Part shown: positions 1 through 64,000 of the stretch, piece after piece
Layout of the letters: the number at the start of each line of letters is the position of its first letter
Position numbering within the stretch: the first letter of the stretch is position 1
DNA from: Magnetococcales bacterium
GTDB taxonomy: Bacteria; Pseudomonadota; Magnetococcia; Magnetococcales; JADGBX01
Length of the DNA stretch: 64,000 bases
NCBI GenBank assembly: GCA_015231265.1
Contig: JADGBX010000003.1
Location: 2,829 to 66,828 of the forward strand
Direction: 5' to 3'
Position numbers and translations under genes: made by a program
The notes under the pieces: model-generated
The model's database searches: none
What the model was told of the DNA's origin: nothing
The model's input: the letters and a program-made list of their open reading frames with translations, nothing else

Positions 1-208
1 CATCGTCGTCCCCTTAGGCATAGATGAAAGGTTCATACAACGCGAAACAGACGCGTCTCCATACATCTCTTGGAAAACGCTATCAGTGAATAAAACTGAG
101 CAGTATCTGGCATTATCCGTGAGGCAACCCATGGAGACATCACCCATTTGGGTGAGGAGTATCTTTTATTTTGGAAAAGGGGTCAGAAAGTGCACAGAGA
201 CAACGAAA

Positions 209-351
209 GAGCCTGTTGCAGAGTGGGGATTTTGGTCTTCAGGCAAGGCTTGCGGGTTTTGAGAATCGCTGCATACTCAAGTGTATGTGAGACTCGCAAA
301 AACACGCGTAACGCTGCATCAAGGCCACAAGTTCCACTCTGCAACAGGCTC
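209..351. mobile_element. Candidate 143-bp MITE or long-stem structured element: 18-bp perfect terminal inverted repeat flanked by GAAA on both sides
   Basis: gagcctgttgcagagtgg (209-226) is the exact reverse complement of ccactctgcaacaggctc (334-351). GAAA sits immediately outside both ends (205-208 and 352-355), as a 4-bp target duplication would. No ORF inside. Confidence 0.45.
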
Positions 352-384
352 GAAACAGACTGCAACCAGGGAGGCGTACTACTT

Positions 385-410
385 CTGAGCGTCACAGTGT
401 TCGAGAAATC
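385..410 (+). repeat. 26-nt dispersed repeat core (copy 1); second copy inverted at 10934-10959
   Basis: ctgagcgtcacagtgttcgagaaatc matches the reverse complement of 10934-10959 with one mismatch. Confidence 0.6.
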
Positions 411-424
411 GACACTCGGGGGTG

Positions 425-448
425 GGCTCATTGAGGACACGCCCTAAT
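425..448 (+). repeat. Solo terminal repeat of the GGGCGTGTCCTCAAT MITE family
   Basis: ggctcattgaggacacgccctaat is identical over 24 nt to 61701-61724 and matches the right end of the complete element at 11308-11326. It overlaps the stop codon of the minus-strand gene 444..1742. Confidence 0.7.
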
Positions 449-1742
449 TATACAACAGATACCGGCGACTCCCCTCGAACAGAGCATCCAGGGCATCATC
501 GTGATCCAAAGCGGCGGGTGTCTTGCGCATCCACACTGGTGAAGCCATCACCAGACGCACCAAATCGTGCTGCCTGGAGGTGTTGGTTTTGCCGAATACT
601 GCCTTGAGATGTGAACGGGCGGTGTTGTCGGTAATATCCAGAGCTGCGGCGGTTTCCTGGAGGGTGCGGCCCATAACCAACTGAGCGGTCAACTCAGCCT
701 CCCGACTGGTCAATCCAAACAGGCGCTGCACCAACTCCGGCGGCGTCTCCTGTGGCTGGGTTGGATCGGTGACGAACACCACCGCCAGAGGAATATCCAG
801 ATGATCCAAACCTGGCGGTAAACTGTTGTCGGAGAGGGGGGAGACCAGAATGGAGAGCTGTCCTTCGCCATGCTTCCGGCTGACAGCCAAGGTGCGGGAA
901 TCCACCGGTGATTTTGAACCCTCCCCTTTACCCACGGCCTTCTCCACAAGAGAGCGCAATGCGCGATTCCCTTGGGTACTTTGGAGGGTCAATCGTTCCG
1001 GTTGATCAAGAAATCCATCCCGCTCCTTCAAGAACGTTTGCGCCATGGCGTTGGAAAAGCGTATCTGGCATTGAGCATCCACAATGAACATGCCCAGGGG
1101 AATGTGGTCCAGTGCACTGGTGGCCATATGTTTATACAGCAGCGCTTCGCCCAACCGCTTTTGAATGGCAAAAGCGCGCTTGAGATGAGGCACCAACTCC
1201 CCCATCAGATCACACTCCTCTTGAGTGAACGCTTCCTTTTCCGGCGGACGAAACATCCCGAATCCGGTGAAGCTTTCATTTTTGGCATCCTTCAGCACCA
1301 CGAGCATGGAGTATTCGGCTCGGGAAAACTGCAACACATCCTTGTAAACCTGTGATTCATGCAACTCCTCGTCGGTCAGATAGAGCCGGCAAGAGATGGG
1401 TTTGCCGGGATACTGATTGCAGAGCTTGATACGCGGATCCTCCGCCATATGCTGCTCTTGCTTCTTCTGCAACGTATCGTTCCAGTGCATGTCACCATCA
1501 GAGAACAAAATTGAGACGTTGAACTGACCATTATTGTGGTCGAAATGGCCCATTTGTCCCGCATCCGCTTCCAACAGCGCGCAGGCACTTTTCAATGCTC
1601 GTTGCCAATGGGTGGGATCGATGGAGGCATCGTAGATGGCGTCGATCACATCCAGAATACGGCGGTTGATGGTTGTGTCTTTGTTGGTCATTATGTTTAA
1701 CTCACTATCATAAAAAATATCTATTGCATTACCCCTGAACAA
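444..1742 (-). CDS. LuxR/FixJ-family transcriptional regulator, with a large N-terminal sensory (PAS-like) region and a C-terminal HTH
   Basis: 432-aa ORF. C-terminus LTSREAELTAQLVMGRTLQETAAALDITDNTARSHLKAVFGKTNTSRQHDLV is a typical LuxR-type HTH (GerE). The N-terminal part was not assigned more precisely. Confidence 0.8.
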   Translation of the reverse strand: MFRGNAIDIFYDSELNIMTNKDTTINRRILDVIDAIYDASIDPTHWQRALKSACALLEADAGQMGHFDHNNGQFNVSILFSDGDMHWNDTLQKKQEQHMAEDPRIKLCNQYPGKPISCRLYLTDEELHESQVYKDVLQFSRAEYSMLVVLKDAKNESFTGFGMFRPPEKEAFTQEECDLMGELVPHLKRAFAIQKRLGEALLYKHMATSALDHIPLGMFIVDAQCQIRFSNAMAQTFLKERDGFLDQPERLTLQSTQGNRALRSLVEKAVGKGEGSKSPVDSRTLAVSRKHGEGQLSILVSPLSDNSLPPGLDHLDIPLAVVFVTDPTQPQETPPELVQRLFGLTSREAELTAQLVMGRTLQETAAALDITDNTARSHLKAVFGKTNTSRQHDLVRLVMASPVWMRKTPAALDHDDALDALFEGSRRYLLYN

Positions 1743-1894
1743 TCCGGGTCAGACGGATCATTCGACGGACTCAATAGGTTGTGTTCGTTATAAATAATGG
1801 ATAATAAGCTGCCACCAACCCCAAGTGGGCGCTCTCTTCTTGGTAGTCGTCGGCTATTCTTTCAGGATTTACCAGGAATATCTAGTTGATGTGG

Positions 1895-1921
1895 GTATGT
1901 TTATTTCAGTATGTTTATTTC
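1895..1921. repeat. Direct repeat gtatgtttatttc x2 separated by 1 nt
   Basis: Read directly: 1895-1907 and 1909-1921 are identical. It lies in AT-rich DNA between the LuxR-type gene start and a transposase remnant. Confidence 0.7.
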
Positions 1922-2139
1922 GGGTGCTATCTTCCCACTATTCTTGTTGCCTACCATCCCTGCAACGAATTTGAACCACATTATGCCCAAGTGGCAGCAT
2001 TCACGCCACTACCATCTCTGAAATCGCCTTAATAATCCCATTCGGATCTCTCTGAAGAGACACTTGATCCAGCCAAAGACATGTTCAGCCTATCATCAGC
2101 CCCGCTTTACCATGATTTTCAATGGGCTCTCTGATTCTA

Positions 2140-2520
2140 TATCCCTCCATGGCAAGATGGACAAGCGACCTTTTTGGTCACGGACAACGGCTCATCATTA
2201 TTGGCCAAACGGTTCCAGGAGTTCATCTCTGACAGTTTCCAGCATGTCCGCATTCAGTATCGGACGCCGACCCAGTTGGCATTGCTGGAGCGCTTTCACA
2301 AGACACTCAAACATGAGGAGATGTATTAGGTGTTTAGTCCCGCGCAATGTCGGGAATCATTGGAGAAATATCGCATCACTAACACCACATCCATCCACAT
2401 TGGGCGTTAAAGCCAAAAGAGGGTGGTGATCCACTCACGCCAGAAAATGTCTATGCAAAAGGGGCGACTGTCACGATCCAGAAATGGCAACACTGGGCCA
2501 GAACCGCCAAGGAGTAATTG
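2140..2520 (+). pseudogene. Decayed transposase, integrase-core (rve) C-terminal part, IS481/IS3-like
   Basis: Piecing frames together gives LVTDNGSSLLAKRFQEFISDSFQHVRIQYRTPTQLALLERFHKTLKHEEMY*VFSPAQCRESLEKY, then after a frameshift TTRPHWALKPKEGGDPLTPENVY. This follows the DNG..F...GI.H...P..PQTNGK.ERFH.TLK pattern of rve transposases. It has an in-frame TAG at about 2326, at least one frameshift, and no N-terminal half. Confidence 0.7.
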
Positions 2521-2636
2521 GATGAAATGATGGAGAAAGATGCTCTCAAAGAGGCAGCATGAGCATCACCAAGCAAACCCGTCTATTCCGTTTCCAGTTG
2601 ATCTGGGGAGCAAGACAATCTCTCGGGACTCAACAC

Positions 2637-4322
2637 TCAGCGATACTGTTTGACCAGTTGGTAGAGGGGGAGGAGGTTATTCTTGCCAAACCGTTCCCAG
2701 CGTGCCACGGAGTCGGTATAGATCGGCTTACGTACCTGGACGATACTGGCGGTTTTGACCAGACGTTTGTTGCGGTGAAATTGGAGAACCTTTGGGTTCC
2801 AGGGTAGGCCGACATATTCGAGAACTCTTCGGGCTTGGGGCTCAAAATCGGCGACCACCTCTTCGTAGTGGACATCAAGGAGGGTTCCGGGGGGAAGAAC
2901 CTGGTGCCAGTGGTCCATATAGGCCATATATCGCTGGTAGTAACGACCGAGATTGCCTAAATCATACGTGAACTCCATGGTGTTCTTGAAGTGACGGCTA
3001 AAGCAGGAGAAACAGGAGTCCATGGGGTCACGCATGGAGTGGATGATTTTAGCGTGGGGCATCACCAGATGAATGAGGCCGATGTAGTGGAAGTTGGCCA
3101 ACATTTTATCGGAGATGTAGCGTTTATTAGGATGATCCTGCCACAGTTGGTCGCAATAGGCTTTACCTATGTTTTGCCAGTTTTGGGGAGAATCCCCGGT
3201 AAGCCAGAGGGGAAATGCGGGGCTGTTGGGCGGAGTGTGGCCTTTAACCAGGGCGTCCAGGGTATGGATCTCTCCAGCGCCATGGAGAGCGGGATGGGTC
3301 GAGATGATCTGTTCAATTAAGGTTGAACCCGAACGAGGCATGCCGACAATAAATACCGGAACTCTTTCAGGGTCGTGCTCACCCTTAATCTGCTCTCGCC
3401 ATTGATCAATGGACTCTTTACTGAAAAGGCTCCGGGTTTGATCCAGATGTTGGTTGGCTGCGGTCTCGTTGGAAGAGAAGAGCCCATTTTGAAGACGGTT
3501 TCCCTCGGCATAAGCATCAAATGCGCGTTGATACTGTTTTGTATCTTCCAGCGCTTTTCCCAAGGAGAAAGCAAAACGTATGCGGGCATTGAGGGGAAGC
3601 TGGTGGACCGTTGGAGCAAGGGTTTCCAGGTGCGTATAGTGAGGGTCATCCAGGGTATAGGTTTTGATGGTGCTGAGGTTGTTATGGGCTTCGATAAAAT
3701 AGGGATGAACCGCAATAGCCTGATTGAATGCTTCACGGGCCTTTTTTAGATTGCCCGTTTCCGAAAAGAGAACGCCTCGGTTGTTTTGTGCTTCTGCATG
3801 TTGAGGGTTGATATCCACCGCTTTTTGATAGGCTTTCAGGGCCTCTTCTGTATCGCCCTCTTTTTCCAGAACCGCCCCCAGGTTGTTCCAGGAAAAGCCA
3901 TGTTGGGGGTCGATCTCCAGCGCCCGCCGATAGTACTTTTTGGCCTCTTCGTGCTGCTGGTTATCGGCCAGTGCCAGTCCCAAATTATAGTGGGCATCCA
4001 GATCGTGGGGGAGAAGGGTGGTGGCAACTCTTCCCGCCTTGATGGCCTCGTTCAAGCGTCCTTGGCGACGACAGATCTCGCCATAGTTTCGTTGATAGAT
4101 GGGCTGTTCAGGATCCAAGGCCACCGCTTGGGCAAACAGAGCCAAAGCAAGGGGTGCACGGTCGCTCTCAAGGGCAAGGAGAGCCCATGCGGAATAAGCA
4201 GGATGGTAGAGGGGGTGTTGGGCGAGAATCTGGTTGTAGAGCTTCTCTGCATTTGCACTCTCCCCCTGGGCTTGATGTTGAGCCGCTTGCTGCATTACAT
4301 CTTCGAGAGAGTGTGGTGTCAT
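2637..4322 (-). CDS. TPR-repeat protein fused to a sulfotransferase domain
   Basis: 561 aa. The N-terminal half has repeated TPR-like A..Y..AL...P units. The C-terminal half has VPVFIVGMPRSGSTLIEQI (PAPS 5-prime phosphosulfate-binding loop) and a RDP..S..S type motif. The start is 3 nt after the autotransporter stop. Confidence 0.8.
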   Translation of the reverse strand: MTPHSLEDVMQQAAQHQAQGESANAEKLYNQILAQHPLYHPAYSAWALLALESDRAPLALALFAQAVALDPEQPIYQRNYGEICRRQGRLNEAIKAGRVATTLLPHDLDAHYNLGLALADNQQHEEAKKYYRRALEIDPQHGFSWNNLGAVLEKEGDTEEALKAYQKAVDINPQHAEAQNNRGVLFSETGNLKKAREAFNQAIAVHPYFIEAHNNLSTIKTYTLDDPHYTHLETLAPTVHQLPLNARIRFAFSLGKALEDTKQYQRAFDAYAEGNRLQNGLFSSNETAANQHLDQTRSLFSKESIDQWREQIKGEHDPERVPVFIVGMPRSGSTLIEQIISTHPALHGAGEIHTLDALVKGHTPPNSPAFPLWLTGDSPQNWQNIGKAYCDQLWQDHPNKRYISDKMLANFHYIGLIHLVMPHAKIIHSMRDPMDSCFSCFSRHFKNTMEFTYDLGNLGRYYQRYMAYMDHWHQVLPPGTLLDVHYEEVVADFEPQARRVLEYVGLPWNPKVLQFHRNKRLVKTASIVQVRKPIYTDSVARWERFGKNNLLPLYQLVKQYR

Positions 4323-4325
4323 GGT

Positions 4326-7181
4326 TTAAAAAGCCAGGCGTAGTTTCAGTGATGCGGTATGGTTGAGATAATCCTCACGTCCTTCGGCATCGTAGTGAAC
4401 ATTAACCACCATGTTGTCTGTGTTGTCGTAGGTGAGACCTAGCCCTGCTTTTCCTATCCAGGAGGGGGTTTCCATGCCCTGGGTTTGGAAGGTGGTTTGA
4501 GGCGCAGCAGCATAGGCGGCCACCACCGTTCCTTGGTCTGCCAGAAAATCATACCCAGCACCGAGATTGGCTGCAATGGCGAGGTTTTGGTCCAGCTTGT
4601 GGGTATATTTGCCGTCCACACCGAGAATCAACTCATCCGAAGTCGACTCCTCCACTTTTAGATTGAGCGAATTCGCACCTTGTTCCACATAGCGCTCGCT
4701 GCGAGTCACGGTATAGTCGGCTCTCAGGGCAGTCGTGATGGAGGAGTGCTCATTCTGTTTGAAGACTTTTCCCACTCCTCCTGCCATATGGAATGAAAGG
4801 CTCTGATAATCGGCTTCGGCTATGCGGCTAATGGTGCCAAAATTGATCGTCCGACTGCCCTCATTGTGATGGGAGCTGAGGTCTAATTGAAGGTTCGCCT
4901 CCAGGGTAGGATCGATGACACGACTGCCATAAGCAATGAGTTGATTGGTTTTCACGCGGGCTTTTTGAGGACTTGCCTGGTTTTTACCGTTGATGTTGGA
5001 GAAGGCGTAGGCGGTGGCGAATCCCACGTTATAGTGAGGACTGATATCTTTGTCCCATCCCAGGACCAGGCCTGCGGTCGTGGCATCATAGCCGGTCACT
5101 CCACCTCGATTAGACTGGTCAGTGAGCGAGCCGAAGGTTTTGGCCCAGCCATTTCCGCTAATCATGAAATCTTCACCGGTGGAGAGCCCGCCAGCCCCCG
5201 TCTGACGCGCTTGGACGATGCGGTTAACGTTATGCATTGCGTTGGAAGTTGCGTTGGAGAGTCCCCCGGTCATGATGGGGAGCGTCTGCGTCACCGCATC
5301 GTCCATTTCACTGGCGTTCAAGGATAAAAGGGAGTTCATGACGGTGTTCATGTCATCGCCCATGTTGCCACCATCAACAATTGTTTGAAGAGTTGTTGCA
5401 GCTCCTACTGCTTGAGGACTGATGATGGTTATAGGGGTTGATGTGGCTGTCACATCCAGAGTATTTCCGTTAATCGTCATGGTGAAGTCATAAAGAGCCG
5501 AGTTATCAGTGACTGTAAAGGTGGTCGCATTGAGCGTCGTCGCACCAACCATGCTACTGAAGGTGTTACCATTGCTGATTCCTGCACCCTGGTCTTTTAC
5601 ATCCAGGACAATGCTTGCATTGGCGGGGAAGTTGGCGGTGCCGGTGATGGTTAATGTGCTGAATGTGGTGCTGTTTTTAACGGCCATGTTGAGGGAACCG
5701 GTTGATGTCTGGGTATAGGTTCCGGTCATGGTTGAGGCGCCGGAGCTACCGGTGGTGGCAAGACTTCCCGAGGTGGTGCCGGTTTTCAGATAGAGTGTAC
5801 CGCTATTATTGATATCAAGGGTTCCCCGGATCAGTCCGGCAATAGATCCTCCGGCATTGTTGGTCACTGCGGTGTCCATTCCACTGCCGGTGGTGAGGGA
5901 GATGCTATAGTTTGCGCCCTGAATGGTGCCGCTATTATTGATCCCCCCATTAAGATTAGAGGTTTTCATAGCTGTAATAGCATTTCCGCTGCTGCCGATG
6001 ATGGATCCGGTATTGGTGATGCCAGCGGTTATGCTTGAATTCGTGGCGAGCAGGATGCCGTGCTGGGGAGCTGTAATGGTGCCGCTGTTAATGATGGATC
6101 CGGTTATGGAGGCTAATGAAGAGTTGAGCGCGATGCCGCCGCGGTCGGTCTGGTTAGCGGTTCCGGTAATGGTGCCGCTGTTGTCGATGTTTCCTGTTAT
6201 GGTCCCTTTTAAATCAAGATGAATGCCACTGGGACCTGTGACCGTTCCTGTATTGATGATATTGCCTGTCATACCGGCTGTTTTAAATATATCGATGCCT
6301 GCAAACCCTGAGGTGGACGCAAGAATGGAGCCGCTGTTGGAAATGTTGCCATTCAAGGTGGCTTTGGTATAGAGGGCGATACCATTCCAGTAAGCGTTGA
6401 TTTGTCCGGTGTTCGTAATAGTGCCGGTCATCACTGTGCTTGAGGATAACAGGACGATGCCATCGCCGTTGCTCGTTCCGGAAACAGTAATGGTTCCATT
6501 ATTGGTAATGTTGCCGTTAATCGTTGATGCGGTGGCGAGTCGGATGCCCGTTTGATCAGTGGTTATGGTGCCGTCGTTGGTAATATCTCCGGTTAAGGCT
6601 GAGCTGGAGCCGAAAAGTATGCCGAAGCCTCCGCTGGAGTTGATGGTCCCGGTGTTGCTGATGTTGCCGTTCATGGTGATGGTGGCTGTGAGATGAATGC
6701 TTGCCGCGCTGCTGGAGATGGTACCGCTGTTGGTGATGTTGCCTACGGTTACACTGCTGGTCAGCTTGATACCCGAATTGTTGGTGCTGGTAATGGTACC
6801 GCTGTTGCTGATGGTGCCGATGACAGCTGACGATGCAAAGATTGCGGGAACATTTTGTGCGTCTGAGGGCGCAATGGAGCCTGAAGAGGTGATATCGACA
6901 CTTTCTCCTGCATCGAGTTGACAGTTGTTGGTGTCAGCCTGGGCTGTAGAGACGCTGTTACTTCCTCCCACGGTGCAGATGTCTGTTGCCGCATGGAGGG
7001 GGGGTTGGTAGAGCAGTATCCCCAAAGTGATGGCGAAGGTGGCGACCGATGCTTTTGGTAGAGTAAACGTTTTGTTAAGGAGTTGTTTCGCTTCTTTTTT
7101 GTACAAGGCATCGCTTCTCGTCAAGTTGAGAGGAAGGAGAGCCATTGCGCGTTTTCGTGAGCCACTCTTACCGATAGCCAT
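4326..7181 (-). CDS. Autotransporter (type Va) outer membrane protein with a beta-helical passenger
   Basis: 951 aa with a long N-terminal signal region. The passenger is built of about 20 degenerate (I/T)xNxGTI(T/S) repeats. The C-terminal roughly 280 aa have alternating beta-barrel character and end in LKLRLAF (terminal aromatic). Confidence 0.85.
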   Translation of the reverse strand: MAIGKSGSRKRAMALLPLNLTRSDALYKKEAKQLLNKTFTLPKASVATFAITLGILLYQPPLHAATDICTVGGSNSVSTAQADTNNCQLDAGESVDITSSGSIAPSDAQNVPAIFASSAVIGTISNSGTITSTNNSGIKLTSSVTVGNITNSGTISSSAASIHLTATITMNGNISNTGTINSSGGFGILFGSSSALTGDITNDGTITTDQTGIRLATASTINGNITNNGTITVSGTSNGDGIVLLSSSTVMTGTITNTGQINAYWNGIALYTKATLNGNISNSGSILASTSGFAGIDIFKTAGMTGNIINTGTVTGPSGIHLDLKGTITGNIDNSGTITGTANQTDRGGIALNSSLASITGSIINSGTITAPQHGILLATNSSITAGITNTGSIIGSSGNAITAMKTSNLNGGINNSGTIQGANYSISLTTGSGMDTAVTNNAGGSIAGLIRGTLDINNSGTLYLKTGTTSGSLATTGSSGASTMTGTYTQTSTGSLNMAVKNSTTFSTLTITGTANFPANASIVLDVKDQGAGISNGNTFSSMVGATTLNATTFTVTDNSALYDFTMTINGNTLDVTATSTPITIISPQAVGAATTLQTIVDGGNMGDDMNTVMNSLLSLNASEMDDAVTQTLPIMTGGLSNATSNAMHNVNRIVQARQTGAGGLSTGEDFMISGNGWAKTFGSLTDQSNRGGVTGYDATTAGLVLGWDKDISPHYNVGFATAYAFSNINGKNQASPQKARVKTNQLIAYGSRVIDPTLEANLQLDLSSHHNEGSRTINFGTISRIAEADYQSLSFHMAGGVGKVFKQNEHSSITTALRADYTVTRSERYVEQGANSLNLKVEESTSDELILGVDGKYTHKLDQNLAIAANLGAGYDFLADQGTVVAAYAAAPQTTFQTQGMETPSWIGKAGLGLTYDNTDNMVVNVHYDAEGREDYLNHTASLKLRLAF

Positions 7182-7841
7182 GAGAAATAGTTCCTTAATG
7201 GATCAATAGTTATGCAATATACGATAAAATAATAAATCTACGACTAAATATCTGGGCAGCATAAGGGTGAACAGGGTGTTGAATTAGTTTGGTTATATAT
7301 CCTCTATCAAGAGACCAAGTGCATACACAAAACCGTTATGCCACTACTACATCATGTTTCTCATTGGTCTTAAGAGTCGTGGACAATTGTTCGGGTAACC
7401 GCACGATCCCGGTGCGTGACGTCAGGTGTTTTCTGTCATTTATCCAGATACTCTCTTTCGCCCCTAAATAGGAGTAGGTAGTAAAAAATGGGTGTTCGAT
7501 AGTATTTATCAGTATTGTGATGATGGTGCTGATTACCATTTGGTTGTCTGCCATAAGTGCACAACAGACGACCATCGCAATCAGGGTACGACACTCCTGC
7601 AACAGCCATCTCCTGGCCCCTTTCACATGCCGAGAAGATGCTGAACATTCTGTTGATTAGACATAATAATAATAAACCAATGCACTGCTAATGCCTTGAT
7701 TAATGAGTGTAAATAGTTAACAATCTAGTTGGTTGTGATAGTCAATATCTCTCTGGTTGATAAGGATAAGAGAATAAACGGCTTGGCCTGAAAGTTGAAC
7801 GATACACTCACAAATTGCATTATGGCTGATCCGTTTCTCAC

Positions 7842-8630
7842 TTGGCAACTGACAAGTCTTACAGGTGTGTTATGATAGAAGTATCAGAAAAAATACGTAT
7901 AGTTGACTTATTTGTCGATCAACTCAATCATATTCATTCGATTGAGCAGTTCATAAGCGGTATTCCACAGTTAATGTATCTGTTTGAGTTTGAGACATGG
8001 GCTTACAGCGTTAAACTACCGGATTATTTGGGCGGGGACCTTGCTGGTTTTTCTAACTGGGATGATGAGTTTGTTCAGCGTTACAAAGATATACATGAAC
8101 CACATTGCCCTCATCTACGCCACCTGTGGCGCTCCCACTTGCCATTGACATATCAAACCGAGTGGCTCCAAAGCTATGTAAAAGGCATCTCTTATCTACC
8201 GGAGGGTGAGCAAAACCTGCTGGCTGAAACGCTTGATTTCAGGTATTTTGGCAACGGTCTTTCTGTACAGATTCACGGTATTTATGGTGATAAGGGCGTA
8301 TTGACTGTCACAGATCGTAGTATTCAACGTGTAAATGACAAAAAGGTCCGCATATTTCTTCCAATTGTGCAATCAATTCTACCTTACATCCATGAAAAAT
8401 TTATTAGTCTTTCAGAAGTTTGTACTGTAGGAGGGCCGTCCTGTTTAACTGTTCGAGAACGGGAGTGTTTAAGCTGGACGTCAGAAGGAAAAACAGCCTG
8501 GGAAATCGCTCAGATACTTCATTTATCTGAAAGAACGATTGTCTTTCATCTATCAAATGCAACGAAAAAACTCAACGCAACAAATAAAGTACATGCCGTT
8601 GCCAAAGCAATATTATTCAAACACATATAG
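7842..8630 (+). CDS. LuxR-family regulator with an autoinducer-binding-like N-terminal domain (LuxR solo)
   Basis: C-terminus LTVRERECLSWTSEGKTAWEIAQILHLSERTIVFHLSNATKKLNATNKVHAVAKAI is a classic quorum-sensing LuxR HTH. The N-terminal roughly 170 aa have the size of an AHL-binding domain. The track start is TTG; an ATG at 7872 (MIEVSEK) is an alternative. No LuxI-type gene is in the window. Confidence 0.8.
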   Translation: MATDKSYRCVMIEVSEKIRIVDLFVDQLNHIHSIEQFISGIPQLMYLFEFETWAYSVKLPDYLGGDLAGFSNWDDEFVQRYKDIHEPHCPHLRHLWRSHLPLTYQTEWLQSYVKGISYLPEGEQNLLAETLDFRYFGNGLSVQIHGIYGDKGVLTVTDRSIQRVNDKKVRIFLPIVQSILPYIHEKFISLSEVCTVGGPSCLTVRERECLSWTSEGKTAWEIAQILHLSERTIVFHLSNATKKLNATNKVHAVAKAILFKHI

Positions 8631-8909
8631 ATTTCTACTTGGTGGCCCACCAGCATTCCATGATGCAACCCCCAGGGCCGTTCAGTTTTCATCTCACCTC
8701 CTCCATATTCAGAACCAGATCGGGGGAGAGCGCATTCTCATACAATGCTTGGCTGATGCTCGTAGCGCCTGATTTTCGTAATATGTTCAAGGAAAAACTA
8801 CGGATCCTGGCTTCTATTCCAGACTTCAGGTTACACAGACCCGCTATATTAACCGTACACTACTGGATACGCACCAATTTCGAGGATTGGTGTAACTTCC
8901 TAGGTGTCA

Positions 8910-10541
8910 TCATGCCACCCGCGATGAGATCCGGGCTGCACCGCGTCCGGAGTCCTTGGCAGCGTAAAGTGCAACATCGGCGGATTTGAGCAGGGACTCC
9001 ATGGTTTCGCCGTGGTGGGGAAAGATGGCAATACCGATACTGACACCGATGGTGCAGATATGATCATCGATGGCGTAGGGCTGGGCGATATCGGTGTTGA
9101 CCCGCCGGGAGATGAACAACGCCTCCTCGGAACTGCCGCACTCCGGAAGCAGTGCTGCGAACTCATCCCCGCCCAGACGAAAGACCGTATCGGTCTCCCT
9201 CAACGCCTCCTGAAATCGCTCCGCCACCTCCTTCAGCAGCATGTCACCCACATCGTGGCCGAAGGTGTCGTTGATCGGTTTGAAGCGGTCCAGATCCATA
9301 TAGAGAATGGCAAAAGTACGCTCACCCACCCGTCGGTGACGACGCAGAACATGGGCCAGTTTCTGCTCGAACATGCGGCGGTTGCCAAGCCCGGTCAAAG
9401 CATCGCGCAGGGCGAGATCCTCCAGATCCTGTCGCTCCTGATGCAGAACCCGAATGTACTTGACCACGGCGTGGGCCGCCACGTCGAACCCCTGCTCAAC
9501 CATCTGGATCTCGTTGCGTGGACTCTCCCCCACCGATGAGAACCCCAATCCCTCCCCGGCACAGCGGTCGGTCAGAGCCAGCGCCTTCCCCTCAAGGCGT
9601 CGCATGGGGCGCAGTAGCAGCCCGTCGATCATGAACCCGAGCATCCCCAACAGAACCAACAGGGCAACGGTGGAGTATCCCAGTCGCCATTGGATCTCCG
9701 ACAGAATCTTGTGGTTGACGTTCATATCGAGCGGGACCACCAGACAGAAAGTCTCGTTTGAGATGCGGATCGGGGCGTAGTGCCAGCCCTGATTGCTCTC
9801 CTCGTTCAAGGTGGTGTAGGAGATCCCTTCCGAGATGGTTTTGCGAACGGTTGCGGTATTGAGGCGGATCCAGCTATCCCAGTCGAAAGCACCCCGGATC
9901 GAACTGTCCAACGTGGCAAAGAGTAGTTTGTCGCCGATGATCGACTCCACCTCCCGCTTCAATCCCTTCTCCACCCGTAACCCAGCGATTACACTACCCG
10001 CCACCTGGCCATCGAATACCAGCGGCGTCATCACCTTTACCACCCAGCGTTTGTCGAGCCGGGTCGTGAACTGGCTCCAACTTCCCCCCAACACCCGCGT
10101 CAACGCCGGCGAACGGTAGATATCGCCCGTAATCAGATGTTGCGCAGTGCTGTAGAGCACCTGTCCCTGATCGTCGGTGACGATCAGAAAATCGAGATTC
10201 ATGGTCATGAAGAAGAGATCCAGCTTCTCCATGTAGCGTCCGATTCCATCGGTTTTACCGGCAGTGCGGGCGTTCAGCATGGAGCGGGCGAGATCGGTAT
10301 CCTCCTCCCAGAAGAGGCGCATGATGTGGGAGAGTTCATTCACCTCGTTGCGGATGCCCATCTGGATACGGGAGGCGGTGGCATCGGCTTCGGAGATCAG
10401 TTTGTCGTTCAGGGTCTGGTGTAAAAACGGGTAGTTGATCGCATACCCCACCGCCAGGGTCACCATTCCCACAAGACAGAGCCCCCCGACCAATGGATAG
10501 ATCAGACTGATACGCAAACGAAGCGATCTCAAACGCCACAT
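8910..10541 (-). CDS. Membrane-bound diguanylate cyclase (GGDEF) with a periplasmic sensor domain
   Basis: 543 aa. There is an N-terminal TM segment, a roughly 250-aa extracytoplasmic region and a second TM segment. The GGDEF domain has RLGGDEFAALL and an RETD I-site five residues upstream. Confidence 0.85.
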   Translation of the reverse strand: MWRLRSLRLRISLIYPLVGGLCLVGMVTLAVGYAINYPFLHQTLNDKLISEADATASRIQMGIRNEVNELSHIMRLFWEEDTDLARSMLNARTAGKTDGIGRYMEKLDLFFMTMNLDFLIVTDDQGQVLYSTAQHLITGDIYRSPALTRVLGGSWSQFTTRLDKRWVVKVMTPLVFDGQVAGSVIAGLRVEKGLKREVESIIGDKLLFATLDSSIRGAFDWDSWIRLNTATVRKTISEGISYTTLNEESNQGWHYAPIRISNETFCLVVPLDMNVNHKILSEIQWRLGYSTVALLVLLGMLGFMIDGLLLRPMRRLEGKALALTDRCAGEGLGFSSVGESPRNEIQMVEQGFDVAAHAVVKYIRVLHQERQDLEDLALRDALTGLGNRRMFEQKLAHVLRRHRRVGERTFAILYMDLDRFKPINDTFGHDVGDMLLKEVAERFQEALRETDTVFRLGGDEFAALLPECGSSEEALFISRRVNTDIAQPYAIDDHICTIGVSIGIAIFPHHGETMESLLKSADVALYAAKDSGRGAARISSRVA

Positions 10542-10674
10542 GACAAGTTACCCGTCTCCTGGACAACGGTGTGAATCGGTTGGGGGAGTCTTTTCTTTCT
10601 GAGGACGTTGATCGTGTTCGAAACTGGACACAACAGGGATTCACCCTCCATACCGCCCCCTCAAACCAGTATGC

Positions 10675-10720
10675 CACGGACCGGGGTCCCCTCTCATTTG
10701 ATCGGAAACCCCGGTCCGTG
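10675..10720. repeat. 12-bp perfect inverted repeat (hairpin) upstream of the GGDEF gene
   Basis: cacggaccgggg (10675-10686) and ccccggtccgtg (10709-10720) are exact reverse complements separated by 22 nt. Confidence 0.6.
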
Positions 10721-10933
10721 AGTGACACAAACACGACATCCATACATGGCGCACAACTCTACCAGATACCTCATGATTTCCGGTGACGATTCGGTAAATT
10801 CATCATGAATTCTACCTCACACATCTTTACCGATTCACTGGCATAAGGAAATTATCCTAGCAATTTCAATGCGTTGGGATGGTCGTATTCCGAAACAACC
10901 GCTCGGCGATTCGCAACCGTTAGAAATAGTAGA

Positions 10934-10959
10934 GATTTCTCGAAAACTGTGACGCTCAG
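10934..10959 (-). repeat. 26-nt dispersed repeat core (copy 2, inverted)
   Basis: gatttctcgaaaactgtgacgctcag is the reverse complement of 385-410 with one mismatch. Confidence 0.6.
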
Positions 10960-11137
10960 GATTCGCAGAGTTGTGTAGAGGCTCGATTCCAGCCTGATCC
11001 GCAGGATCGAGATTCGACATCTATCTGTTTCTTCTTCTCTTCGTAATTGCGATTCTTGTGTTACCGAGTATTTGATGCGAATACAACGAATTTCCATGGG
11101 GAACTGAAGCGATAGGGGAGTATTCTAATACTCCAAG

Positions 11138-11326
11138 CTAGGGCGTGTCTTCAATTAGCCCAAAACCGCGCTGGCGTACCGCCAGCCCTTCGGGTTTGGC
11201 CTGAAAACGCACCATGCTTCGTTGTTCGTCGCTCATTTGGCCGTGCCAAACCGCGCTCCTCACGCCTTGCCTGCTGCATTTTCAGGCACAAACGCGATTT
11301 CGTTCTAAATTGAAGACACGCCCTAG
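11138..11326. mobile_element. Complete 189-bp MITE-like element with 19-bp terminal inverted repeats
   Basis: The left end ctagggcgtgtcttcaatt (11138-11156) is the exact reverse complement of the right end aattgaagacacgccctag (11308-11326). Read as TA + GGGCGTGTC...GACACGCCC + TA, the element is flanked by TA. There is no transposase-sized ORF inside. Related ends occur at 425, 20925, 40771, 41142, 55868 and 61701. Confidence 0.75.
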
Positions 11327-11815
11327 TATTTCACTTCTTGAACTGTGACATGCTTGTGTGCCGGAGGATCAGAGGAAATAGTATTATTGTGTCGCACGGA
11401 ATAACCGTAATATCCTGTCCGACTCCATCAATTGCACCAAATATGTTTCATTGATGTGTGGCCAAATTATACAGAACTTCCATGCACTGTAATGTCATTT
11501 ACACTTGTATAAATGAAGTGAATAGTTCCGCAGGATTCACAATCATTCACACGGCATGACGGTGGCGTGTTGGCATATAATCCATCAGCCATTCAAGGCA
11601 CTTGCTTGACAATTCACTCTCCTCTCATGCAGGTTCGCTACTGAGTTGTGCAATCTGCACACACCATGTGACACACAAATGGATCCGGGTCGGCCATGAA
11701 GACACTCTGCCAAGTACCTACTCTATTGTTACACTTGTCCGTCCCCATCCCTGGAAGAGCACACCTTTGCACCACCGACACATGACGAAAAATACACGCG
11801 AGGTGTTCACGATTC

Positions 11816-13465
11816 ATGAACAAGAATAACGACCTGCTTGGAAAGTGGTTATCGTCTCTTGCCGCTGCTGCTGTGATCGTTCTTATGCCCTGTCAACAGA
11901 TCGAAGCGCAGGAGGGTTCGGTTGATCAGCCCTCCTCTATGAAACGCCAGATCGCGGAGGATCAGACCAGTGTTACCCGGAACGCACGACCTTTGGTTCC
12001 CATCGCATTGCAAGGGGCGCACCGGTTGACGTTGAGGGATTTTGTCCGCTTGGCGATGCAGGAAAACGATACGGTTCGGAGAGAGGAGCTGGAGGCCCGT
12101 ATCGCCGCTGCCGCTATCGAGAATGCCGAGTCGGTTTTTGAACCGATTCTAAGCGGATCGGTGGCCCGTGAACGTTCGTTTACCCGAACCGATGCAGTGG
12201 AGCAAGCGCAGTATTCCAGTCTCAGTGAATACCGATCCCGTACCAATACGATCGATATCGGGGTAGAAGGGCTGTTGCAGACAGGCGCTCGGGTCAAGGT
12301 GGGCTATGCCCAGGAGGATCCTACCAACGACCTGCAAAAGAATGTCAACCAAGGCCATGAAGTTAAAACCGAACTTGAAGTGAGTGTGACTCAACCGCTG
12401 CTGAAGAACTTCGGTCCCCGCGTCACCAGCACCACTGTCCGCATCGCCGAGTACGACGCCGAGATTGCCGAACAGAAGCGACGCCAGGTGATGATGGAGA
12501 CGGCAACCAAGGCGATCATCGGCTATCAGGAGCTACAGAAGGCGCAGATGTTATGGCAGCTGCGGCGGGAGAGTCTGGGTAAATCCCAGCGTCTTCTGGA
12601 CGAAATGGTGCAACTGATGCAAGCAGGCAGGCAGCCAGAGTCGGCAGTTCTTGATGCGGAGGCGAATAGTATCCAGCGACAGGTCGCACTGCGCACGGCA
12701 GAAAGCGCCCTGCAGACGGCAGTGGTCAAAGCACAGGATCTGTTGTTGGGCAGCGATGATACCCGGTTGCCCGTGCAGATTCTGGCAGCGGAATCCCTCT
12801 CCGACCCCATCACCAACCGAGTCGACCGTTCCGACCGAATGGTCCAACAGGCGCTGAAGGAGCACCCGGAGATTCAATCTGCCCGCCTCGGTACCCAGCG
12901 CGAGGAGGAGCGGCTGGTCTATGCCGACAATCAACGGCTGGTACAGTTGGATTTCTCGGGGAGTTATTCTCTCAATGGTCTGGACCGGCATGGGGACTCT
13001 TCGTTGGCGGATGCCATGAAACGGGATCACTCCGATTGGAGAATGGGTCTGGAGTTGAAGGTTCCCCTGGGCGGGGGCTGGAAGACCCGCAGCGAGTATA
13101 ATGCTGCCCTGCATAAACGGGATCAGGCCGCGCTGGAGATGCATGTGGCAAAAAAACGGCTGATCAACGGACTTCAGGAGCGCATGAATGCAGTGGATGC
13201 GGCTAGGGATCAGGTGGCTTATGCCCGTCAGGCTCTCCGTCTGCGGGAACGGATGCTGAAGAGCGAGCAGAGCATGTTCAAAGGCGGAAAAAGCTCCCTG
13301 CGAACCGTGATCATTCGGGAGGAGGGGGTGCTGCAAGCGCGAGAACAGGTGTTGGAAAAACGGTTTGAACTGGCCCGAGCCCAGGCACTGCTGGATATGA
13401 GCCGGGGGGTGCTGCTAGAGATGTTCGGCGTCGAGCCGACACCGGTTCAGAGGGAGGCATCATGA
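11816..13465 (+). CDS. TolC-family outer membrane efflux protein
   Basis: 549 aa with a signal peptide and two tandem OEP-type halves (LTLRDFVRLAMQEND..., long coiled helical segments). Confidence 0.8.
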   Translation: MNKNNDLLGKWLSSLAAAAVIVLMPCQQIEAQEGSVDQPSSMKRQIAEDQTSVTRNARPLVPIALQGAHRLTLRDFVRLAMQENDTVRREELEARIAAAAIENAESVFEPILSGSVARERSFTRTDAVEQAQYSSLSEYRSRTNTIDIGVEGLLQTGARVKVGYAQEDPTNDLQKNVNQGHEVKTELEVSVTQPLLKNFGPRVTSTTVRIAEYDAEIAEQKRRQVMMETATKAIIGYQELQKAQMLWQLRRESLGKSQRLLDEMVQLMQAGRQPESAVLDAEANSIQRQVALRTAESALQTAVVKAQDLLLGSDDTRLPVQILAAESLSDPITNRVDRSDRMVQQALKEHPEIQSARLGTQREEERLVYADNQRLVQLDFSGSYSLNGLDRHGDSSLADAMKRDHSDWRMGLELKVPLGGGWKTRSEYNAALHKRDQAALEMHVAKKRLINGLQERMNAVDAARDQVAYARQALRLRERMLKSEQSMFKGGKSSLRTVIIREEGVLQAREQVLEKRFELARAQALLDMSRGVLLEMFGVEPTPVQREAS

Positions 13466-14298
13466 CGCTCGGGCGTGTGGTGATAATCAGCGTGGTGGCG
13501 GGTCTGCTCGGGGTGATCAACCCGGCCTTGGCGGTGGAGCAGCGCGTCACCGGTTTCACCCGGGTCGTGGAGGACCTGGCTCTGGGACTGCCGGTGGCTG
13601 GGCGGATTCAACATCTTCGGGTCAAGGAGGGGGATAGAATCGCCCGAGGCCGGGTGATCCTCTCCCTGGACAAGCGGCTGGAGGATTTAGAGTACAAACG
13701 GCGGGTGGTCATTCGGGATGACCGAACCTTGCTGGATGCGGCCAGGCAGAAGGTGGAAATTCTTCGCCGTCAGCTCACCGCGACCCGAACCCTCTATGAA
13801 AACTCTCGCTCCGTCAGTCGGGATGAGCTGGACGCCAAGGAGCTGGAACTGGCCTCGGCCACGGCTGAACGTCAACGACTGGAACTGGCCGAGAAGACGG
13901 AGCGTCTGGAAGCCGATCTGGCTCGGGTCCAACTGGACCAACGGGTGCTGCGTGCGCCCACGGCGGGCCGGATCGTCAAAATCCATAAACGGCAGGGTGA
14001 GAGTGTTCAAACCCATGAACCGGTTGTGCAACTGGTGACCATCACCCCATGTCTCTTCGTCGCCAATATCGAAGAGGCCCTGTCGGAAAATATCCAAATG
14101 GGTATGAAGGTGGTGCTCCATCTCAAAACCGGCAGTCGCACGGTTCAGACCGAAGGCACCATCTCCTTCATCTCTCCGGTTTTGGATACCGCCAGCGGGT
14201 TGCTGGAGGTTCACGCCACCTTCGACAACCGGAAACCGGAGATACGCCCCGGTGTCATGGGGGAGATGCTGATTGAGGTGAGCGAACCGGAGTTGTAA
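13462..14298 (+). CDS. Small HlyD/MFP-family periplasmic adaptor
   Basis: 278 aa with an N-terminal anchor. Lipoyl-like hairpin halves VAGRIQHLRVKEGDRIARGRVILSLD and LRAPTAGRIVKIHKRQGESV flank a coiled coil. ATGA overlap with the upstream TolC gene. Confidence 0.8.
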   Translation: MTLGRVVIISVVAGLLGVINPALAVEQRVTGFTRVVEDLALGLPVAGRIQHLRVKEGDRIARGRVILSLDKRLEDLEYKRRVVIRDDRTLLDAARQKVEILRRQLTATRTLYENSRSVSRDELDAKELELASATAERQRLELAEKTERLEADLARVQLDQRVLRAPTAGRIVKIHKRQGESVQTHEPVVQLVTITPCLFVANIEEALSENIQMGMKVVLHLKTGSRTVQTEGTISFISPVLDTASGLLEVHATFDNRKPEIRPGVMGEMLIEVSEPEL

Positions 14299-14471
14299 GG
14301 CCTTATTGTTCCCATCTATATGATCTCTCAAGACTCGACAGCCACGATATCCAGTGTTGCTCTTATCCAGAGAGGCAGGGTACGGAGATGGCACCGAAGG
14401 TCGTTATCCACAGTGAAGTGTGTTGTAGGAAACGAACCTGAAACAGCCCACATCCACCATCATTAAAAAAA

Positions 14472-16814
14472 CTATTTGCGTTTGGCGCGTGCAAACGCAT
14501 CGGCCATGGCACTCGTCTGTGTTTGATGGCGTTGCTTCTTGGACCGGTTCTGAGGCGTAGAGTTGGTGGGCCGTGTCTGACGGCGTGACGATTTCTTATT
14601 CTGTGGCGGACGGTGATTGGAAGAGGGTGCCGATGTGGGATCATCGTCCAACCGCATGCTCAGACCGATCCGCTTCCGCGCTGGATCGACACTGATCACC
14701 TTCACCGTGACGACGGCTCCCGCCTTTGTGATCTGATGGGGATCCTTGACGAAACGGTCGGCCATGGCGGAGATGTGCACCAAGCCGTCCTGATGCACGC
14801 CGACATCGACGAACGCACCGAAATTGGTCACGTTGCTCACCACCCCCTCAAGAACCATTCCTGGTTTCAGATCCCCTATGCTTTCGACCCCTTCACGAAA
14901 GGCGGCGGTTTTAAATCCCGGACGGGGATCACGACCCGGCTTCTCCAGTTCATTGAGGATATCCCGGATCGTCGGCTCGCCGAAGCGCGCATCAACGAAG
15001 GCAGCGGGATCGAGTGTCGCCAGCAGGGCTCCATTGCCTATGGCCTCCTCCAGAGGTTTCTTGAGCCGAGCCACCATCCGTTTTACCACAGGATAGGATT
15101 CGGGATGCACCGCCGAGGCGTCCAGAGCAGTGGTGCCGTTGAGAATGCGCAGAAAACCGGCGGCTTGTTCGAAGGTCTTCGGGCCGAAGCGGGGCACGCT
15201 CTTCAACGCGGTACGGCTGCGAAAGGGGCCGTGCTCATCCCGGTAGTTGATGATGTTGCGGGCCAGAGTGTCGTTGAGTCCTGAAATCCGCTTCAGCAGG
15301 GGAGCAGAGGCTGTATTGACATCCACCCCTACCGCATTGACCGCATCCTCCACCACACCATCCAGAGCGGCCGAGAGCCGGTTTTCGTCCACATCGTGTT
15401 GATACTGGCCGACACCGATGGCGCGGGGTTCGATCTTGACCAGCTCTGCCAGAGGATCCTGCAAACGCCTGGCAATAGAGACGGCACCTCGGAGGGAGAC
15501 GTCCAACTCCGGCAGTTCGTTGGAGGCAAATGCCGAGGCCGAATAGACCGATGCTCCGGCTTCGTTGACAATGACCGGTGTGATGGCGAGATCGGCCCGT
15601 TGCTGCTTCAGCTCGGTCACCAAACGCATGGTCTCGCGTGAGCCGGTGCCGTTGCCGATACTGAACAGAGTCGCTTTGTGCCGTTTGACCAGCTCTGTCA
15701 GCGTGCTGATGGCGGCGCTCCATTGATTGCGGGGAGGGTGAGGATAGATTGTGGTAGTGGCAACCACCTTGCCTGTCTTATCCACGACCGCCACCTTGAC
15801 ACCGGTACGCAGCCCGGGATCAAGACCGATCACGGCGCTGTCTCCGGCAGGGGCTGCCATCAACAGATCATTAAGATTCCGTCCGAACACCCGAATCGCT
15901 TCCTCATGGGCATTTTCCGTGAGCTGTTTGATCAGCCCGTTCTCCAGATGCGGGCGCAGTTTCTTCATCCAGGCCTGATGCAGCGTCTCCATGCGCCAGG
16001 CGTCACCGGGTCGATTGCGTTGGTGCAGATTAAAATGGCGGGCCATCTGCCGTTCGCAAAACCCCATCTCCCCCTTGCCCAAGGCGCGATCATCGGGATG
16101 CATGATACTGTGGCGCAGAACGCCCTCCTTGCGGCCCCGGAGAATCGCCAGGGTTCGGTGGGAGGGGATGGAACGCAGCGGTTCCGAAAACTCGAAATAG
16201 TCGCGGAAACGCTCTCCCTCCTTCTCCTTGCTCTTGATCAGCCGCGAGCAGAGCAGACCTCTGTTCCACAAGATCTCGCGCAGGGTGCCGATCAGATCGG
16301 AATCTTCGGAGAGGCGTTCCACCAGGATCGCCCGTGCCCCCTCCAGAGCCGTTCCGGTGTCCGGCACCTCCTTCTCCGGGTTGATGAAGGGGGAAGCGTG
16401 CTGTTCCGGTGTGCGGGCGGGATCTCTCAGCAGGGCATCGGCCAGAGGTTCCAGGCCCGCTTCACGGGCGACGGTCGCCTTGGTGCGTCGTTTCGGTCGG
16501 TAGGGGAGATAGAGATCTTCCAACTCTGCCGGACTCTCCACCCCGTTGATCCGTTGCTCCAGCTCCGGGGTCAATCGACCCTGTTTTCCGATGGTCTCAA
16601 GAATCGACAGCCGCCTCTTGTCCAGGGTTCTCAACAGGGATAACCGATCCTGAAGATCACGGAGATGGGTGTCGGTCAGCCCCTGGGTCGCCTCTTTGCG
16701 ATACCGGGCGATGAACGGGACCGTCGCCCCCTCATCCAGTAGGGAGATGGCCGCTTCAACCTGGGTGGTACGGACGTTCAGGGTGGTGGCTATGCGTTGG
16801 GCAAGTGTGTTCAT
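14472..16814 (-). CDS. tex: Tex-like transcription accessory protein (YqgF/HhH/S1 domains)
   Basis: 780 aa. The N-terminus ...QVEAAISLLDEGATVPFIARYRKEATQGLTD is the Tex signature. The C-terminal S1 domain is GMVLEGVVSNVTNFGAFVDVGVHQDGLVHIS, followed by a basic tail. Confidence 0.9.
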   Translation of the reverse strand: MNTLAQRIATTLNVRTTQVEAAISLLDEGATVPFIARYRKEATQGLTDTHLRDLQDRLSLLRTLDKRRLSILETIGKQGRLTPELEQRINGVESPAELEDLYLPYRPKRRTKATVAREAGLEPLADALLRDPARTPEQHASPFINPEKEVPDTGTALEGARAILVERLSEDSDLIGTLREILWNRGLLCSRLIKSKEKEGERFRDYFEFSEPLRSIPSHRTLAILRGRKEGVLRHSIMHPDDRALGKGEMGFCERQMARHFNLHQRNRPGDAWRMETLHQAWMKKLRPHLENGLIKQLTENAHEEAIRVFGRNLNDLLMAAPAGDSAVIGLDPGLRTGVKVAVVDKTGKVVATTTIYPHPPRNQWSAAISTLTELVKRHKATLFSIGNGTGSRETMRLVTELKQQRADLAITPVIVNEAGASVYSASAFASNELPELDVSLRGAVSIARRLQDPLAELVKIEPRAIGVGQYQHDVDENRLSAALDGVVEDAVNAVGVDVNTASAPLLKRISGLNDTLARNIINYRDEHGPFRSRTALKSVPRFGPKTFEQAAGFLRILNGTTALDASAVHPESYPVVKRMVARLKKPLEEAIGNGALLATLDPAAFVDARFGEPTIRDILNELEKPGRDPRPGFKTAAFREGVESIGDLKPGMVLEGVVSNVTNFGAFVDVGVHQDGLVHISAMADRFVKDPHQITKAGAVVTVKVISVDPARKRIGLSMRLDDDPTSAPSSNHRPPQNKKSSRRQTRPTNSTPQNRSKKQRHQTQTSAMADAFARAKRK

Positions 16815-17269
16815 GGAGTCTCACGTTTGATCGCTTGCAGCGTATTCTCCAGGGTGACCAGAAAACGGGAGCGATCCTTTTTTTGGAAGCTGGCATTGTG
16901 ACCGGAGATCTCACCGGTGTCGCGCAGATAGCTGTTCAGTTCGCGCATGGAGAGTGCCGTACCGATGGACTCTTCGTCAAAGGGCTTTCCCGTCGGCCCG
17001 ATGACGCGGGCTCCCTTCTCCAGGCAGCGTGCAGCCAAGGGAATGTCCGCCGTGATCGCCACATCCCGCGTGGCGATGCGTTGGGCGATCCAGTCATCGG
17101 CCACATCCAGTCCACCCGGCACCACCTCCAGCCGCACCATGGGGCTGACGGGGAGCCGCAGCCAGCGGTTACTGACCATGATCACCGGCAGACGGTGACG
17201 CTCCGCCACCCGGATAATCTCCTGCTTCACCGGGCAGGAGTCGGCATCGACATAGATTGTGGTGTTCAT
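16811..17269 (-). CDS. yaiI: YaiI/YqxD family protein (UPF0178)
   Basis: 152 aa. IYVDADSCPVK near the N-terminus is typical of UPF0178. The stop overlaps the tex start by 4 nt. Confidence 0.75.
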   Translation of the reverse strand: MNTTIYVDADSCPVKQEIIRVAERHRLPVIMVSNRWLRLPVSPMVRLEVVPGGLDVADDWIAQRIATRDVAITADIPLAARCLEKGARVIGPTGKPFDEESIGTALSMRELNSYLRDTGEISGHNASFQKKDRSRFLVTLENTLQAIKRETP

Positions 17270-17297
17270 TCAGTGCACTCCAGTGCAGTGGCACGCT

Positions 17298-18749
17298 TCA
17301 TGGTGTGGGTTTCGTTGCGCTCTTTTTCATGGTCTTCAACCGGCGATTCAGCGATTGCCGCGTGATACCGAGCAGTGTCGCGGCGATACCCTGATTGTCT
17401 TCGGCGCGCCGCATCGCTTCATCAATGAGGAAACGGTCCGCCTCCTTGAGGGTAGGGAAGGGGCCTAGGATCGCCAGAGAAGGGGTCTGTGCTCCATGTG
17501 TTTCCCCCTCTTCGGGCAAAGACGTCTCCTCACTGCCCCGACTCTGCCGGATTGCCTCCCGGAAGGACTCCATGGAGAGGGTGGATCCCGACTGGTGCTG
17601 GGCCACCCCATTGTAGACCATCGCCCGCAGCTCTCTCACATTGCCGGGGAAGTGGTAGGTCATCAGCAGCACCGGCAGCTCATCCGGGATGCGCGGAACC
17701 GGCTTCTCCATCGAAAGCGCCGCCTCCTCGACGAAGAAGAGCAGAAGAGGGTGCACATCCTCCTGACGGTCTCGCAGGGGAGGCAGGGTGATGGGGTGAC
17801 TGGCCAGCCGATAGTAGAGGTCGGTCCTGAAGGCGCTCTCCTGCATGCTGCGTTGCAGATCCCGGTTGGTGCTGGCGATGATGCGCGCACGACTCAACCG
17901 GTTGACGTCGGAACCCAACGGATAGTACGTGTGATCCTGAATCAGGCGCAGCAGCTTCACCTGTGAGGCGGGTGAGAGTTCGCCGATCTCATCCAGATAG
18001 AGCGTTCCTCCAGCCGCAGAGGCCACCAGCCCTTCTCTCGGTCGTTCCGCGCCGGAAAACGCGCCTTTGACGTGCCCGAACAGTGCATCGGAGATCATCG
18101 TATCGTCCAGACCGGCGACGTTGAGAGAGACCAGGGGGCTCTCTGGTCGGCTCAGTTGATGAATCGCCTGAACGATCAACTCCTTGCCGGTTCCCGTTTC
18201 ACCGGTGACCAGAATCGGCTCGCTGGACGCCGCCACAGCTTCCACATACTGAAAGATCGCTCGCATCGAAGTACTGCGCGTTACGATGGGGGAGAACACT
18301 TCCGGCTGGCGCAGGCGGTTACCGAGAAAGGCGTCCCGCAACGTATCGATCTGACGGCGCAGGGTGCGCACCTCCAGTGCCCGCCGTACCGACGAGAGAA
18401 AGCGGCTCTCCTCAACCGGTTTGACCAGGTAATCGAAGGCACCGTTCTGCATGCAGTCGACGGCGGTCTCCACATCCTGGAGCGCGGTCATGATGATCAC
18501 CGGCAGATGGGGAAAGCGCTCGACGATCTGCGGCAGAAGCTCCTGACCGGAGAGCTGCGGCATGAGCAGATCCAGTACGATGACACTTGCCGCTTCCTGT
18601 TCCAGAAGCGGGATCAGTTTGGTGGGATCATCCAGCGTTACCACCGGACGAATACCACCGCTCTTCAGCAGATAGGAGGATCCGAGCAGAATATCCTGTT
18701 CATCATCGACGATAATGACCGGGTGCGTGTCCTGTGTCATGGCTGGCAT
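17298..18749 (-). CDS. Sigma54-dependent response regulator (NtrC family)
   Basis: 483 aa. Receiver domain (VIVLDLLMPQLSG), AAA+ domain (GETGTGKE, KGAFSGA = GAFTGA-type sigma54 contact) and a C-terminal Fis-type HTH (AATLLGITRQSLNRRLK). Confidence 0.9.
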   Translation of the reverse strand: MPAMTQDTHPVIIVDDEQDILLGSSYLLKSGGIRPVVTLDDPTKLIPLLEQEAASVIVLDLLMPQLSGQELLPQIVERFPHLPVIIMTALQDVETAVDCMQNGAFDYLVKPVEESRFLSSVRRALEVRTLRRQIDTLRDAFLGNRLRQPEVFSPIVTRSTSMRAIFQYVEAVAASSEPILVTGETGTGKELIVQAIHQLSRPESPLVSLNVAGLDDTMISDALFGHVKGAFSGAERPREGLVASAAGGTLYLDEIGELSPASQVKLLRLIQDHTYYPLGSDVNRLSRARIIASTNRDLQRSMQESAFRTDLYYRLASHPITLPPLRDRQEDVHPLLLFFVEEAALSMEKPVPRIPDELPVLLMTYHFPGNVRELRAMVYNGVAQHQSGSTLSMESFREAIRQSRGSEETSLPEEGETHGAQTPSLAILGPFPTLKEADRFLIDEAMRRAEDNQGIAATLLGITRQSLNRRLKTMKKSATKPTP

Positions 18750-18752
18750 CCA

Positions 18753-20855
18753 TCAGGTGGCCGGGGCGGGTGGCAGTAGAATTGTTGCCCGTACTCCCCC
18801 GGCCCGGCGGTTGGTGATCTTCAACGACCCTTTGTGATTATGAATGATGCGATGGCAGATCGACAATCCCAGTCCCATGCCCTGTTCGCCCTTGGTGCTG
18901 AAGAACGGGTCGAAGATGCTCTCCAACTGTCCCTCCTCGATGCCACTCCCCTCATCGATCACCTCGATGCGCATGCCGCCCGCCGGGAGGACGTCCGCTG
19001 TCAGCGTTACCGATCCGTTCCGATCAGGAAGCGACTGTAGGGCGTTCAGGATCACATTGATGAACACCTGCTCCAACTGCTGGGCGTTGCCGATAACCGG
19101 GTTCATCGTCTCCGGCAGCTCGACGATGAAGTGGTCGCTGTATTTCTTGATCTTGTTGCGCAGCAGGCCGACCACCGTCTCCAGGAGATGCCGCAACTCC
19201 ACCATCTCGTTCATATTGCCCGGGTCGGGTCGGGCGAGATGCTTGAGATTGTTGACGATGGTGCGAATGCGCTGGCAGTTCTTGTCCATGCCGTCCAGCA
19301 CCTTGGGCAGGCTCTCCAGCGCCTCATCCACCTCCAGGCCGCCGATGGCGAAGGAGCCGTGACTCTGCTGGTAGCTGCACAGGACCCGTTCCAAATCGCT
19401 CCAGCTCCGTTTCAGAATCGCCGTGTTGAAGCGGATGACGCTGGTGGGGTTGTTGATCTCGTGGGCGATGTTGGCAGCCAGAATCCCCAGGGACGCCAGA
19501 CGGGCGTTGCTGATTGCCTGCACCTCCAGGGAGTGCTGCTCTGTAATGTCGGTGGCGATCACCATCGCTTCCGGATTCTCATCGTCGACCTGAAGCGGCA
19601 CGAGGCGCACCTCCCAACACCGTCCGTCCCGATCCATGAAGCGTTTCGAGCCGGGCCGGCCACACCGGTTGGCAAAGAGCTGATTCAGGGCCTGCTCGAA
19701 CCACCCTCTCTCCTCGGGAGGAAAGAGCGTCCGGGCGTTGGTAATCGGTGCGCCGGGGTCGCCATGGGCAGCCGGTTGGCGATTGATCAGGGTGACGCTG
19801 CCATCCTGACGCACGGACATGATGATATCCGGGGATTGATCGAAAAGAATGTGCAACTGGTTGCGGGAGGCCTGAAGCTGGACGGCCATTCTCTCCCGCA
19901 GCCACACCTCTCGACGCAACTTGAAGGAGTAGACGGCAAACAGAACGGTCAGAAACAGACCACCTACCAACAGAAGCCACGGCCCTTCCTGGAACTCGAT
20001 GGCGGAGCGATAGTGCCGGGTCGGGGCGCAGGTGATCGACCAGTGGCGGTCGGCCACAACGATGCGCTGTTCCAGTGTGTAGGCGGTGGGTTGGTCCCAG
20101 CGGTGGTGTGCGTGGAGAGTGAGCGTGCTCTCCTCCTCCGGTCGCTGCGGATCCTGTATCCGGCATGCCACACCTCGCGGCGGCACGGTTGCCATCGCCC
20201 GCGCCACCAGCGTCGGGATGTGAATCACCGCTGCGATATCTCCCAGCAATCGGTTTTCGGAACCCTCTCCTCCCTGCACTGATCGGGGCGCATGGACCGA
20301 CACGGCAGCGAGCACACCATACGCCCGTGTCTCCTGTTTGTTGCCCAGCGGCAGACGATCACTCACTACAGGGTGTGGGCCAGTACCCGGATTTCCCAAC
20401 ACGGAGCGCCAAGCCGTCAGCAGTCTCGCTTCCGACAGGGGGCGCTGCCGTTCGTCGGCGAGCCGCCACGAGATTTGTGCCTCTGTCGCCACCCTCTCCG
20501 GCACCCAGAGCAGAGCTTCCACGCCGGGCAGGTGGGTGGAGAGTTGCCGGTGCAGTATCGTCAACGCTGTGTCATCAAGGGATCCGGCGTGGAGAGCCCG
20601 GTGCTGCGTGCTCTGAGTCAGAGCCGAAAGCCCACGGTCCAGCGTGGTGGCGAGGGCGTTGATCCGGCTGCGTGCGACCCACTCGAACTCCATTTTCAGC
20701 CGTTCGTTCAGCTCCGTGTGGGCAAAAAAGAAGGAGAACAGAGAGAAGAGCAGTCCAAACCCGAGAATGGCCTTGATGATATGTACTTCATAGGGTCGGC
20801 GTAGCTGTTCGAGAATCGGGGAAAACCCATCCTCATCACTGCTGGGTTGGGCCAT
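18753..20855 (-). CDS. Sensor histidine kinase with a periplasmic sensor region and a PAS domain
   Basis: 700 aa with two TM segments bracketing about 250 aa, then a PAS-like region. H-box AHEINNPTSVI and ATPase G-box GMGLGLSICHRII. Confidence 0.85.
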   Translation of the reverse strand: MAQPSSDEDGFSPILEQLRRPYEVHIIKAILGFGLLFSLFSFFFAHTELNERLKMEFEWVARSRINALATTLDRGLSALTQSTQHRALHAGSLDDTALTILHRQLSTHLPGVEALLWVPERVATEAQISWRLADERQRPLSEARLLTAWRSVLGNPGTGPHPVVSDRLPLGNKQETRAYGVLAAVSVHAPRSVQGGEGSENRLLGDIAAVIHIPTLVARAMATVPPRGVACRIQDPQRPEEESTLTLHAHHRWDQPTAYTLEQRIVVADRHWSITCAPTRHYRSAIEFQEGPWLLLVGGLFLTVLFAVYSFKLRREVWLRERMAVQLQASRNQLHILFDQSPDIIMSVRQDGSVTLINRQPAAHGDPGAPITNARTLFPPEERGWFEQALNQLFANRCGRPGSKRFMDRDGRCWEVRLVPLQVDDENPEAMVIATDITEQHSLEVQAISNARLASLGILAANIAHEINNPTSVIRFNTAILKRSWSDLERVLCSYQQSHGSFAIGGLEVDEALESLPKVLDGMDKNCQRIRTIVNNLKHLARPDPGNMNEMVELRHLLETVVGLLRNKIKKYSDHFIVELPETMNPVIGNAQQLEQVFINVILNALQSLPDRNGSVTLTADVLPAGGMRIEVIDEGSGIEEGQLESIFDPFFSTKGEQGMGLGLSICHRIIHNHKGSLKITNRRAGGVRATILLPPAPAT

Positions 20856-20924
20856 GAGAGCACACCTCCGAGACGGCTATCCTGTGAGAAATGCACGTTA
20901 CCTCACTTAGGGCGGTTTCGAGCT

Positions 20925-20957
20925 AATTGAGGACACGCCCAAATTGAGGACGCGCCC
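20925..20957 (+). repeat. Two tandem copies of the MITE-family terminal motif
   Basis: aattgaggacacgccc (20925-20940), one a, then aattgaggacgcgccc (20942-20957). Located about 70 nt upstream of the histidine kinase start. Confidence 0.65.
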
Positions 20958-21020
20958 AAGACTCTTGCCAGGGTAGCAGGAGTTCCTCTGCTTTCCCATG
21001 ACGCGATTCGATGGTTGCGG

Positions 21021-21040
21021 GGTGCAGCAAATGCTGCACC
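21021..21040. promoter_or_regulatory. Perfect 9-2-9 palindrome, candidate enhancer-binding-protein or regulator site
   Basis: ggtgcagca-aa-tgctgcacc read directly. A related half site gcagatgctgca sits at 21116-21127. Both lie in the divergent region between the NtrC-type two-component genes and the Na/Pi transporter gene. Confidence 0.35.
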
Positions 21041-21259
21041 CTCACCAAACCGTGCATTCAGAATAAACAATCACGATAACACTATGTTACATGTGTAACT
21101 CTCTTGGGAGGTGTCGCAGATGCTGCATGGGGATGGCGGGACGATTACGTAGAAATAATCACACTATATGATTGATGCTATTAATGAAACACTATCAAAC
21201 CAGCCGTGGCATGAAAGGTGTAATGAAAGAGGGTAAGAAGACACTGTTCACGATGCGCC

Positions 21260-21538
21260 ATGGAGCACGCCATGACCCTCTCATCCAAGCAGCACACCCA
21301 CTGGGTCTCCCTCATGCTCGACTGGATGGGCATGCTCTCGGCGCTGTTTGCCGTTGTCTTTCTCATCATCACCCTGGGGACGGAGATGTTCTGGTGGGCG
21401 CTGGTGATGGCCGGTGCGGTCTCTCTCTACATTCGGTGGCTGTCGACGATCACCATCGATGACGAACCCACCGCCAAGGAGGCCAGCACCACCCGTTCCC
21501 ATGACGATGCGCAGGTGCAGTCCAGGCACAGGCACTGA
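21260..21538 (+). CDS. Possible small two-TM membrane protein
   Basis: 92-aa ORF with two hydrophobic stretches (WVSLMLDWMGMLSALFAVVFLIITL and FWWALVMAGAVSLYI), just upstream of the Na/Pi gene. No recognisable family. Confidence 0.3.
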   Translation: MEHAMTLSSKQHTHWVSLMLDWMGMLSALFAVVFLIITLGTEMFWWALVMAGAVSLYIRWLSTITIDDEPTAKEASTTRSHDDAQVQSRHRH

Positions 21539-21611
21539 CGGCGTCCGCTGCAGAGTGGTGTGAATCGTCACCCCTTGGCGCGGGCTCCCTACACTACACA
21601 AGGAGGTTACC

Positions 21612-23501
21612 ATGAACAGCCGCACACTCCCCATCCCACGTTCGGTACTTCTCGTCATGGCCGGAGTGTGGTTGTTGTTGCCGGCCACGGGAGATGCGTT
21701 GGCATCCTCCATGGATCTGGCCAGTGCGAAACAGGCGCTGACCGCCTCCGGCTCGGAGATCAATTTCGTCAAGATGGCCATCGAGCTTCTGGGTGGGCTG
21801 GCGCTCTTCCTCTACGGCATGGAGCAGATGACCGCATCTCTGAAGGCGATTGCCGGCAATCGCATGAAGTCGATTCTCGGCACGCTGACCACCAATCGGG
21901 TCACCGGGGTGTTTACCGGTGCCTTTCTGACGGCGATCATTCAGTCCTCCTCGGTCACCACGGTGCTGGTTGTTGGCTTTGTGAGTGCGGGTCTGCTCTC
22001 CCTCTCCCAGTCCATCGGCATCATCTTCGGGGCGGAGATCGGTACCACCATCACTGCCCAGATCATCGCCTTCAAGGTGACTAAATACTCTCTGGTGATG
22101 ATCACTGTCGGATTTCTGATGATGTTTCTCGCCAACACCGAGCAGGTACGTGGTGTCGGCAAGGTGGTGTTGGGGCTCGGGCTGGTCTTTTTCGGCATGA
22201 CCGTCATGAGCACTGCCATGAAACCCCTGCGCACCTACGCGCCGTTCATGGAGCTGATGATCAACATCGAAAATCCCTTGGTGGGGATTCTGATCACCGC
22301 CGGGTTCACTGCCCTGGTTCAGTCCTCTTCCGCGACCACTGCCATCGTCATCGTGATGGCGAGTCAGGGTTTCATCTCTCTACAGGCGGGCATCGCCTTG
22401 GCCTTCGGGGCTAACATCGGCACCTGTGTTACTGCGCTGCTGGCTTCCATCGGTAAACCCAGGGAGGCGGTACGGGCAGCGTTGGTGCACATCACCTTCA
22501 ACACCACCGGTGTACTGCTGTGGGTGTCGTTCATTCCGTACATCGCCGAGGTGGTTACCATGATCTCGCCGGTGGCGGAGGGGGTGACCGGTATGGAGAA
22601 ACTGGCCGCAGAGACCCCGCGTCAGATCGCCAATGCCCACACCCTGTTCAACATCACGAATACACTTATGTTTCTGCCGTTCGTGCATCAGTTCGCCCGC
22701 TTCGTCACCTGGGTGATCCCCGATCCGGACGCCACGGTGACCTCTGAGAAGCGGGGTGCGGTTCCGCATCTCAATCCCGGCATAATGAACACCCCCTCAC
22801 TGGCCATGCCTCTGGTCCGGCGTGAAATTCACCATCGGCTGGGGCAGCCGGTACGGGAGATGTTTCGGGAGATCGTTCCGGCGATCCTGAATCGGGATGC
22901 TGCCGGGTTGCAGGCGATCCGACAGCGGGACGAGGAGGTGAATCTCAACTACAAACGGGTGTTGGGCCAACTGGTGAAGATCGGTGGTCATCACACCAAC
23001 CGTTCCCAGACCGGTGAGTTCCATGCCCTGATGTCCATCACCAATGATCTGGAGGATCTCGGAGATGCGATCAAGGTCAACTTCGTCCATCTGGGAGAGC
23101 AGTGTGTTCGGCAAAATCTCCATTTCGATAGCGACACCACCGGCATGATCGAGGCGTTCCATCTCGAAACGCTTGCCGCCCTGGAGGACGCGTTGTGTGT
23201 GGTCGCCGATCAGAATAAAGCCGACATGGCGCGGTTGCAGGCGCGTCTGCCACGAATCCAGGAGTTTTCGGGGCGGGCACTGGCCAAGACGACCCAGTCG
23301 CTGATCGAGCATCCCGAAGAGATGGAGATCTACCACATGCAGATGGAGCTGCACGATAAGTTCCGCTGGGTGTTCTATCGTGCCAACCGCATGGCGACGG
23401 CGGCGATGGATCACCCCATGCCGGACGAAGGGCAGGAGCAGACGCCCGTCGGGCCGATCTTCCCCAAGAAGGTGGTGTCGGCAGGGCACGGCATGCAGTA
23501 A
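21612..23501 (+). CDS. Na+/phosphate cotransporter family protein with a C-terminal PhoU-like region
   Basis: 629 aa. GLALFLYGMEQMTASLK...IQSSSVTTVLVVGF, and a second repeat VQSSSATTAIVIV, are the duplicated Na_Pi_cotrans motifs. AGGAGG lies 7 nt upstream of the ATG. Confidence 0.85.
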   Translation: MNSRTLPIPRSVLLVMAGVWLLLPATGDALASSMDLASAKQALTASGSEINFVKMAIELLGGLALFLYGMEQMTASLKAIAGNRMKSILGTLTTNRVTGVFTGAFLTAIIQSSSVTTVLVVGFVSAGLLSLSQSIGIIFGAEIGTTITAQIIAFKVTKYSLVMITVGFLMMFLANTEQVRGVGKVVLGLGLVFFGMTVMSTAMKPLRTYAPFMELMINIENPLVGILITAGFTALVQSSSATTAIVIVMASQGFISLQAGIALAFGANIGTCVTALLASIGKPREAVRAALVHITFNTTGVLLWVSFIPYIAEVVTMISPVAEGVTGMEKLAAETPRQIANAHTLFNITNTLMFLPFVHQFARFVTWVIPDPDATVTSEKRGAVPHLNPGIMNTPSLAMPLVRREIHHRLGQPVREMFREIVPAILNRDAAGLQAIRQRDEEVNLNYKRVLGQLVKIGGHHTNRSQTGEFHALMSITNDLEDLGDAIKVNFVHLGEQCVRQNLHFDSDTTGMIEAFHLETLAALEDALCVVADQNKADMARLQARLPRIQEFSGRALAKTTQSLIEHPEEMEIYHMQMELHDKFRWVFYRANRMATAAMDHPMPDEGQEQTPVGPIFPKKVVSAGHGMQ

Positions 23502-23580
23502 AGGTGAGGTCTGGCCGGTCAGGTTTGAAATGTGTGGTTTATTACTACTCTGGTCCAGGGTAGGAGGTCCGAGGAGTTTG

Positions 23581-23614
23581 AGGCAGCACCTCAAAGGTGT
23601 TGCCTTCTTTTTTT
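23581..23614 (+). terminator. Rho-independent terminator after the Na/Pi gene
   Basis: aggcagcacc-tcaaa-ggtgttgcct (10-bp stem with one G-U pair, 5-nt loop) followed by tcttttttt. Confidence 0.7.
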
Positions 23615-23652
23615 ATCAACAGTTAGTGTGCGCGGCATGTGGCTCAGAACCG

Positions 23653-23706
23653 AACTGATAGGCAAAACCAAACTGATAGGCAAAACCAAACTGATAGGCA
23701 AAACTA
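23653..23706. repeat. 18-bp tandem repeat x3 (aactgataggcaaaacca)
   Basis: Copies at 23653-23670, 23671-23688 and 23689-23706 (the last has one change), in the intergenic region upstream of tpsB. Confidence 0.85.
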
Positions 23707-23788
23707 AACAAGATCCGTGTAGCTGAAATTATGACACTTTATGCCCTTTGTCAGGAAAATGTAAGCAGTCGTATGGTATATTTTAAGA

Positions 23789-23816
23789 TTGACGGTGTGT
23801 TTGAGAAATCTACAAT
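23789..23816 (+). promoter_or_regulatory. Candidate sigma70-type promoter for the TPS operon
   Basis: TTGACG (23789-23794), a 16-nt spacer, then TACAAT (23811-23816), about 80 nt upstream of the tpsB start. Confidence 0.35.
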
Positions 23817-23898
23817 GAGGTTCTCTTCACAATAACGCATGAGGGTGCCATCACAGTCTTTGATCGTGGTTAATGTATGAAATAGATGCTTTTTTTTC

Positions 23899-26800
23899 AT
23901 GGTGAGCAAGAGGATATCTGAAAGAGATGAGAGCGTTTACCTCGTTGTGTTGATCCGATATGTTCGTGTTCGGCAGAGTGTATATGGAATCCGTCTGAGC
24001 ACCTTCGTCTTCGCATTGCTGGTTTTATTCCTATTCCAGCAGACAGCTTACGCTGTACAGTCGCCAACAGTTTCGCCGAGAAGACGTGAGATCCTGGTTG
24101 ACCCTCAGGTTATCATGGATCGCGTTACTGTTGAGGAAGTGACTTTACCGTCAATTATACATAAGGTGCTGAACAGGCTACCAAGCACTCCCTATTCTCC
24201 GCTCCCCTTTCCTCCCCCCCTCTCCAAAACAGATAAGATCGTTCTGCCCACAGCGCTTCCCAGAAGGCGCAACCTGCTCGCCTATGACTCGGTGGATAGC
24301 GCCTCTCCCCGGTATCAGAGACCGCGTTTGCCGATCTCCTCTCCAAAAAGACGCCAGCAACTGCAGAGTCCCGTGGCTGGAGAAGGATTCCTTTCACTGG
24401 CAAGTGTCCGCCTGCCGTCTGCCCTGCCTTTGAACAGAGCAGCACTGCCAAATCGTCTGCCCTCCTCGCCGCTTTCAAAGACGCAGAGAGAGTCGTTGCC
24501 GACGATCTCTCCAAGAAGGCGCGCTGTTCATTCTTTTCAATCGACACGCATTTCCACTGTCAATCTGACGGAAGTGGTCTTGCCGGAGGTGAATCCGAGG
24601 AAGCAAGAGAAAAAGTCAACCACTGAGGCTGCCAAAACCCCACTGCCGAAGGCGACGCCACTCGCACGAGAGAAAGAGCCGTCAGTCGAGGTAGCGAAAA
24701 CCCCACTGCCGAAGGCGACGCCCCTTGCACGTGAAAAAGAGCCGTCAGTCGAGGTAGCGAAAACCCCACTGCCGAAGGCGACGCCCCTCAGCCGTGTGCA
24801 AGAGTCCTCTGCAGAGGTGGTTAAAAGGGCTTTTTCCCAGGTGAGCCCACGTAAGCGCGTGCAAAGTGCTTCTGTCAACGCGGCCAAGACGGAACTTCCA
24901 GAGGTAGCACCAAAGAAGCAAGAGAGAGAACCCTCCATCACGGTGGCGAAAACGGTGCTTCCAGAAGCGAAGCCTCTCAAACGCAAGACGGAGCCGCCTG
25001 TTGAGGTTGCCAAAGCGGTCATGCCGGAGACTAAGCCGCTCAAACGCGACGTTGTTGTTGACTATTTTGAGTCCAACAGAGTATCTGGGCTGGAGAGAAT
25101 TGAAAGACCGAAGCCCAAGCCCATGAAGCGCCTGGCCTCCGTGGAAGCTGCGTATCGGTCGTCAAAGGCAACGCCTTGGAAGCACGGTGCCGTTCCTGAA
25201 CAACGGTTGGCAGGGCAGGGCAGTGAGGAGGCGTTGGATACCCAGTGGCCAGCCGTACAACCCAAGAGACGTGAAACTTCCCCGCTGTTGGAGCGCGGGC
25301 AGGAAGATCACGTTACGACGCCCGAAGTGTTGACCAAGAGCGACCGGAAAAGCGCCTCTCCTTGGACGAGCAGTGATGTTCCCGCACAGATGTTGCAAGG
25401 TGAGTCGGTGCGCGAGCAGGTACTCGAAACGTTGACGGATGCTCTCGCCCACCATGCAGAGTTGCCGGAACAGCCGAAAAAACAGACATCCACAACAGTG
25501 GCACGGGCCAAGCCCCGTTCAGTACAGCGCGTAACACGTGGATTGTTGCTGGATGAGCCGGTTGAGGAAGCGCCTTCCAAGGCACCGAGGGCGATCTCTC
25601 CAACGTTTGATATGACACCGTTTGCAGCGCCTGAAGAGTATGTGCTTCCCCCTCTGGAAGAGATGGATGAAGATCTGGCGGAATTGACAGCGGTTGAGAC
25701 CTTCTCCATTGATGCTATCCAGGTGGTCGGCAGTACCGTCCTGTCAGAGCAGGAGATTGCTGAACTCAGCGCCCCCTATCTCAATCAGGCGGTGACGTTG
25801 GAAGAGCTCTACATGCTGCGTGACGCTCTGACTCGGCGCTATATCGACCGTGGTTATGCGACCTCAGGAGCCGTGTTGGAGGAGCAGGAGATCGGTGATG
25901 GGACAGTACTGATTCGCATCATCGAGGGCCAACTGGATCAGATCATCATCACCGGCAACGACAAACTGCGGGAGAGCTTCATCCGTGATCGCCTGCAACC
26001 CACCTCTTCGGGGCCTTTCAACGTCAAGGAGCTGGAGCAGCGTTTGCAGCTTCTGAGACAGCAGCCGATGATCGAGAACATCCGTACCGAAGTGCGACCG
26101 GGTGTTAAACAGGGGTTGGCCGTGCTCACCGTAACGGTGGAGGAGGCGAAACCGTTACAGCTCGGTGTCTCCTACGGCAACCGAAGTGCCCCCAACGTCG
26201 GCACCATCAGACGAGGGATCGAAGGAACCTACCATCCATTCGGTATTGGTGACATCTTCACCGCCAGTTTTGGCCGCTCCAGAGGTGCGGTGGAGTATAA
26301 TCTCTCCTACAGCCTGCCGATCAACGCCAAGGATACCACTCTGTCGTTCGGTTTCAGTGAAAGCACCTCCGTGGTGGTTGTCGCTCCCTTTGCCGAGTTG
26401 AATATTACAAGTGAGAACACCACCTGGTACGCTGCGATTGAGCACCCGTTTTACCGCGACGTCAATCACGAGCTTTCCGCCTCCCTGAAGTGGCAGGGAC
26501 GGGTGAGCCAAACCTCGCTGCTGGGGCTGCCCTTCTCCTTCACTGAAGCGGCCGACAGAGGGGAGACCCGGATCAACAGCGTGCATCTCGGACAGTCTTG
26601 GATCTATCGGGATGCCAGACAGGTGCTCACCACCTCCTCCGAGTTCAATCTCGGTGTTGCCATCGGTGATGTGACCGATAATCCCACGACGGCGGATGGC
26701 CAATATCTCGCCTGGCTGGGACGCAGTCAGTACGTGCGGCAGTTCGACTTTCTGGAGAGCCGGGCCATCGTCCGCTCCTCCCTGCGTCTGACCGATACGC

Positions 26801-27198
26801 CCATGCTGCCGACGGAGAAATTCACCATCGGCGGTTCCAGCACCGTGCGCGGTTATCGGGAGAGCGTCATCTCCCGCGATCAGGGCATGACAACAACCGT
26901 GGAGTGGCAGGTGCCGACGTCTCTACGCATGCCCTTTCCCTATGTGAGCGCACCGGACAGCGACGGTCAGGTCTCTTTGGCCGCCTTTTACGACTATGGC
27001 AAGAACTGGGATAAGATCGAGGACTCCACCGACCCTGAAGACCTCTCAAGTTATGGCTTCGGGGTGCTCTGGTCTCTGAACAAGAACTCCACCGCCTCCT
27101 TCTACTGGGGACGGCCTCTACGCAATGTCAAAGTATCGGGAGATAAATACTCTCAGGATCACGGTTACCACTTCAACGTCAACATAGCGACCTTCTGA
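23899..27198 (+). CDS. TpsB (ShlB/FhaC-family) outer membrane transporter with a roughly 550-aa N-terminal Pro/Lys/Arg-rich extension
   Basis: 1099 aa. The C-terminal roughly 540 aa have a POTRA-like region (IDAIQVVGSTVLSEQEIAELSAPYLNQAVTLEELYMLRDALTRRYIDRGY) and a beta-barrel (FTIGGSSTVRGY, terminal ATF). The N-terminal half is low complexity after a signal anchor. Confidence 0.85.
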   Translation: MVSKRISERDESVYLVVLIRYVRVRQSVYGIRLSTFVFALLVLFLFQQTAYAVQSPTVSPRRREILVDPQVIMDRVTVEEVTLPSIIHKVLNRLPSTPYSPLPFPPPLSKTDKIVLPTALPRRRNLLAYDSVDSASPRYQRPRLPISSPKRRQQLQSPVAGEGFLSLASVRLPSALPLNRAALPNRLPSSPLSKTQRESLPTISPRRRAVHSFQSTRISTVNLTEVVLPEVNPRKQEKKSTTEAAKTPLPKATPLAREKEPSVEVAKTPLPKATPLAREKEPSVEVAKTPLPKATPLSRVQESSAEVVKRAFSQVSPRKRVQSASVNAAKTELPEVAPKKQEREPSITVAKTVLPEAKPLKRKTEPPVEVAKAVMPETKPLKRDVVVDYFESNRVSGLERIERPKPKPMKRLASVEAAYRSSKATPWKHGAVPEQRLAGQGSEEALDTQWPAVQPKRRETSPLLERGQEDHVTTPEVLTKSDRKSASPWTSSDVPAQMLQGESVREQVLETLTDALAHHAELPEQPKKQTSTTVARAKPRSVQRVTRGLLLDEPVEEAPSKAPRAISPTFDMTPFAAPEEYVLPPLEEMDEDLAELTAVETFSIDAIQVVGSTVLSEQEIAELSAPYLNQAVTLEELYMLRDALTRRYIDRGYATSGAVLEEQEIGDGTVLIRIIEGQLDQIIITGNDKLRESFIRDRLQPTSSGPFNVKELEQRLQLLRQQPMIENIRTEVRPGVKQGLAVLTVTVEEAKPLQLGVSYGNRSAPNVGTIRRGIEGTYHPFGIGDIFTASFGRSRGAVEYNLSYSLPINAKDTTLSFGFSESTSVVVVAPFAELNITSENTTWYAAIEHPFYRDVNHELSASLKWQGRVSQTSLLGLPFSFTEAADRGETRINSVHLGQSWIYRDARQVLTTSSEFNLGVAIGDVTDNPTTADGQYLAWLGRSQYVRQFDFLESRAIVRSSLRLTDTPMLPTEKFTIGGSSTVRGYRESVISRDQGMTTTVEWQVPTSLRMPFPYVSAPDSDGQVSLAAFYDYGKNWDKIEDSTDPEDLSSYGFGVLWSLNKNSTASFYWGRPLRNVKVSGDKYSQDHGYHFNVNIATF
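24631..24819 (+). repeat. 63-bp in-frame tandem repeat x3 inside tpsB (AKTPLPKATPLAREKEPSVEV)
   Basis: Units at 24631-24693, 24694-24756 and 24757-24819. The first two are near identical and the third diverges in its second half. Confidence 0.85.
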
Positions 27199-29402
27199 TG
27201 GCACACCGCCTGTTCACACTCATGCTGCTGATTGCCGTCGTGACCCTTCCAGCCACAGGTTGGGGAGAGGATGAGGCGGCGATGGTCGATGTGGACGAGG
27301 TGATCCGGCAGGTGGAAGAGATGGTGCCCCGTGCCGCCTCCCATCAAGCGGCGGGTCACTATGTGGAGGCGGGTGTCGCCTTGGGAGAGGCGCTGGCGTT
27401 GGCGAAAACCACCCCGTCACCTCTGGACAACGTCTATGTGCTGATCGCCCTGAGCGATTTTCATCTGGCGATTGGCCAGCGGGACCAGGCGATGGCCGAC
27501 ATCGAAGAGGGGTTAACGTTAATCGGTGATGAAAGTCAGCCCCTCCTGCACGCCAGATTGTTGAATAATCGCGGTAATGTTCATGTGGTCTCCTACCGGT
27601 TCGAGAAGGCGGAGCAGGACTATCGACAGGCGTTGGCACAGGCTGAAACGGCAGGGAATGGGGCGATGGTTGCCGATCTCCTGGCGAACCTCACCCAGGC
27701 GCTCTTCCAGTCGGGGCGCCACACCGATGCCGCTGCGATCCTGGAGAAGGCGGTAGAGGCGACCCGCCATCTGCCGAAAGATCAGCACACCGCCTTCGGA
27801 ATGGTCTCTCTGGGAAAACTGGCCTTTACGCTCAAACTCCAGGAACAGACGCTCTCCTCACGGCTGATTCTGACCGCCCTGACCCTGTTCAAGTCGGCGG
27901 TGACGATTGCCAAACCTCTCAACGACGCGCGCATTCTCTCCTATGCCTACGGCTATCAAGGCCGACTCTACGAATATGAGAAGCGGTTCAAGGAGGCGGA
28001 GCATCTCACCAAGAAGGCGATCTTCTACGCCCAATCCGTCTCCGCTGCCGAGATTCTCTACCAGTGGCAATGGCAGAGCGCCCGACTGGCCCAGGCGCAG
28101 GGGAGGAGCACCCAGGCAATAACCGCGCTCCGCACGTCGGTGGCGACCTTGAGCATCGTCCGTCCCGATCTCTATCGGGGTCTGCGCAACGCCCCGGACT
28201 CCTTCAGAGATCTCATCGGGCCGATCTACTACCAGCTGGCTGACCTGCTGTTGCAGAAGGCCAACACGGTAGAGGATCCAGCCCTGCAAAAAGGGCTGCG
28301 GATCGAAGCACGCAACACCATCGAAGCGCTGAAGAGTGCCGAGATTCAGGATCTGTTTCAGGATGAGTGCGTCGCCGCGCTGAAGGCCAAGGAGACCTCC
28401 CTTGATACGGTGGCGGCGGATACCGCCATCTTCTACCCCATCCTGCTTGCGGATCGGGTGGAGCTGCTGCTCACATTGGCCGACGGGTTGCACCGCTTCT
28501 CGGTGCCGATCGGTAAGGCGACGGTTGAGGGGGAGGTTCAACAGCTGCGGGTGAAGCTGGAGGATGTGGCGAGCGACGCCTATCTTCCCCACGCACAACG
28601 TCTCTATCAGTGGTTGATCACGCCGATGCTCGACACACTGAAAGAGCAGAAGGTCGATACGCTGGTGGTGGTGCCCGATGGAGCGTTGCGGACCATTCCT
28701 CTGGGTGCTTTGCAGAGTGGAGATACTTTTCTGGCCCAGCAGTTCGCCCTGGCCACCACGCCGGGTCTCCGTCTCACCGATCCCAAAGCGCTGCCCCGTA
28801 CCGATGTTCGAATTCTTGCCGGAGGGCTCTCCGAGGCAGTGCAGGGATTCTCCGCCCTGCCCAATGTGCCCAAGGAGCTGGAGACCATCCGCACCATCTT
28901 CCCCAGCGATGTGTTGCTGAATGAGCAGTACACCGTCGATGAGATCGTGCGCTCTCTGTCGAAGACCTCCTATCCCATCGTTCACATCGCTTCTCACGGT
29001 CAGTTCGACCGAGATCCGGCCAAGACCTTTCTGCTCGCCTACGACGACAAACTGACCATGAACACCCTGGAGCTGATGATCGGCCATGGCCGTTTCCGTG
29101 AGCAGCCGGTGGAGCTGCTGACACTTAGCGCCTGTCAGACCGCCGTCGGCGATGATCGTGCCGCTCTGGGTTTGGCCGGGGTTGCCATCAAGGCGGGGGC
29201 AAGAAGCGCCCTGGCGACGCTCTGGTTCATCGATGATGCGGCGACGGCCACCCTGGTGGCGGAGTTCTACCGTCAGTTGCAGAACCCGAAACTCTCCAAG
29301 GCGGACGCTCTGCGCAACGCCCAGAGTCTGTTGATCAAGGATCCACGCATGCAGCACCCGGGGTTTTGGGCGGCGTTTATCCTGATCGGCAACTGGTTGT
29401 AA
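27198..29402 (+). CDS. Secreted TPR-CHAT protease (clan CD, caspase-like)
   Basis: 734 aa with signal peptide MAHRLFTLMLLIAVVTLPATGWG. TPR-like N-terminal half. The CHAT domain has VHIASHG (His codon 28995-28997) and LTLSACQT (Cys codon 29133-29135). The start overlaps the tpsB stop (TGATG). Confidence 0.85.
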   Translation: MAHRLFTLMLLIAVVTLPATGWGEDEAAMVDVDEVIRQVEEMVPRAASHQAAGHYVEAGVALGEALALAKTTPSPLDNVYVLIALSDFHLAIGQRDQAMADIEEGLTLIGDESQPLLHARLLNNRGNVHVVSYRFEKAEQDYRQALAQAETAGNGAMVADLLANLTQALFQSGRHTDAAAILEKAVEATRHLPKDQHTAFGMVSLGKLAFTLKLQEQTLSSRLILTALTLFKSAVTIAKPLNDARILSYAYGYQGRLYEYEKRFKEAEHLTKKAIFYAQSVSAAEILYQWQWQSARLAQAQGRSTQAITALRTSVATLSIVRPDLYRGLRNAPDSFRDLIGPIYYQLADLLLQKANTVEDPALQKGLRIEARNTIEALKSAEIQDLFQDECVAALKAKETSLDTVAADTAIFYPILLADRVELLLTLADGLHRFSVPIGKATVEGEVQQLRVKLEDVASDAYLPHAQRLYQWLITPMLDTLKEQKVDTLVVVPDGALRTIPLGALQSGDTFLAQQFALATTPGLRLTDPKALPRTDVRILAGGLSEAVQGFSALPNVPKELETIRTIFPSDVLLNEQYTVDEIVRSLSKTSYPIVHIASHGQFDRDPAKTFLLAYDDKLTMNTLELMIGHGRFREQPVELLTLSACQTAVGDDRAALGLAGVAIKAGARSALATLWFIDDAATATLVAEFYRQLQNPKLSKADALRNAQSLLIKDPRMQHPGFWAAFILIGNWL

Positions 29403-29523
29403 GGCATATGTAAGAGGGAATGGAATACGATGGATTGGGTGTGTTGGTAGTATTCATACACAGCGGGTCATTGCTTGAGACACTCTTCGGCAGTCATCGG
29501 CTTAGCATTGCGTCGTTAAATCG

Positions 29524-32500
29524 GTGACGGATCAACATTTTCGTAGAGTGGTCTTGAGGGGACTTATGGACGGCTTTCGTTTGTTTAAGCGGTATGCAGC
29601 TGTTTCTTGTGGTGTGCTGTTTCTGTTTGGCACTGCATTGAATGGGCACGCGGGAGGTGTTGTCTTGGATGGCACGCTCGGAGCGGCTGGCTCCATCCCC
29701 AATTCAAGTGGTACGTTCAGCATTCTTCAGGGATATGGGACGACCTCTGGTACCAACCTGTTCCACAGCTTCAGCAGTTTTAATCTCGACAACGGGGAGA
29801 CTGCCGATTTCCAGGGCAGCGGCATCACCAACATCATTTCACGGGTGACGGGTGGCTCGTCTTCCACCATCAACGGTAGGATCAGGTCCAGTATCGCCGG
29901 AGCCAATCTCTACCTGCTCAACCCCAACGGCGTCATTTTCGGCGAGTACGGTAATCTGGACCTCAGCGGTTCGTTTCATGTCACGTCGGCAGACTATCTG
30001 AATTTTGGCTCCGGCAACCGGTTTAATGCCAACCCCGTGACGACCAGCCAATTGGTCTCGGTGGATCCGGTCTCCTTCGGTTTCCTTGACGCCACCCCCG
30101 CTCCGATCACTTTTCAGGGAACTGGTTCCCTTCTGTTCAAACTCTTGCTTTCCAATCATCCAGGCATGGAGGTTGGCACCGGTAAGACCCTCTCGGTGAT
30201 CGGGGGAGATATCTCGCTTCTTGGATTAGGTGACAAATATAACTATGCCGCTGCCTATAATAATTTGAACTACGAGGTAATGACCCGCCTTCAGGCACCG
30301 GGAGGGCGTATCAATATTGCGAGTGTCGCCTCTGCTGGCGAGGTGACCATCGGTGCCTCGGATCTGACACTCGGTGATGGACAGGTTGGCGGTGATATCA
30401 TTATGAACAATCGCTCCTACCTGCGTGTTAGCGGTGACGGTACAGAAGGTATCTACATCCGTGGTGGCACCATGGATATCAACGAAGGCCTGATGGACAG
30501 TTACGAGTTCGCTGGTGGCGACGCAACGATCGATATCCGCCTCCAGAAATCATTGACAATGAGCAACAGAACTCAAATCTGGCTGGAGAATTCCGGGACC
30601 TCTGACGCTTCCGGGATTGTGCTGGAAGCTCCGACGATTAGCCTGGACGGTTACTATACAACTCTATACTTGATGAATGAGTCAGCCAGTAAGGTCGGAA
30701 GCTTTAGCATAACGGCTTCCGAGAGTCTTTCAATCAATGACACCCTTGTCTATTCAGGGGCCAGCGATTCGGGGGCTGGTGGTGACATCGTTATTACCAC
30801 ACCCGATCTCACCGTCAGTTATGAGAGTATAATCATAAGTGCAGTCTTACAGGGAGGGACTGGGCGGGGAGGTGATCTCATCGTGAATGTTGACACCTTG
30901 GATATTGATTCCCAGGGTTCCAGCTATTGGGAGAACGGGATTTACTCCTTCACTGTCGCTGGTTCGACCGGAGACGCTGGGGACATCATCGTCAACGCCT
31001 CGGAGAGTGTGATTATCCAGGGCAACAAGAGCACCATCTTATCCAAGACGAGGACGAGTGGAAAGAGTGGGGTCATCTCCATCACGACTCCTGAATTGAC
31101 CCTTGATGATACCGCTACGATCATCACGCGTGCGGAGTCTTCCGGCTCGGCTGGGGACATCACCCTGAAGGTGGCAACACTCGGTATGAATGCTTCCATC
31201 TATGGAGATACCCAGATTAAGTCCAGCACAGTGGAATATGGCAATGCGGGGGCCATTACTATCACGGCCACGGACTCCATCTCGATGACCGGCGTAACGT
31301 CAAGCTATAGGTATGCTGGTATCTATACAGACGCTACTGATGTAAACAACCCGTATGTGGATGATATCACCCCCACAGGCCGTGGTGGGGATATCACGAT
31401 CACCACGCCGAAACTCACCATGTCGACCGCTCAGATTGCGACGGGAACAAGGGGGGCCGGTGCTGTTGGCGACATCTCGATGACGTTGGATGCTCTGTCA
31501 ATGACCGGTTCCTCCACCATCTCCAGCAGTACACTTGGCGATGGAGCAGGTGGTGATCTTGTCATTTCGGCATCCAAATCCATCACCATGGTAGGTGACG
31601 GCGTTTATAGTGGTGGTATTTATTCAAACAGCGGTGGATCTGTCTTTACGAGCGAAGAGAGCTTTGGCAGAGGAGGCGAAGCGGGCGACATTTCCATCAC
31701 AACGTCTGATATGGTGATGCGAAATGGATTTAGTATCTTATCGGAAGCGTCCTACGCCAACGATGCCGGCAACATCACCCTGGATGTTGACAGGCTTTCA
31801 ATAACCTCCGCTGCCAAGTTAGCGATGATTGGTACGAGAACATACGGATTGGGTCGGGGCGGTGATATAACGATTACGGCTTCCGAATCTGTTGTTTTGG
31901 CCAGTACTCAGGCATCCATCGCTAATATCGGTGCGGGGAGTTGGAAGGTCAATGGTCCAGGCTACACACCGGGTGGTGATGGTGGCAATATTGCGATTAT
32001 AACGCCGGATCTTACGTTAAATCCGGGAGGCGGCATCAGTGCCTTGACTCAAACTGACGGAGATGGCGGATCAATCACCTTGACGGTGGACACGTTGAGC
32101 ATTACCGCTGGGAATACATATCACACGGTCATCTCTACCAACACTTGGGAGGGTGATGGGGATGCTGGTGATATCACTATCACAGCGTCTGAATCAGTTT
32201 CTATCACGAGAGGGGATGACTCGATCTGGCACTTGGCCGGTATCAGTTCGGAAGCTAAAGCGGGGACAACGGGGAATAGCGGCGATATCTCCATCACGGC
32301 ACCTGACCTTTCCGTTAACACAGGTGCCTATATCAGCGCCAGTACCGAGATCTCAACCACAGGAAGTAGCGGCTCAATCACCCTGGATGTAGATACCCTG
32401 ACCATAGCAGGCGGTAATGGTGTTCCAACCGAGATTACCGTCAACACGGATGGTGATGGCGATGCCGGCGACATTGTGATTACAGCCGCCAAGTCGGTTT

Positions 32501-34050
32501 CAATGACAAGAACGGATACGTCAGTGGGAGGGTTTAGCATCATCAGCTCCAATGCTGGCGTCGACGCCATTTCGGATGGTAAGGCAACCACTGGTGATGG
32601 CGGTAATATTTCGATTACAACACCTGAGCTTGATCTCAATGCAGGATTTATTCAAGCACTTGCCGCCTCCATTGGTGAGGGGGGATCGATCACAGTGGAC
32701 GTGGATAGTTTGACAATGACTGGGGATGCGGTCTACGGATCTGGAATCTCTGCCACGACCTATGGAACGGGTGCTGGTGGAGAGATTGTCATTAAGGCGA
32801 CTGATTACGTCTCTCTTTCATCTTTGGAAGGGAGCGAAGAAACAACCATCAGCGTCAGTTCAACCCTATTGAAAGGCTCGACAACAGGTGGTGGTAGTGG
32901 TGGCAGCCTCACACTCACAACAGATTCTCTCATCCTCGACGACGGCGGTGTCATTGAGGCCAAGGCGTACGCTTCCGGAGCTGGTGGCAACATCCTCCTT
33001 AATGTGGGTAGTTTGTCCATCACCGGTGGTACCTCGACTGCCGAAACCGGTATCTATGCAGATAGCCACAGTTCAGGAGCGGGTGGTAACATCACGATCA
33101 ATGCAGACAGCTCGGTGTTGATCTCCAAGAACGGTGATTCGGGAACCGGAATCTCCGCCAGTACCGGCACGGCCCATACCAAGGGAGCACACATTGGCGA
33201 TGACGGTAGCGGTGGTGCCGGCGGTAACATCACGATCACGGCGTCCTCACTCACCCTCACCTCGGATGGCGGTATCGGCGCCCAGACCGAAGGCAGCGGG
33301 GATGGGGGCAACATCGCCCTGACCACGACCAATACCAACATCAACAGCGGCGGCAGGATCTTCTCCGACAGCACCTCCTCGGCGGATGATGCCGGCGCGG
33401 CTGGCGACATCACCTTGGTCGCATCGAGCACCCTCTACATCGACAACGGATCGATCACCCTGGAGTCGGTCAACGCCGACGGTGGTGATATCACCATCCT
33501 GGTCACCGACACCATCGGTCTGACGGACGCCACCATCTCCACTTCGGCCAACGGTGGCTCCGGTAGTGGCGGCAACATCTTCATCGACCCGATTGTCTTC
33601 TACATGAAAGGCGGAACCAGTATCACCGCCGACGCCGTGGGTGGTGCTGGCGGTGGTATCACCATTGTCGCCCAGAACTTTTTCCAATACCCCGGCAGCA
33701 CCATCAGCGCCTCCTCCGCATTCGGTCTCAGCGGCACCGTTGATCTTGACACCCCTGATTCCACTGTCGCCGATAGCCTCGAAGCGATGCCGGACAAGGT
33801 TTTTGACGCAACCGCTCTGATGCGAGAACGGTGTAGCACCCGTGGTGGGGGAGGGGGCAGCCACTTCGTCATCAGTGGCCGTGGCGGCATGCCCACCACA
33901 CCGGGTGATCTTCGTGCCAGCTCCTCCGCACCGGTCGGTTTGGCCGGTGGTATGGGATCGGGTGGCGTGCTGCGTGTGAGCGGCGGAAGCGGCGGTGGTG
34001 GCGGGATGGTTGCCAGCGTTTCCGTGCTTCAAACCGGCTGTTCGTTGTAA
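29524..34050 (+). CDS. TpsA-type exoprotein (filamentous-haemagglutinin N-terminal TPS domain plus beta-helix repeats)
   Basis: 1508 aa. The TPS domain has NLFHSFSSFNL and NLYLLNPNGVIFG. It is followed by more than 25 degenerate GGDITIT(A/T)xxL units. The C-terminus is Gly-rich (FVISGRGGMPTTPGD...). The track start is GTG; an ATG at 29566 gives a better signal peptide. Confidence 0.85.
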   Translation: MTDQHFRRVVLRGLMDGFRLFKRYAAVSCGVLFLFGTALNGHAGGVVLDGTLGAAGSIPNSSGTFSILQGYGTTSGTNLFHSFSSFNLDNGETADFQGSGITNIISRVTGGSSSTINGRIRSSIAGANLYLLNPNGVIFGEYGNLDLSGSFHVTSADYLNFGSGNRFNANPVTTSQLVSVDPVSFGFLDATPAPITFQGTGSLLFKLLLSNHPGMEVGTGKTLSVIGGDISLLGLGDKYNYAAAYNNLNYEVMTRLQAPGGRINIASVASAGEVTIGASDLTLGDGQVGGDIIMNNRSYLRVSGDGTEGIYIRGGTMDINEGLMDSYEFAGGDATIDIRLQKSLTMSNRTQIWLENSGTSDASGIVLEAPTISLDGYYTTLYLMNESASKVGSFSITASESLSINDTLVYSGASDSGAGGDIVITTPDLTVSYESIIISAVLQGGTGRGGDLIVNVDTLDIDSQGSSYWENGIYSFTVAGSTGDAGDIIVNASESVIIQGNKSTILSKTRTSGKSGVISITTPELTLDDTATIITRAESSGSAGDITLKVATLGMNASIYGDTQIKSSTVEYGNAGAITITATDSISMTGVTSSYRYAGIYTDATDVNNPYVDDITPTGRGGDITITTPKLTMSTAQIATGTRGAGAVGDISMTLDALSMTGSSTISSSTLGDGAGGDLVISASKSITMVGDGVYSGGIYSNSGGSVFTSEESFGRGGEAGDISITTSDMVMRNGFSILSEASYANDAGNITLDVDRLSITSAAKLAMIGTRTYGLGRGGDITITASESVVLASTQASIANIGAGSWKVNGPGYTPGGDGGNIAIITPDLTLNPGGGISALTQTDGDGGSITLTVDTLSITAGNTYHTVISTNTWEGDGDAGDITITASESVSITRGDDSIWHLAGISSEAKAGTTGNSGDISITAPDLSVNTGAYISASTEISTTGSSGSITLDVDTLTIAGGNGVPTEITVNTDGDGDAGDIVITAAKSVSMTRTDTSVGGFSIISSNAGVDAISDGKATTGDGGNISITTPELDLNAGFIQALAASIGEGGSITVDVDSLTMTGDAVYGSGISATTYGTGAGGEIVIKATDYVSLSSLEGSEETTISVSSTLLKGSTTGGGSGGSLTLTTDSLILDDGGVIEAKAYASGAGGNILLNVGSLSITGGTSTAETGIYADSHSSGAGGNITINADSSVLISKNGDSGTGISASTGTAHTKGAHIGDDGSGGAGGNITITASSLTLTSDGGIGAQTEGSGDGGNIALTTTNTNINSGGRIFSDSTSSADDAGAAGDITLVASSTLYIDNGSITLESVNADGGDITILVTDTIGLTDATISTSANGGSGSGGNIFIDPIVFYMKGGTSITADAVGGAGGGITIVAQNFFQYPGSTISASSAFGLSGTVDLDTPDSTVADSLEAMPDKVFDATALMRERCSTRGGGGGSHFVISGRGGMPTTPGDLRASSSAPVGLAGGMGSGGVLRVSGGSGGGGGMVASVSVLQTGCSL

Positions 34051-34056
34051 TCGCAA

Positions 34057-34989
34057 ATGGTATCACTGCCAGGAGATAGACGGATGATGGCCAGGATAGG
34101 TTGGCGCTCTCTGAGTGTTCTTGCTCTGATGGTTCCCGGAGCGGTTCAGGCACAGGACTGCACCCTTGCCGATACCCTCTACGAGCGCTCCCGGAGGAGC
34201 CCCGAGCAGCGTTTGGCACTCCTGACCGAGGCGCACGAGATCTGTCCCACCCATGTAAAGGTCATCAACAACCTGGCCGTTGTTCTGGAGAACAGGGGTG
34301 AGTTGGCTAAAGCCGAAGCGCTCTACCAGGAGGCTGTCCGCCTCCAACCCTCTCTGATCGCTGCCTATGCCGGGTTGGGGGATGTGCAGGCTGCCACGGG
34401 TCGCTATCGAAATGCCGCCGCCTCCTATCGGCTGTTTCTTGATCTGCTCAAGGCGGAGCGTCAGACCGGTAATAGCTCACCACTGCTCAAGCATGAAGAG
34501 GCTTACCGGAAGAGATTGATCACTGCGCAGGCGAAGGTGGATAACACGCAGGTGATCCCTGCCTCTGAAATCGTAGACGCCCTCGCTGGACCTGCCATCG
34601 TTTCGCAGGGAAAGCGCGGTCTCCAGAGGCGGGTACGTCTGCCCACCATCGATACCCACATCCACTTCGCCACCAACACCGACCAGATTGAAGAGGCGTC
34701 ACGGGAGCAACTGCTTCAGATCGCCCAGGCGTTGAACGCCTCATCTCTGGAGACCTTTACAATTCGCATCGATGGTCATACCGATGCCCAAGGGTCGGAC
34801 AGCTACAATCAGGGGCTCTCCAAAAGACGGGCGGAGCGGGTTCGACAGGTCTTGATCGAACTGGGGATCTCCGAAACCCGTCTCGAAGCGCTGGGCCGGG
34901 GAGAGAGTACTCCCATCGCCTCCAATGACGATGCGCATGGCCGCGCGCTCAATCGCCGCGTTACCTTCGTCAATCTCGGGCAACGGTGA
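34057..34989 (+). CDS. TPR plus OmpA-C-like peptidoglycan-binding protein
   Basis: 310 aa with a signal peptide and TPR units. The C-terminus is IDGHTDAQGSDSYNQGLSKRRAERVRQVLIELGI...NRRVTFV (OmpA/MotB fold). The start is 7 nt after the tpsA stop. Confidence 0.8.
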   Translation: MVSLPGDRRMMARIGWRSLSVLALMVPGAVQAQDCTLADTLYERSRRSPEQRLALLTEAHEICPTHVKVINNLAVVLENRGELAKAEALYQEAVRLQPSLIAAYAGLGDVQAATGRYRNAAASYRLFLDLLKAERQTGNSSPLLKHEEAYRKRLITAQAKVDNTQVIPASEIVDALAGPAIVSQGKRGLQRRVRLPTIDTHIHFATNTDQIEEASREQLLQIAQALNASSLETFTIRIDGHTDAQGSDSYNQGLSKRRAERVRQVLIELGISETRLEALGRGESTPIASNDDAHGRALNRRVTFVNLGQR

Positions 34990-34995
34990 AGGGGA

Positions 34996-35952
34996 TCACT
35001 CCGCACGCAGCGGCAGGGCATCGATGCGCCCTTCATGGAGTGTTACGGGGAGGCGCTTCAGCAGGTTCTGAATATGGAGAATCTCTCTCTGGCGTTTGAT
35101 CTGCTGGAGGAGTTCTCTCTCGATGAGAGGACGAACCTCCGCCAGTGGCCGGTAGTCGCCGGGGCGTTTTTCCATGAGCTGCAACAGATGCCACCCCTGA
35201 GGGCTGGCAATGGGCAGGCTGATGGTGCCGGGCTGCATGGACTGAACAATGGGCACCAGTCCGGGCATGAGCTGATCGAGTGGCAGCCAGCCCATATCCC
35301 CTCCCTCTTCAGCACTGGCCCGATGATCCGAATGGGTTTTGGCTAGGGAAGAGAAGAGGCTGGGCCTGTCCTGGAGGGCATTGAAGAGAGTTTTGATCTT
35401 CTGTTCGATCTCGGCTTGGTGCGCTTCAGACGCAGTATCGGGTACCGCCAGATAGATCTGGGCGATGTGAACGTGGTCGGTCTGGCGAAAGCGCTCTCTG
35501 TTCTGTTCATACCACCTCTCCACAACCTGATCGGAGGGTGGTTTCAAGCCGGCGCGGGATTGTTGATCCATGTAGCGAGCAACCAGAGCCTGCTCGGCAG
35601 CACGCTGCATCAGAAACTGGCTCTCAGGGTGGCGGTCCACCCCTTTTAGAATAGCCTCTTTGAGGAGATAGCGTTTGATCATCTCCTCTTTGACCAGTTT
35701 GTAAACATCTTCCGGTTGATTGGCCAATCGTGCGGCCTCATCCGCTCCCTTGGAGCGGATGAGAAGAGCCACTTCGTCAGCAAGGAGCTGTTTATCCCCC
35801 ATCTGGGCGACGATTGACGATGGAGCGTCAGGTGCGTGCGAATCCATCGTCCCGGACGTTCCCGTCTGTTGGGAGCCGGTCTGACAAGCGGTGAGCACGA
35901 GCGACAGCAAGATCGGGACAAGGGTTCGAAGGCGCAATCGAGAGCGGACCAT
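34996..35952 (-). CDS. Lipoprotein peptidyl-prolyl isomerase (parvulin/PpiC type, SurA-like)
   Basis: 318 aa with lipobox LVLTAC. Rotamase domain HVHIAQIYL...GGDMGWLPLDQLMPGLVPIV...GWHLLQL. Confidence 0.75.
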   Translation of the reverse strand: MVRSRLRLRTLVPILLSLVLTACQTGSQQTGTSGTMDSHAPDAPSSIVAQMGDKQLLADEVALLIRSKGADEAARLANQPEDVYKLVKEEMIKRYLLKEAILKGVDRHPESQFLMQRAAEQALVARYMDQQSRAGLKPPSDQVVERWYEQNRERFRQTDHVHIAQIYLAVPDTASEAHQAEIEQKIKTLFNALQDRPSLFSSLAKTHSDHRASAEEGGDMGWLPLDQLMPGLVPIVQSMQPGTISLPIASPQGWHLLQLMEKRPGDYRPLAEVRPLIERELLQQIKRQREILHIQNLLKRLPVTLHEGRIDALPLRAE

Positions 35953-36117
35953 TGAGGATGGCTTTCATGCGGAATTGGGCTCGGAACGACTGGTGGTCAA
36001 GCCGCCGCCCAGGGGGGATGGAATCAAATAGTATGATTGGAAATGTCTCATGAAACACCATATTTGTCAATCTGTTGAGTCTCTTTCGTCGTGGTGTGCC
36101 TTGGCGGTGGTTCGCCC

Positions 36118-37935
36118 ATGAAGGTCTGGAGATGTGTGGCGTTCGTCTTGGGGTTGGTGGTGGCGGTTCTTGCCGTTCCGGTTGAGGCATCCGAGGCTCC
36201 TGCTACGCGGCGCGTTGCCCTTGTGATCGGTAATTGGCACTACACGAACTCCCCGCTGTTCAATCCCGAGCACGATGCGCAGGGCATGTCTGACTCTTTG
36301 AAGCGGTTGGGCTTCGATGTGATCTACCGAACCAACGTGGATAAAAAGGGGTTTCGGCAGGCGGTCAGAGCGTTCGGGGACGCTATTAGGGGCGCCGGTG
36401 TCGGGCTCTTCTATTATGCTGGCCATGGCATTCAGGTGAATGGGCAGAACTATCTGATCCCGGTCGGTGCCGATATTCAGCGGCAAGACGAGGTGATCGA
36501 CGAGGCGATCGCGGCCAATCTGGTGTTGCGAAAGATGGAGCGGGCGAAAAACCGTCTGAACATCGTGATGTTGGATGCTTGCCGTGACAATCCGTTCACA
36601 CGCAGTTGGCGAACGCGGGGAGGGCGTGGCCCTGGTCTCGCGCAAATGGATGCGCCGAGCGGAACGATCATCTCCTATTCGACCTCTCCGGGGTCGGTCG
36701 CCTCGGACGGCACCGGCAAGAATAGCCCCTACACCAAACATCTCCTGCACAACATGAAGGTGCCGGGACTGGCGATTGAGCAGCTGTTCAAACGGGTTCG
36801 CATCGGAGTTGATGAAGAGACGGCGGGACGGCAGACTCCTTGGGAGTCCTCTTCATTGAAAGGGGATTTTTTCTTCACGCCTGGCAGTCAGGGTTCGCAT
36901 GCTCCAGCATCGGCTTCCTCGATAGGTCCGTTTTCTGACGAAAGGGAGGCTCAGGAGAGCCTGGATGGGAGGATCGCCCGCCTTTCGCAAGCCCTCATGA
37001 AATCTGCTCGAAACAGATCGGTCTACGTCCACCCCATCGTGGAGTCTACACAGCGCTATGCTTCCGATTTTTCACGCTATTTAACGCTAAGAATCAAGAC
37101 ATTCATGGTGAACTCCAGATCAGTCACGGTGATGGATGGCAGCCAACTGCTTGCCCTTCTGGCACGTCATCAACAGGAGAGTTCGGTCCAGAGAGTGTTG
37201 GGGAGCGGAGGCCGTATCGATGAGGCCTCTCTGCTTGGAGCCGATCTGCTGCTGGATGGGATCTACTTCGTCAATGACACGTCGGTGGATGTCACCCTCT
37301 CTCTCAAGACACTCTCCGGTGAGACCGTGACGACGATTGATGAGAGCTTTCCCAAAGCGCGCATCACAATGCCTCTCGATAATGCCGAGCTGAAAACCGT
37401 GGCGCGCATCGCTGATACGGTCCAGCAGTCCGGTGATGCCGATGTTGTCCATCTCAGCACCACCCGTGGTGGAAGGCATCCCGTCTACCTGGAGGGGGAG
37501 ACCATCCAGTTCATGACACGTGTGACACGTCCGCTGTTCATCTATCTCTATGGTTACAACGCTAAGGGTGAGGTGGTGCGGCTCTATCCGGGTGATGGCG
37601 AGCAGCAGGTTCCTTTGCGTCCCGGGCGGGTGCATCGAACACCCGATGACGATGACTCTTGGGAGATCGGTGTTACCCCTCCATTCGGAACCGATACTGT
37701 GAAACTGTTTGCCAGTACCCAAGCGTTGCCCGTTCCCCGCTTGGATCAAACAGTCGCTTCCAAGCGCATTGAAACCGTTGGGCAGGGTGTTTCACGTACA
37801 AGAGCGATTAAGCCGAGCCCATTGTCCAAAAGAATCAATCCTGTGGATCTTGTCGACTACTTTCGGGAGCAGGCACGTCGATTGGATGCTGAACTGTTTG
37901 AAGATAGCGTTGTCGTTGAGACTCGTAAGTTGTAA
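36118..37935 (+). CDS. Secreted caspase-family (peptidase C14) protein with a C-terminal DUF4384-like domain
   Basis: RVALVIGNWHYTN, YYAGHGIQ (His codon 36424-36426) and VMLDACRDNPF (Cys codon 36580-36582). The C-terminal region has the DUF4384 look (IYLYGYNAKGEVVRLYP). The track ORF starts at GTG 36091; ATG 36118 gives signal peptide MKVWRCVAFVLGLVVAVLAVPVEA. Confidence 0.8.
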   Translation: MKVWRCVAFVLGLVVAVLAVPVEASEAPATRRVALVIGNWHYTNSPLFNPEHDAQGMSDSLKRLGFDVIYRTNVDKKGFRQAVRAFGDAIRGAGVGLFYYAGHGIQVNGQNYLIPVGADIQRQDEVIDEAIAANLVLRKMERAKNRLNIVMLDACRDNPFTRSWRTRGGRGPGLAQMDAPSGTIISYSTSPGSVASDGTGKNSPYTKHLLHNMKVPGLAIEQLFKRVRIGVDEETAGRQTPWESSSLKGDFFFTPGSQGSHAPASASSIGPFSDEREAQESLDGRIARLSQALMKSARNRSVYVHPIVESTQRYASDFSRYLTLRIKTFMVNSRSVTVMDGSQLLALLARHQQESSVQRVLGSGGRIDEASLLGADLLLDGIYFVNDTSVDVTLSLKTLSGETVTTIDESFPKARITMPLDNAELKTVARIADTVQQSGDADVVHLSTTRGGRHPVYLEGETIQFMTRVTRPLFIYLYGYNAKGEVVRLYPGDGEQQVPLRPGRVHRTPDDDDSWEIGVTPPFGTDTVKLFASTQALPVPRLDQTVASKRIETVGQGVSRTRAIKPSPLSKRINPVDLVDYFREQARRLDAELFEDSVVVETRKL

Positions 37936-37955
37936 CTCATTGAAAGGTCAGGTCT

Positions 37956-38483
37956 ATGTCTCATATAAAGTGCTTCAGTCACTCTCTCGGAGTGCTCACT
38001 ATTGCCCTCTTTGTTCACATTCTCATGCTTCTTCCCATTCAGTCGCTGGAAGCGGCCAATATCGGGGAACGATTCGGGGATTGGATGCATGAGTGTGAGG
38101 CGGTTGCTCCAAACAAGACCAACTGTTTCATCTCCCAGACACAGGTGATGAAGGAGAGTGGAAAGCTGGTTGTGTCAATCGTCATGGGCAAGTTGGGGGC
38201 AGATCGACAACCAGGCATTCTCGTGACCGTACCGATCAGCATTTTTCTCCCCTCGGGTGTTGTTGCTAAGATTGACGAAGGCAAACAGTTCGACCTGTTG
38301 CTTCAGAAGTGCTTCCCGGCAGGCTGTCGAGCTACCGCCGCGCTTACAACTGCCCAGCTTAGGGCATTGAAATCCGGCAATAAGATATTCATTGCCTACA
38401 AGAATACCCCCCGTGCCGAGCCCATTGTTCTTCCAGTTTCTCTAAAAGGGGTCACCGCGGGGTTTGCAGCTATCGGAATGTGA
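37956..38483 (+). CDS. Invasion-associated locus B (IalB)-like periplasmic protein
   Basis: 175 aa with a signal peptide. W..C......C and C.P.GC cysteine spacing (FGDWMHECEAV..NCFISQ, LLQKCFPAGCRA) is typical of IalB-family proteins. The stop TGA is the first 3 nt of an IS3-type inverted repeat. Confidence 0.6.
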   Translation: MSHIKCFSHSLGVLTIALFVHILMLLPIQSLEAANIGERFGDWMHECEAVAPNKTNCFISQTQVMKESGKLVVSIVMGKLGADRQPGILVTVPISIFLPSGVVAKIDEGKQFDLLLQKCFPAGCRATAALTTAQLRALKSGNKIFIAYKNTPRAEPIVLPVSLKGVTAGFAAIGM

Positions 38484-39010
38484 GGTGGTTCCACACTATC
38501 GGAACACTGAAAACCGAACTGAGTGGTGATTGAGGTGGGTACACTTTTCCGGACACCAATTTTCAGGGAAAATGAGACTTCCCTGAAAGAGAGGTGTCTT
38601 GATGAGCAAACGTCGTTTGAACAGGTATTCCCAGGCGTTCAAAGATTGGGCTGTTGAGCTGCTTGAAAGTTCGGATCTTTCGGTTGCTGAGGTTGCCAGA
38701 CAACTGGATATCAGCCCGAAGAATCCCTACAACTGGCGCTCCAAAACCAGCGCAGACAGATCCGGGAACAAGAGTGCAGAGCAGAAGGATTTGCTGAGTG
38801 AGAACATCCAACTCCGCAAAGAGCTTGTACGACTCCAGGAAGAGCAACTCATCTAAAAAAAGCGTGTGCGTACTTCGCCAGAGACGTCCGGTGAGGTACG
38901 CCTTTGTTCAGAGGCAGAAGCGTGATCACTCCGTTGAAATGCTCTGCCGCATGTTGGACATCTCTAATAAGTGGATACTACGAGTGGATGGCCGGTCATG
39001 GCCGCCGTTG
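38481..39010 (+). mobile_element. Truncated IS3-family element: two tandem left-IR-like sequences, orfA, A7G slippery site, decayed 5-prime part of orfB
   Basis: tgaggtggttccacactatcggaacac (38481-) and tgaggtgggtacacttttccggacacc (38531-) both look like IS3/IS911-type IRL. orfA is at 38599..38856. taaaaaaag lies at 38855-38863. Downstream frames read KKACAYFARDV, VRYAFVQRQKRDHSVEMLCRML and SGYYEWMAG (orfB N-terminus with frameshifts). There is no DDE core and no right end. Confidence 0.7.
38599..38856 (+). CDS. IS3-family transposase OrfA (HTH)
   Basis: 85 aa. RYSQAFKDWAVELLESSDLSVAEVARQLDISPKNPYNWRSK plus a leucine-zipper-like tail ENIQLRKELVRLQEE. Confidence 0.75.
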   Translation: MMSKRRLNRYSQAFKDWAVELLESSDLSVAEVARQLDISPKNPYNWRSKTSADRSGNKSAEQKDLLSENIQLRKELVRLQEEQLI

Positions 39011-39185
39011 CCACTGTCGAAGATGGTATTAGTGATCATCCCCCGGCTCTGCCATGTTTGCCATACTGCGGCGCCATGCCCGTTTGATGCCATAGTCACC
39101 CACATACATTTCTGCTTACCGTTGACAATCTCTCTGACCCGTGGCCAATTACCTGTGTCTAATCAAAAAGAAAGGAGTTGAACCA

Positions 39186-39473
39186 ATGAGTGTGACCAAA
39201 GCTGACATCACAGATGCCGTCTATAATCGCTTCAACTGTTCCAAAAAAGAGGCAACAGCTCTGGCCCAAGAGATGTTGGATATTATCTCCTCAGCCCTTG
39301 AAAAGGGTGAAGATGTTAAGCTCAGTGGTTTTGGAAACTTTCATCTTAAAAAGAAAGCGGAACGCCCTGGGCGCAATCCTCGGACGGGCAAAGAGGTGAC
39401 AATCTCTGCCCGAACCGTGCTGACTTTCAAGCCAAGCAAGCTTCTAAAAGACCTTATAAATCAGAAACCCTGA
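39186..39473 (+). CDS. ihfA: IHF-alpha-like / HU-family DNA-bending protein
   Basis: 95 aa from the ATG at 39186, with AAAGGAG upstream. MSVTKADITDAVY...VKLSGFGNFHLKKKAERPGRNPRTGKEVTISARTVLTFKPSKLLK matches the IHF-alpha arm (GRNP.TG..I.I.AR.V.TF.P). The longer track ORF (39141) is less likely. Confidence 0.75.
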   Translation: MSVTKADITDAVYNRFNCSKKEATALAQEMLDIISSALEKGEDVKLSGFGNFHLKKKAERPGRNPRTGKEVTISARTVLTFKPSKLLKDLINQKP

Positions 39474-39493
39474 CAGGAAGTAAGGAGCATCCC

Positions 39494-39769
39494 GTGGGTA
39501 AGATTATAAGAATCGAGAATCCTTCCCAAGAAGAACTCACACGTCTTGATGTGATAAGCTGGCCAATCTGGGAGAAGGAGATCTCCACCTTTCCGTGGAC
39601 CTACGACGCGACAGAGACCTGCTACTTTCTGGAAGGCGATGTCACCGTCACCACCGACGATGGCGAGTCGGTCACCATGGGCAAAGGGGATCTGGTAACG
39701 TTTCCGGCTGGTATGTCCTGTACCTGGGATATCCGTCAGCCGGTTCGTAAGCACTACACTTTCGAATAA
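39494..39769 (+). CDS. Small cupin (DUF861/cupin_3-like)
   Basis: 91 aa. WPIWEKEISTFPWTYDATETCYFLEGDVTVTTDDGESVTMGKGDLVTFPAGMSCTWDIRQPVRKHY is the characteristic pattern. Confidence 0.7.
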   Translation: MGKIIRIENPSQEELTRLDVISWPIWEKEISTFPWTYDATETCYFLEGDVTVTTDDGESVTMGKGDLVTFPAGMSCTWDIRQPVRKHYTFE

Positions 39770-39842
39770 GTGATCTGATCAAGATTTCCCCAGCTCGGAA
39801 ATATGAGCTGTAACCCTCTACAGAATAGATTGGAGATGATCG

Positions 39843-39962
39843 ATGGCAGACATTTGGAACAGCTTCACCAGTTGGGTAACGGGTCTCCCCATGTTTCTTC
39901 AGATCGTAGTCGCTATCGTCATGGCGCTAATCATCTGGAAGATCATCAAGAAGATTTTTTAA
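39843..39962 (+). CDS. Possible 39-aa single-TM peptide (below the ORF-track length cutoff)
   Basis: My own translation: MADIWNSFTSWVTGLPMFLQIVVAIVMALIIWKIIKKIF*. It has a hydrophobic core and a basic tail. No strong Shine-Dalgarno sequence. Confidence 0.2.
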   Translation: MADIWNSFTSWVTGLPMFLQIVVAIVMALIIWKIIKKIF

Positions 39963-40101
39963 GTGTGTATGCTCTACATATTAAACCGTTTACAATAATC
40001 AGTATTCGAGTCTGGACTGCAATGTCACAACATGATCAAATAGATCCATTCATGATGTGCTGTTTGATTGTGTGGGGTGTTTGGATTGGGGGGTAGAAAC
40101 A

Positions 40102-40773
40102 ATGCAGTGTGCAGTCTGTATTGAAAAAGGCAACAATCGGTGTGATGTCTCAGGATTTGATTGCTCAAAGGGACGATTGGACACATCGTCTTATCATGTT
40201 GCCGAGAACCAACCTTTTCACCGTTTCAGCGATAAAATCAAAACAGAATCCCCTGGAATCGTTCTTTCCAGGGTTGAAGAAATCATCGCGTTTTGCCGTA
40301 AGGCTGGGTACAAAAAGATCGGCATTGCCCTCTGCATAAGATTCGGTGAGCACGGCTATCAACTCTCCCGGATCCTGAAGAGGCACGCCTTCAAGGTTGA
40401 GTCCGTCTGCTGCAAAGTCGGTGGACTACAGAAACCGGATTATGGTGTCGATGTAGCCGAGGGGGATTCCGCGACCATTTGCGCCCCTGCCGGACAGGCG
40501 GAAATATTGAATAGGGCGGGAACCGATCTAAACATCCAGATGGGTCTCTGTGTGGGCCATGACATTCTATTCACAAAATATTCTGAAGCCCCTGTCACAG
40601 TCCTTGGTGTCAAGGATCGAGCCACAGATAATAATCCTCTAACTGTTCTCGTCGATCCGAAATGGAGAACACATTTTCAGATGTCGGCTCGAGCAGATCG
40701 CATCAGTAGAAACAGGGACGAATCCAAGGAGAATTATCTCCATATGATGATCAGTGAGCGTTCAGGTGGTTAG
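40102..40773 (+). CDS. Cys-rich metal-binding protein, DUF1847-like
   Basis: 223 aa from ATG 40102. MQCAVCIEKGNNRCD..FDC at the N-terminus and GLCVGHDILF later match my recollection of DUF1847. The stop TAG (40771-40773) coincides with the degenerate left end of a MITE-like element. Confidence 0.45.
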   Translation: MQCAVCIEKGNNRCDVSGFDCSKGRLDTSSYHVAENQPFHRFSDKIKTESPGIVLSRVEEIIAFCRKAGYKKIGIALCIRFGEHGYQLSRILKRHAFKVESVCCKVGGLQKPDYGVDVAEGDSATICAPAGQAEILNRAGTDLNIQMGLCVGHDILFTKYSEAPVTVLGVKDRATDNNPLTVLVDPKWRTHFQMSARADRISRNRDESKENYLHMMISERSGG

Positions 40774-41159
40774 AGCGTGTTGACATTCAGCCCCTATCCG
40801 CGCTGGCTTGGCGCCAGCCCTTCGGGTTCGGACTGAAATAGCGTCATGCTGCGTTGTTCGTCGCTCATTGCAAGGTGAGGCGTGATCCGGTTCCTGGTTG
40901 TCGGGCAGTGCGCTGACGCTCAGCTATCACACAGCCAGGAGCACCACCGTCAGCCCGCTGATCAGTATCACTCTTCTCCAAATGCGCCGTTCTTCTCCAA
41001 GCACGACCTTCGTTATTCACGGATGGACACCCCAAATAGCATCCAAGCGATCACTTCTGTATGGAAGTGCTCCCTGCATATACGCCATTTCCTGGTTTTC
41101 TGGTGGAGCCGACGAGTATCTATAAGCACTCCATTCACCTCATTGAGGACACGCCCTAA
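40771..41159. mobile_element. Long (about 390 bp) degenerate member of the MITE family
   Basis: The left end tagagcgtgttgacattcagccc resembles ctagggcgtgtcttcaattagccc. The next roughly 90 nt (ccgcgctgg..gccagcccttcggg...gttgttcgtcgctcat) align with 11165-11250. The right end is cattgaggacacgccctaa at 41141-41159. Confidence 0.6.
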
Positions 41160-41378
41160 ATACACTGCAAGATACTTATGAAAGTGTAGTTCTTGATTTG
41201 ATTGCATGTTATTGGCATTGATGGTGCATGTGCTCTCTAAATGTTCGTCAAATAATCTCATGAAAATATTTAACGAACAAATAGGATCCTGGTGTATCCG
41301 GTGTAGAGCCTGATTTGCGTGAATGGGGGAGTTGCGGCTTCATGATGATTCGTATTGATCGCCATAGAATACATTGAA

Positions 41379-43604
41379 ATGCCTGCAAATATTACTAAAT
41401 CTCTTTGTGCGGTGGTTCTTCTGATAGGTACGCAAGGGTGCACGGTCGTACCCGTCCCCATTCCGGTGCAGGAGCGGGTCTCGACGGCGATTGCCGACCG
41501 TCATGCCATGTTCACTGCTCAGAAACCGATCGTGGCACCTTTGACGCTTTCCGAAGCCATGGCGCGCGCCATTGCGTACAATCTGGATCATCGCCTGAAA
41601 TTAATGGAGGGGGTTCTTGCCAGCAATCAGCTGACTTCAGCACGTATGGAGCTTCTCCCCCGCTTGGCCGCTTCTGCCGGCTACATCAATCGCTCGAATC
41701 TGAACGCCTCGTCGAGTCGTACCCTGCTGACTGGCCGGGACTCTTCCGAACCCTCCATCTCATCCGATCGCAGTCAGGAGACGGCCGACCTGGCCCTGAG
41801 TTGGAACATCCTGGACTTCGGTGTCAGTTACTATCAGGCCAAACAGGAGAGCGATCGGCTCCTGATCACCCGCGAACGGCGCCGCAAGGTGGTGCACAAT
41901 CTCATGAGAGAGGTGCGTTTGGCCTATTGGCAGGCTGCCAGTGCCGAGCGGGTACAGTCGCAACTGATCGTGGTTATGAAGCAGGCGGAAACGGCGCTTA
42001 AAAGCGCTCGTTTGATCGAAGAGGAGCGCCTTGGAGCCCCTTTGGCCGCCTTGCGCTACCGTCGATCCCTTCTGGAGATCATCCGGCAGTTGGAGGAGCT
42101 GAGTGCCGAGATGTCTCTGGCTCGGATCACCCTCTCCGCTTTGATCAATGTCGAGCCTGGGACGCCGTTTACTCTGGCCGGAGCGGATGAGTCTCCAACA
42201 CCGGTTATTCTCCCTGATTTGGATCTGGAACAGCTTGAAAACCTGGCACTGTCGCAACGGCCCGAGCTGCGTGAAAAGGATTATGAGGTTCGCATCAATG
42301 CCACCGAGGTCAAAAAGACACTGGTGCGCATGTTGCCCGGTTTGGAGCTGAATCTGTCCGGAAACTACGACGGCAACAGTTTTCTGGTCAATCAGGGCTG
42401 GACTCAGGCCGGTTTGCGGGTGGCGTTCAATCTCTTCAATCTCTTCACCGTGTCGGACAAGGTTGCCGTTGTCGAGACACAGGGAGTGGTAACCAGAACA
42501 CAGCGTATGGCCCTGACCATGGCGGTATTGAGTCAGGTCCATATCGCTTGGCAGCAGTATCATGCGGCGCTTCGGCAGTTTGAACATGCCGAAGAGTTGT
42601 TCGACGTGAACCGGCAGATGCTGACCCACATGATCAACCGTGGCAAGGTCGACATGCAGCACGGGTTGGAGGAGATTCGCAGTTCGGTCAATACGATCAC
42701 CGCACTTCTGCAGAGAGACCAGTCCCATGCCCGCTGTCAGGAGGCGATGGGCCGACTCATCACGGCATTGGGTGTCGACCCCCTTCCCGAAACGATTGAA
42801 TCCAACGATCTCGAAAGCCTCACCCGCATGATCGAAACGATGATGGTGCAGTGGGAAAAGGAGGGATTTGCACTACAAGAGGGAGTGGTGCTTGATACAT
42901 CTCCAACTGTTTCGAGCGCTTCGCCGGTCGTCGATCCATCGGAGTTTTTGGGGGAAGCGAAGGAGATCCAACCGGGTCTGCATGGTCAGTCGGAGACGGT
43001 TGATCTGCCGGAAGAGCCGGGTCTGCATGATCAGTCGGAGACGGTTGATCTGCCGAAAGAGGGTGTGAAAACAGATTCTGAAATAGCCTCGGATCAGCAC
43101 GAACGGTTGGAGACGTTTGACCCGTTGGAAGAGAGTGTGAAAACGGATTCTGAAAGACCCTTGGAACAGCAAGATTCCACTGAAAATGTCGCAGATGAAT
43201 CCTCTGTGGAGTGGGTAGCCGTCGATACTGCTGTTGAAGCGGTAGAAGCCGATCATCCAGTTGAAGATGTTGTTGTCGAACCTTCCGTAGCAGAGGTTGC
43301 AGTCACGTTACCGGTTGCAGAGGGTGTCGAGAATGATCCTGTAGAAGATGGCAACGGGATGAAGTCTGGTTACGTTATTCAAGCCGGTGCCTATACCCGC
43401 ATGCGTGATGCCCGGATGTGGGAGACGCGTTTGATCGACAAAGGCTATGCCCCCACGATCCACACCGTTCAAAACTCGGCTGGGGAGAGCTGGCACTTTC
43501 TCTACATCAAACGGTTCGAAGGTTTCTCGAAAGCGAGGAATTTCTTGAAGGATTTTACGAGAAAAGAGAACATGGACGCATTCATTCACCCGCTCGGTCC
43601 GTAG
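41379..43604 (+). CDS. TolC-family outer membrane factor fused to an acidic repeat linker and a C-terminal SPOR domain
   Basis: Likely lipoprotein start MPANITKSLCAVVLLIGTQGC (the track ORF starts at TTG 41355). About 470 aa are OEP-type (LTLSEAMARAIAYNLDHRLK...). An Asp/Glu-rich repeat region follows. The last roughly 75 aa, GYVIQAGAYTRMRDARMWETRLIDKGYAPTIHTV..WHFLYIKRFEGFSKARNFLKDF, look like a SPOR fold. Confidence 0.75.
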   Translation: MPANITKSLCAVVLLIGTQGCTVVPVPIPVQERVSTAIADRHAMFTAQKPIVAPLTLSEAMARAIAYNLDHRLKLMEGVLASNQLTSARMELLPRLAASAGYINRSNLNASSSRTLLTGRDSSEPSISSDRSQETADLALSWNILDFGVSYYQAKQESDRLLITRERRRKVVHNLMREVRLAYWQAASAERVQSQLIVVMKQAETALKSARLIEEERLGAPLAALRYRRSLLEIIRQLEELSAEMSLARITLSALINVEPGTPFTLAGADESPTPVILPDLDLEQLENLALSQRPELREKDYEVRINATEVKKTLVRMLPGLELNLSGNYDGNSFLVNQGWTQAGLRVAFNLFNLFTVSDKVAVVETQGVVTRTQRMALTMAVLSQVHIAWQQYHAALRQFEHAEELFDVNRQMLTHMINRGKVDMQHGLEEIRSSVNTITALLQRDQSHARCQEAMGRLITALGVDPLPETIESNDLESLTRMIETMMVQWEKEGFALQEGVVLDTSPTVSSASPVVDPSEFLGEAKEIQPGLHGQSETVDLPEEPGLHDQSETVDLPKEGVKTDSEIASDQHERLETFDPLEESVKTDSERPLEQQDSTENVADESSVEWVAVDTAVEAVEADHPVEDVVVEPSVAEVAVTLPVAEGVENDPVEDGNGMKSGYVIQAGAYTRMRDARMWETRLIDKGYAPTIHTVQNSAGESWHFLYIKRFEGFSKARNFLKDFTRKENMDAFIHPLGP
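42972..43061 (+). repeat. 45-bp in-frame tandem repeat x2 in the TolC-SPOR linker (PGLHGQSETVDLPEE)
   Basis: 42972-43016 and 43017-43061 differ at only a few positions. A second shorter repeat (gtgtgaaaacagattctgaaa) recurs about 70 nt later. Confidence 0.8.
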
Positions 43605-43647
43605 AGGCGACGCCTTCGATAGAGGCAGAATTGATCCTCTTTGTACA

Positions 43648-46600
43648 GTGTCAAGATGGGAACGGGATATGTCGGATCATAAGCGCGCATCGGACGACTA
43701 CCGATCCGGTCCCAGCCTGCGGCTGATGGCCTTGGAACCGCGTGTACTGCTGGATGGTGCTGCGCTTGTTGCCGGTGTGGAGGTGGTTGCTGAAACCGAG
43801 TGCCCGGAACGATCGCATAGCTGTGTTGTTGATTCGGATGATAGAGCGACGCAGGCGGTTCCTGGGGAGAGTGGGAACGAGGGGTATGCCGGGCCGCCAC
43901 CGGAGAATCGGGAGGTCGTGTTCATCGATGCAGGGGTTGAGGATCAGGCGACACTTCTCAAAGATGTGACGCCTCACGCCGACATCGTATTCCTTGATCC
44001 ACGTCGCGACGGTATCCGCCAAATCAGTCAAGCCCTGGCAGGTCGTACCTCCGTTGAAGCGATCCACCTGATCTCCCATGGGGGAGCGGGCTCCTTGCAA
44101 CTGGGCAGTGGTACGCTCTCTGCCGAGACGCTTGCCCAGCACACGGAATCCCTCCGAAGTTGGCGTCACGCTCTGACCGCCGATGCCGATATTCTGATCT
44201 ACGGCTGCACTGTCGCTCAGGGTGAGCGGGGTGAGCGCTTCGTGCAGGCGTTGTCACACCACACCGGAGCCGACGTCGCCGCCTCCGATGATACCACCGG
44301 CAGCCGGGAGGGTGCCGATTGGACCCTGGAGTGGCGTACCGGCACCATCGAGTCGGTGATGGCCCTGGATAGTCGTGCCATGGCCGACTACTCCCAAACC
44401 CTTGCCACCATCACCGTCACCAATACCAACGACTCCGGAAGCGGCAGCTTTCGCCAAGCCATCACCGATGCCTCCAGCGGCGATACCATCACCTTCGATG
44501 GATCTCTCTCCGGTCAGACCATCAACATGACCAGCGGTCAGTATGCGCTTACCAAGGATCTCACCATCGACGGTGATCTCAACGACGACAACACCCCGGA
44601 CATCATCCTGGATGCCAGCGCCAGTAACTCCCGCATTTTCAACAACAGTGCCACCGTCTCCATCACCGGTCTGACCCTGCAGAACGCTGATGGCAACATC
44701 GGCAGTGGCGGGGGTATCTTCAACAGCGGCACCCTGACCCTCAGTGATTCGGCCCTGAGCAACATCACCGCTGACGGAACCAGTGGCGATGGTGGGGGTA
44801 TCCTGAGCTATGGTACTCTGACCATCTCCAACACCTCCTTCACCAATACGAGTTCCCTCGATAACGGCGGTGCCATCCGGTTTTGGGCCTCCGGCAAAAC
44901 CCTGACCATTACCGACAGTACGTTCACCAGTAACAGTGCCCCCCGGGGTGGTGCGATTCTGGTGACTGACGGAAATGCCTACATCGCCAACAGCACCTTT
45001 ACCAGCAACAGTGCCTCATCGGTAGGTGGTGCCATCTACTCGCTGGCGGGTGTGACGACGGTGGTCGGCAGCACCTTCACCAGCAACACGGCTGTCCAAG
45101 GCGGTGCCTTTTACAACGCGGCAACGCTGGACATCATCGACAGCACCATAACCGGCAACAGCACGACACTGACAACCGGACAATATTTGGGGGGGGGCAT
45201 TCGTCAGAAAGGGGGGACGGTTCGAGTCTATACCAGCACCATCGACAACAACACCGCAGGGCTTGGTGGTGGTATCTATGTCGGTGGCGGCGATGTGGAA
45301 CTCTACAGAACCACGATCTCCGGCAATACCGCAGGAACGACCGGTGCCGGTATCCGACAACGCTACGCCAGTGGTGATCTGACCATCGTCAGCAGCACCA
45401 TCGCTGGAAACAATGGGGATGGGCTCGTCATTCATGGTGATGCGGATTCCACGGTCATTACCAACAGCATCTTCGCCGACAATACCGGCGTCGACATCAA
45501 TGGCAACGTCACCAACTCCAATTTCAACATCATCGAAGATGCCGGTTCGGCCACCTTTACTGCTCAGGCCAACGACATCACCGGGGCCGACCCGTCGTTG
45601 GCGGCTTTGGCGACGGTGGCTGGCTACCCGACTCAGATTCATGCCCTCAACGGTGGCAGTAACGCCCTCAACAGTGGGGTAGGGGGGGCGGATCGGGGCG
45701 TGACCGTCACCAACTCCATCCCGGTTCTGGCCAACCTGGCAGGCGACACGCTCGCCTATACCGAAGACGATGCCGCGACGGTGATCGAGCAGGGTAGCGA
45801 CGCTACCGTCACCGACAGCGACTCCGGTAATTTCAATACCGGAACGCTCACCGTATCGATCTCCGCCAACCGGGTCAGCACCGAAGATGTTTTGTCGATC
45901 AACAATCAGGGCACCGGCTCCGGTCAGATTGGCCTCTCCGGTACGACGGTGACCTATGAAGGGGCCACCATCGGTACGATGACTGGGGGGAGCGGCACCG
46001 ATGATCTGGTGGTGACCTTTTCGGAGTTTTCCACGGCGACGGCGGTGACGGCTCTGCTCAAGAATATCACCTATCAGAACAGTAACACCGGTGATCCCTC
46101 CACCAATGCTCGCACGGTGGATTTCGTCGTCACCGACGGCGATGGTGGTACATCGGCTACGTCCAGTGCAACCGTCAACATCACGGCCGTCAACGACGCC
46201 CCGACCATCAGTGCCCTCTCCGGTGACGATCTGAGTTATGAAGCCGGAGACGGCGCCAAGGTGATCGATCAGGGGGGCAATGCTTCGGTCGGTGATGTGG
46301 ACTCCACCGACTTCAATGGCGGCACGCTCACGGTCTCCATCAGCAGCAATCGGGTCTCCGGTGAGGATCAACTGGCGATACGCAATCAGGGCACCGCCGC
46401 CGGGGAGATTGGTACGACCGGTGCCAACGTCACCTATGGCGGCGTGGTGATCGGCACCTTTACCGGCGGGACGGGAACCAATGATCTGGTCATTACCTTC
46501 AACGCCGCCTCCACACCGACAGCAGCCGGAGTCCTGCTTCAGAACATCACCTACGAGGATACCAACTCCGACACACCTTCCGAGAACACCCGCACCATCC

Positions 46601-48399
46601 AGTTCGTACTCACCGATGGAGATGGTGGAACCTCCGCCACGTACAACACCACGGTGACCTGGGTGATTCCTGTTGTGGTTCCGGCCCCGCCTCCCGCCAT
46701 GCCTCCTCCCGACGTCGGGGGGGATGAGATGGATGATCCGGAAGAGGAGGAGTTCGTCATCCACAATGACGAGCTGCTGACCGGAGCCCGCCAAGAGGAT
46801 CCCAAACAGCGCCACTGGCCCTGGGAGCGGTTTTCGCTCTATTCGAGCTGGATTCCCCATGAAGGGCGCTATACCAGCCACATCCAGGAGCTGATCGACT
46901 CTTTGAACCGGACCCTTCAGTGGTCCTATGAACCGGGTGAAATCGACAGTTCCCAGCGTTTGATCACCAAACATGTGCAGGGGATGGAGGGACTCGAAAA
47001 GGAGGGCCGTCACAAACCGGGTGCTACCGGGCTTCAGATCCAGGAAGATCTGTCATCCGATCTCGTAGAGGATCTGGAACTGCGCTCTAAAGCCGAAGGT
47101 GGGTTGATCACCCTGGAGAAGACCGATGCCGAACCGGTGGAGGAGGAGGAAGCCCAGAAGGAATCAGCGCCGAAAGAGGGTGTCGTATCCCCAGGAACAA
47201 CCGGGCCCGTGCGTGTCGAGTCGGGCATTCCGGACAGGTCACTTCCCGCTTCCGGAACCTTCACTATTCCGATTCCCAAGGACGCCTTTGCCCATCGCGA
47301 TGCCAACACCTCTCTCACCCTGCATGGCCGATTAGCGGATGGTTCGCCGCTGCCGGAGTGGCTGTCACTGGATGTCAAGGAGCGGCACTTCATCAGCCGG
47401 GGAGATAACCAAGAACACGGCACCTGGCAGATCGTGCTGACGGCACGGGATACCAATGGCAATGAAGCCACGATCACCCTGGAATTGACCATCGGAACCG
47501 ATTTTCGCAGCCTTGAGGTAGAGCCCGCATCCGCAGATGGGGCCATGCTCTCGCCGCCGGTGGGCAAACCGGCACTGAGTGCCCAGTTCCGGGATCATGG
47601 CCGTTCTGCCTTTGATCGTGCCCGGTCGGCACTGTTGTCGCTGTTGGTTCCGGTGCTTTGCACCCTGGTCCTGTTTCCGGACCCGGTTCAGGCGACTGAT
47701 GCTCCGGTTCGCGCTGCTTTCAAACGGGACGCCCCGGTACGCGCTCAGGTGCGATCCACCCGGCGAACGGTCCTCTCGGCGGAGGTGTCGGCCCGAGTGG
47801 TGCGCATTGAACACAAAGCCGGGGAACGGTTTGCAAAAGGAGCCCTGCTGGTCACGCTGGACTGTGCGATCCAGCAGGCCCAGTTGAAACAGGCGCAGGC
47901 GGCCCACCACTTGGCTCTGAAGAAGCGTGCTGCCAACGCCCGTCTCGCCGATTTGCTCTCAAGCACACCCCTTGAAGTGGAAACCACCGAGGCGGAAGCT
48001 GCGCGTACTGAGGCGAATGCCTTCATCCTGGAAAAACAGGTCGAGCGATGCCGGATCATGGCCCCCTTTTCCGGGCGTATCGTCGAATGGAAGACCGACC
48101 CGCACCGCTTCGTTCAAGCTGGACAGGCGTTGGTAGAGATCGTCGATGATCGCCATCTGGAACTCACCTTTCTGGTGCCCTCCCGCCGCATTAATACACT
48201 GAAAGCGGGTCACCCTCTGCGTCTGACGGTGGATGAGACCGGCAAGAATTATCAGGCGGTTCTGGTGCGACGGGGGGCAGTAGTGGATCCGGTAGGGCAG
48301 CGGATTCGGGTGACGGCGGAGATTCGCAGCGATCACACCGATCTTCTGCCCGGCATGAGCGGCTCCATCACGTTTATCGACCGGAAACAGGTCCACTGA
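43648..48399 (+). CDS. Giant surface-type protein: DUF4347 N-terminus, beta-helix repeats, two cadherin-like modules and an Ig-like module, continuing in frame into a TM segment plus a complete small MFP (HlyD-type) module
   Basis: 1583 aa. LEPRVLLDGAA plus VVFIDAGVEDQATLLKDV...IHLISHGGAGSLQLGS...ADILIYGCTVAQGERG is DUF4347. GGAI/GGGI-type beta-helix repeats follow. Two roughly 155-aa modules (about 45712-46200 and 46201-46660) end in VTDGDGGTSAT. Residues 1300-1583 (from ATG 47545) have a TM segment LLSLLVPVLCTLVLF and lipoyl-hairpin halves VSARVVRIEHKAGERFAKGALLVTLD and IMAPFSGRIVEW. Confidence 0.8.
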   Translation: MSRWERDMSDHKRASDDYRSGPSLRLMALEPRVLLDGAALVAGVEVVAETECPERSHSCVVDSDDRATQAVPGESGNEGYAGPPPENREVVFIDAGVEDQATLLKDVTPHADIVFLDPRRDGIRQISQALAGRTSVEAIHLISHGGAGSLQLGSGTLSAETLAQHTESLRSWRHALTADADILIYGCTVAQGERGERFVQALSHHTGADVAASDDTTGSREGADWTLEWRTGTIESVMALDSRAMADYSQTLATITVTNTNDSGSGSFRQAITDASSGDTITFDGSLSGQTINMTSGQYALTKDLTIDGDLNDDNTPDIILDASASNSRIFNNSATVSITGLTLQNADGNIGSGGGIFNSGTLTLSDSALSNITADGTSGDGGGILSYGTLTISNTSFTNTSSLDNGGAIRFWASGKTLTITDSTFTSNSAPRGGAILVTDGNAYIANSTFTSNSASSVGGAIYSLAGVTTVVGSTFTSNTAVQGGAFYNAATLDIIDSTITGNSTTLTTGQYLGGGIRQKGGTVRVYTSTIDNNTAGLGGGIYVGGGDVELYRTTISGNTAGTTGAGIRQRYASGDLTIVSSTIAGNNGDGLVIHGDADSTVITNSIFADNTGVDINGNVTNSNFNIIEDAGSATFTAQANDITGADPSLAALATVAGYPTQIHALNGGSNALNSGVGGADRGVTVTNSIPVLANLAGDTLAYTEDDAATVIEQGSDATVTDSDSGNFNTGTLTVSISANRVSTEDVLSINNQGTGSGQIGLSGTTVTYEGATIGTMTGGSGTDDLVVTFSEFSTATAVTALLKNITYQNSNTGDPSTNARTVDFVVTDGDGGTSATSSATVNITAVNDAPTISALSGDDLSYEAGDGAKVIDQGGNASVGDVDSTDFNGGTLTVSISSNRVSGEDQLAIRNQGTAAGEIGTTGANVTYGGVVIGTFTGGTGTNDLVITFNAASTPTAAGVLLQNITYEDTNSDTPSENTRTIQFVLTDGDGGTSATYNTTVTWVIPVVVPAPPPAMPPPDVGGDEMDDPEEEEFVIHNDELLTGARQEDPKQRHWPWERFSLYSSWIPHEGRYTSHIQELIDSLNRTLQWSYEPGEIDSSQRLITKHVQGMEGLEKEGRHKPGATGLQIQEDLSSDLVEDLELRSKAEGGLITLEKTDAEPVEEEEAQKESAPKEGVVSPGTTGPVRVESGIPDRSLPASGTFTIPIPKDAFAHRDANTSLTLHGRLADGSPLPEWLSLDVKERHFISRGDNQEHGTWQIVLTARDTNGNEATITLELTIGTDFRSLEVEPASADGAMLSPPVGKPALSAQFRDHGRSAFDRARSALLSLLVPVLCTLVLFPDPVQATDAPVRAAFKRDAPVRAQVRSTRRTVLSAEVSARVVRIEHKAGERFAKGALLVTLDCAIQQAQLKQAQAAHHLALKKRAANARLADLLSSTPLEVETTEAEAARTEANAFILEKQVERCRIMAPFSGRIVEWKTDPHRFVQAGQALVEIVDDRHLELTFLVPSRRINTLKAGHPLRLTVDETGKNYQAVLVRRGAVVDPVGQRIRVTAEIRSDHTDLLPGMSGSITFIDRKQVH

Positions 48400-48400
48400 C

Positions 48401-49744
48401 GTGGGGCGGACCGATCAGCTCGAATCGTTGAGCACGCTTCTGCAACTGGAGCGTGAAGCGCGGCAGGCCGACAGCGTATCCGCCCTCGCGTTTCTGATGG
48501 TCAACGGTAGTCACGCTCTGACTCCCTACAGACAGGCGTGCCTCTGGCAGGCCGACTCTCATGGATCAGGCAGAATCATCGCTTTCTCCGGCCAGGAGAA
48601 CCACGACCCCGACGCCCCGTTTCCGCTCTGGATGAATCGTCTTCTCACTCGGCTTCACCAACAGCATGACGTCGATTTCCGCCCTATGACCGCGCAGGAC
48701 CTCGCCGCTGATGATGCCACGGCGTGGGAGGAGTGGTTGCCGCCCCACGCGCTCTGGATCGTCTTGAAGTCTCCCGAGGGTCATAGGCTCGGCGGTCTGT
48801 TTCTGGCTCGGGATCACCCTTGGACAGCGGCGAATGAGCCGCTTCTCAGCCATCTCGTCGAGAGCTACGGCCACGCCTGGAACGCTCTGACCCTCCGCCG
48901 CAAGAGGCTGTTCACCTGGCCCGTTGATCGTTTCAGAGCAGGGCGCAGAATCCTTCTTTTCGTTGCAGTCGTCGGGACTCTGATGATACCCGTCCATCAA
49001 TCAACTCTGGCGCCCGCCTCGGTCACGGCTGTCGAACCGACCATCGTCCGCTCCGCCATGGATGGTGTCGTCGATGAGATTCTCGTCGAGCCCAATCAGC
49101 GTGTAGAGGTGGGAACGCCTCTGCTTCGATTGGATGATCGTACCCTGGCCAACCGGTTGGCGGTCACCCATCGTATCCTGGAGGCGTCTCGGACCGAATT
49201 GCGTCAGTTGGAGCAGACTCTTCTTACCCATGGCAGTAGCCATGAGCCGTTGATTCGACTCGAGGGGAGAATTCAGCAGACCCTGGTCGAACGTGATCAT
49301 CTGCGCGCTCTGCTCGAACGCATCGAGATTCGAGCCGAACGGTCGGGTGTGGTCATCATGGACCGGCAGGAGAGCTGGCAGGGAAGACCCGTGGTGACGG
49401 GCCAACGTATCCTGATGATTGCGGACCCAAGTGATACGGAGATCTCCATCACGCTGCCGCTGGAGAACGCCATTCCACTGCCGGATGCTGCACCCGTCAC
49501 TCTGCATCTCAGTTCGGATCCGAGCCGCTCCCATGCGGGGCGACTGCGGTATCGGGGCTTTCAACCGGTTGTCCAACCCGAGGGCTTCGCCGCCTATCCG
49601 TTGAAGGCACGTTTCGTGGACCACACGAGCCGTCCCCGCCTGGGGCTTCGGGGAACAGTCACGATTCAGGGTGAGAAGATCCCCTTGTTTTACTATCTGT
49701 TCCGACGCCCTGTGTCGGCGTTCCGGCGTTTAACGGGGTTCTGA
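48401..49744 (+). CDS. HlyD-family membrane fusion protein with a roughly 190-aa N-terminal cytoplasmic (GAF-like?) domain
   Basis: 447 aa with a GTG start 1 nt after the upstream stop. TM segment ILLFVAVVGTLMIPV, then VRSAMDGVVDEILVEPNQRVEVGTPLLRLD, a coiled coil, and IRAERSGVVIM. Confidence 0.8.
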   Translation: MGRTDQLESLSTLLQLEREARQADSVSALAFLMVNGSHALTPYRQACLWQADSHGSGRIIAFSGQENHDPDAPFPLWMNRLLTRLHQQHDVDFRPMTAQDLAADDATAWEEWLPPHALWIVLKSPEGHRLGGLFLARDHPWTAANEPLLSHLVESYGHAWNALTLRRKRLFTWPVDRFRAGRRILLFVAVVGTLMIPVHQSTLAPASVTAVEPTIVRSAMDGVVDEILVEPNQRVEVGTPLLRLDDRTLANRLAVTHRILEASRTELRQLEQTLLTHGSSHEPLIRLEGRIQQTLVERDHLRALLERIEIRAERSGVVIMDRQESWQGRPVVTGQRILMIADPSDTEISITLPLENAIPLPDAAPVTLHLSSDPSRSHAGRLRYRGFQPVVQPEGFAAYPLKARFVDHTSRPRLGLRGTVTIQGEKIPLFYYLFRRPVSAFRRLTGF

Positions 49745-49745
49745 C

Positions 49746-51848
49746 GTGCACAGTCCCCACCACACGTCCCTCAGGGAGGAGTTGACGCTCCACGTCGGCC
49801 CCAAGACCAGGGATGGTTCTCCCACCTGGTCATTGCATGATCCGGTGAACAACCGATTCTACCGTCTTGACTGGCCGGTGTTCGAGATCCTTGCCCGCTG
49901 GTCGCTGGCAGATCCCACTCGTATTATCGATGACATCAATCGCACCACCACGTTGCAGATCGATAGCACCCATCTGGCTGACGTTGAGAGATTTCTCAAC
50001 CAGCATCAACTCCTCAACACTTTGGGACAATCCAGCTCTTCCCGAGTCAGGAAACCCCGGCGTGGATGGATGATGCGTCTTCTGCACGGCTATCTCTTCT
50101 TTCGGATCCCACTGGTGCGTCCCGAGGGATTTCTCAACCGGACGCTGCCTCTGGTCGATCGGGTGTTCTCACGTGGATTTCTGTTGTTGATGCTCGTGAT
50201 CGGTGGGGTGGGGCTCTATCAGATTTCAAGGCAATGGGATCTCTTCCTGGCCTCCTTTGCCGAGATCGCAACGCTTCAAGGTGCTCTGGGCATGGCCGCT
50301 GCCCTGGTGCTGACAAAAACTCTCCACGAACTGGGCCATGCCTATGCGGCCCGCCGATTCGGGTGTCATGTTCCCGTGATGGGCGTGGCCTTTCTCGTGA
50401 TGTGGCCGGTGCTCTACACCGATGTCACCGATAGCTGGAAGCTGAACGACAAGCGTCAGCGCATGTTGGTCGGCAGTGCAGGAATGCTCTCTGAACTGGC
50501 TCTGGCTTCCATAGCCACTTTGGCCTGGAATCATGTATCACCGGGTCCACTCCAGAACACGCTCTTCTTCATCGCCGTCAGTAGTTGGCTGGTGAGTCTG
50601 ACCATCAACGCGAATCCCTTCATGAAGTTCGATGGCTACTTCGTGCTGTCGGATTGGCTTGAGGTCGAGAATCTGCACGAACGGGCGACGGCTCTGGGGC
50701 AGTGGCGTCTGCGTGAGATGCTCTGGGGATTGGGCGATTCTCCCCCCGAACCCCTCTCACCCCGCATGCGGCGCTCCATGATTCTCTTTGCATGGGCTAC
50801 CTGGATCTATCGTCTGATCCTGTTTCTCGGCATTGCGTTGTTGGTCTATCAGTTATTTTTCAAACTGTTGGGACTGTTTCTGATGGTTGTGGAGGTTGTT
50901 TGGTTCATCATCCGTCCGGTATTCATGGAGCTGCGCCGTTGGACGACGCCACGCTATCGGCCCAGACTCAACAGCCATGCGGCCATCACCATTCTTGCCC
51001 TTTGTGTTGTTGCCATCATCACGGCGCTTCCCATCACCACCCGACTGGCCTTACCGGCTATTTACAAGCCGGAACAACAGAGAGTCCTCTACGCCCCCAC
51101 ATCCGGGCAGGTAGAGAGCCTCCCGGCCGCCCTTGGAGACTCCGTTGCCAAGGGGGATCCACTGATCACCCTCTTCGATCCGGACATGGCCTTTTCCATT
51201 GAACAGAGCAGCCGATTGATTGCCATGCTGGAGAAGCAGCTTGCCATTCAGGGCATGGGAGACACCGCTGGCAGTGACGCATTTCCCTTGCTCAGAAAGG
51301 AGCTGGAAACCGCATACACACGGCGGCAGGGCTTATTTGAACAGCGTGATCGATTGGTGTTGACCGCCCCCTTCGACGGACGCATTGCTCGGATCATGGT
51401 GCAGGAGCAGGGCTGGGTCAGGGAGAAGAGTCCTTTGATTGAAATGACCAATATTGAGCAGTGGGTGGTGGAGGCGTACCTACCCGAGTCGGATTATGCT
51501 GCTGTTCGAATCGGTGATCCCGCACGGTTTCGGCCAGAAATGCCCGAGGCTCCGGAGTGGTCACTTCGTGTCAGTGAGATTAACACCGCTGCGGTCGCAC
51601 ACCTCTCTGAACCGATACTCTCATCACGCTACGGTGGTGATGTCGCCACCTGGCCGGGAGTTCGGGATAACAAACTGGTTCCCGTGTCGAATCTGTACCG
51701 TCTTCGCTTGAGCATCGTATCCACTGCTGTCGGCTCAGATTGGCCGGTCATGCGGGGCACGGTGATGATCTCCGGAGATCGGCAGTCTCTCTATTCAATT
51801 GTGCGTTCATGGATCACCGATGTTCTGATTCAGGAGAGTGTATTTTAG
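49746..51848 (+). CDS. Polytopic site-2-protease (peptidase M50) domain fused to a C-terminal MFP-like periplasmic domain
   Basis: 700 aa with a GTG start 1 nt after the upstream stop. HELGH at residues 194-198 (50325-50339) lies in a TM context, and NANPFMKFDGY is the N..P....DG motif of S2P. There are several TM segments. The C-terminal roughly 250 aa have lipoyl-like halves YAPTSGQVESLPAALGDSVAKGDPLITL and LTAPFDGRIARIMV. Confidence 0.8.
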   Translation: MHSPHHTSLREELTLHVGPKTRDGSPTWSLHDPVNNRFYRLDWPVFEILARWSLADPTRIIDDINRTTTLQIDSTHLADVERFLNQHQLLNTLGQSSSSRVRKPRRGWMMRLLHGYLFFRIPLVRPEGFLNRTLPLVDRVFSRGFLLLMLVIGGVGLYQISRQWDLFLASFAEIATLQGALGMAAALVLTKTLHELGHAYAARRFGCHVPVMGVAFLVMWPVLYTDVTDSWKLNDKRQRMLVGSAGMLSELALASIATLAWNHVSPGPLQNTLFFIAVSSWLVSLTINANPFMKFDGYFVLSDWLEVENLHERATALGQWRLREMLWGLGDSPPEPLSPRMRRSMILFAWATWIYRLILFLGIALLVYQLFFKLLGLFLMVVEVVWFIIRPVFMELRRWTTPRYRPRLNSHAAITILALCVVAIITALPITTRLALPAIYKPEQQRVLYAPTSGQVESLPAALGDSVAKGDPLITLFDPDMAFSIEQSSRLIAMLEKQLAIQGMGDTAGSDAFPLLRKELETAYTRRQGLFEQRDRLVLTAPFDGRIARIMVQEQGWVREKSPLIEMTNIEQWVVEAYLPESDYAAVRIGDPARFRPEMPEAPEWSLRVSEINTAAVAHLSEPILSSRYGGDVATWPGVRDNKLVPVSNLYRLRLSIVSTAVGSDWPVMRGTVMISGDRQSLYSIVRSWITDVLIQESVF

Positions 51849-52246
51849 AGCGTGATGACATGTGCAAGGGGATGGCTGTTGCGGGCTTCTTTTTATAAGC
51901 ACTTTTGATACTGTAGGTGTCCTATGAATAGTCATTCTGTTCGGAGGTGGTGAAATGGGGTTGCCCATTGCGATACCCATTGCCACTCACGTGACAACGG
52001 TTACCGCTGCCAACCAACCAGAGGGATTCTTCGGTGTTAGTGGGCTCAATCATGCCATAATCAATACCACCAATACTGACACCAGGGAGGACCACACGCT
52101 CCGGGGATTGGCGTCGGAGGGTGTCGTGTCCCGATCTATCCTTGCTTCTCTATACAGGATGGCAAACAGCACGATTTCAGCTACCTTGGAACCGGACGCA
52201 ACGCCGGCGCCTTCTGTCGATCAGAATCACCACGGGGAGTGTCATA

Positions 52247-54190
52247 ATGTGCGGAATCTGCGGGGTCTTCCACTTCTCCTCCCAGCGAACTCCGTCCCGT
52301 CGGCGCCTGGTGCACATGTCGGATACCCTCTCCCATCGTGGTCCCGATGACGAGGGGTATCTTCTGGATGGCCCCACTGGGCTCGGTCACAAACGGTTGA
52401 GCATTCTGGATCTCTCCCCCACGGCACACCAACCCATGGCCAGCAGAGACCAGCGCTACTGGATCGTCTTCAATGGCGAGATCTACAACTTCCGGGAACT
52501 GCGGCAGGCGCTGAAACAAACCGGACACGCATTTCGCAGTACAGGCGACACGGAAGTTCTGTTGACGATGATGACAGTACACGGTACCGATGCGTTGCCC
52601 CGTCTCAACGGCATGTTCGCCTTTGCCCTCTGGGATCGTCGTGACCGCACTCTGCTTCTGGCTCGCGATCCATTCGGAATCAAGCCGCTCTATTACACCA
52701 TTGATGACGGTCGGCTCATCTTCGCTTCGGAGATGAAGGCGATTCTGGCCTATCTGGGACGCGGGGCCGAACTGAACTCCGCCGGACTGTTGGAGACAGT
52801 GACCTTCCAATACTGCTTGGACGACAAGACTCTCTACCGGAATATTCACAAGGTGCCACCGGGCCACGCCATGCGTTTCGACCAAGAGGGCGCGGTTCAT
52901 ACCGTGCGTTACTGGTCACCCGGTTTTGACAAATGCGAGGATGACGAAGCTGTTGCTGTCAAACGGGTCCGGGAGATTCTCGACGACTCTATCGCTTTGC
53001 AACTCCGTAGTGATGTCGATGTTGGGTGCCACCTGAGTGGCGGTATCGATTCCGCTTCCATCGTCGGGCTGGCCACGCGCCGATCCCCCAACCGTCTTAA
53101 GAGTTTCACAGCCGGGTTTTCGGAAGGAGGTGTCTTCAACGATACCCATCACGCCGGAATCTCGGCTGAGCACTTCGGCACCGACCATGCGGAGATCTTT
53201 CCTACTCCCGAGCGGTTCGACTCCCGCTTTCACGCCCTGATGTGGGCACTGGAGGAGCCGGTGGCCGGCAACGGCTCCTTTGCTCAGGATGCAGTCTCCG
53301 AACTCGCCTCTCGACATGTCAAGGTGGTACTGGGCGGGCAAGGGGCAGATGAGCTGGCCGGTGGCTATGTTCGCTACTATCTTCTCGCTTTGGAAGAGGC
53401 GCTTAAATCGGAGATCTCCGGCACCCCGCATCCGGAGATGCCGCTGTCAGAACTGCAGAAAAATCTCCCTCAACTGCAGGCCTATACCCCCCTGATGCAG
53501 AGTTTCTGGTCCGATGGGCTGTTTCAATCAGAGAGCGAGCGTTTCCTCCGGCTCATCACCCGACAGCCGAATATTCAGGCGCTTCTGCATCCGGATCTGC
53601 ATTCGGAACTGCAGATCCATAATCCTTTGGCGCGGTTCCATGCCGTCTATGCCGCTCCGGATGCCCCGGAGATGTTGGACAGAATGCTCCACTTCGAAAC
53701 CACGGTCTGGCTGCCTGCTCTGCTGCAAGTCGAGGACCGCACCTCCATGGCGTGGTCTCTGGAGTCGCGGGTACCGTTTCTCGATACGCGGTTGGCAGAC
53801 TACCTCTTTTCGCTACCAACCTCGGTGAAGTTCAAACACGGCCGTCTGAAACACCTGATCCGAGCCGCCATGGCAGATCTTCTCCCCCCCACCATTCTGG
53901 AACGTCGCAACAAGGTGGGCTTTCCCGTGCCGTTAAGCCACTGGTTCTCCGGTCCGCTACGAGAGTGGCTGCACGATCTACTGCTGGATCGAAGAACCCT
54001 GGAGCGTGGTCTCTTTCGGCAGACGTCGATTGAGGCAGCGATTTCTAACGACAGCTCCTTCAACCGCTCGATCTGGGGGCTGATCTGCATGGAGTCCTGT
54101 CTGCGTCAGATGGTCGACCATAATCCGGCATTGACCTCCATGGATGACGTGCGTGACCGTCCGATCATGACCCCATCCACTCCCCTCTGA
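52247..54190 (+). CDS. Asparagine synthase (glutamine-hydrolysing)-like amidotransferase, of the type found in glycan clusters
   Basis: The start is chosen at MCGICGVF (Ntn Cys2 of class II amidotransferases). GHKRLSILD and the synthetase-domain SGGIDS PP-loop are present. The track ORF begins 126 nt upstream with no support. Confidence 0.85.
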   Translation: MCGICGVFHFSSQRTPSRRRLVHMSDTLSHRGPDDEGYLLDGPTGLGHKRLSILDLSPTAHQPMASRDQRYWIVFNGEIYNFRELRQALKQTGHAFRSTGDTEVLLTMMTVHGTDALPRLNGMFAFALWDRRDRTLLLARDPFGIKPLYYTIDDGRLIFASEMKAILAYLGRGAELNSAGLLETVTFQYCLDDKTLYRNIHKVPPGHAMRFDQEGAVHTVRYWSPGFDKCEDDEAVAVKRVREILDDSIALQLRSDVDVGCHLSGGIDSASIVGLATRRSPNRLKSFTAGFSEGGVFNDTHHAGISAEHFGTDHAEIFPTPERFDSRFHALMWALEEPVAGNGSFAQDAVSELASRHVKVVLGGQGADELAGGYVRYYLLALEEALKSEISGTPHPEMPLSELQKNLPQLQAYTPLMQSFWSDGLFQSESERFLRLITRQPNIQALLHPDLHSELQIHNPLARFHAVYAAPDAPEMLDRMLHFETTVWLPALLQVEDRTSMAWSLESRVPFLDTRLADYLFSLPTSVKFKHGRLKHLIRAAMADLLPPTILERRNKVGFPVPLSHWFSGPLREWLHDLLLDRRTLERGLFRQTSIEAAISNDSSFNRSIWGLICMESCLRQMVDHNPALTSMDDVRDRPIMTPSTPL

Positions 54191-54214
54191 TAGTGCCGCA
54201 AATCAGAGCTGTAT

Positions 54215-55798
54215 TCAGGCGCAATCGTCCTGTCTCTGCCAATAACCCTGACTGGCCATGTGGATGGCAGAGAACTCTTTCCCGGAACCAACCGTTTCAA
54301 GAACGTGGCCGGTTTTTGGTCGTGTCTCGTCGTCAATCGCCAGATCGGGGCCCAGATGTATGGTCCGGACATGCGTCCCCGGAGGGGTTCCTTTACCGGT
54401 AATCAGGAGCCAGACCAGAAACCGCTTGATCCAGTTTCCCAGGGTGACGTTGCGCATCAGTGTCATGTTGAGCAGTCGCAACACCGTAAACTCCAGCGGC
54501 GACGGCAAGCGGTGCTTGACCGGTGAGAGCGGCACCTCTACCCGAACCTGCTCCGCTTCGACCACCACCCGGTGATTACGCCTGTATCCCTGAGAACAGA
54601 AAAGAGTCCCCTTTCGATCACGCAGAACCACACCGCCATCGATACGGACTGGCGTGCTCTTTCCATCCTTGGAAAAGTGGTAGCAGACGCCTCCCTTGTT
54701 CAAACTGATGACCGTGTAGTGGCGAGAACTGCCATCCACAAGCAGACCGGCCTCGGGAAAGTGGCGTCTGAAGGGGCTCTGCAGGTAGGCGGGCACCGGA
54801 TCCGTTGACAGACACTCTTTGGCACCCTCCTCAGCCCATATTGCGGCTGCCCAGCAGTAGGCGTTGAACATGGGTGGCAGGTTGTGTTCGTCCATCACCT
54901 CAAGGGTGACCGTGGCCATACGACGAATGGAATCGCGCATGGGTGCCGCCATTGAAGCCGCTCCCCGATTGCCGGAGGCGGCTAGAAACTCGGGTCCGGC
55001 AGGATAGTACAATCGGGTGTTCCGGCTACCGTAGATTCCCCCGAATGAGCCGTCCGGATGGATGAAACAGGAGAGAAACACAATGGCCCGGTGCAGTGGT
55101 TCCGCCAATCCCCATGCTGGACGCAATCGGTGTAGATCGGCGAGATAATAGAGGCAGAGCGTCTGATAGCCGGGATCGGCTCCTTCGTACTCCTGGAACC
55201 AGCCCTCCTCCGAGCCGTGTTTGAGAATGCGGTCGACGAAGAACCGAGCCCGATCATCCACCGATTCGCCGCTGAGATCACTCCATTTGACCAACCCGGC
55301 GGCAGCGGTGGCGAGATGGTTGGAGATCATGCCGTGATATTCGTCCACCCGCACCAGAAATCCAACGGCGGGGCGGATCGTCTCCAGCCACCGTTCACGC
55401 GTTTCCGAATCGATATGTCCCTCCAGACACTCAACTGCCGACAGCAGGTCATACACCACGAGCGCCGTGACGCAAAACGAGGACTCATGGGGAAAGGACT
55501 CCACATAACTGCCGTTGCTGTCCCGTAGCGATTCCGCACACTGAAATATCGCCTCGATCCGCCGCAGCGCCGCCGTGGGTGCGATCCACTCCGGGAGCAG
55601 ATCGTGTTGCAACAGCCTGGCCAAACCATGGGCTGCGCCGAGAAAAGTCCCATTGCCGAAATCGATCAATTTCCAGGCCCATCGTTTACGATCCCCCTGC
55701 CCAAGCGTGGTGCTGAAAGGGTCTCGGTCGTAGAGCGCCAACATCCTGGGTAGAGTGCGATGAATCTGCTCTAGATAGGGGTTGTCAGAATCATTCAC
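54215..55798 (-). CDS. Hypothetical protein, possibly an alpha/alpha-toroid plus beta-sandwich (heparinase II/III-like) fold
   Basis: 527-aa ORF with coding-like composition, convergent with the AsnB-like gene. The helical repeat N-terminal part (GAAHGLARL, NHLATAAAGLV, DPGYQTLCLYYLADL) and a beta-rich C-terminus were judged by eye only. Confidence 0.3.
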   Translation of the reverse strand: MNDSDNPYLEQIHRTLPRMLALYDRDPFSTTLGQGDRKRWAWKLIDFGNGTFLGAAHGLARLLQHDLLPEWIAPTAALRRIEAIFQCAESLRDSNGSYVESFPHESSFCVTALVVYDLLSAVECLEGHIDSETRERWLETIRPAVGFLVRVDEYHGMISNHLATAAAGLVKWSDLSGESVDDRARFFVDRILKHGSEEGWFQEYEGADPGYQTLCLYYLADLHRLRPAWGLAEPLHRAIVFLSCFIHPDGSFGGIYGSRNTRLYYPAGPEFLAASGNRGAASMAAPMRDSIRRMATVTLEVMDEHNLPPMFNAYCWAAAIWAEEGAKECLSTDPVPAYLQSPFRRHFPEAGLLVDGSSRHYTVISLNKGGVCYHFSKDGKSTPVRIDGGVVLRDRKGTLFCSQGYRRNHRVVVEAEQVRVEVPLSPVKHRLPSPLEFTVLRLLNMTLMRNVTLGNWIKRFLVWLLITGKGTPPGTHVRTIHLGPDLAIDDETRPKTGHVLETVGSGKEFSAIHMASQGYWQRQDDCA

Positions 55799-55867
55799 AG
55801 GGAGATCGTCCTGAATTCTAAGCGTGGTAGGGGATAAAGGGGACTGGGATCATACCATTTGGCATTT

Positions 55868-55911
55868 GGGCGTGTCCTCAATGCGCCCGAAACCGCGCTG
55901 GAGTGCCGCCA
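55868..55911 (-). repeat. Partial MITE-family end (left-end type) plus about 30 nt of internal homology
   Basis: gggcgtgtcctcaat then gcgcccgaaaccgcgctggagtgccgccag, compared with 11141-11185 of the complete element. No matching right end nearby. Confidence 0.6.
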
Positions 55912-56451
55912 GTATGGATGACAGAGATCCAACGTCGTGTCGACCATGTGATCCGGCGGCAGGAGATCCCGGTGGGTGCCCTTATGCCCGGGTTCCTTCT
56001 GCGGTTGCAACGCGTGGGGCTCTTGCGGGGCGGTTTAGATCTGTTCCGAGAACGCTCTTCAGCCGCTCTTCCGGCATGGTGACTTGTTTGACAATAACCA
56101 CCATATTTCAGTTTATTGAGCAACCTTTTCAACCGAGAAACGTGTTTTTCCGAACAAGAACTCTTAACTATATTTTGTTGATATTGTGCATATAATTGAC
56201 TGCACATCCAAAGGAGCTTCTCTATCAAAAAAACAATCCGGTTATACTTCGGCGAAAAGTTTCTTGCCACTCTTTAACACGCCAATGAACAGTATCAATA
56301 TGAGCGCAACCTATATTAAACTACCCGGCGCATACTGAACAACCGGGTAGCGAGATCATCTCAGTCCACACTACACTCCGTAGGGTGCTCTCCTGTAGAC
56401 CGGACTCGTTTTCCGGAGGCGAACACAACCACTAACCGCCTGGGCCAACTT

Positions 56452-59154
56452 GTGTACACCCTGTTTCGCACTCTATTAGAACATCGATTCGCCGAGATAA
56501 TCCTTCGACTGTTACTGCTATTCGGAATCATCATCCTGCTGGCAACCTATCTGCATCTGAGCCTCCATGCTGCTGACAAAGTGCCCTGGATCACGGAAGA
56601 TGACGGTCTGGCTACCATAGGTGCCAGTCTGGCTTCTCACGGTCGGTTTGGGGATCCGGTTGCTCCTCAGCTCAATTATAGCGGAACCGTCCGAACCGAC
56701 GATTTTTACATCTATGGTGTCTGGACCTTCCTTGTAGAAGCGGTTCTGATTAAGATCGCAGGCGCCACGTTCTCCGTAGCGCGTTTGGTGCACTGTGTGG
56801 CGCTTATGATCGCCATAGTGCTGTTTTTCCGAGCTTTCTGGCAACGATCACCGGGTGGGGTGGGGCTGTTCATCGTCGGCACCATCGGCTCTCTCGCCCT
56901 CTGGGGCTGGGAGATGTTCCGGCCCGAACTCATCGCTCCGGCTCTGATGGCCGCCACCCTCTACAGCTTTGCCAGAGCCCATATCACCAACTCTCGTCCA
57001 GCGTGGTTTCTGAGTGCCTTTTTTGCCGGGGCAACGGCTACGGTGCATCCGGTATTTGCCCTGTTCGGCCTCTGGTTCGTGGGGATGTGGCTCCTCTCCC
57101 TGTCGTCGCCGATGTTTTACCCCGGTCCCGCTCTCCCGCCTTCGGTACGGCTACGCTTTTCCCACTCTTTCCTGCCGACGCTTGTGGGAGGATGTAGCAG
57201 TTTGTTGATCTATCTGACTGCGATGGGGTTTCGGATCGGCGACCTTTGGGAGCTCTCCACGGCCTATCAGGACATCAGATTCCAGCTCGATTATGTGACA
57301 TCGTTTCTCATACACTACAATATGGCGTGGGGAACGTACGCTGGAGCGGCCGTCCTGGCCAGCGTGATGATGGCCATCATCCTGCCGGTGATTGCTCTGT
57401 ATGGCCATAAGCGCTGGCGCTGGCCTACTGATCTATTGGTCTGGTCCGTGCCAGCGTCTATGGCGTTGTTGTTGTTCCATCTTGGTCTGGGATTCTACAA
57501 GAGTCATATCGTCAGTCTTGTCTTTATCAGTCAGGTTCTCATCGTATGGTCGGCAACTGTTTGGTTTCTATGGGCGGTTTCCATCATCGAGATACGATTC
57601 CCCAGTACCATTCGACTGGGACGACGTATCGGCAGCCTGATGTTGGTCGCCGTTCTCATCTTTGTAGCCAGCGTCATCCGGAGCCCGGCATCCCCACTTC
57701 CCGTACTGGCCATCGCAGGCCGAAAAGCATCGTTAGCCCGTTCCAGCGTCTCTTATGATCGATACGTGATGGCGTGTCTGGAGGATCTCCCCTCTGGCAG
57801 CCGTGTCTGGGGGAATATCACCATGGGTCTGGACGTGGCCGGAGAGGTGGATCTCATCCGCATCGGCGACGGGATCAGCCTCGCCCACGACTTTCAACCC
57901 CCTCACCGGAGTCGGGTAGCGCCCGATTTCATCATTCTCAACCCGCTCTATCGACGCCATCTATTGCGTAGTGCTCTATCGGAACGTCTACCGGAACCTG
58001 GGTCCAGACCACCGAAACTGTTTGATCTGCCCGGCACTTCCAGCACTGCACCGGACGACTCCCATCGAAGCTTCTGGGATACGGTACACAGACTGTTTCC
58101 CAGCATGCGTTGGGTTCCCCGTAAGCTGATACACGCCCCTCCCTACGGCCTGACCATCGTATTTCAGCGCCAAGAGACCAGCATGACGGAGCATCCGCAT
58201 GCCCCGATCCTGGTGGAGGCAACCGATGGCTGGAGCGGTCGCTGGAATCGGGTTATCGGGAAGCGATCGACCCAATCCCAAGCCCCCTTAACGGAACCAG
58301 TCTTTTTTCGGTTGTTTGAGTACGACGGCCACCTGTCGGGTATGGCGGATCGCAGCCGTCGGCTGATGGTGAAGCCCGGGTTCCATCTCATCCGTCTCAG
58401 GGTACACCGCTCGGCTCTGCACCCACGCACCGGTCTGTTCGTCGCAACCCCCGGAACGCTCCAAAGCGAACACAATGACTCGATTATCGGTGCCGCACAC
58501 GCTTCCATCCCCTATCAAGGCGCCACTGAGACTGCCTTACTGGTAGAGCATCACGGAGGTCCACTCACCATCAGCCAGTTCGATCCCGATCCTGGCTCAG
58601 ACTTTGATATAACGGCAATCCACCCCGTTTCAACTCTCGCAGAACGTCACTGGAAGACGCTCTCTTTGCCCCCCCTTGCCAGCTGGAAAAGTAGTTCCAC
58701 AATCAATCGCCTCGTCCCAGTCGGTGGAGAAAGTGTTCGGTTAGTGCCCACCGAGCCCGATCGGGTTGGTCCCATGAAGCTGATCAGTCCAGTTATTGCC
58801 ATCGAGCCGGGCCGACGAATGATCCTCAACGTGGTGGGAGGGTCCAACGTGCGGCTACCTCAAATCAATGTTCGGGATCCCGATAGCGGTATCTGGCTGC
58901 TTCGCAAGCATCCCATCTCCGTTGCCGGAGTATTCGATTCGGGTCACACTCGACGGATAGTTATCCAGGTTGAAACGGGAGCCGCAGTAAATACACAACC
59001 CGAATTGATCCTTGATAGGGTCAGACTCCGAGAGGATCCTGTACCCTATCAGACCGAATATGCGGAGGCATTGGTCACCTGTAGGCACAACGTACTCACC
59101 AATACACCGACAACTCTCTGCCGGGGTGCCCGACCCAAACACGTGATGGAGTGA
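56452..59154 (+). CDS. GT-C-fold membrane glycosyltransferase (ArnT/PMT-like) with a large C-terminal soluble domain
   Basis: 900 aa with a GTG start. The N-terminal roughly 420 aa hold about 11-12 hydrophobic segments, with an acidic motif WITEDDG in the first extracytoplasmic loop, as in GT-C enzymes. The C-terminal roughly 480 aa are unassigned. Confidence 0.5.
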   Translation: MYTLFRTLLEHRFAEIILRLLLLFGIIILLATYLHLSLHAADKVPWITEDDGLATIGASLASHGRFGDPVAPQLNYSGTVRTDDFYIYGVWTFLVEAVLIKIAGATFSVARLVHCVALMIAIVLFFRAFWQRSPGGVGLFIVGTIGSLALWGWEMFRPELIAPALMAATLYSFARAHITNSRPAWFLSAFFAGATATVHPVFALFGLWFVGMWLLSLSSPMFYPGPALPPSVRLRFSHSFLPTLVGGCSSLLIYLTAMGFRIGDLWELSTAYQDIRFQLDYVTSFLIHYNMAWGTYAGAAVLASVMMAIILPVIALYGHKRWRWPTDLLVWSVPASMALLLFHLGLGFYKSHIVSLVFISQVLIVWSATVWFLWAVSIIEIRFPSTIRLGRRIGSLMLVAVLIFVASVIRSPASPLPVLAIAGRKASLARSSVSYDRYVMACLEDLPSGSRVWGNITMGLDVAGEVDLIRIGDGISLAHDFQPPHRSRVAPDFIILNPLYRRHLLRSALSERLPEPGSRPPKLFDLPGTSSTAPDDSHRSFWDTVHRLFPSMRWVPRKLIHAPPYGLTIVFQRQETSMTEHPHAPILVEATDGWSGRWNRVIGKRSTQSQAPLTEPVFFRLFEYDGHLSGMADRSRRLMVKPGFHLIRLRVHRSALHPRTGLFVATPGTLQSEHNDSIIGAAHASIPYQGATETALLVEHHGGPLTISQFDPDPGSDFDITAIHPVSTLAERHWKTLSLPPLASWKSSSTINRLVPVGGESVRLVPTEPDRVGPMKLISPVIAIEPGRRMILNVVGGSNVRLPQINVRDPDSGIWLLRKHPISVAGVFDSGHTRRIVIQVETGAAVNTQPELILDRVRLREDPVPYQTEYAEALVTCRHNVLTNTPTTLCRGARPKHVME

Positions 59155-59164
59155 ACCGTTCCCC

Positions 59165-60607
59165 ATGAAAACCGCCCTCGTCAATCCCCCTCTGGCCGTT
59201 GAGGAGAACTACGGCAGCCTGAGTGGCTTCTCACCCGAGATGCCGCAGTTGGGAATCGCCTTCATCACCGGTTTTTTGAAACAGAACGGCTTTGAGGTCG
59301 ATCTTCTTGATCTGGGCGGGACCATCTACTCGGAGACAGTTAAACGACTCACGAGCTACGATGTGGTGGGATTCTCCACCTATATCACCAACGCCCACGT
59401 CGTTCAGACTCTCTCCCGCGATCTCAAAGATCTCAAACCTGAAATCACTCTTATCGCCGGTGGACCCCACGTCACTCTCTTTCCCCAGGACATGGAGGGT
59501 TACGGTCTCGACTATGTCGTCTCCGGTGACGGTGAATTGCCCATGCTGGAACTGATGCAGCACCTGGTTCATGGCCATCCCATCTCCGACTACAACGGCA
59601 TTGGGGTTGTGGATGGTGGACGAACCGTCCGATTTCCAGCAAGCCGCTCCAGAAAGATCGACGATCTGGATATCATCGGCCCACCAGACACCTCTCAATA
59701 TGCTCTGGAGAACTACTTCCCCCCGGCCCATGTCCAGGGTCGGAAGGTGATCCACACGTTGACCACCAGAGGCTGCCCCTTTAAGTGTACATTCTGCGCA
59801 GCGGCCGAGGTGATGGGACGACGCATGCGGTTTCGGAACCCCGACAATGTGGTGGAGGAACTGCTGCACTACAAGGAGATGGGGTACGACTCTGTAATTT
59901 TCTACGACGACATCTTCACCATCCGCCGCCGCCACGTCATGGAGTTGTGCGAGGCGATGATTAAGGCGGATTTGGGATTCGACTGGTGCTGTTTCACCCG
60001 CACCAATGTGGTACAGCATCCCGAGATGCTCGCCGCCATGAAGGAGTCTGGCTGCTACCTGATCACCTTTGGCTGCGAGAGCGCGAATGATCACACCCTG
60101 AAATTGCTGCGTAAAGGACTCAGTGTCGAGCAGAACCTGGAGGGAATCGAGCGCGTCCACCAAGCCGGAATCATGACCTTCTCCTCTTTCATGATCGGAC
60201 TGCCGGGTGAGACCGCTGAGGATATCCGCCACACCATCCGCTGGGCACGAGACTCAAAACTCGACTTTGCCGTCTTTCCCATCTTCGAACCCTTCAAGGG
60301 AACCCCTGTCTACGACGACTGCAAACAGTTGGGAAGCTGGCAAACTCTCAAGGACCAGAGTAACAACCTCCTTAGCAATCAGTCCGACATCTGGGTTCCC
60401 AACGGCATCACTCGGAAAGAGGTGGTGCTGTTGGCACGAGAGGCGTTCAAATCGTTCTATTTCAGACCGCGTCGATTCCTCGGGGTGATGCGGTACGTAC
60501 TCACCCGTCTGCCGCCGGAGCGGTCGCTCACCTTCATAAAGGGGGGGATCGACTATTTTCTCACTTTTGCCAAAAAGTCCGACTCCCAGCACAATACCCA
60601 CTATTGA
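59165..60607 (+). CDS. B12-binding-domain radical SAM protein
   Basis: 480 aa. N-terminal Rossmann-like B12-binding region (VDLLDLGG..., VVGFSTYI). TTRGCPFKCTFCAA is the CxxxCxxC cluster. Confidence 0.85.
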   Translation: MKTALVNPPLAVEENYGSLSGFSPEMPQLGIAFITGFLKQNGFEVDLLDLGGTIYSETVKRLTSYDVVGFSTYITNAHVVQTLSRDLKDLKPEITLIAGGPHVTLFPQDMEGYGLDYVVSGDGELPMLELMQHLVHGHPISDYNGIGVVDGGRTVRFPASRSRKIDDLDIIGPPDTSQYALENYFPPAHVQGRKVIHTLTTRGCPFKCTFCAAAEVMGRRMRFRNPDNVVEELLHYKEMGYDSVIFYDDIFTIRRRHVMELCEAMIKADLGFDWCCFTRTNVVQHPEMLAAMKESGCYLITFGCESANDHTLKLLRKGLSVEQNLEGIERVHQAGIMTFSSFMIGLPGETAEDIRHTIRWARDSKLDFAVFPIFEPFKGTPVYDDCKQLGSWQTLKDQSNNLLSNQSDIWVPNGITRKEVVLLAREAFKSFYFRPRRFLGVMRYVLTRLPPERSLTFIKGGIDYFLTFAKKSDSQHNTHY

Positions 60608-60803
60608 GTCCTGGTGTTGGGCGTTATGCGGTTGGTTGTGTCCATGATCGTCCCGTTCAAGTGGGCTGTTTTCCGAGGCATGACCGCACAGTCAGGAAGA
60701 GTCGATCCGAACACCAGACTCAGTGATGATTCTCAGAAATCATTCCCATGCTCACTGGGCATCATCACCCATCAAATCGTGCTGACATTCAAACGGAAGA
60801 ACC

Positions 60804-61640
60804 ATGCCCGGAAGCTCTCCACGTATCGTACTCATCTCTTCTTGTGACCGGCTTGCGGCTCTCGCTTGTCGCCATCTGTTCCGCCCGAACAGCCCCATGA
60901 AGATCGTCGGTCTGGTGCGAACCCTGTTACCGCTGAAGACCCAGGCGACTCTCGTTCGTTCGGCCATTCGAGCCGGAGCGTTCTTCTATCTGCCATTCAT
61001 GTTCTTGGAGGAGCATGCCACCGCCGTCGCCCTACGTTTGGCCACCTGCTCATCGACCGAGCACCCACCCGCCCCCGATATCGTCACGGAGTGTAGCCGT
61101 CTGGGAATCCCGGTCCGCGATGTCACCCGGATCAATGATCAGGAGAGCGTCGGCTTTATCCGGCACCTTCAGGCCGATCTTTGTCTCAGTGTCCGACCAT
61201 CGGTGATCTTCCGAACCCGGATGATTGACGCAGTACCGCCCATTCTCAATTTTCATGCCTCGCTTCTGCCCGATTATCGGGGCATCGGCGGAATCTTCCA
61301 GACGTTGGCTTCGGGCAGCAAGCAGTATGGATTCTCCATCCACGAGATCCGCAACGAGGAGATCGACCGGGGTCCAATCCACACCCAGTGCACCCTGGAC
61401 GTTCAACCCGGTCAGACCCTTTTTCAGCACACGGTACGGCTCTATAGCCGGGTCTCTCCGGCCTTGATCGACGCAGTGGAACGATACACATCGGGAAAAC
61501 AGGCCAAGACCAACGAGGGGGGATCATACTTCTCCTGGCCCGTCCGGAAGGATCTGGCCCGGTTCCACGCTACAGGGAGACGGTTGTTTCTACCCACGGA
61601 CATAAAACGAGTGGTGCCGGATCTCTGCCAGGGTTTATAG
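60804..61640 (+). CDS. Formyltransferase (Fmt / ArnA-N-terminal-like)
   Basis: 278 aa. ILNFHASLLPDYRGIGG is the HxSLLPxxRG formyl-transfer motif. The N-terminal RIVLISS is a Rossmann-type start. Confidence 0.8.
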   Translation: MPGSSPRIVLISSCDRLAALACRHLFRPNSPMKIVGLVRTLLPLKTQATLVRSAIRAGAFFYLPFMFLEEHATAVALRLATCSSTEHPPAPDIVTECSRLGIPVRDVTRINDQESVGFIRHLQADLCLSVRPSVIFRTRMIDAVPPILNFHASLLPDYRGIGGIFQTLASGSKQYGFSIHEIRNEEIDRGPIHTQCTLDVQPGQTLFQHTVRLYSRVSPALIDAVERYTSGKQAKTNEGGSYFSWPVRKDLARFHATGRRLFLPTDIKRVVPDLCQGL

Positions 61641-61722
61641 CCGATTGTGGCACTGCACAACGCCTTGCCCGCTGTATTTTCAGTCACAAACGCTGATTCA
61701 GGCTCATTGAGGACACGCCCTA
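61641..61722 (+). repeat. Right half of a MITE-family element filling the whole convergent intergenic space
   Basis: 61660-61722 (acgccttgcccgctgtattttcagtcacaaacgctgattcaggctcattgaggacacgccctaa) aligns over most positions with 11264-11326 of the complete element. Confidence 0.7.
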
Positions 61723-63168
61723 ATCATCTGATCGTTCCTTAAGAATCACTCCACTGGGAAGACGACTTGCCATGCCCAAAGCCATCATGCGTTCCAGAAT
61801 GTATCGATACTCGTGCTGCCATTGATGATCGGTGGAGAAGACGTGTGTATGCCAGATGACGGCAGCTTCACCCCGACAGTGCACCACCTCGTCCAACAGA
61901 CGATCGATCACCGCCTCTCGGGCGGATTGTTCGGTCAAATTTCCATAGTGGAACAGGTGCGTATCCATGAGAATGGTCGGCACCACCCAGAGAGGATGCG
62001 CCCGCCCAGCCGCATGGTCATAAGGTCGGAACGGTGAGACCACACCCGCCCTGAATCCGGGACGATCGTTGAATCCCAGTGTGGTATCTACCTCGATTCC
62101 GGCGGCATGATGGGCTCGCCAAGTCTCGGCTAAAGAGAATCGCAACCAGTGTTGACGACAGGTCGTGACGGTGTGTCTGCAATCCAGCACCCTTTCCACA
62201 GCCTGAAGCTCACGGCGCATGCGCTCGGCATCCCGCCAGACATCGAACGCAAAGTGGACACCCACCTCCCACCCCTCAACGGCACGTCGTTGCAGGATCC
62301 CCGGCAACACGGGATGGGTGGACGGATCGTATGGAGGATCGAAAAGATAATGGCGCAACCTGGCCGCCGCACTCCCGGAAGGTCTTACACCGCTGAATAG
62401 ATTATAGGCCGAACGAAAACCGTATTGCTTCTCCATCTCGGCCATCTCGTCAATGAAGAGATAGTCCGCCCGACCGAAAATCATCCTCATCGCATCTCGG
62501 AGCCCTGTTGCCGCATCCCCGAAACGCGCCTGAAACAGACTACGGACGACATTAGCAGTACGGAACACCCCCTCTTTGAGTCTGGTCACTCCCTTTTTAG
62601 CGATCAGATCAACGTCGTGGGTGAGGTGAAGGGCTGGCTGTGCATCGACGGGAGAGGGGGGTGTGGTCAGTTTCCGGGTAATCGTAGCTGCCACTCCCCG
62701 AGCCAACAGCGTTGCATAGGGTCGATCGAAGCGGTCCGTATTGCCACCCGTTCGCAAGGCATAGGAGTGCAGCGGACCCAACCGGCACTCCTGTTCGTAC
62801 TCCTCCAAACACGACACATAGGCAAAAACGTTGTAAAACAGGTCGAAGGAGATCTCTTCTGATCCGGCATCCGGATCAATGGTGTCGGTATAGATGAGTA
62901 TGGCGTCGAGATCTTCGGAGCCGCACGCCATTTCGACCTGCTGCATCTTTCCAGGCCGAAACTCCGGTCGTCGGGGTATGAGAATCACCTCATCGCCAGG
63001 ATCCTCCGGAACGACCCCGTACCAGAGTGCAGGCCCACTGCCTGAGAGTTCCCCAGGAGCGACAAGCGAAAAACGAACGGCCAGCCCAGTCAATGGAGCA
63101 AGCACATCCAACGTGTAGAGCAACCAGTCATTATCCGCCTCGGGATCAGCAACGACCGGCAGTTGCAT
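61720..63168 (-). CDS. Polysaccharide deacetylase-fold protein, ArnD-like (putative deformylase/deacetylase)
   Basis: HLTHDVDL, EVGVHFAFD, CRQHWLRF, GFRAGVVSPFRPY and VVPTILMD line up by eye with the ArnD blocks (RIDVDT, EVGLHAWDH, AAGWR, PFRP, IPVTLPT). The start is chosen at ATG 63168-63166, which overlaps the upstream stop (TGATG). The track ORF extends to 63225. Confidence 0.55.
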   Translation of the reverse strand: MQLPVVADPEADNDWLLYTLDVLAPLTGLAVRFSLVAPGELSGSGPALWYGVVPEDPGDEVILIPRRPEFRPGKMQQVEMACGSEDLDAILIYTDTIDPDAGSEEISFDLFYNVFAYVSCLEEYEQECRLGPLHSYALRTGGNTDRFDRPYATLLARGVAATITRKLTTPPSPVDAQPALHLTHDVDLIAKKGVTRLKEGVFRTANVVRSLFQARFGDAATGLRDAMRMIFGRADYLFIDEMAEMEKQYGFRSAYNLFSGVRPSGSAAARLRHYLFDPPYDPSTHPVLPGILQRRAVEGWEVGVHFAFDVWRDAERMRRELQAVERVLDCRHTVTTCRQHWLRFSLAETWRAHHAAGIEVDTTLGFNDRPGFRAGVVSPFRPYDHAAGRAHPLWVVPTILMDTHLFHYGNLTEQSAREAVIDRLLDEVVHCRGEAAVIWHTHVFSTDHQWQHEYRYILERMMALGMASRLPSGVILKERSDD

Positions 63169-63971
63169 CACGGTTTCGATTCCTCGATAACGGGGATTGC
63201 AATCCGTTTGCGCCACAGCCTCCACATGAATCCCAAATGACGTTGGATGGTGCGCAATGTCCTGAGCTTGGACTGCCCATGCATCCGTTCGTGGATGACC
63301 GAGGGAGTCTGTTTAACCGATAATCCGGCCAACAACGCCTTGACCAGGATCTCTGCATTGGCAAGAAAGTCATTCGCTTCCGGTACAAGCGCCTTGACGA
63401 CATCCCCACGGTAGATGCGAAACCCACAGGTGAATGTGACCACATCACACGCCTTCTCCTGCAAGAGATAGCGGTAGAGCACCACCACCCCCCTGCTGAA
63501 GATGAACCGGTGCGATGGGTAGTTCCACGACCCCTCGTTCATGAAAGCCGAGGCGGTGACGAGATGGGCGTCGGGAGTCATCGCCTTGAGCAGTTCCGGG
63601 ATGGATCGAATATCGTAGTTGGTATCAGCGTCGATGGTCGCAACCAAATCTCCCTCGGCAGCCAGCAGACCCCGTCGCAGTGCACCACCATAGCCGAGAT
63701 TGTGCTCATTCCGAATCAGGCGCACGGAGGTGCTATTCCCGAAATGGCTGGAGAGCATCTCCCAGGTGCCATCGCTGGATCCATCGTCAACAAACACGTA
63801 CCCAACGCGATAACGCTGCCCGTCAATCAGTTCATGAAGCTGGTTGATGCGGAAGAAGAGCGTTGGTAACGCCGCCTCTTCGTTGTAACAAGGGATAACC
63901 ACCGTCAGGTGGTGAAGAGGCTCGGAGTAACGGGTTATCTGATGGCGTTTCTGCCGCTGTTTCATCGCCAT
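63168..63971 (-). CDS. GT2 polyprenyl-phosphate glycosyltransferase (ArnC/DPM1-like)
   Basis: 267 aa. VVIPCYNEEAALP, VFVDDGSSDGT and TIDADTNYD (DxD) are GT-A family 2 motifs. Confidence 0.8.
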   Translation of the reverse strand: MAMKQRQKRHQITRYSEPLHHLTVVIPCYNEEAALPTLFFRINQLHELIDGQRYRVGYVFVDDGSSDGTWEMLSSHFGNSTSVRLIRNEHNLGYGGALRRGLLAAEGDLVATIDADTNYDIRSIPELLKAMTPDAHLVTASAFMNEGSWNYPSHRFIFSRGVVVLYRYLLQEKACDVVTFTCGFRIYRGDVVKALVPEANDFLANAEILVKALLAGLSVKQTPSVIHERMHGQSKLRTLRTIQRHLGFMWRLWRKRIAIPVIEESKP

Positions 63972-64000
63972 GGCAATCAGGCTATCGGTGTTGGTAATGC

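Follow-up and report, generated by a model that had tools for sequence, protein, structure and literature searches.

Host stop codons coincide with the termini of a MITE of probable IS427-group origin in a Magnetococcales genome

The closest described relatives of the repeat analysed here are insertion sequences of the IS427 group of the IS5 family, for example IS1248/ISPpa2 of Paracoccus and IS1301 of Neisseria meningitidis, which we take to be a member of this group. Elements of the IS427 group are 832–865 bp long, contain two overlapping ORFs with frameshifting and are nearly all flanked by 2-bp repeats (PMC3281130). IS1301 targets AYTAG and duplicates the TA (PMC2193550). The other comparable systems are bacterial MITEs with TA duplications, namely RUP of Streptococcus pneumoniae (IS630-Spn1), Nezha, and Correia/NEMIS of Neisseria. 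The element described here resembles the IS427-group sequences in that it shares its 20-nt terminus with IS5-family elements of ≈ 850 bp, appears to duplicate the same two base-pairs, TA, and has a target, (A/T)-Y-TA-R, that matches the AYTAG of IS1301. Unlike them, it is at most 182 bp long and non-coding, and would have to be moved in trans. Like RUP, Nezha and Correia, it is small, intergenic and present in many copies, with inverted repeats at its ends, TA on either side and transcripts that would fold into long hairpins (PMC2229807); unlike theirs, its parent appears to be an IS5/IS427 element and not an IS630 element.

The window, that is, the whole stretch of DNA that was analysed, comprises 64,000 nt (C333:2829-66828) of a metagenome bin of 3.82 Mb (459 contigs, 80% complete, 56% G+C). 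The 18-mer GGGCGTGTCCTCAATGAG had seven matches in the window at up to three mismatches, versus 0.1 expected. In the 3.8-Mb assembly we found 185 termini with this 18-mer, spread over more than 100 contigs, and 154 of them were flanked by TA. Forty elements had both ends. The full form of the MITE is 182 bp long (28 of the 40 exactly so, 30 at 182–184 bp) and a short form is 97 bp long (six elements); many of the remaining termini were solo ends of ≈ 21 nt or half copies. The terminal inverted repeats are 18–20 nt long and read GGGCGTGTCCTCAATKAG in subfamily 1 and GGGCGTGTTGACATTCAG in subfamily 2, which was detected by a more sensitive search and includes the third of the window sites described below. 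We classify the family as a MITE on its inverted ends on a short unit, its dispersed copies with TA flanks and the lack of a transposase gene of its own. The 182 bp are non-coding, form one long hairpin and are too short for a transposase gene. Diverged copies were present in three other genomes of the same order.

The following features of the window lie away from stop codons or lack the TA flanks:

11139..11325, plus strand: full-length copy of ≈ 183 bp in a C-TA...TA-G context; intergenic and not on a stop codon
20908..20957, minus strand: two tandem terminal motifs plus a short left-end fragment; not TA-flanked, 50–100 nt upstream of the start of a sensor kinase gene (20855)
55868..55911, plus strand: truncated end of ≈ 44 nt; not TA-flanked

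The full copy at 11139..11325 is predicted to fold into one long hairpin with energies of − 87 and − 108 kcal/mol for the two strands (z-scores of − 8.5 and − 11.8). A terminator scan of 10900-11600, which spans this copy, detected no hairpin followed by a T-run, and a search of Rfam with the element matched no family. At about ten loci (e.g. C415:41432, C420, C422:12150 and C112:319) we also observed mini-forms, TA-GGGCGTGTCCTCAATGAGCCC-TA, that is, a 21-nt solo end with TA on both sides. These may be deletion derivatives generated via the GCCC microhomology of two ends, or abortive or excision products.

An earlier note on this DNA had claimed that three genes in the window stop on the TA at an element end plus the first G of the element. 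This claim was borne out at 444-446, 61720-61722 and 40771-40773. The genes and the elements concerned are as follows:

444..1742, minus strand: gene for a LuxR-type regulator of 432 aa, with a GerE domain at residues 344-397 and the C-terminus ...RRYLLYN followed by TAG
423..446, minus strand: site 1 element, a solo end of ≈ 21–24 nt that reads TA-GGGCGTGTCCTCAATGAGCCC on the minus strand; TA plus first G form the TAG of the LuxR-type gene
61720..63225, minus strand: ArnD-like gene of 501 aa, with the C-terminus ...KERSDD followed by TAG
61659..61722, minus strand: site 2 element, a half copy of ≈ 62 nt; TA plus G form the TAG of the ArnD-like gene
40057..40773, plus strand: DUF1847-family gene of 238 aa; domain complete (profile positions 17-157 of 157)
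40771..40869, plus strand: site 3 element, a subfamily-2 half copy of 95–97 nt that begins TA-GAGCGTGTTGACATTCAG...; TA plus G form the TAG of the DUF1847 gene
41139..41158, minus strand: solo end of subfamily 1 followed by TA-A; a separate feature, with no demonstrable pairing to the end at 40773

At site 1, where the TAG is the complement of 444-446, the mRNA reads AAT TAG GGCGTGTCCTCAATGAG. The family match is confined to ≈ 423-446, and the DNA to its left consists of other repeats. At site 2 the TAG is the complement of 61720-61722 and the gene reads GAT GAT TAG GGCGTGTCCTCAATGAG, with the same 17 nt as at site 1; the half copy occupies most of the 79-nt spacer (61641-61719) that separates two convergent genes. 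Pfam profiles gave no match to the 501-aa ArnD-like protein. At site 3, GGT TAG at 40771-40773 is followed by AGCGTGTTGACATTCAG, and the DUF1847 domain ends 55 residues ahead of the stop. This third terminus had been taken for a degenerate version of the other two, but it belongs to the second subfamily (GGGCGTGTTGACATTCAG), which has several other copies in the genome. The elements are truncated at all three sites (a solo end and two half copies). We considered 40773-41156 as a single element of 384 bp and rejected it, as family sequence makes up no more than its first 97 nt and its last 18 nt.

The corner of the window around site 1 is a pile-up of repeats. A different palindromic, self-complementary repeat of ≈ 145 bp at 205-352 adjoins the solo end and has copies on contigs C418, C180, C321 and C258 at 69–92% identity. 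The segments 112-215 and 351-382 are duplicated ≈ 300 bp upstream of the window (C333:2498-2622) with 94–100% identity. ORF fragments at 2064-2429, also near site 1, resemble the integrase core of an IS3- or IS481-type transposase (...RFHKTLKHEE...) and represent a mobile-element remnant.

We derived the insertion target from the flanks of the 154 TA-flanked termini. The base preceding the TA (position − 3) was C or T in 141 of them (92%), and position − 4 was A or T in 116 (75%). In complete copies, the base following the far TA was nearly always A or G. This flank logo defines the target as (A/T)-Y-TA-R, a sequence in which either strand offers a stop triplet, TAA or TAG. As the first base of every terminus is G, each junction reads Y-TA-G. 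The target had been given previously as TA; this is part of it, but the target is fuller, so that a stop triplet is built in. The flanks, the ends of orthologous genes and the literature suggest that the TA is duplicated upon insertion; no empty allele of the same species was among the genomes compared. Among the 13 termini with a purine before the TA, five lay on stop codons, which fits the finding that 76% of TAA and TAG stops are preceded by a purine. Poor targets of this kind are thus occupied chiefly at positions where an insertion does no damage.

To estimate how often termini and stop codons coincide in the genome as a whole, we used genes called by our own ORF and codon-usage scheme rather than by a standard tool (3,078 genes, 87% of the genome; stops TGA 1653, TAA 685 and TAG 500). 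Sixteen of the 154 TA-flanked termini were exactly on a predicted stop, as were 19 of 168 in an extended set. In the null model, all TA sites of non-coding DNA and of stop codons counted as equally harmless and were weighted by the flank logo of the non-stop termini. The model gave a chance of 0.037–0.045 per element side of falling on a stop and hence an expectation of 5.7–7.6 termini versus the 16 observed (19 in the extended set; binomial p ≈ 2 × 10− 3 to 2 × 10− 5). The excess was weaker when counted per element: by a rough hand estimate, ≈ 114 insertion events at ≈ 0.09 per site would yield ≈ 10 coincidences, compared with 16. A control that is independent of gene calling was based on the reading frames at the junctions. 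Open frames of at least 200 codons ended at the junction TAG in 15 cases versus 2 and 2 in the other frames, and a single gene, on contig C377, reads into an element, for 17 nt. In other genomes with the same terminus, 7 of 56 termini ended open frames of at least 200 codons in frame 0, versus 1 and 1.

We then related the stop codons to the DNA that follows them. At 0, 1–3, 4–10, 11–20 and 21–40 nt past a gene end we counted 16, 0, 1, 9 and 10 termini, and the null model predicted 6.6, 0.1, 1.6, 3.0 and 5.0. The ratio of observed to expected was 2.4 at the stop versus 2.1 for the 1–40 nt after genes. Given a distance of at most 40 nt, the probability of a distance of zero was 0.40 by expectation and 0.44 by observation. 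Thus, the null model itself yields a spike at zero, because the stop codon is a guaranteed TAR in a region where such sites are scarce. Coding sequence contains 62% of the genomic YTAR sites but only 9 of the 154 termini. The tally of distances to stop codons that the earlier note had called for therefore has two sides: termini are enriched ≈ 2.4- to 3-fold at stops, but the enrichment is no greater than in the adjacent 1–40 nt. Since the excess at stops is about that in the next 40 nt, it points to target sequence and selection and not to aiming at stops. The coincidence with stop codons is real, yet it is an ordinary side effect of the insertion site, and the stop codon is not specially targeted.

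The ends of the encoded proteins were compared with those of orthologues lacking the element. The closest orthologue of the LuxR-type gene, from genome G019, lacks the element and has 74% identity; its protein ends ...FEGSRRYLLYN and its last codons are AAT TAA. In the window gene the residues are identical and the codons are AAT TAG. The G019 DNA beyond this gene showed no synteny, and the far flank of site 1 was not recovered. In the gene for a PiT phosphate transporter (contig C221) the stop is made by a full-length copy. The protein ends ...FTLKGIFS, like an orthologue of 76% identity that has AGT TAA. The HscA protein (contig C403) ends at the same aligned residue as five of seven orthologues. 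For the three full-length copies that lie on stops, the reconstructed empty sites read TAA, TAG and TAG; in two of the three window cases, truncation of the element prevents a direct reconstruction of the original stop. These three protein ends and the three empty sites support the proposal that an element landing in the TA of such a stop codon (TAA or TAG) rebuilds a TAG and leaves the protein unchanged. The C-termini in orthologues without the element, which had been named as the deciding comparison, are the same for LuxR and PiT and, in five of seven cases, at the same position for HscA. The GerE and DUF1847 domains are complete in the window proteins. The tail of the ArnD-like protein is of normal length in comparison with 13 homologues of 38–48% identity, a set that does not resolve its exact end. 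A comparison with 40 genomes of the same order gave no close relatives of the ArnD-like and DUF1847 genes, and the LuxR-type gene alone of the three window genes had a close orthologue; an exact-protein look-up of the LuxR-type and DUF1847 proteins returned no record. Among the genes compared, we found no case of truncation by the element.

The exact 20-nt terminus TAGGGCGTGTCCTCAATKAG was found in 54 stretches of representative genomes of diverse bacteria, many of them at contig ends. The carriers include Psychrobacter, Asaia, Xanthobacteraceae, Coxiellaceae and Nitrospiraceae. Complete elements with such ends are 848–890 bp long, and the ends are identical to those of the MITE at 20 of 20 nt. 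We examined six of these ≈ 850-bp elements: four were in a C-TA...TA-G context, one had C after the far TA and one had a variant right end. The N- and C-terminal parts of their transposase are in two different, overlapping frames. The joined transposase scored 306.8 bits against NF033580 (IS5 family; cut-off 110) and contains a DUF4096 and a DDE_Tnp_1 domain. Judging by its size, the arrangement of its frames and the length of its repeats, the parent probably belongs to the IS427 group. Within the bin itself, IS5-family fragments that represent the two halves of such an element are resident at two contig ends, with the left end C-TA-GGGCGTGTTGACAT on C407 and the right end ATGTCAACACGCCC-TA-A on C42, and both match the subfamily-2 terminus. 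An autonomous element with the subfamily-1 terminus was not found in the bin, an assembly of 459 contigs at 80% completeness of a kind in which repeats are usually unassembled.

Two features of the related elements deserve mention. In four of the parent elements (L077, L078, L036 and L070), the transposase stop codon TGA lies within the right terminal repeat (...AATTGAGGACACGCCC or ...AAATGAGGACACGCCC). Bins of Coxiellaceae and Gammaproteobacteria contain elements of ≈ 165 bp (L039 5430-5593 and L065 580-745) that have the same 20-nt termini and a different, A+T-rich interior. The shared termini and differing interiors indicate that unrelated MITE families arose on the same transposase-binding ends in distant bacteria.

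These results are best explained by a non-autonomous MITE derived from an IS5/IS427 element, the coincidence with stops arising from the (A/T)-Y-TA-R target, the terminal G and selection. We assign this explanation a probability of roughly 0.85. A transposase, presumably supplied in trans, would recognise the 18- to 20-nt terminal inverted repeats and insert the element at (A/T)-Y-TA-R, with duplication of the TA. The G at the terminus would then create the junction Y-TA-G at each end. Where the TAR of the target coincides with the stop codon of a gene (TAA or TAG), a TAG would be rebuilt at the same position and the protein would be unchanged. Other insertions in coding sequence would damage the gene and be lost by selection, so that the survivors would collect between genes and on stop codons; purifying selection is thus the probable cause of the distribution. 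Directly observed are the logo of the target, the frames at the junctions, C-termini that are unchanged and ends that are identical to those of IS5-family elements.

An IS630/Tc1-mariner-type parentage, which is what TA duplications are usually taken to mean, would have a MITE with GGGCGTGTCCTCAAT termini meet stop codons through the TA or CTAG targeting of that family. The TA flanks, with Y before and R after, are indeed as reported for IS630-type elements, but they do not discriminate, as 2-bp TA duplications are common to the IS427 group. The resident IS630-type DDE_3 fragment at C55:68-244 might be counted in favor of this parentage; however, it is the only such fragment, and the terminal repeat was not found in it with as many as five mismatches allowed. 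Given also the 20-nt identity of the termini with the ends of IS5-family (NF033580) elements, and the related terminus on the resident IS5-family fragments, we regard an IS630-type origin as very unlikely. A note adjacent to the earlier one had labelled the MITE family IS630/mariner, a label that is unsupported, as the ends match IS5-family elements. Still less credible is that the coincidences are truncations or chance, the element having landed in the 3' part of a gene or beside spurious ORFs and created a premature TAG. Close to its end the element does carry stop codons in each of the three frames, and a gene that reads into it will therefore soon terminate; the gene on C377 does run 17 nt into an element. 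Against this stand the frame asymmetry of 15, 2 and 2, the C-termini of LuxR and PiT (identical to those of element-free orthologues) and of HscA (at the same position), and the intact DUF1847 and GerE domains. Moreover, with a Y-TA-R target an in-frame TAR is already a stop by definition. As to the IS630-type fragment itself, contig C55 (G000, 1-352) encodes the C-terminal part of a DDE_3 transposase and carries a stretch of ≈ 62 bp at both 1-62 and 290-352, which is probably an assembly wrap-around at the contig end.

The elements might instead be aimed at, or kept at, gene 3' ends for a function, their transcribed hairpin terminating transcription, stabilising the mRNA or offering a site for RNase III and the stop position being favored by that function, as proposed for REP, ERIC and Correia elements. 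Several observations are in line with such a role. In the zone 0–40 nt after genes there were 36 termini versus 16.3 expected, and termini faced gene 3' versus 5' ends in a ratio of 81:70, compared with ≈ 60:79 in the null model. The predicted hairpin is very stable, as judged by its z-scores, and at 61641-61719 a half copy makes up the bulk of the spacer of two convergent genes. However, the skew would be explained equally well by selection that is weaker past the ends of genes than in promoters, nearly half of the termini face gene starts, and the stop codon itself is no more enriched than the 40 nt that follow. The orientation of the two element ends was unbiased (A-end versus B-end 4:5 at stops, 3:8 at 1–40 nt and 57:57 overall). 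Many of the stop-associated copies are cut to ≈ 20–60 nt and cannot form the hairpin, and the terminator scan and Rfam were negative as described above. These data lend little support to a role of the element in the 3' UTR. We consider it improbable that functional retention explains the coincidences, and similarly doubtful that the transposase prefers gene 3' ends or that the host has taken over the hairpins or solo ends. Were this the case, a solo end might be kept because its G completes the stop, and the hairpin might shape 3'-end formation or mRNA stability in dozens of genes.

The derivation from an IS427-group element, with target and selection as the source of the coincidence, opens no new mechanism. 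In a literature search of limited coverage, we found no paper that states the stop-codon effect for IS427-type MITEs. For TA-flanked MITEs in general, IS630/mariner should not be the default assignment; the family here probably derives from the IS427 group within the IS5 family. In annotation, a gene end abutting one of these repeats is to be read as genuine and not as a truncation. Such insertions made ≈ 4% of the TAG stops in this genome (19 of ≈ 500), and at least two TAA stops were turned into TAG. The family thereby exemplifies a general rule: if the target contains a stop triplet and the element end supplies the third base, insertion into a stop codon is without cost to the protein.

Follow-up and report, generated by a model that had tools for sequence, protein, structure and literature searches.

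A caspase-fold protease of the TPR-CHAT type is a conserved third core partner in a subfamily of two-partner secretion (TPS) systems found from Nitrospira to cyanobacteria, and this subfamily with its dedicated protease is widespread and, it appears, undescribed. The locus described here lies in a Magnetococcales MAG, on a stretch of 64,000 nt that we refer to as the window. All four ORFs called by a first-pass annotation (tpsB, CHAT, tpsA and TPR-OmpA) are present on the + strand where it had placed them (Table 1), and the locus was confirmed as a genuine secretion operon. Our reading of the whole, to which we give slightly better than even chances, is that the predicted periplasmic CHAT protease cuts the C-terminal tail of TpsA and matures TpsA or releases it from TpsB. 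The first-pass annotation knew of no functional study of this arrangement, and the literature searched here shows no link between CHAT and TPS or hemagglutinin.

Table 1. Features of the locus, in order of position in the window
Feature	Position	Strand	Evidence or remark
Terminator-like hairpin of preceding Na/Pi transporter gene	23580–23606		
Promoter-like site, 5' of tpsB	23789–23816	+	Consensus scan, 10/12 matches; weak evidence
tpsB, Omp85/ShlB-type transporter, 1099 aa	23899–27198	+	Pfam, translation
TpsB signal-like segment	about aa 33–52		
TpsB N-terminal Pro/Lys-rich extension	24055–25698		aa 53–600
63-bp tandem repeat in tpsB	24634–24804		
TpsB POTRA domains	25702–26145		
TpsB barrel	26122–27195		
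TPR-CHAT caspase-fold cysteine protease, predicted periplasmic, 734 aa	27198–29402	+	
CHAT protein signal peptide	about 27198–27266		
CHAT protein TPR/helical region	27291–28397		
CHAT domain	28590–29393		
Catalytic H600 of CHAT	28995–28997		
Catalytic C646 of CHAT	29133–29135		
tpsA, beta-helical exoprotein	29524–34050	+	Pfam, TIGR01901, AF2
TpsA TPS domain	29659–30366		NPNG at 29920–29931
TpsA conserved C-terminal module	33577–34047	+	Alignments of 67 tails, A2/A3
TpsA last beta-helix turns and cap	33709–33756		ASSxGxxGxVxIxxP
TpsA disordered tail motif	33772–33912		
TpsA tail invariant C1437	33832–33834		
TpsA tail motif SHFVISGRGGMPTTPGDL with near-invariant R1453	33880–33882 (R1453)		
TpsA tail C1506	34039–34041		3 residues from end; Gly-rich spacer before
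TPR-OmpA, peptidoglycan-binding, periplasmic	34057–34989	+	Pfam OmpA (E = 7.5e-22) and TPR
PPIC/parvulin-type peptidyl-prolyl isomerase lipoprotein	34996–35952	−	Pfam Rotamase (1.5e-19); lipobox LTAC

The TGATG overlap claimed between the tpsB stop and the CHAT start is borne out (27196–27200). The gap between tpsA and the TPR-OmpA gene, given earlier as 7 nt, is actually 6 nt, and it widens to about 33 nt with the better-supported start at ATG 34084, which is preceded by AGGAGA. The tpsA gene more likely starts at ATG 29566, with GAGGGG upstream and a product of 1494 aa. The spacing between CHAT and tpsA is therefore 121–163 nt, so the tight coupling proposed for the whole gene order holds for the tpsB–CHAT overlap and not for CHAT–tpsA.

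TpsB carries POTRA_2 (2.7e-20), POTRA and ShlB/Omp85 (ShlB, 1.9e-22) domains over aa 602–1096. Its length of 1099 aa is owing to a Pro/Lys-rich N-terminal extension of about 550 aa, in which we counted twelve LP..xP[KR][KR][RQ] motifs; the extension is absent from the first-pass annotation.

The CHAT protein combines TPR with a CHAT domain (PF12770, E = 3.5e-60, aa 465–732). The His/Cys dyad had been called intact, with SHG and SACQ motifs as its landmarks; both motifs are precisely where claimed (S599-H600-G601 at 28992–29000 and S644-C646-Q647 at 29127–29138), and H600 and C646 are invariant across 26 homologues. The proposed signal peptide also held up: the N-terminus, MAHRLFTLMLLIAVVTLPATGWG, resembles a Sec signal. 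Most CHAT homologues have a Sec-type signal too, some with a lipobox, and an unfused CHAT paralogue retains its signal peptide while its fused copy is without one. The predicted location is the periplasm. An AF2 model (pLDDT 86) had craspase Csx29 (Foldseek E = 1e-15), the periplasmic DdvA (3e-13) and separase as its best Foldseek matches.

In TpsA, Pfam gives the TPS domain (PF05860, E = 1e-36, aa 46–281, with a TIGR01901 match as well) and nothing further, in agreement with the remark that no toxin domain is obvious. The beta-helix extends to about residue 1400 in the AF2 model, and the tail is predicted to be disordered (pLDDT <50). There was no Pfam or NCBIfam match on the tail region of the window protein, and no precomputed Pfam domain on that of TpsA homologues. 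The tails of these TpsAs share a consensus, SSFxxxGRxGLPxxPG plus an invariant Cys; in the alignments a Pro is invariant too, and the Arg occurs in at least 90% of tails. This conserved, disordered, Cys-bearing motif is the key feature of the tail, instead of the Gly-rich stretch noted earlier. A second Cys lies near the C-terminus in about 70% of tails; of 56 mature TpsAs, 26 contain no Cys other than the tail Cys and one located 2–9 residues from the end. The window protein likewise has exactly two; counted from the end, they are at −72 and −3, and the conserved motif stands between them.

The first-pass annotation had proposed a survey of TPS/CHAT neighborhoods, and the association proved strong from both sides. 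We compared 41 well-flanked loci of CHAT homologues from at least eight phyla, counting TPS genes up to 8 kb away. A TPS-domain gene (tallied as TPS plus tail) was the most frequent neighbor (83% of loci; not found within 8 kb in the remaining 17%), and a TpsB gene was near CHAT in 66%. Conversely, 13 of 16 plasmid loci picked solely by the TpsA tail had CHAT within 9 kb (81%), and CHAT was not found nearby for the other three. Gene order varies between Nitrospira, Verrucomicrobia, Magnetococcales, cyanobacteria and Alphaproteobacteria. Absence of CHAT from orthologous TPS loci, which the first-pass annotation took as the mark of a chance neighbor, was not what we found: ShlB, CHAT and a tail-bearing TpsA occur together in all six Magnetococcales loci, five of them in the order ShlB–CHAT–TPS (in L091 the TpsA gene is upstream), in addition to the 83% elsewhere. 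Furthermore, the 150 closest representative clusters include 14 long proteins, of which 12 are single chains composed of TPS domain, beta-helix, tail and TPR-CHAT, and such chains are also seen in L061 and in Acaryochloris (AM1_RS30030). The tail motif of the fusions invariably stands between helix and protease.

The TPR-OmpA gene, listed earlier as a member of the operon, is a lineage-specific accessory and no core component (two of six Magnetococcales loci, one of 41 loci elsewhere). Its product has a signal peptide ending in AVQA, followed by QD, and an orthologue in the Magnetococcus YQC-5 locus (L090, E = 5e-43). Convergent with the operon, and beyond the coordinates covered by the first-pass annotation, is the gene of a parvulin lipoprotein. 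Such a gene is adjacent in three of six Magnetococcales loci, with homologous rotamase genes immediately 5' of tpsB in L089 and L091, and the Nostoc PCC 7120 cluster also has a PPIase. The parvulin protein probably belongs to the system as a periplasmic chaperone. TPR-OmpA and the parvulin lipoprotein are Magnetococcales-specific accessories.

Taken as a mechanism, TpsB would export the beta-helical TpsA N-terminus first, and the disordered C-terminal tail would remain in the periplasm. A C1437–C1506 disulfide probably closes the tail of the window protein, making a loop of some 70 residues that could act as a cork or anchor. The conserved tail is the most likely target of CHAT, which may dock on the tail motif, probably via its TPR/helical half, and cut the tail, leading to maturation of TpsA or to its release from TpsB. 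A candidate site follows the near-invariant Arg of GRxG(L/M)P; an alternative candidate is the linker preceding the invariant Cys. CHAT families differ in specificity, with Arg preceding the cut in separase and Leu or Met in craspase (PMC11506125); an Arg at P1 is therefore a guess. The motif is flanked by the two Cys, and cleavage within the disulfide-closed loop alone would leave the chains joined. Fused relatives would undergo an equivalent cleavage in cis, and in Magnetococcales a peptidoglycan-bound TPR-OmpA might serve as anchor and the parvulin lipoprotein as chaperone.

CHAT has other companions. DUF928 is near it in 68% of the 41 loci and a CHASE2 receptor in 39%; several loci hold CHAT–DUF928 or CHAT–CHASE2 pairs without TPS (L008, L070, L015, L043 and L060), and one protein (P0337) fuses CHAT to DUF928. 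CHAT could thus be the hub of a periplasmic signaling module with DUF928 and the CHASE2 receptor as its true substrates or partners and TpsA/TpsB as input or scaffold, which we think unlikely. It implies that the window locus is a degenerate remnant, yet all six Magnetococcales loci, the window included, lack DUF928 and CHASE2 and keep an invariant dyad beside TpsB and TpsA. TPS still tops the list of neighbors, twelve TPS–CHAT fusions stand against one with DUF928, and hhalign detects no similarity between the TpsA tail and DUF928 (probability 0.06%). The loci without TPS and the DUF928 fusion do suggest that CHAT may act on further substrates or on different ones.

An exported C-terminal effector, an option already raised by the first-pass annotation, would also be in keeping with the fusion architecture: the order of TPS domain, beta-helix, motif and C-terminal enzyme is that of polymorphic TPS toxins (PMC5422565). 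CHAT would then be cargo delivered to the surface or to target cells, like CdiA-CT toxins, and the conserved tail a pre-effector junction motif like VENN. We consider this quite unlikely. In the window, as in most loci, CHAT is made as a protein apart from TpsA; it has a Sec signal of its own but lacks a TPS domain, so no route through TpsB is known for it. The tail is conserved in these cases as well. Moreover, CHAT is conserved (35%–56% identity across phyla) and not polymorphic, and no small immunity-like gene lies 3' of it.

Less probable again is a general quality-control protease that removes stalled or unsecreted TpsA, with no specific site or regulatory role. There is precedent in the periplasmic DegP and CtpA, which act on FhaB (PMC8263021), and a parvulin chaperone gene is close by. 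However, a strongly conserved linear motif in the tail that is kept in the cis fusions, together with a TPR docking domain, points to site-specific recognition, and a housekeeping role needs no dedicated operon-encoded enzyme. A chance neighborhood of unrelated genes, whose sole point in favor is the 121–163-nt gap before tpsA, is refuted by the two-way co-occurrence, the shuffled gene order in at least eight phyla and the repeated fusions, and is highly improbable.

Several known systems resemble parts of the preferred reading, in which CHAT cuts the TpsA tail. Type V substrates can have periplasmic helpers, such as the OmpA-like peptidoglycan-binding TpgA for the trimeric autotransporter Ata of Acinetobacter and the parvulin chaperone Par27 for FHA of Bordetella, to which we liken TPR-OmpA and the parvulin lipoprotein. 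The match of TPR-OmpA to the TpgA family NF047726 is weak (NCBIfam, 3e-10), and its 39.7 bits, far under the cut-off of 350, mean that it is not a TpgA orthologue; its TPR N-domain is unlike TpgA, and the association of either helper is confined to two or three of six Magnetococcales loci. Csx29, separase and DdvA share the TPR-plus-CHAT architecture and the His-Cys dyad with our protease (Foldseek identity of 11%–14% to Csx29 and 17% to DdvA), and DdvA, an anti-sigma factor, demonstrates that a TPR-CHAT protein can be periplasmic (PMC11506125). In contrast to these, CHAT here lacks a CRISPR/gRAMP partner, a transmembrane/zinc anti-sigma domain and a cohesin-type substrate, and partners TpsA and TpsB.

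Proteolysis of a periplasmic TpsA C-terminus is known from FhaB of Bordetella, where it is removed stepwise (PMC5422565; PMC8263021), reducing a ∼370-kDa precursor to ∼250 kDa (PMC4542190). The FhaB prodomain is far larger than the tail here, and SphB1, DegP and CtpA are serine proteases whose genes lie at other genomic sites, whereas CHAT is operon-encoded; a 2017 review placed the genes of maturation proteases outside TPS operons (PMC5422565). HMW1 and HxuA of Haemophilus influenzae, like the window TpsA, have two Cys, at the extreme C-terminus, whose proposed loop would hold the C-terminus fast inside or beneath the TpsB pore (PMC5422565). Their anchor segment is short, whereas the putative C1437–C1506 loop is long, holds a conserved linear motif and comes with a dedicated protease, and the second Cys is missing from about 30% of the family.

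A parallel in mode of action is CdrA/CdrB of Pseudomonas aeruginosa, in which a periplasmic C-terminal tail holds TpsA in TpsB until the periplasmic cysteine protease LapG cuts it and releases CdrA; known TpsA processing is not confined to the subtilisin autotransporters named earlier (PMC5422565, PMC4694147). Second messengers figure on both sides: CdrA has LapD and c-di-GMP, and many relatives of the present system have a CHASE2 class III nucleotidyl cyclase; no LapD-like gene turned up among the window's ORFs in a general Pfam scan. LapG is transglutaminase-like (BTLCP), encoded outside the TPS operon and recognizes TAAG, which is absent here, where the tail motif is unrelated to that of CdrA and the protease has a clan CD caspase fold, a TPR arm and a place inside the operon. 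If our reading is true, the system would resemble both LapG–CdrA and the HMW1 anchor in its working, with a different protease fold.

TPS-linked CHAT loci occur in at least eight phyla (Nitrospirota, Pseudomonadota, Desulfobacterota, Verrucomicrobiota, Cyanobacteriota, Myxococcota, Zixibacteria, and Abditibacteriota). The neighborhoods of nine CHAT homologues showed ShlB-CHAT-TPS or shuffled versions of this order, often with DUF928 and CHASE2 cyclase genes. When one genome was scanned for each GTDB species, at least 593 CHAT relatives were returned, and 80 loci were fetched and scanned in all six frames with HMMs based on proteins encoded in the first loci. We counted neighbors in the 41 loci flanked by 5 kb or more on each side, limiting the count to genes no more than 8 kb from CHAT. 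A TPS-domain gene with a conserved C-terminal tail was present in 34 of these loci (83%), DUF928 in 28 (68%), TpsB in 27 (66%), a CHASE2 receptor in 16 (39%), and an OmpA-like gene in one (2%). Gene order was TPS-TpsB-CHAT-DUF928 in Nitrospira, TpsB-CHAT-TPS in Magnetococcales, TPS-CHAT in cyanobacteria, and CHAT-DUF928 in Verrucomicrobia, where TpsB and TPS lie on the other strand. Because gene order was shuffled while membership was kept, the association suggests functional linkage and not inherited synteny. Some CHAT genes pair with DUF928 or CHASE2 alone. The CHASE2 receptors beside CHAT include class III nucleotidyl cyclases as well as others. DUF1822 adjoins CHASE2 in both Nostoc PCC 7120 and Anabaena cylindrica, and in the former a sigma-70 family gene does so too.

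We also approached the association from the tail side, searching annotated plasmids with the TpsA tail only (116 aa, tblastn), which gave 49 records, chiefly cyanobacterial. As a query on its own, the window tail matched only two proteins, with Gly-rich words swamping the candidates, and an alignment was used in its place. Metagenome contigs were unusable for this survey, as the tail has no sufficiently conserved stretch and degenerate DNA patterns were too unspecific. CHAT was found by HMM in 12 of 16 tail-selected plasmid loci, and in a thirteenth, on pCC7120alpha of Nostoc PCC 7120, a CHAT gene is annotated at the locus edge; the three loci without CHAT were those of Azospirillum argentinense and Pseudanabaena PCC 7367 and one truncated locus. 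The two surveys together (34 of 41 CHAT loci with a tail-bearing TPS gene, 13 of 16 tail loci with CHAT) dispose of the concern, raised in the first-pass annotation, that CHAT is a chance neighbor of TPS genes, and functional coupling between them is near certain. On the A. argentinense plasmid p3 (locus L094), a trypsin-like peptidase gene (PF13365, PF00089) lies directly downstream of the tail-bearing TpsA gene on the opposite strand, with no CHAT nearby. This peptidase may have taken the place of the CHAT protease as a non-homologous substitute.

Within the window, the operon layout of the first-pass annotation held in its main lines: four ORFs in the same direction fill positions 23899-34989, and tpsB does overlap the CHAT gene at TGATG. 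The window matches a Magnetococcales MAG, its CHAT protein having 100% identity to an NCBI entry. Two gene starts had to be corrected, with tpsA more likely beginning at ATG 29566, behind GAGGGG, and the OmpA gene more likely at ATG 34084, behind AGGAGA. The start of the operon is bracketed by a terminator-like hairpin and a promoter-like site (see table). TpsB is encoded on the same strand as tpsA, 2.3 kb upstream. TpsA has a signal-like N-terminus (KRYAAVSCGVLFLFGTALNGHA) and an NPNG motif at aa 133-136, and it matches TIGR01901 (6e-19) in addition to the TPS domain. Judged by domain matches, the locus qualifies as a genuine TPS system (type Vb) and its CHAT protein as a genuine CHAT protease.

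Coordinates of features in the window and, where a locus handle is given, in fetched related loci
Feature	Position	Strand	Description
Type Va autotransporter, then TPR-sulfotransferase gene	2637-7181	-	951 aa; beta-domain E 7e-35
LuxR-type gene	7842-8630		
GGDEF gene	8910-10541		
Terminator-like hairpin	23580-23606		
Promoter-like site	23789-23816		
tpsB	23899-27198	+	1099 aa; POTRA_2 2.7e-20, POTRA 8.3e-08, ShlB 1.9e-22, Omp85 3.1e-14 (Pfam), aa 602-1096
TpsB N-terminal extension	24055-25698	+	~550 aa; Pro/Lys-rich
Tandem repeat in extension	24634-24804		63 bp
CHAT gene	27198-29402	+	734-aa TPR-CHAT; PF12770 E 3.5e-60
CHAT-tpsA spacer	29400-29570	+	121-163 nt
tpsA	29524-34050	+	TPS domain PF05860 E 1e-36, aa 46-281, sole Pfam match
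TPR-OmpA gene	34057-34989	+	Fourth ORF of operon (Pfam)
PPIC-type rotamase	34996-35952	-	Lipoprotein, LTAC lipobox
Peptidase_C14 caspase	36091-37935	+	E 7e-39; signal peptide; YYAGHG/DACRD dyad intact; C-terminal DUF4384
IalB-family gene	37956-38483	+	Follows Peptidase_C14 gene
Secretion or efflux cluster	41355-51848	+	Looks like unusual type I secretion or efflux
DUF928 and CHASE2 receptors accompanying CHAT (example)	L001 9066-14899		
DUF928 and CHASE2 receptors accompanying CHAT (example)	L097 12386-18269		
DUF928 and CHASE2 receptors accompanying CHAT (example)	L092 12743-15957		
Trypsin-like peptidase	L094 9514-10206		

Two further elements of the operon drew our attention. The N-terminal extension of TpsB is 13% Pro with many Arg and Lys residues, contains twelve spaced LP..xP[KR][KR][RQ] motifs (SPRRR, SPKRR, PLKRK, and similar), and gave an HMM with zero matches to the other TpsBs of the fetched loci; its possible roles include a tether across the periplasm and a series of protease sites. 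In the spacer between the CHAT gene and tpsA, the predicted fold pairs the GAGGGG ribosome-binding site. A regulatory RNA was rejected, with a fold z-score of -1.85 and zero Rfam matches.

The first-pass annotation had located the SHG and SACQ motifs of the CHAT gene exactly. H600 and C646 were invariant across 26 aligned homologues (Magnetococcales, Chromatiales, Azospirillum, Nostoc, and others), as were the block LSACxTAxGD, D652, and D680. Most homologues start with a signal peptide, and some have a lipobox. The AlphaFold model (pLDDT 86, pTM 0.83) aligned over its full length to craspase Csx29 (1e-15), DdvA (3e-13), and separase in a fold search; a PDB sequence search with the CHAT profile was uninformative, TPR-only matches being dominant. 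Because of the invariant dyad, the signal peptides, and the fold matches, the protein should be an intact TPR-CHAT protease with a predicted periplasmic location.

Alignments revealed a C-terminal module of ∼140 aa common to all CHAT-associated TpsAs. It opens with the final turns of the beta-helix, followed by a cap (ASSxGxxGxVxIxxP), the linker LxxLP...LL, and an invariant Cys. Next come the motif SSFxxxGRxGLPxxPGxxLxS, whose Arg is kept in at least 90% of tails and one Pro in all, and a variable stretch that ends with a second Cys in about 70% of tails, the others having no second Cys. In 26 out of 56 mature TpsAs, the only cysteines are the tail Cys and one located two to nine residues from the C-terminus; C1437 and C1506 are likewise the sole Cys of the mature window protein. 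The window tail, encoded in an operon with the CHAT gene between tpsB and tpsA, matches the tail HMM at 7e-51; the same region had zero Pfam or NCBIfam matches, and tail homologues had no precomputed Pfam domain. AlphaFold predicts a confident beta-helix for TpsA and a disordered conserved tail (pLDDT < 50), a combination of conservation and predicted disorder that marks a linear recognition motif. A resemblance of the tail to the DUF928 N-terminus (both with G-R-G-like motifs) was rejected, with an hhalign probability of 0.06%.

We found tail and protease joined in single chains. A Desulfobacterales locus (L061) encodes a 2093-aa protein composed of TPS, beta-helix, tail, and TPR-CHAT; its CHAT part has no signal peptide, and a separately encoded paralogue nearby has one. 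The same arrangement is seen in Acaryochloris AM1_RS30030 (1756 aa). When all 1.84 billion representatives were scanned by phmmer with the CHAT protein, 5,825 clusters (50% identity) scored E ≤ 1e-30. Among the best 150 of these clusters, 14 exceeded 1000 aa, of which 12 were fusions of TPS, tail, and TPR-CHAT and one was a CHAT-DUF928 fusion (homologue P0337). All TPS-CHAT fusions have the tail motif immediately between their beta-helix and protease parts. Two other candidates were rejected: a ShlB-CHAT fusion in locus L032, where an ambiguous base (X) at the junction makes an artifact, and a 1479-aa ORF in locus L062, a high-GC read-through.

How might the protease act? In known TPS systems, HMW1 and HxuA stay locked in their TpsB through a disulfide loop at the C-terminus (PMC5422565), and LapG, a periplasmic cysteine protease, cuts the periplasmic tail of CdrA, leading to release (PMC5422565; PMC4694147). 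A review places the genes for maturation proteases outside TPS operons (PMC5422565). In our model, the TpsA tail would stay periplasmic, with the Cys pair serving as the cork in the window protein and the bulky protease itself in the fusions. TPR-CHAT would bind the tail motif and cut it, in trans in the window and in cis in the fusions, and the cut would control TpsA maturation or release. We consider it somewhat probable, on balance, that the tail is the CHAT substrate. Against this, the motif sits inside the putative disulfide loop, a single Cys is present in part of the tails, and certain CHAT genes are paired with DUF928 or CHASE2 alone; any choice of P1 residue is guesswork.

A different reading holds that TpsB, CHAT, and TpsA form an ancient envelope signaling core, in which CHAT cleavage of the tail, gated by DUF928, would provide a periplasmic signal for CHASE2 cyclases and kinases, or that CHAT is a PorU/GPI8-like transpeptidase joining the tail to another envelope component. 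DUF928 and CHASE2 do recur beside CHAT; they are in none of the six Magnetococcales loci and are absent from the whole 64-kb window, which would then be a minimal, receptor-less form. We regard this reading as improbable; its signaling version, if true, would fill in the ligand logic that has long been missing for CHASE2. A role in anti-phage defense was rejected, as PADLOC gave weak domain-level matches only (BovA CHAT-domain).

The Magnetococcales lineage is, to judge from gene content, a reduced TPS-CHAT variant with OmpA and parvulin accessories. A PPIC-type rotamase adjoins the module in three out of six loci, and TPR-OmpA is found in two (the window and locus L090, E 5e-43); both are plausible periplasmic chaperone or peptidoglycan-anchor accessories outside the core. 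Further downstream in the window, a second clan CD protease, the Peptidase_C14-DUF4384 caspase, lies 1.1 kb away and is followed by IalB; the pair was rejected as part of the system, being in none of the other loci. The cluster beyond contains an outer-membrane protein (OEP) whose C-terminus is a SPOR domain, a 1583-aa protein in which DUF4347 is linked to a membrane-fusion domain (HlyD), a second HlyD, and an HlyD fused to Peptidase_M50. On the other side of the operon, LuxR-type and GGDEF genes lie near a type Va autotransporter, and around 12 kb the GC content goes up from about 0.51 to about 0.59.

TPS is commonly presented as a pathway of two proteins, with the maturation proteases encoded elsewhere (PMC5422565). 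The window locus belongs to a large family with a caspase-fold protease as a built-in third component, including tractable model organisms (plasmids of Nostoc PCC 7120 and N. punctiforme) and Nitrospira members. These data define the tail as a sorting-signal-like element, offer a specific and testable idea of the substrate of those bacterial CHAT proteases whose predicted location is the periplasm, and tie three poorly understood families (bacterial CHAT, DUF928, and CHASE2) to a secretion step. The first-pass annotation knew of no functional study, and our full-text literature search agreed, with no match joining "CHAT domain" with two-partner secretion or hemagglutinin. It likewise gave no combination of "CHAT domain" and CHASE2, and DUF928 was mentioned in a single, unrelated paper.

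The sole experimentally characterized periplasmic TPR-CHAT protein that we found in the literature searched is DdvA, an anti-sigma factor with no identified substrate (PMC11506125). DdvA-like proteins are characterized by a zinc anti-sigma domain at the N-terminus, a transmembrane helix, and a cognate ECF sigma gene; the window CHAT protein has just a cleavable signal peptide before its TPR and no adjacent sigma factor gene. Craspase Csx29 (type III-E CRISPR) is cytoplasmic and goes with gRAMP/Cas7-11 and a CRISPR array, whereas the window protein has a Sec signal, and there are no Cas genes among the Pfam-scanned window ORFs. By these features it is neither a craspase nor a DdvA-type anti-sigma factor. 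The likeness to LapG/LapD is in logic only: the protease is CHAT and not BTLCP, TpsA has no TAAG-type site, and no LapD-like (c-di-GMP receptor) gene turned up among the Pfam-scanned window ORFs. In the HMW1/HxuA anchor, two C-terminal Cys form a periplasmic disulfide loop required for surface tethering; in the window TpsA, a disulfide between C1437 and C1506 is putative, and its loop would be much longer than that of HMW1. We propose that the locus works like LapG-CdrA and the HMW1 anchor, while being a member of neither.

Follow-up and report, generated by a model that had tools for sequence, protein, structure and literature searches.

The four co-directional genes at 41379-51848 of the analysed stretch of DNA (64 kb, referred to as the window) appear, on balance, to be a copy of a widespread and undescribed system for the secretion or processing of giant surface proteins, a reading drawn from sequence comparison and structural models to which we give slightly better than even confidence. 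We named this arrangement the type A cassette. Three of its elements are predicted here for the first time, namely an RRE domain on the protease, a GAF domain on the 447-aa protein and a conserved LEPR leader on the giant protein.

The cassette and its relatives

The initial annotation had described an envelope-spanning gene set with a site-2 protease at the position of the inner-membrane pump, and the ORF check bore out its four forward-strand genes, separated by 43, 1 and 1 nt. Promoter and terminator scans over 40.7-52.3 kb returned counts equal to those obtained with shuffled sequence. The first gene (41379..43604, + strand) encodes a TolC-family OMF, as previously assigned (Pfam OEP, 3e-28), and has the same start in NCBI (MBF0186442.1, 741 aa, "TolC family protein"); its score lies below the TIGR01844 subfamily cutoff (47.5 bits vs 225). 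According to Pfam, two OEP repeats are followed by an acidic low-complexity linker and by a C-terminal peptidoglycan-binding SPOR domain (about 43365-43583, 1.1e-05), which the initial annotation had not mentioned.

The absence of a pump in or near the cluster was confirmed and extended, as ABC-motif, RND and MFS ORFs are absent from the whole window and no conserved linked ABC, RND or MFS gene was found at 82 distinct type A loci. ABC-motif ORFs occur at nine of these 82 loci, at least 3 kb away or in varied orientation, and the single adjacent one, considered as a transporter, was discarded as an AAA_15/AAA_21 ATPase. No description of the architecture was found in 8 million full texts, NCBIfam 20.0 or the PDB, in agreement with the earlier statement that no characterised example was known. 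Everywhere, the protease fusion goes under the generic name "HlyD family efflux transporter periplasmic adaptor subunit".

The type A set, consisting of OMF, short MFP, GAF::MFP and RRE-M50::MFP, is conserved across some 80 genomes, with E. coli plasmids and Azospirillum brasilense Sp7 among them. OMF, short MFP and GAF::MFP occur together in 45 of the 58 informative type A loci, and the GAF::MFP gene lies directly upstream of the protease gene in 73/74. Of 5,426 complete E. coli genomes, 24 carry the cassette, in most cases on a plasmid, and it was also detected in C. metallidurans CH34 and M. gryphiswaldense MSR-1, while the protease fusion family as a whole comprises 5,684 clusters at 50% identity (E<=1e-30) and ranges over Alpha-, Beta- and Gammaproteobacteria, Magnetococcales, Nitrospirales and Desulfonema.

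A giant LEPR protein adjoins the cassette in 44 of 49 informative loci. These comprise 38 cases in which a co-directional ORF of at least 900 aa ends immediately before the cassette, one downstream and two divergent giants, two with intervening genes, and the window itself; the remaining five cassettes have no giant nearby. The large ORFs beside two cassettes (L017 and L034) were rejected as giants, since they encode a polyketide synthase and CarB. The giant gene had been presented as embedded within the operon, which is true of the window and does not hold as a rule, the usual gene order being giant first. Around the cassette we found no conserved family of small ORFs and no conserved aminotransferase, dehydrogenase or methyltransferase genes. 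GGDEF genes occur in 8 of about 80 related loci, with GGDEF or EAL genes near some cassettes, and in Desulfonema (L073) a variant of the fusion has a radical-SAM/SPASM gene as its neighbour and no GAF::MFP gene. Conversely, LEPR/DUF4347 genes with no cassette within 10 kb were observed at L086, L089 and L090. When the search was started from the substrates, most of the sequences retrieved were short fragments of giant genes. Among the five LEPR-positive loci inspected, a type B cassette was seen at two, insertion sequences had disrupted two others, and the fifth had no cassette within 10 kb.

In the sister type B cassette, found at 80 metagenome loci, the OMF is replaced by a truncated SecA-like ATPase and the giants carry another leader subtype. 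In 73 of 74 loci the SecA-like gene immediately follows the protease gene (M50::MFP), with the short MFP gene on its other side. Its product, of about 665 aa, scores 596 bits against the SecA model and stays below all SecA and SecA2 cutoffs. It retains the DEAD motor of SecA together with the preprotein cross-linking and second nucleotide-binding domains, and ends after the motor. The alignment to SecA stops near position 600 of 789 and the helical scaffold and wing region, which SecA uses on SecY, is missing, suggesting that the SecA-like protein docks elsewhere than on SecY. A SecA match in L016 was discarded as type B motor, being the housekeeping SecA. Since a SecA-like ATPase occupies the corresponding position in type B, we argue that polypeptide translocation may be the job of the machine. 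The earlier view of a motor-less system is thus appropriate for type A and not for the whole family. The second OMF and short MFP pair of the window, at 11816-14298, was considered as the "missing" stand-alone MFP of the cassette and rejected; its MFP is nearer to the type B short MFPs.

The giant protein, its leader and the fused short MFP

The second ORF (43648..48399, + strand) is 1583 aa long, while NCBI places the start at ATG 43669 (1576 aa, MBF0186443.1). It had been described as a DUF4347 giant ending in an MFP module, and both ends of the protein were recovered by profile searches (DUF4347, 9.7e-59; RND_mfp, 1e-28). The giant part (43648..47631) shows, in order, a basic N-terminus, the LEPR leader, DUF4347 (PF14252; 43915-44403, aa 90-252; 198 bits vs a cutoff of 24.6), beta-helix/PMP-like repeats, cadherin-like repeats, a C-terminal Ig-like domain and the tail motif GKPALSAQF (from 47563), with weak matches to Chlam_PMP and LEPR-8K; Pfam gave no match to RTX repeats. 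The C-terminal Ig-like domain and the tail motif (GKPxLSxQ) are common to most giants adjoining homologous cassettes, which range from 1,500 to more than 4,000 aa, and given this conserved tail their export signal could be C-terminal.

No hydrophobic segment and no Sec-type signal peptide were found at the N-terminus of the giant. The leader motif LEPRVLLDG (43732..43758, + strand, aa 29-37) was located by a six-frame motif scan and occurs a single time in all six frames of the window. In the 11 loci where the N-terminus was in range (10 related loci and the window), the LEPR motif was present once per locus and at giant N-termini only, and none of the small ORFs across 81 loci carried it. The window giant scored 16.3 bits against the LEPR-XLL model NF012209 (cutoff 17), while the type B giant of L088 reached 27.7 bits. 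The motif takes the form ALEPRxMFD[GA] in 11/11 type A giants and EELEPRxLxSA in 13 of 14 type B giants, so that leader subtype co-varies with cassette subtype (Fisher 4e-7, not corrected for phylogeny). On the basis of these sequence patterns, the LEPR leader is proposed as the element that the predicted RRE domain of the protease recognises.

The C-terminal part of the ORF corresponds to a short MFP module that continues the reading frame of the giant (47632..48399, + strand). A HMM built from 50 stand-alone short MFPs matched aa 1332-1578 of the giant with an E-value of 1.5e-81, and aa 1357-1576 matched HlyD_3 (3.9e-17) as well as RND_mfp. The module begins with an internal signal-peptide-like segment (LLSLLVPVLCTLVLFPDPVQA|TD, 47632-47694), followed by lipoyl, hairpin and beta-barrel domains; Sec-type signal peptides are present in the stand-alone orthologues. 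The fusion noted in the initial annotation is real in the window sequence and is not a general feature, the third MFP being elsewhere a separate secreted protein. At L021, L066 and L037, distinct genes encode the giant and the short MFP, and these overlap by 4 nt or lie 6-8 nt apart. That the window alone among the type A loci examined carries the fusion, about 50 others encoding a stand-alone short MFP, and that its source is a contig of a metagenome-assembled genome, would both fit an assembly artefact. We consider this quite unlikely, since the junction is not a simple frameshift: relative to L066 and L021, the window lacks some 10 residues of the giant tail as well as the stop codon, the spacer and the N-region of the MFP signal peptide, and it stays in frame, as in a real in-frame deletion. 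The remaining findings are in any case independent of the fusion.

Pfam matches to HlyD_3 and HlyD_D23 were obtained in three proteins of the cassette. The TolC-binding motif at the tip of the MFP hairpin, RLS (R-x3-L-x6-S), has been described (PMC3391258). A regex search for RLS in the hairpin regions of the three MFP modules gave no match, a result of little weight as the motif is not universal.

Predicted RRE and GAF domains on the inner-membrane partners

The last gene (49746..51848, + strand) encodes the 700-aa protein previously read as an M50 protease fused to an MFP-like C-terminus, an architecture upheld by Pfam (Peptidase_M50, 32 bits vs a cutoff of 27.2; HlyD_3, 1.7e-15). The protein comprises a predicted PqqD-like domain (aa ~10-90, 49773-50015), a polytopic seven-helix site-2-type zinc protease domain (aa ~108-430), a periplasmic MFP (aa ~433-680) and a C-terminal helix. 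The HELGH motif lies exactly where it had been reported, at 50325-50339 (aa 194-198), and NANPFMKFDG at 50607-50636 (aa 288-297). As regards the conservation of the M50 motifs, the catalytic residues H194, E195, H198, N288, P291 and D296 are invariant among 50 homologues of about 40% identity, and the PDB structure 3b4r matches the protease at the HExxH helix. The predicted topology (AF2 model, pLDDT 88.5) puts the M50 active site and the putative RRE alike on the cytoplasmic side. MacA, MexA and EmrA were among the Foldseek matches listed for the MFP part, and E-values of the MFP models against these structures ranged from 5e-13 to 5e-16.

The cytoplasmic PqqD-like RRE domain is predicted from a type B homologue, a profile alignment and the model. 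The N-terminal domain of the homologue at L088 reaches the PqqD gathering score (25.4 vs 23.4), the window protease and this homologue gave a collinear hhalign alignment (E 9.3e-48), and the AF2 model shows three strands followed by three helices at aa 14-86. Pfam searches at E<=10 with the N-terminal domains of ten type A proteases returned no PqqD match, as was the case for the window domain, and Foldseek with full-length models retrieved only MFP structures among the matches listed. The nearest curated family of the protease is NF041824, daptide_HExxH (1.1e-47, 163 bits over aa 53-387, cutoff 300). The daptide leader peptidase is an RRE-fused S2P (bioRxiv 10.1101/2023.03.08.531785) and, for the M50 protease EpeP, a dual role in cleavage and export of its peptide has been suggested (PMC10885120). 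Remote plasmid homologues are annotated as PqqD family proteins.

The third gene (48401..49744, + strand) encodes the 447-aa MFP with an additional N-terminal domain that had been noted earlier; HlyD_3 matched its C-terminal half (2e-13) and a transmembrane segment was placed at aa 180-198. The protein is organised as a GAF-like domain (aa 1-177, cytoplasmic), the membrane helix, a periplasmic MFP and a conserved C-terminal helix. In the AF2 model (pLDDT 94.3) the MFP part is nearest to MacA and MexA among the Foldseek matches listed. The window domain itself gave no Pfam match; its type B homologue reached 37.1 bits for Pfam GAF (cutoff 22.4), two homologues of the protein have a precomputed PF01590 match and the order of secondary structure elements in the model fits GAF. 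A cytoplasmic GAF domain is thus predicted by homology to the type B proteins and by models.

A possible export route, its alternatives and known systems

The initial reading of the cluster as a protease-coupled export or processing machine is strengthened because the protease carries a predicted RRE, the adjacent giants carry LEPR and leader and cassette subtypes co-vary. As judged from sequence, the cassette probably secretes and trims the adjacent giant by an unstudied route. In the cytoplasm, the PqqD-like domain would capture the newly synthesised giant by its LEPR leader, much as RiPP pathways do, and the M50 domain would remove this leader at the cytoplasmic face of the inner membrane. 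A duct of three adaptors docked to the TolC-like trimer might then carry the polypeptide, while the GAF domain might gate the process upon binding of a small cytoplasmic ligand.

Several observations count against this reading. Neither an energy source nor an obvious pore for the inner membrane was found among the genes of type A. The usual targets of site-2 proteases are hydrophobic helices, and the LEPR leader is not hydrophobic. To these we add the cassettes with no giant (5/49), the LEPR genes at L086, L089 and L090 with no cassette, the lack of RLS in the hairpins and the conserved C-terminal tail. A LEPR protein of Vibrio ending in RTX repeats, which are typical of ABC-type T1SS substrates (PMC10868602), also weighs on this side. 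We tentatively propose, as a possibility that falls short of being probable, that types A and B represent an unrecognised diderm secretion pathway for LEPR giants, in which the RRE-guided M50::MFP would be the inner-membrane core and would form the conduit jointly with the two further adaptors, powered not by an ABC transporter but by the SecA-derived motor in B and by proton-motive force or folding outside the cell in A.

An unlikely alternative, which overlaps with this proposal and does not exclude it, is that the cassette constitutes the outer half of a two-step route, where the giant crosses the inner membrane via unlinked housekeeping SecA/SecYEG or an unlinked ABC transporter, and the cassette proteins (M50::MFP, other adaptors and TolC-like channel) serve only for its processing and its passage through the outer membrane. 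E. coli HlyBD works with an unlinked TolC, type B with its SecA-like motor and no OMF shows that parts can come in trans, and type A encodes no ATPase, all of which would suit such a route; the giant, on the other hand, has no Sec-type signal peptide, about 80 loci have no linked ABC gene and the type B SecA-like protein lacks the SecY-contacting scaffold/wing region. The affinity of the M50 domain to daptide and YydH/LiaK leader peptidases, the Desulfonema variant adjoining a radical-SAM/SPASM gene with no GAF::MFP and the PqqD naming of the remote plasmid homologues would instead recall RiPP-type maturation, with the RRE-M50 trimming a small unannotated precursor exported by adaptors and TolC and the giants being neighbours for another reason. 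This appears very improbable, as neither a conserved small ORF family nor a small ORF with LEPR (81 loci) was found around the cassette, giants are adjacent in 44/49 loci and leader and cassette subtypes co-vary.

An equally slim chance is assigned to a controller of retention and release like LapD/LapG, in which the giant would be exported otherwise and a GAF-controlled M50 would cut its N-terminal anchor. A cytoplasmic ligand-binding GAF domain on a membrane-spanning partner, GGDEF or EAL genes near some cassettes and a conserved N-terminal module (LEPR and DUF4347) that could act as a plug are compatible with such a role. A retained N-terminus would, however, sit in the periplasm while the M50 site and the RRE face the cytoplasm; moreover, three MFPs and an OMF far exceed the needs of a release switch, and only 8 of about 80 related loci contain GGDEF genes.

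To our knowledge, the export of proteins of thousands of residues with no Sec signal is understood solely for ABC-driven type I secretion, and the cassette provides a candidate machine and a candidate signal for the export of such giants. If the secretion and trimming reading is correct, this would be the first RRE, a hallmark of RiPP pathways, to recognise a giant protein and the first site-2 protease within a TolC-dependent envelope complex; a unified A and B pathway would deserve a number of its own among the secretion systems and would be present on E. coli plasmids. The occurrence in tractable hosts (E. coli, A. brasilense Sp7, C. metallidurans CH34 and M. gryphiswaldense MSR-1) makes the question directly testable.

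Among known systems, SecA/SecA2 accessory secretion shares its motor domains with the type B SecA-like protein, which is truncated after the motor and absent from the type A cassette of the window. MacAB-TolC, AcrAB-TolC and EmrAB-TolC share the MFP folds (MacA, MexA, EmrA) and the OMF partner, but the inner-membrane partner of the cassette belongs to none of these three known transporter classes. RseP also clears signal peptides, and RseP/SpoIVFB-type proteolysis has the M50 catalytic core and motifs in common with the cassette protease, which instead is fused to RRE and MFP, has no PDZ or CBS domain and lies near no anti-sigma/sigma gene. Type I secretion of giant adhesins (LapA/LapBCE with LapD/LapG; SiiE/SiiCDF) also combines repetitive beta-helix/cadherin/Ig giants with adjoining OMF and MFP genes, an N-terminal module and a C-terminal tail on the cargo and a cytoplasmic ligand sensor on a membrane partner; the cassette differs by having no ABC transporter, no detected RTX and a membrane protease facing the cytoplasm, whereas LapG is periplasmic.

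Two further parallels concern leader processing. The RRE-fused site-2 proteases (daptide MpaP, NF041824; EpeP/YydH, NF058609) share the PqqD-like RRE, which is predicted in the cassette protein, the polytopic M50 domain and the HExxH and NxxPxxxxDG motifs, and in RiPP pathways they remove N-terminal leaders; the cassette protein differs in its C-terminal periplasmic MFP, in its occurrence in diderms together with an OMF and in having no RiPP tailoring enzymes or small precursors nearby. Similarly, peptidase-containing ABC exporters (type I secretion of bacteriocins or microcins, e.g. CvaAB-TolC; NHLP/Nif11) use an N-terminal cargo leader, an MFP, a TolC-type channel and, on the inner-membrane component, a fused domain that binds and cleaves the leader. 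In place of their cytoplasmic C39 cysteine protease and ABC domain, the cassette has an intramembrane zinc protease with a predicted RRE and three different MFPs, and its putative cargo is a giant protein rather than a peptide.

Architecture of the four-gene cluster in the window

In the window, which belongs to a metagenome-assembled genome of the Magnetococcales, an ORF check found four genes on the + strand, separated by 43, 1 and 1 nt as the initial annotation had described, and the NCBI annotation contains the same four with a different start for the giant (ATG at 43669). Profile searches agreed with the domains proposed for them: OEP (Pfam, 3e-28) in the TolC-family channel, or OMF (41379..43604, +), DUF4347 (9.7e-59) in the giant, whose fused periplasmic adaptor, or MFP, matches HlyD_3/RND_mfp at the C-terminus (43648..48399, +), HlyD_3 in the 447-aa MFP protein (48401..49744, +), and Peptidase_M50, above the gathering score, with HlyD_3 in the 700-aa protein (49746..51848, +). 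The site-2 protease signature of the latter lay where it had been placed (HELGH at 50325-50339, NANPFMKFDG at 50607-50636) and, as claimed, no pump accompanies the genes, with zero ABC, RND or MFS transporters anywhere in the 64-kb window. The OMF closes with a linker of acidic repeats followed by SPOR, a domain that binds peptidoglycan (43365-43583, +), an ending uncommon on a TolC-family protein; several OMF orthologues are likewise lengthened (630-830 aa).

The predicted structure of the 447-aa protein (pLDDT 94.3) opens with an alpha/beta domain that takes up about 177 aa. A single TM helix joins it to an MFP part, for which comparison of the model returned MacA as the nearest structure, and a helix ends the chain; Pfam GAF is matched by homologues of its N-domain. 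In the model of the 700-aa protein (pLDDT 88.5), aa 14-86 are predicted to form three strands and three helices. Next comes a polytopic core, in which about seven segments are hydrophobic, and after it an MFP that leads into a C-terminal helix. Its best curated family was the daptide intramembrane metalloprotease (1.1e-47, below cutoff), the YydH/LiaK family being a weaker match. The daptide enzyme carries an RRE at the N-terminus of an intramembrane site-2 protease and removes the leader peptide (bioRxiv 10.1101/2023.03.08.531785), while the M50 enzyme EpeP is thought to cleave and also export its own peptide (PMC10885120). The N-domain of the window protein itself gave no direct profile match to PqqD. 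We read this protein as an RRE-M50::MFP, the RRE part by homology and model, because the homologue from the divergent locus L088 is collinear with it over aa 24-699 (hhalign E 9.3e-48) and has an N-domain that passes the PqqD gathering score.

The giant with an MFP tail held for the window ORF and not for its relatives: an HMM trained on 50 short MFPs that stand alone matched the window giant at aa 1332-1578 (E 1.5e-81) and gave 0 matches in 13 other giants directly abutting a GAF::MFP gene. The fusion might be an artefact, and relatives that share the gene order keep giant and short MFP separate, with a 4-nt overlap in locus L021 and a 6-8-nt gap in L066 and L037. In the window, the tail motif GKPALSAQFRDHGRSAFDRARSA runs directly into LLSLLVPVLCTLVLFPDPVQA|TD and then into the MFP. 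Since stand-alone short MFPs start with Sec-type signal peptides, the hydrophobic stretch at the junction is, judged by sequence, a remnant of the short-MFP signal peptide. The sequence at the junction resembles a deletion that took out the giant tail end, the stop codon and the signal-peptide N-region with the frame kept; it does not resemble a frameshift. The fusion is probably real, yet idiosyncratic to the window. If so, one may speculate that signal peptidase could still release the MFP; the giant would then keep a membrane anchor at its C-terminus and be a natural site-2 protease substrate.

Other genes in the window include a second OMF (549 aa) paired with a short signal-peptide MFP (278 aa) at 11816-14298 (+), with a 4-nt overlap and no adjoining transporter, the MFP being nearer to the short MFPs of the type B cassette described below (E ~1e-17) than to those of type A. 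A two-partner secretion cluster (23899-34989, +) encodes a ShlB/FhaC-type transporter of 1099 aa, unusually long with about 600 aa ahead of its POTRA domains. Its other products are a 734-aa TPR-CHAT protease-like protein, a TPS-domain exoprotein (1508 aa) and a TPR-OmpA protein. We also found LuxR-type regulators (444-1742, -; 7842-8630, +), an autotransporter (951 aa) with a TPR-sulfotransferase (561 aa) directly after it on that strand (2637-7181, -), and a 614-aa caspase-like protein (Peptidase_C14 and DUF4384; 36091-37935, +), after which comes an IalB-family protein. Just 5' of the four-gene cluster, at about 38-42 kb, G+C is 0.49-0.51 versus about 0.58. The region 52121-63971, 3' of the four genes, may be a surface-glycan cluster. 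Its AsnB-like amidotransferase comes nearest to the XrtA/PEP-CTERM type but scores below cutoff; the region also encodes a B12-binding radical-SAM enzyme, a formyltransferase, a GT2 glycosyltransferase and two large proteins without family match (527 aa, -; 900 aa, predicted to cross the membrane about 8 times). This gene set is not conserved beside other cassettes.

Distribution of the type A cassette and of its type B sister

The protease fusion family returned more than 4,000 word-search matches and 5,684 representative clusters at 50% identity (E<=1e-30), and all 50 members compared, at about 40% identity, keep HExxH and N...P....D unchanged. A one-genome-per-species scan yielded 80 loci from Alpha-, Beta- and Gammaproteobacteria, Magnetococcales, Nitrospirales and Desulfonema, whose ORFs were called and labelled by comparison with the window proteins. 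Of 74 type A loci with context, 73 have the GAF::MFP gene immediately 5' of the protease gene. OMF, short MFP and GAF::MFP occur together in 45 of 58, and the commonest order is giant, OMF, short MFP, GAF::MFP, RRE-M50::MFP. The survey bore out the reading in the initial annotation by showing a conserved set without a conserved pump: ABC-type ATPases occur at about ten homologous loci, kilobases off and in varied orientation, the sole adjacent ATPase is of the AAA_15/AAA_21 type, and all-against-all clustering of the remaining ORFs revealed no further conserved neighbour. The five-gene arrangement is also annotated, as a complete system, on two plasmids. One is an E. coli plasmid of type IncHI1B that comes from human faeces (NZ_CP060066.1, 20836-38214; L172, L173) and encodes a giant of 3,668 aa; the other is plasmid p2 of A. 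brasilense Sp7 (NZ_CP012916.1, 238256-257247; L171), with a giant of 4,195 aa. Among 5,426 complete E. coli genomes, 24 carry the cassette at >=99% identity. Plasmids of Citrobacter, Hafnia and Kosakonia have it too.

Searches from DUF4347/LEPR N-termini identified type B in two metagenome loci (L087, 3495-16670; L088, 2527-21338), in the order GAF::MFP, RRE-M50::MFP, truncated SecA-like ATPase, short MFP, LEPR/DUF4347 giant. The ATPase, of about 665 aa, comprises only the motor and the preprotein cross-linking domain (PPXD). A metagenome scan with type B proteases added 80 loci (L091-L170); the SecA-like gene lies directly 3' of the protease gene in 73/74 loci, GAF::MFP lies 5' of it in all 74, and the short MFP was found in 43/46. 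No OMF occurred in 82 type B loci, and no SecA-like gene in any type A locus checked. That a motor which translocates polypeptides sits at this place speaks for a machine that moves protein.

The giant protein as candidate substrate

The giant is likely the substrate of the cassette. Of the 49 informative loci, 38 have a co-directional ORF of at least 900 aa that ends directly 5' of the cassette, and 6 more, including the window, have the giant elsewhere in the cluster; some of the 49 lack a nearby giant, and some LEPR genes have no cassette inside 10 kb. Giant N-termini comprise a basic stretch, the motif [A/L]LEPR[IMFV][ML]FD[GA]A, an Ala/Val/Asp-rich spacer and DUF4347, with no hydrophobic N-terminal signal found; the giant of the E. 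coli plasmid starts with MTTIKNRRLRPRAHRFALESRQLFDGAA. The LEPR motif occurs once per locus, at giant N-termini only, in all 11 loci with that N-terminus in the fetched sequence (10 related loci and the window, where the sole occurrence is at 43732-43758). Its D[GA] form is present in 11/11 type A giants and EELEPRxL(L/F/Y)SA in 13/14 type B giants (Fisher 4e-7, uncorrected for relatedness), a co-variation of leader and machine that specific recognition would produce. At the other end of most giants, an Ig-like domain precedes a GKPxLSxQ(L/F) tail 25-40 residues ahead of the stop. A 2026 preprint on giant LEPR proteins of Chlorochromatium describes a TolC-like gene between them and the absence of known transport signals.

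In Chromobacterium, Phytobacter, Paludibacterium and Vreelandella, DUF4347 giants repeatedly have a trio of small genes beside them, for a GNAT acetyltransferase, a ~110-aa protein and a phage-tail-collar-domain protein. The trio lies 3' of the cassette in L039, L046, L052, L054, L056, L076 and L083, and at 7648-9101 in L085, where the ~110-aa member is DUF6916, the giant has no LEPR leader and no cassette is nearby.

Proposed mechanism and comparison with known systems

On the basis of composition, domain identities, conserved catalytic residues, giant synteny, leader specificity and co-variation, and the lack of a linked pump, we propose that the RRE of the protease would bind the leader of the giant, the M50 domain would take it off, the three MFPs and the OMF would form a duct and the GAF domain would regulate. 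Site-2 proteases usually act on membrane helices, and the non-hydrophobic leader of the giant counts against such cleavage; moreover, the RLS motif is missing from the MFP hairpin tips, and the conserved C-terminal tail of the giants could be the true export signal. Rival readings are a motor supplied in trans to the pumpless loci, a LapD/G-like release switch, and a RiPP exporter. As to the last, Desulfonema variants (L073, 3-4732; L081, 20-3033) carry the RRE-M50::MFP gene without its GAF::MFP partner, and the radical-SAM/SPASM and AAA_15/AAA_21 ATPase genes flanking it in L073 suggest a RiPP-like use of the fusion. Giant synteny and leader co-variation speak against the RiPP reading.

No system-specific model was found in NCBIfam, solved structures match only generic MFP and S2P pieces, and the searchable literature, consistent with the initial annotation, which names no experimentally characterised example, contained no paper linking M50 with HlyD or TolC or describing the cassette. 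There is a substantial chance that the cassette is a distinct secretion pathway. It falls outside the definition of type I and tripartite systems because the defining ABC, RND or MFS component is missing. The protease half is related to the RRE-S2P leader peptidases of daptide and epipeptide pathways without belonging to them. In its proposed working, the cassette most resembles the peptidase-containing ABC exporter with its MFP and TolC.

Follow-up and report, generated by a model that had tools for sequence, protein, structure and literature searches.

Giant adhesin-like cargo and small periplasmic adaptor encoded in one reading frame: a candidate lineage-specific fusion within an uncharacterised envelope-spanning module

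On one contig of a single MAG from an uncultured magnetotactic-type bacterium of the Magnetococcales, a small periplasmic adaptor (MFP) shares one open reading frame with a giant adhesin-like protein. This frame (43648..48399; like its own parts and the neighboring module genes, on the forward strand) comprises 1583 codons without an in-frame stop in the window, by which we mean the whole 64,000-nucleotide stretch of contig JADGBX010000003.1 analysed here. We give an even chance to the reading that it represents a lineage-specific in-frame fusion of two normally separate genes and is genuine as assembled. The public record likewise holds it as a single CDS of 1576 aa (MBF0186443.1), not marked as a pseudogene; the record begins at ATG 43669, the mechanical ORF call at GTG 43648. 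The claim of the initial annotation that the giant frame runs without a stop into an MFP is thus borne out, both by the length of the frame and by its deposition as one CDS.

The cargo part (43669..47640, through the end of a conserved tail motif) retains intact both terminal motifs that are typical of DUF4347 cargo proteins. A comparison of 19 cargo N-termini yields the family consensus ALE[PQ]R[IML]MFDGAA, which the window protein matches with MALEPRVLLDGAA at residues 27-39 (motif ALEPRVLLDGAA, 43729..43764). The DUF4347 domain lies at residues 90-252 (43915..44403; PF14252, E = 9.7e-59), and the last cargo domain, at residues ~1190-1295 (47215..47532; '...DGSPLPEWLSLD...'), is He_PIG/Cadg-like: phmmer matches over query positions 1183-1295 fall on the last domain of giant proteins in other loci (L003, L009, L016, L021, L027 and L064), and PF05345 is present in its homologues P0002 and P0003. 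A Pfam scan of all 1583 aa detected no RTX nonapeptide repeats (HemolysinCabind; E ≤ 0.01). In the cargo family, a He_PIG-like last domain is followed by a C-terminal tail motif (consensus G[KR]xxLxxQ[FL]…LLxxL), and the window cargo has both; its tail motif, PPVGKPALSAQFRDHGRSAFDRARSALLS, occupies residues 1303-1331 (47554..47640). This was the sole significant match when an HMM made from the tails of 20 other loci was compared with the six-frame translation of the window (E = 6.9e-5; next match 0.48). The motif is C-terminal in nine of nine independent proteins, with 1-26 aa after it, and in other genomes overall 0-26 aa separate it from the stop, whereas 252 aa follow it in the window protein.

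Most of what follows is a small periplasmic adaptor. Its mature part (47695..48399, residues 1350-1583 plus the stop; ~234 aa) comprises a lipoyl domain, a short α-hairpin and a β-barrel. All three MFP profiles match this part above their cutoffs: TIGR01730 with 104.7 bits (cutoff 94.9), HlyD_3 (PF13437) with 68.5 bits (E = 1e-18; cutoff 22.2) and HlyD_D23 (PF16576) with 42.2 bits (E = 7e-11; cutoff 30). In the AF2 model, residues 1361-1580 (pLDDT >90) form the lipoyl domain, a hairpin of 29+26 aa and the β-barrel, and Foldseek matches the model to MexA, AcrA and MacA at E~1e-15 (TM 0.6-0.78). Missing is the membrane-proximal (MP) domain, which is typical of RND- and MacA-type adaptors and not of every MFP; the model stops past the β-barrel, and of the 322 positions of TIGR01730, those from 10 to 244 are matched. 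Profile scores, model and fold comparison thus agree with the initial identification of the C-terminal part as a small HlyD-type MFP. On a profile of 59 free-standing small MFPs, the fused adaptor scores 250 bits (E = 2e-78) with the invariant residues kept, and its closest relative, P0309, is a free-standing protein of 293 aa with 46% identity. A 278-aa MFP encoded elsewhere in the window (13462..14298) had been put forward as matching in size and architecture. Its architecture does match, but at 23% identity and with a family-profile score of 46 bits, where the fused MFP reaches 250, we rejected it as a close paralogue or spare copy. The genes at 14-21 kb, considered as a paralogous module for their similar ORF sizes, were likewise set aside, since Pfam identified them as Tex and a two-component system.

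Between the cargo and the mature adaptor lies a putative internal signal peptide of the Sec type (residues 1324-1349, 47617..47694), which we called by inspection and with a simple script. It consists of an n-region RAR, the h-region SALLSLLVPVLCTLVLF and the c-region PDPVQA, whose V and final A take positions -3 and -1 of a presumed cleavage site between VQA and TD. This n/h/c layout is that of the N-terminal signal peptides in the free small MFPs analysed, of which 59 of 62 have K or R ahead of the hydrophobic core and 60 of 62 an AxA-like site, at a median distance of 9 aa from ATG to core. In the window protein, by contrast, the signal peptide is not N-terminal but sits 1323 residues from the start of the ORF. 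Its hydrophobic stretch (residues 1327-1343), previously taken for a membrane anchor, is indeed the only such segment in the whole fused protein, but it has the layout of a cleavable Sec signal peptide, as in the free homologues.

The tail motif of the cargo and the signal peptide of the adaptor share eight residues in one frame: in …FDRARSALLS, the final conserved residues of the cargo tail simultaneously form the n-region and open the h-region. This overlap is the true junction. The in-frame ATG at 47545..47547, from which the MFP module had been proposed to start, is not; it lies within the cargo, three codons ahead of the tail-motif match at residue 1303, and residues 1303-1331 are cargo tail and not adaptor. 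Near the h-region, the fused adaptor has no start codon with an SD sequence, and no stop precedes it for 1349 codons.

The fused state appears to be singular. In all 62 related small-adaptor genes compared (62/62), the adaptor is a separate gene, and an exhaustive phmmer search of 1.84e9 representative proteins revealed no second fusion among the 150 matches listed; the query contained the He_PIG domain, so that the top matches were multi-repeat giants, and all 150 were re-scored locally. Word-indexed searches and searches of metagenome contigs yielded no fused relative either. More generally, no relatives closer than 44-46% were found in 5.8e9 clusters, the 1.84e9 representatives, GTDB genomes and JGI metagenomes, with the nearest ones at 44% for the protease described below (M50-HlyD) and 46% for the small MFP. 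Some candidates for fused relatives were rejected. P0227 aligns over the junction (query 8-191) but does not belong to the MFPs and ends in a different hydrophobic tail, while the long stop-to-stop ORFs with small MFPs in L010, L052, L054 and L059 overlap the OEP gene in another frame and are a high-GC artefact. The covalent cargo-adaptor fusion suggested by the initial annotation is encoded by the assembled and deposited sequence, but it is a singleton whose persistence and function are conjectural.

The genomic surroundings of the join are conserved. In 86 related loci, we find a module with the order OEP, free small MFP, HlyD, M50-HlyD. Its first gene in the window encodes a TolC-like outer-membrane factor (OEP) with a C-terminal SPOR domain (41355..43604, start codon uncertain; PF02321, E = 3e-28; SPOR, E = 1e-5). 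Two nucleotides past the stop of the fused ORF (48399) begins the gene of a mid-size HlyD-type adaptor (48401..49744; MBF0186444.1), which has a cytoplasmic N-domain (1-179), a transmembrane segment (180-198) and a periplasmic HlyD part. This is followed by M50-HlyD (49746..51848; MBF0186445.1), which unites an S2P-type intramembrane metalloprotease with a periplasmic HlyD adaptor domain. The small MFP is found directly upstream of mid-HlyD and M50-HlyD both in the window and in 58 of the 62 related genes. Of these 62, 53 have the OEP directly upstream and none has a giant there (0/62), whereas in the window this place is taken by the cargo; the window is therefore unusual in gene order as well as in the fusion. 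Giants similar to the cargo, DUF4347 proteins with conserved N- and C-terminal motifs, do occur beside the module, namely in 34 of the 86 loci. Beyond the four module genes and the giant, these loci share no conserved neighbor, and no conserved ATPase was found in the module. Likewise, no ABC transporter is present among the module genes or the scanned large ORFs of the window, and the OEP-cargo boundary displays neither flanking repeats nor a remnant MFP 5' end. Of 600 genome stretches inspected, at least 570 contain a relative of M50-HlyD, and such relatives are found in >4000 protein clusters. Genera with culturable members, Chromobacterium, Phytobacter, Pseudomonas and Azospirillum, carry the module as well (loci L011, L015, L005 and L041). 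Our literature search returned nothing on the module, the function of DUF4347 or the cargo motifs.

M50-HlyD is the S2P gene that had been noted two genes downstream of the junction. It matches PF02163 with 32.0 bits (cutoff 27.2), and its motifs HELGH (194-198) and NANPFMKFDG (288-297) are intact and lie in transmembrane helices. Across 57 sequences, there is no variation at H194, E195, H198, N288, P291 or D296. The proteases that its M50 domain resembles most are those that cleave RiPP leaders (daptide, YydH/LiaK), and not RseP; no PDZ domains were detected in it. A Foldseek search with its model returned adaptor matches only and none for the protease part.

To account for the fused ORF, we consider two steps the most economical. 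A cargo gene would have come between the OEP and small-MFP genes, and a small in-frame deletion would then have removed the last few codons of the cargo, its stop, any spacer, and the start codon and n-region of the adaptor. We infer this deletion from the motif overlap together with a 6-nt direct repeat that can be read at the junction (CTGTTG-TCG-CTGTTG, 47632..47646) and is a weak candidate for the microhomology involved. The fusion probably arose through a small deletion, and neither through a simple stop loss nor through a one-base indel. A one-base indel as an artefact would make use of ATG 47597 (frame +1) and TGA 47697 (frame +2) and imply a gene overlap of ~100 nt, which we judge unlikely; the other frame combination has no start codon. 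As for a stop loss, the TCG of codon 1327 or 1331 would once have been the TAG stop of the cargo, and TTG 47635 or TTG 47644 the original start of the adaptor. TCG is a single substitution away from TAG at both codons, and some cargo tails extend only ~21 aa past G[KR] (e.g. in L031). We nevertheless consider this course very improbable: the adaptor would be left with a TTG start codon without an SD sequence and with a signal peptide lacking a K/R n-region and having an h-region of just 10-12 aa, unlike 59 of 62 homologues, and the cargo tail would be cut ahead of its conserved LLxxL part. As the eight-residue overlap leaves no room for a stop, a spacer and a start, the lost stop codon that had been offered as one explanation is insufficient alone.

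An equally slim chance attaches to dual expression, in which the cell would also make a free adaptor precursor that starts at ATG 47545 (or GTG 47560) and uses the cargo tail as an extended n-region. The in-frame ATG does exist, the mature adaptor would be identical once signal peptidase has cut, and the heptamer AGATGGG precedes both ATG 43669 and ATG 47545. However, the G-run stands merely 2-3 nt from ATG 47545 and provides no usable SD sequence, a promoter-like site is absent from 46800-47800, and the ATG is 33 aa away from the hydrophobic core, compared to a median of 9 in the free homologues; moreover, an in-frame ATG, GTG or TTG within ~30 codons is expected by chance. With this ATG lying upstream of the tail motif, the earlier suggestion of an MFP made from an internal start thus finds no support. 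It is unlikely, though a possibility to be reckoned with, that the sequence at the join was misassembled or miscalled in the consensus, or that this population carries a fresh deleterious deletion, with a non-functional product whose cargo is not secretable and/or whose adaptor is not exported. Such a reading would agree with the uniqueness of the fusion, both against 62 small-MFP genes and, among the matches listed, against 1.84e9 representative proteins, with the MAG origin of the sequence, for which there is no second assembly, and with the usual position of the cargo tail at a free C-terminus, where burial could block its recognition. It is at odds with the integrity of both halves, which retain all family motifs and invariant residues across 4.7 kb, and with a join that keeps a complete n/h/c signal peptide as well as a complete tail motif. 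Furthermore, a one-base indel does not explain the join, and a chimeric mis-join would not restore the canonical order, because the OEP already lies to the left of the cargo.

If the fusion is genuine, the established rules for Sec and signal peptidase allow a prediction of the fate of its product. The giant N-terminal part would remain in the cytoplasm, while the internal signal peptide would insert N-in/C-out and the 234-aa adaptor would be translocated. The first protease expected to act on the junction segment is signal peptidase I, which would cut between VQA and TD and release a normal mature adaptor. Cleavage of an internal signal peptide after ~1320 residues is plausible, and the adaptor could in this way still be freed from the fused protein. 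The cargo, in turn, would stay tethered to the membrane at its C-terminus, beside its tail motif, by what is left of the signal peptide, and this remnant may then be cleared by an S2P-type protease or extracted during export.

This predicted fate also invites an adaptive interpretation, to which we assign little probability. The fusion would have been selected as a cargo-adaptor polyprotein, in which the internal signal peptide exports the adaptor and tethers the cargo tail at the inner-membrane M50-HlyD machine, so that one translation product supplies the periplasm with a stoichiometric adaptor subunit, and in which signal peptidase I and then the M50 protease of the module cleave in an RseA-like manner to free the cargo for export. 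Every functional element is preserved by the join, the active-site motifs of the M50 domain are intact and invariant, and an N-in single-pass segment with a short periplasmic stub after signal-peptidase cleavage has the classic form of an S2P substrate; RseP is known to eliminate signal peptides (PMC8144685). On the other hand, the fusion is a singleton without evolutionary persistence, and the M50 domain is nearest to RiPP leader-cleaving proteases and not to RseP. M50-HlyD is also found in all modules without the fusion; it must therefore have another primary role, and its presence says nothing specific about the fusion. Of the link initially drawn between the S2P gene and the junction, the N-in single-pass, RseA-like topology stands, but M50-HlyD is constant where cargo and adaptor are separate. 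S2P cleavage of the junction segment would hence be topologically reasonable, but not specific. Like RseA, the fused protein is predicted to have a large cytoplasmic N-terminal part, one transmembrane segment and a periplasmic C-terminal part that a first protease can remove, as in the regulated intramembrane proteolysis by RseP and the clearance of signal peptides by S2P proteases (PMC8144685, PMC10470546).

The module as a whole bears comparison with several known systems. With type I secretion (HlyB-HlyD-TolC type), for which LapA and SiiE are cargo examples, it shares a TolC-family outer-membrane factor, a mid-size HlyD with a transmembrane segment and a cytoplasmic N-domain, and an adjacent giant repetitive cargo that has no N-terminal Sec signal and ends in a conserved, uncleaved-looking C-terminal tail. 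It differs in having no ABC transporter, the inner-membrane part being an M50 protease that carries an adaptor domain, in having three adaptor-like proteins instead of one, in the lack of detected RTX repeats in the cargo and, in the window, in the covalent joining of the cargo to one adaptor. The type I secretion of giant adhesins has been reviewed elsewhere (PMC8277102). The fold of residues 1361-1580 resembles that of the periplasmic adaptors of tripartite RND, ABC and MFS pumps (MexA, AcrA, MacA and EmrA); these differ from the window adaptor, which has no membrane-proximal domain, measures ~234 aa in its mature form and is partnered by M50-HlyD instead of a pump. By inspection, its relatives are also exported by a plain signal peptide, without a lipobox or transmembrane anchor. 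Free small MFPs such as P0309 and P0001, which are annotated only generically, belong to the same sequence family and take the same place before mid-HlyD and M50-HlyD. Unlike them, the window adaptor has no start codon of its own, an internal signal peptide and a cargo upstream. A conceptual analogue is found in type V secretion, where passenger and transport part are united in one polypeptide in autotransporters (type Va) and separate in two-partner secretion (type Vb). There, too, components occur as separate genes or as a single polypeptide that is later cleaved; however, the proteins and the mechanism are unrelated, and both states are widespread and conserved in type V, as opposed to the single fused case here.

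On its own, the fusion is a curiosity of a single genome and may be a recent accident. Its join, however, defines two short elements, the conserved C-terminal tail of the cargo and the signal peptide of the adaptor, and it led us to a widespread and apparently unstudied envelope-spanning module composed of an OEP, a small soluble MFP, a TM-anchored HlyD and an M50 protease-HlyD. We regard this uncharacterised module as the more interesting find. Provided that processing follows the predicted course, the fused protein would serve as a construct for asking whether the tail needs a free end to work as a secretion signal, and whether the M50 domain acts on membrane-embedded cargo ends. Should the polyprotein reading prove true, we would have here the first case in nature of a substrate tied covalently to its own tripartite secretion apparatus, and a direct handle on cargo recognition by an ABC-less, protease-containing, TolC-dependent system.

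The open reading frame at 43648..48399 (+) joins a giant DUF4347 cargo protein to a small periplasmic adaptor (MFP) without an in-frame stop in 1583 codons. GenBank holds it as a single CDS of 1576 aa from ATG 43669 (MBF0186443.1), with no record of a shorter product from an internal start; its label, 'efflux RND transporter periplasmic adaptor subunit', is taken from the C-terminal part. Pfam/NCBIfam searches assign aa 90-252 to DUF4347 (E 1e-58) and roughly aa 1357-1576 to an MFP. The C-terminal 284-aa piece matches HlyD_3 (E 1e-18), HlyD_D23 (E 7e-11) and TIGR01730 (104.7 bits, above its cutoff of 94.9), and the fused MFP reaches 250 bits with a small-MFP family profile. In an AlphaFold2 model of residues 1290-1583, pLDDT exceeds 90 from residue 1361 on; the modelled adaptor consists of a lipoyl domain, a 29+26-residue hairpin and a β-barrel, lacks a membrane-proximal domain, and finds MexA, AcrA and MacA in Foldseek (E~1e-15). 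These data bear out the initial annotation's stop-free frame running into a small MFP, and both halves are intact family members. The fused frame is real as assembled, but it is a single case from a metagenome-assembled genome, and its functional status is uncertain.

The fused gene follows an outer-membrane factor of the TolC type (OEP, 41355..43604) and precedes mid-HlyD (447 aa, 48401..49744), M50-HlyD (700 aa, 49746..51848) and an AsnB-like gene. Mid-HlyD comprises a cytoplasmic N-domain of ~180 aa, one TM segment and a periplasmic adaptor part. M50-HlyD (100% identical to MBF0186445.1) keeps the HELGH and NxxPxxxxDG motifs intact in a multi-TM region; a periplasmic adaptor domain comes after this region. 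Its M50 domain most closely resembles RiPP leader-cleaving proteases, with a daptide_HExxH score of 163 bits, which is under that model's cutoff, and with matches to YydH/LiaK. The OEPs of such modules carry varied C-terminal extensions, such as SPOR (window 41355-43604), Cds6_C (L002 5767-7812) and SH3_3 (L086 8178-10037), of which the SPOR and SH3 types suggest cell-wall anchoring. Within the window's OEP gene, the linker preceding the SPOR domain contains three imperfect direct repeats of ~72 nt (42973-43161), which are 65-78% identical to the reference copy and start 45 and 72 nt apart. A DUF1847 protein gene just 5' of the module (40057-40773) is not kept beside it in other loci.

We collected 80 related loci from GTDB species genomes (Proteobacteria, Nitrospirota and others) via M50-HlyD protein alignment, and six further loci from other look-ups. 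The recurring gene order in these 86 loci is OEP, small MFP, mid-HlyD, M50-HlyD. Of the 62 small-MFP genes, 53 directly follow an OEP, and in the other nine a contig end cuts off the upstream gene; mid-HlyD is directly 3' in 58, and a giant directly 5' was seen in 0 of 62. Giants resembling the window's cargo adjoin the module in 34 of the 86 loci, 5' of OEP, 3' of M50-HlyD, or in the interval between small MFP and mid-HlyD. In L009, L027 and L064 (also L014 and L035), a giant's tail runs straight into mid-HlyD with no small MFP between them, and the contigs end upstream; these loci probably share the order of L043, L052 and L054, namely OEP, small MFP, giant, mid-HlyD. M50-HlyD relatives fall into more than 4000 protein clusters (E<=1e-10) and occur in at least 570 of 600 inspected genome stretches.

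The nearest relative of the fused adaptor, P0309 from Magnetococcales (46% identity, 293 aa), is free-standing in canonical order. An exhaustive phmmer search with residues 1180-1583 against 1.84 billion representative proteins yielded many giants alongside small MFPs 243-326 aa long. The fusion is unique within the data reached, because only the window's own protein carried a small-MFP domain in a chain longer than 326 aa among the 150 matches listed (local re-scoring), and JGI metagenome contigs held nothing closer than 40%. These data contained no orthologue near enough for a base-by-base comparison of the junction.

Giants of other loci share a C-terminal tail motif of the type G[KR]xxLxxQ immediately before the stop codon, for instance AGKPALHEQFRQHGRPAFDQQIAEWLQAEDVV in L025 and SGKPGLTRQLQMVGSKGFEHQRLRLLDSLASIG… in L020. 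We trained a profile on 20 of these tails, the window's own left out. Run against the six-frame translation of the window, it gave a single significant match, PPVGKPALSAQFRDHGRSAFDRARSALLS (residues 1303-1331; E 6.9e-5; second-best match, 0.48). Nine proteins outside the training set have 1-26 residues between the end of the motif and the C-terminus, against 252 in the window. Since the motif is C-terminal in other giants, ATG 47545 (M1300), from which the adaptor had been thought to begin, lies inside the cargo, three codons before P1303. The free small MFPs (n=62) start with short Sec-type signal peptides: 59 have K/R right in front of the hydrophobic core, 60 have an AxA-like site behind it, and the nearest upstream ATG lies at a median of 9 aa from the core. 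The window segment RAR-SALLSLLVPVLCTLVLF-PDPVQA/TD (1324-1349) has this same layout, is the sole hydrophobic segment of the fused frame, and has its nearest ATG 33 aa upstream. The hydrophobic segment noted in the initial annotation is thus present, but its layout is that of a signal peptide rather than a TM anchor. Tail motif and signal peptide overlap by eight residues in the same reading frame, and both are kept complete across the join.

The tail motif is common among giants but not universal, because in another Magnetococcales locus (L002 2-5698) the giant's tail, …IGKLPTITPFDLSKG…, is divergent and was missed by the profile. Others end in a hydrophobic '…LS[IV]G[FY]V[LV]W.VR.G.L…' (C-termini of L055 12211-18399 and of P0227), which may be another class of C-terminal anchor or signal. 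At the opposite end, 20-70 aa from the start, giants carry a strongly conserved motif ALE[PQ]R[IML]MFDGAA (window 43729-43764; L011, L020, L025, L031, L040, L050, L052, L054, L055, L056, L061, L068, L074, L075, L078, L079, L082); next come a linker of variable sequence and DUF4347. Speculatively, this motif might mark leader cleavage or recognition, because the M50 domain resembles RiPP leader proteases.

By general Sec and signal-peptidase rules, the cargo part of ~1320 residues would stay cytoplasmic, the internal signal peptide would insert N-in/C-out with the positive charges of RAR on its N side, and the adaptor would be translocated. Cleavage by SPase I at VQA/TD would release a normal mature adaptor, which probably still occurs, and would leave the cargo with a signal-peptide remnant as a C-terminal tether beside the tail motif. 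The suggested action of an S2P on the junction is mechanistically coherent, because the predicted topology (N-in, single pass, with a periplasmic part that can be removed) resembles that of RseA, and because RseP of E. coli clears signal peptides (PMC8144685). The presence of M50-HlyD, however, is no evidence for it, because this protein is constant where cargo and adaptor are separate genes.

Among the three readings originally considered, a covalent fusion is favored; it is the one encoded by the sequence as assembled and deposited. Production of the adaptor from an internal start finds little support: there is no sigma-70-like promoter match in 46800-47800 (and one terminator-like match, at chance level), the in-frame ATG/GTG/TTG codons at 47545, 47560, 47635, 47644 and 47653 lack a convincing SD, and the nearest ATG lies 33 aa away against a median of 9. 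The heptamer AGATGGG occurs 5' of both ATG 43669 (within 43650-43668, 8-nt spacer) and ATG 47545 (within 47533-47544, 3-nt spacer); this may be coincidence or may reflect a weak SD-like element.

Simple loss of a stop codon fits poorly, because the overlapping motifs leave no space for stop, spacer and start; reverting TCG1327 or TCG1331 to TAG would give an adaptor that starts at TTG without an SD and whose signal peptide has no charged n-region. A single-base indel, whether genuine or an artefact, would require a gene overlap of about 100 nt, from ATG 47597 (frame +1) to TGA 47697 (frame +2), and the alternative frame pairing has no start codon. A chimeric assembly join would not bring back the canonical order, because OEP already lies 5' of the cargo. 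The best-fitting origin of the fusion would be a small in-frame deletion, possibly at the CTGTTG…CTGTTG repeat (47632-47646), after a cargo gene had come between OEP and small MFP; the OEP-cargo boundary shows neither flanking repeats nor a remnant MFP 5' end.

Elsewhere in the window lie two other gene groups. An orphan pair at 11816-14298 comprises an OEP (549 aa) and, downstream with a 4-bp start/stop overlap, a 278-aa MFP (from 13462); it has no adjacent inner-membrane partner, and Tex lies downstream on the opposite strand. This MFP, originally likened to the fused one, matches it in architecture but not in sequence family (23% identity; 46 versus 250 bits), and falls outside the M50-module family. 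A two-partner-secretion-like cluster at 23899-34050 encodes an unusually long ShlB/POTRA protein (1099 aa, N-terminal extension of ~600 aa), a TPR-CHAT protease-like protein (734 aa) and a TPS-domain exoprotein (1508 aa).

We found no paper on the module, DUF4347 function or the cargo terminal motifs, and, among solved structures, only generic MFPs and a weak match to an S2P. With its TolC-like OEP, HlyD-type adaptors and adjacent giant cargo with a C-terminal motif, the module resembles type I secretion systems; unlike these, it lacks an ABC transporter and any other conserved ATPase, comprises three adaptor-like proteins, and has a protease as its polytopic inner-membrane component. It should not be filed as a classical T1SS. 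The four-gene envelope module (window 41355-51848; L001-L086) is widespread and apparently uncharacterized, and the case described here is a gene fusion within this recognizable, tripartite-type system, whose module and cargo motifs are a more valuable lead than the fusion itself.
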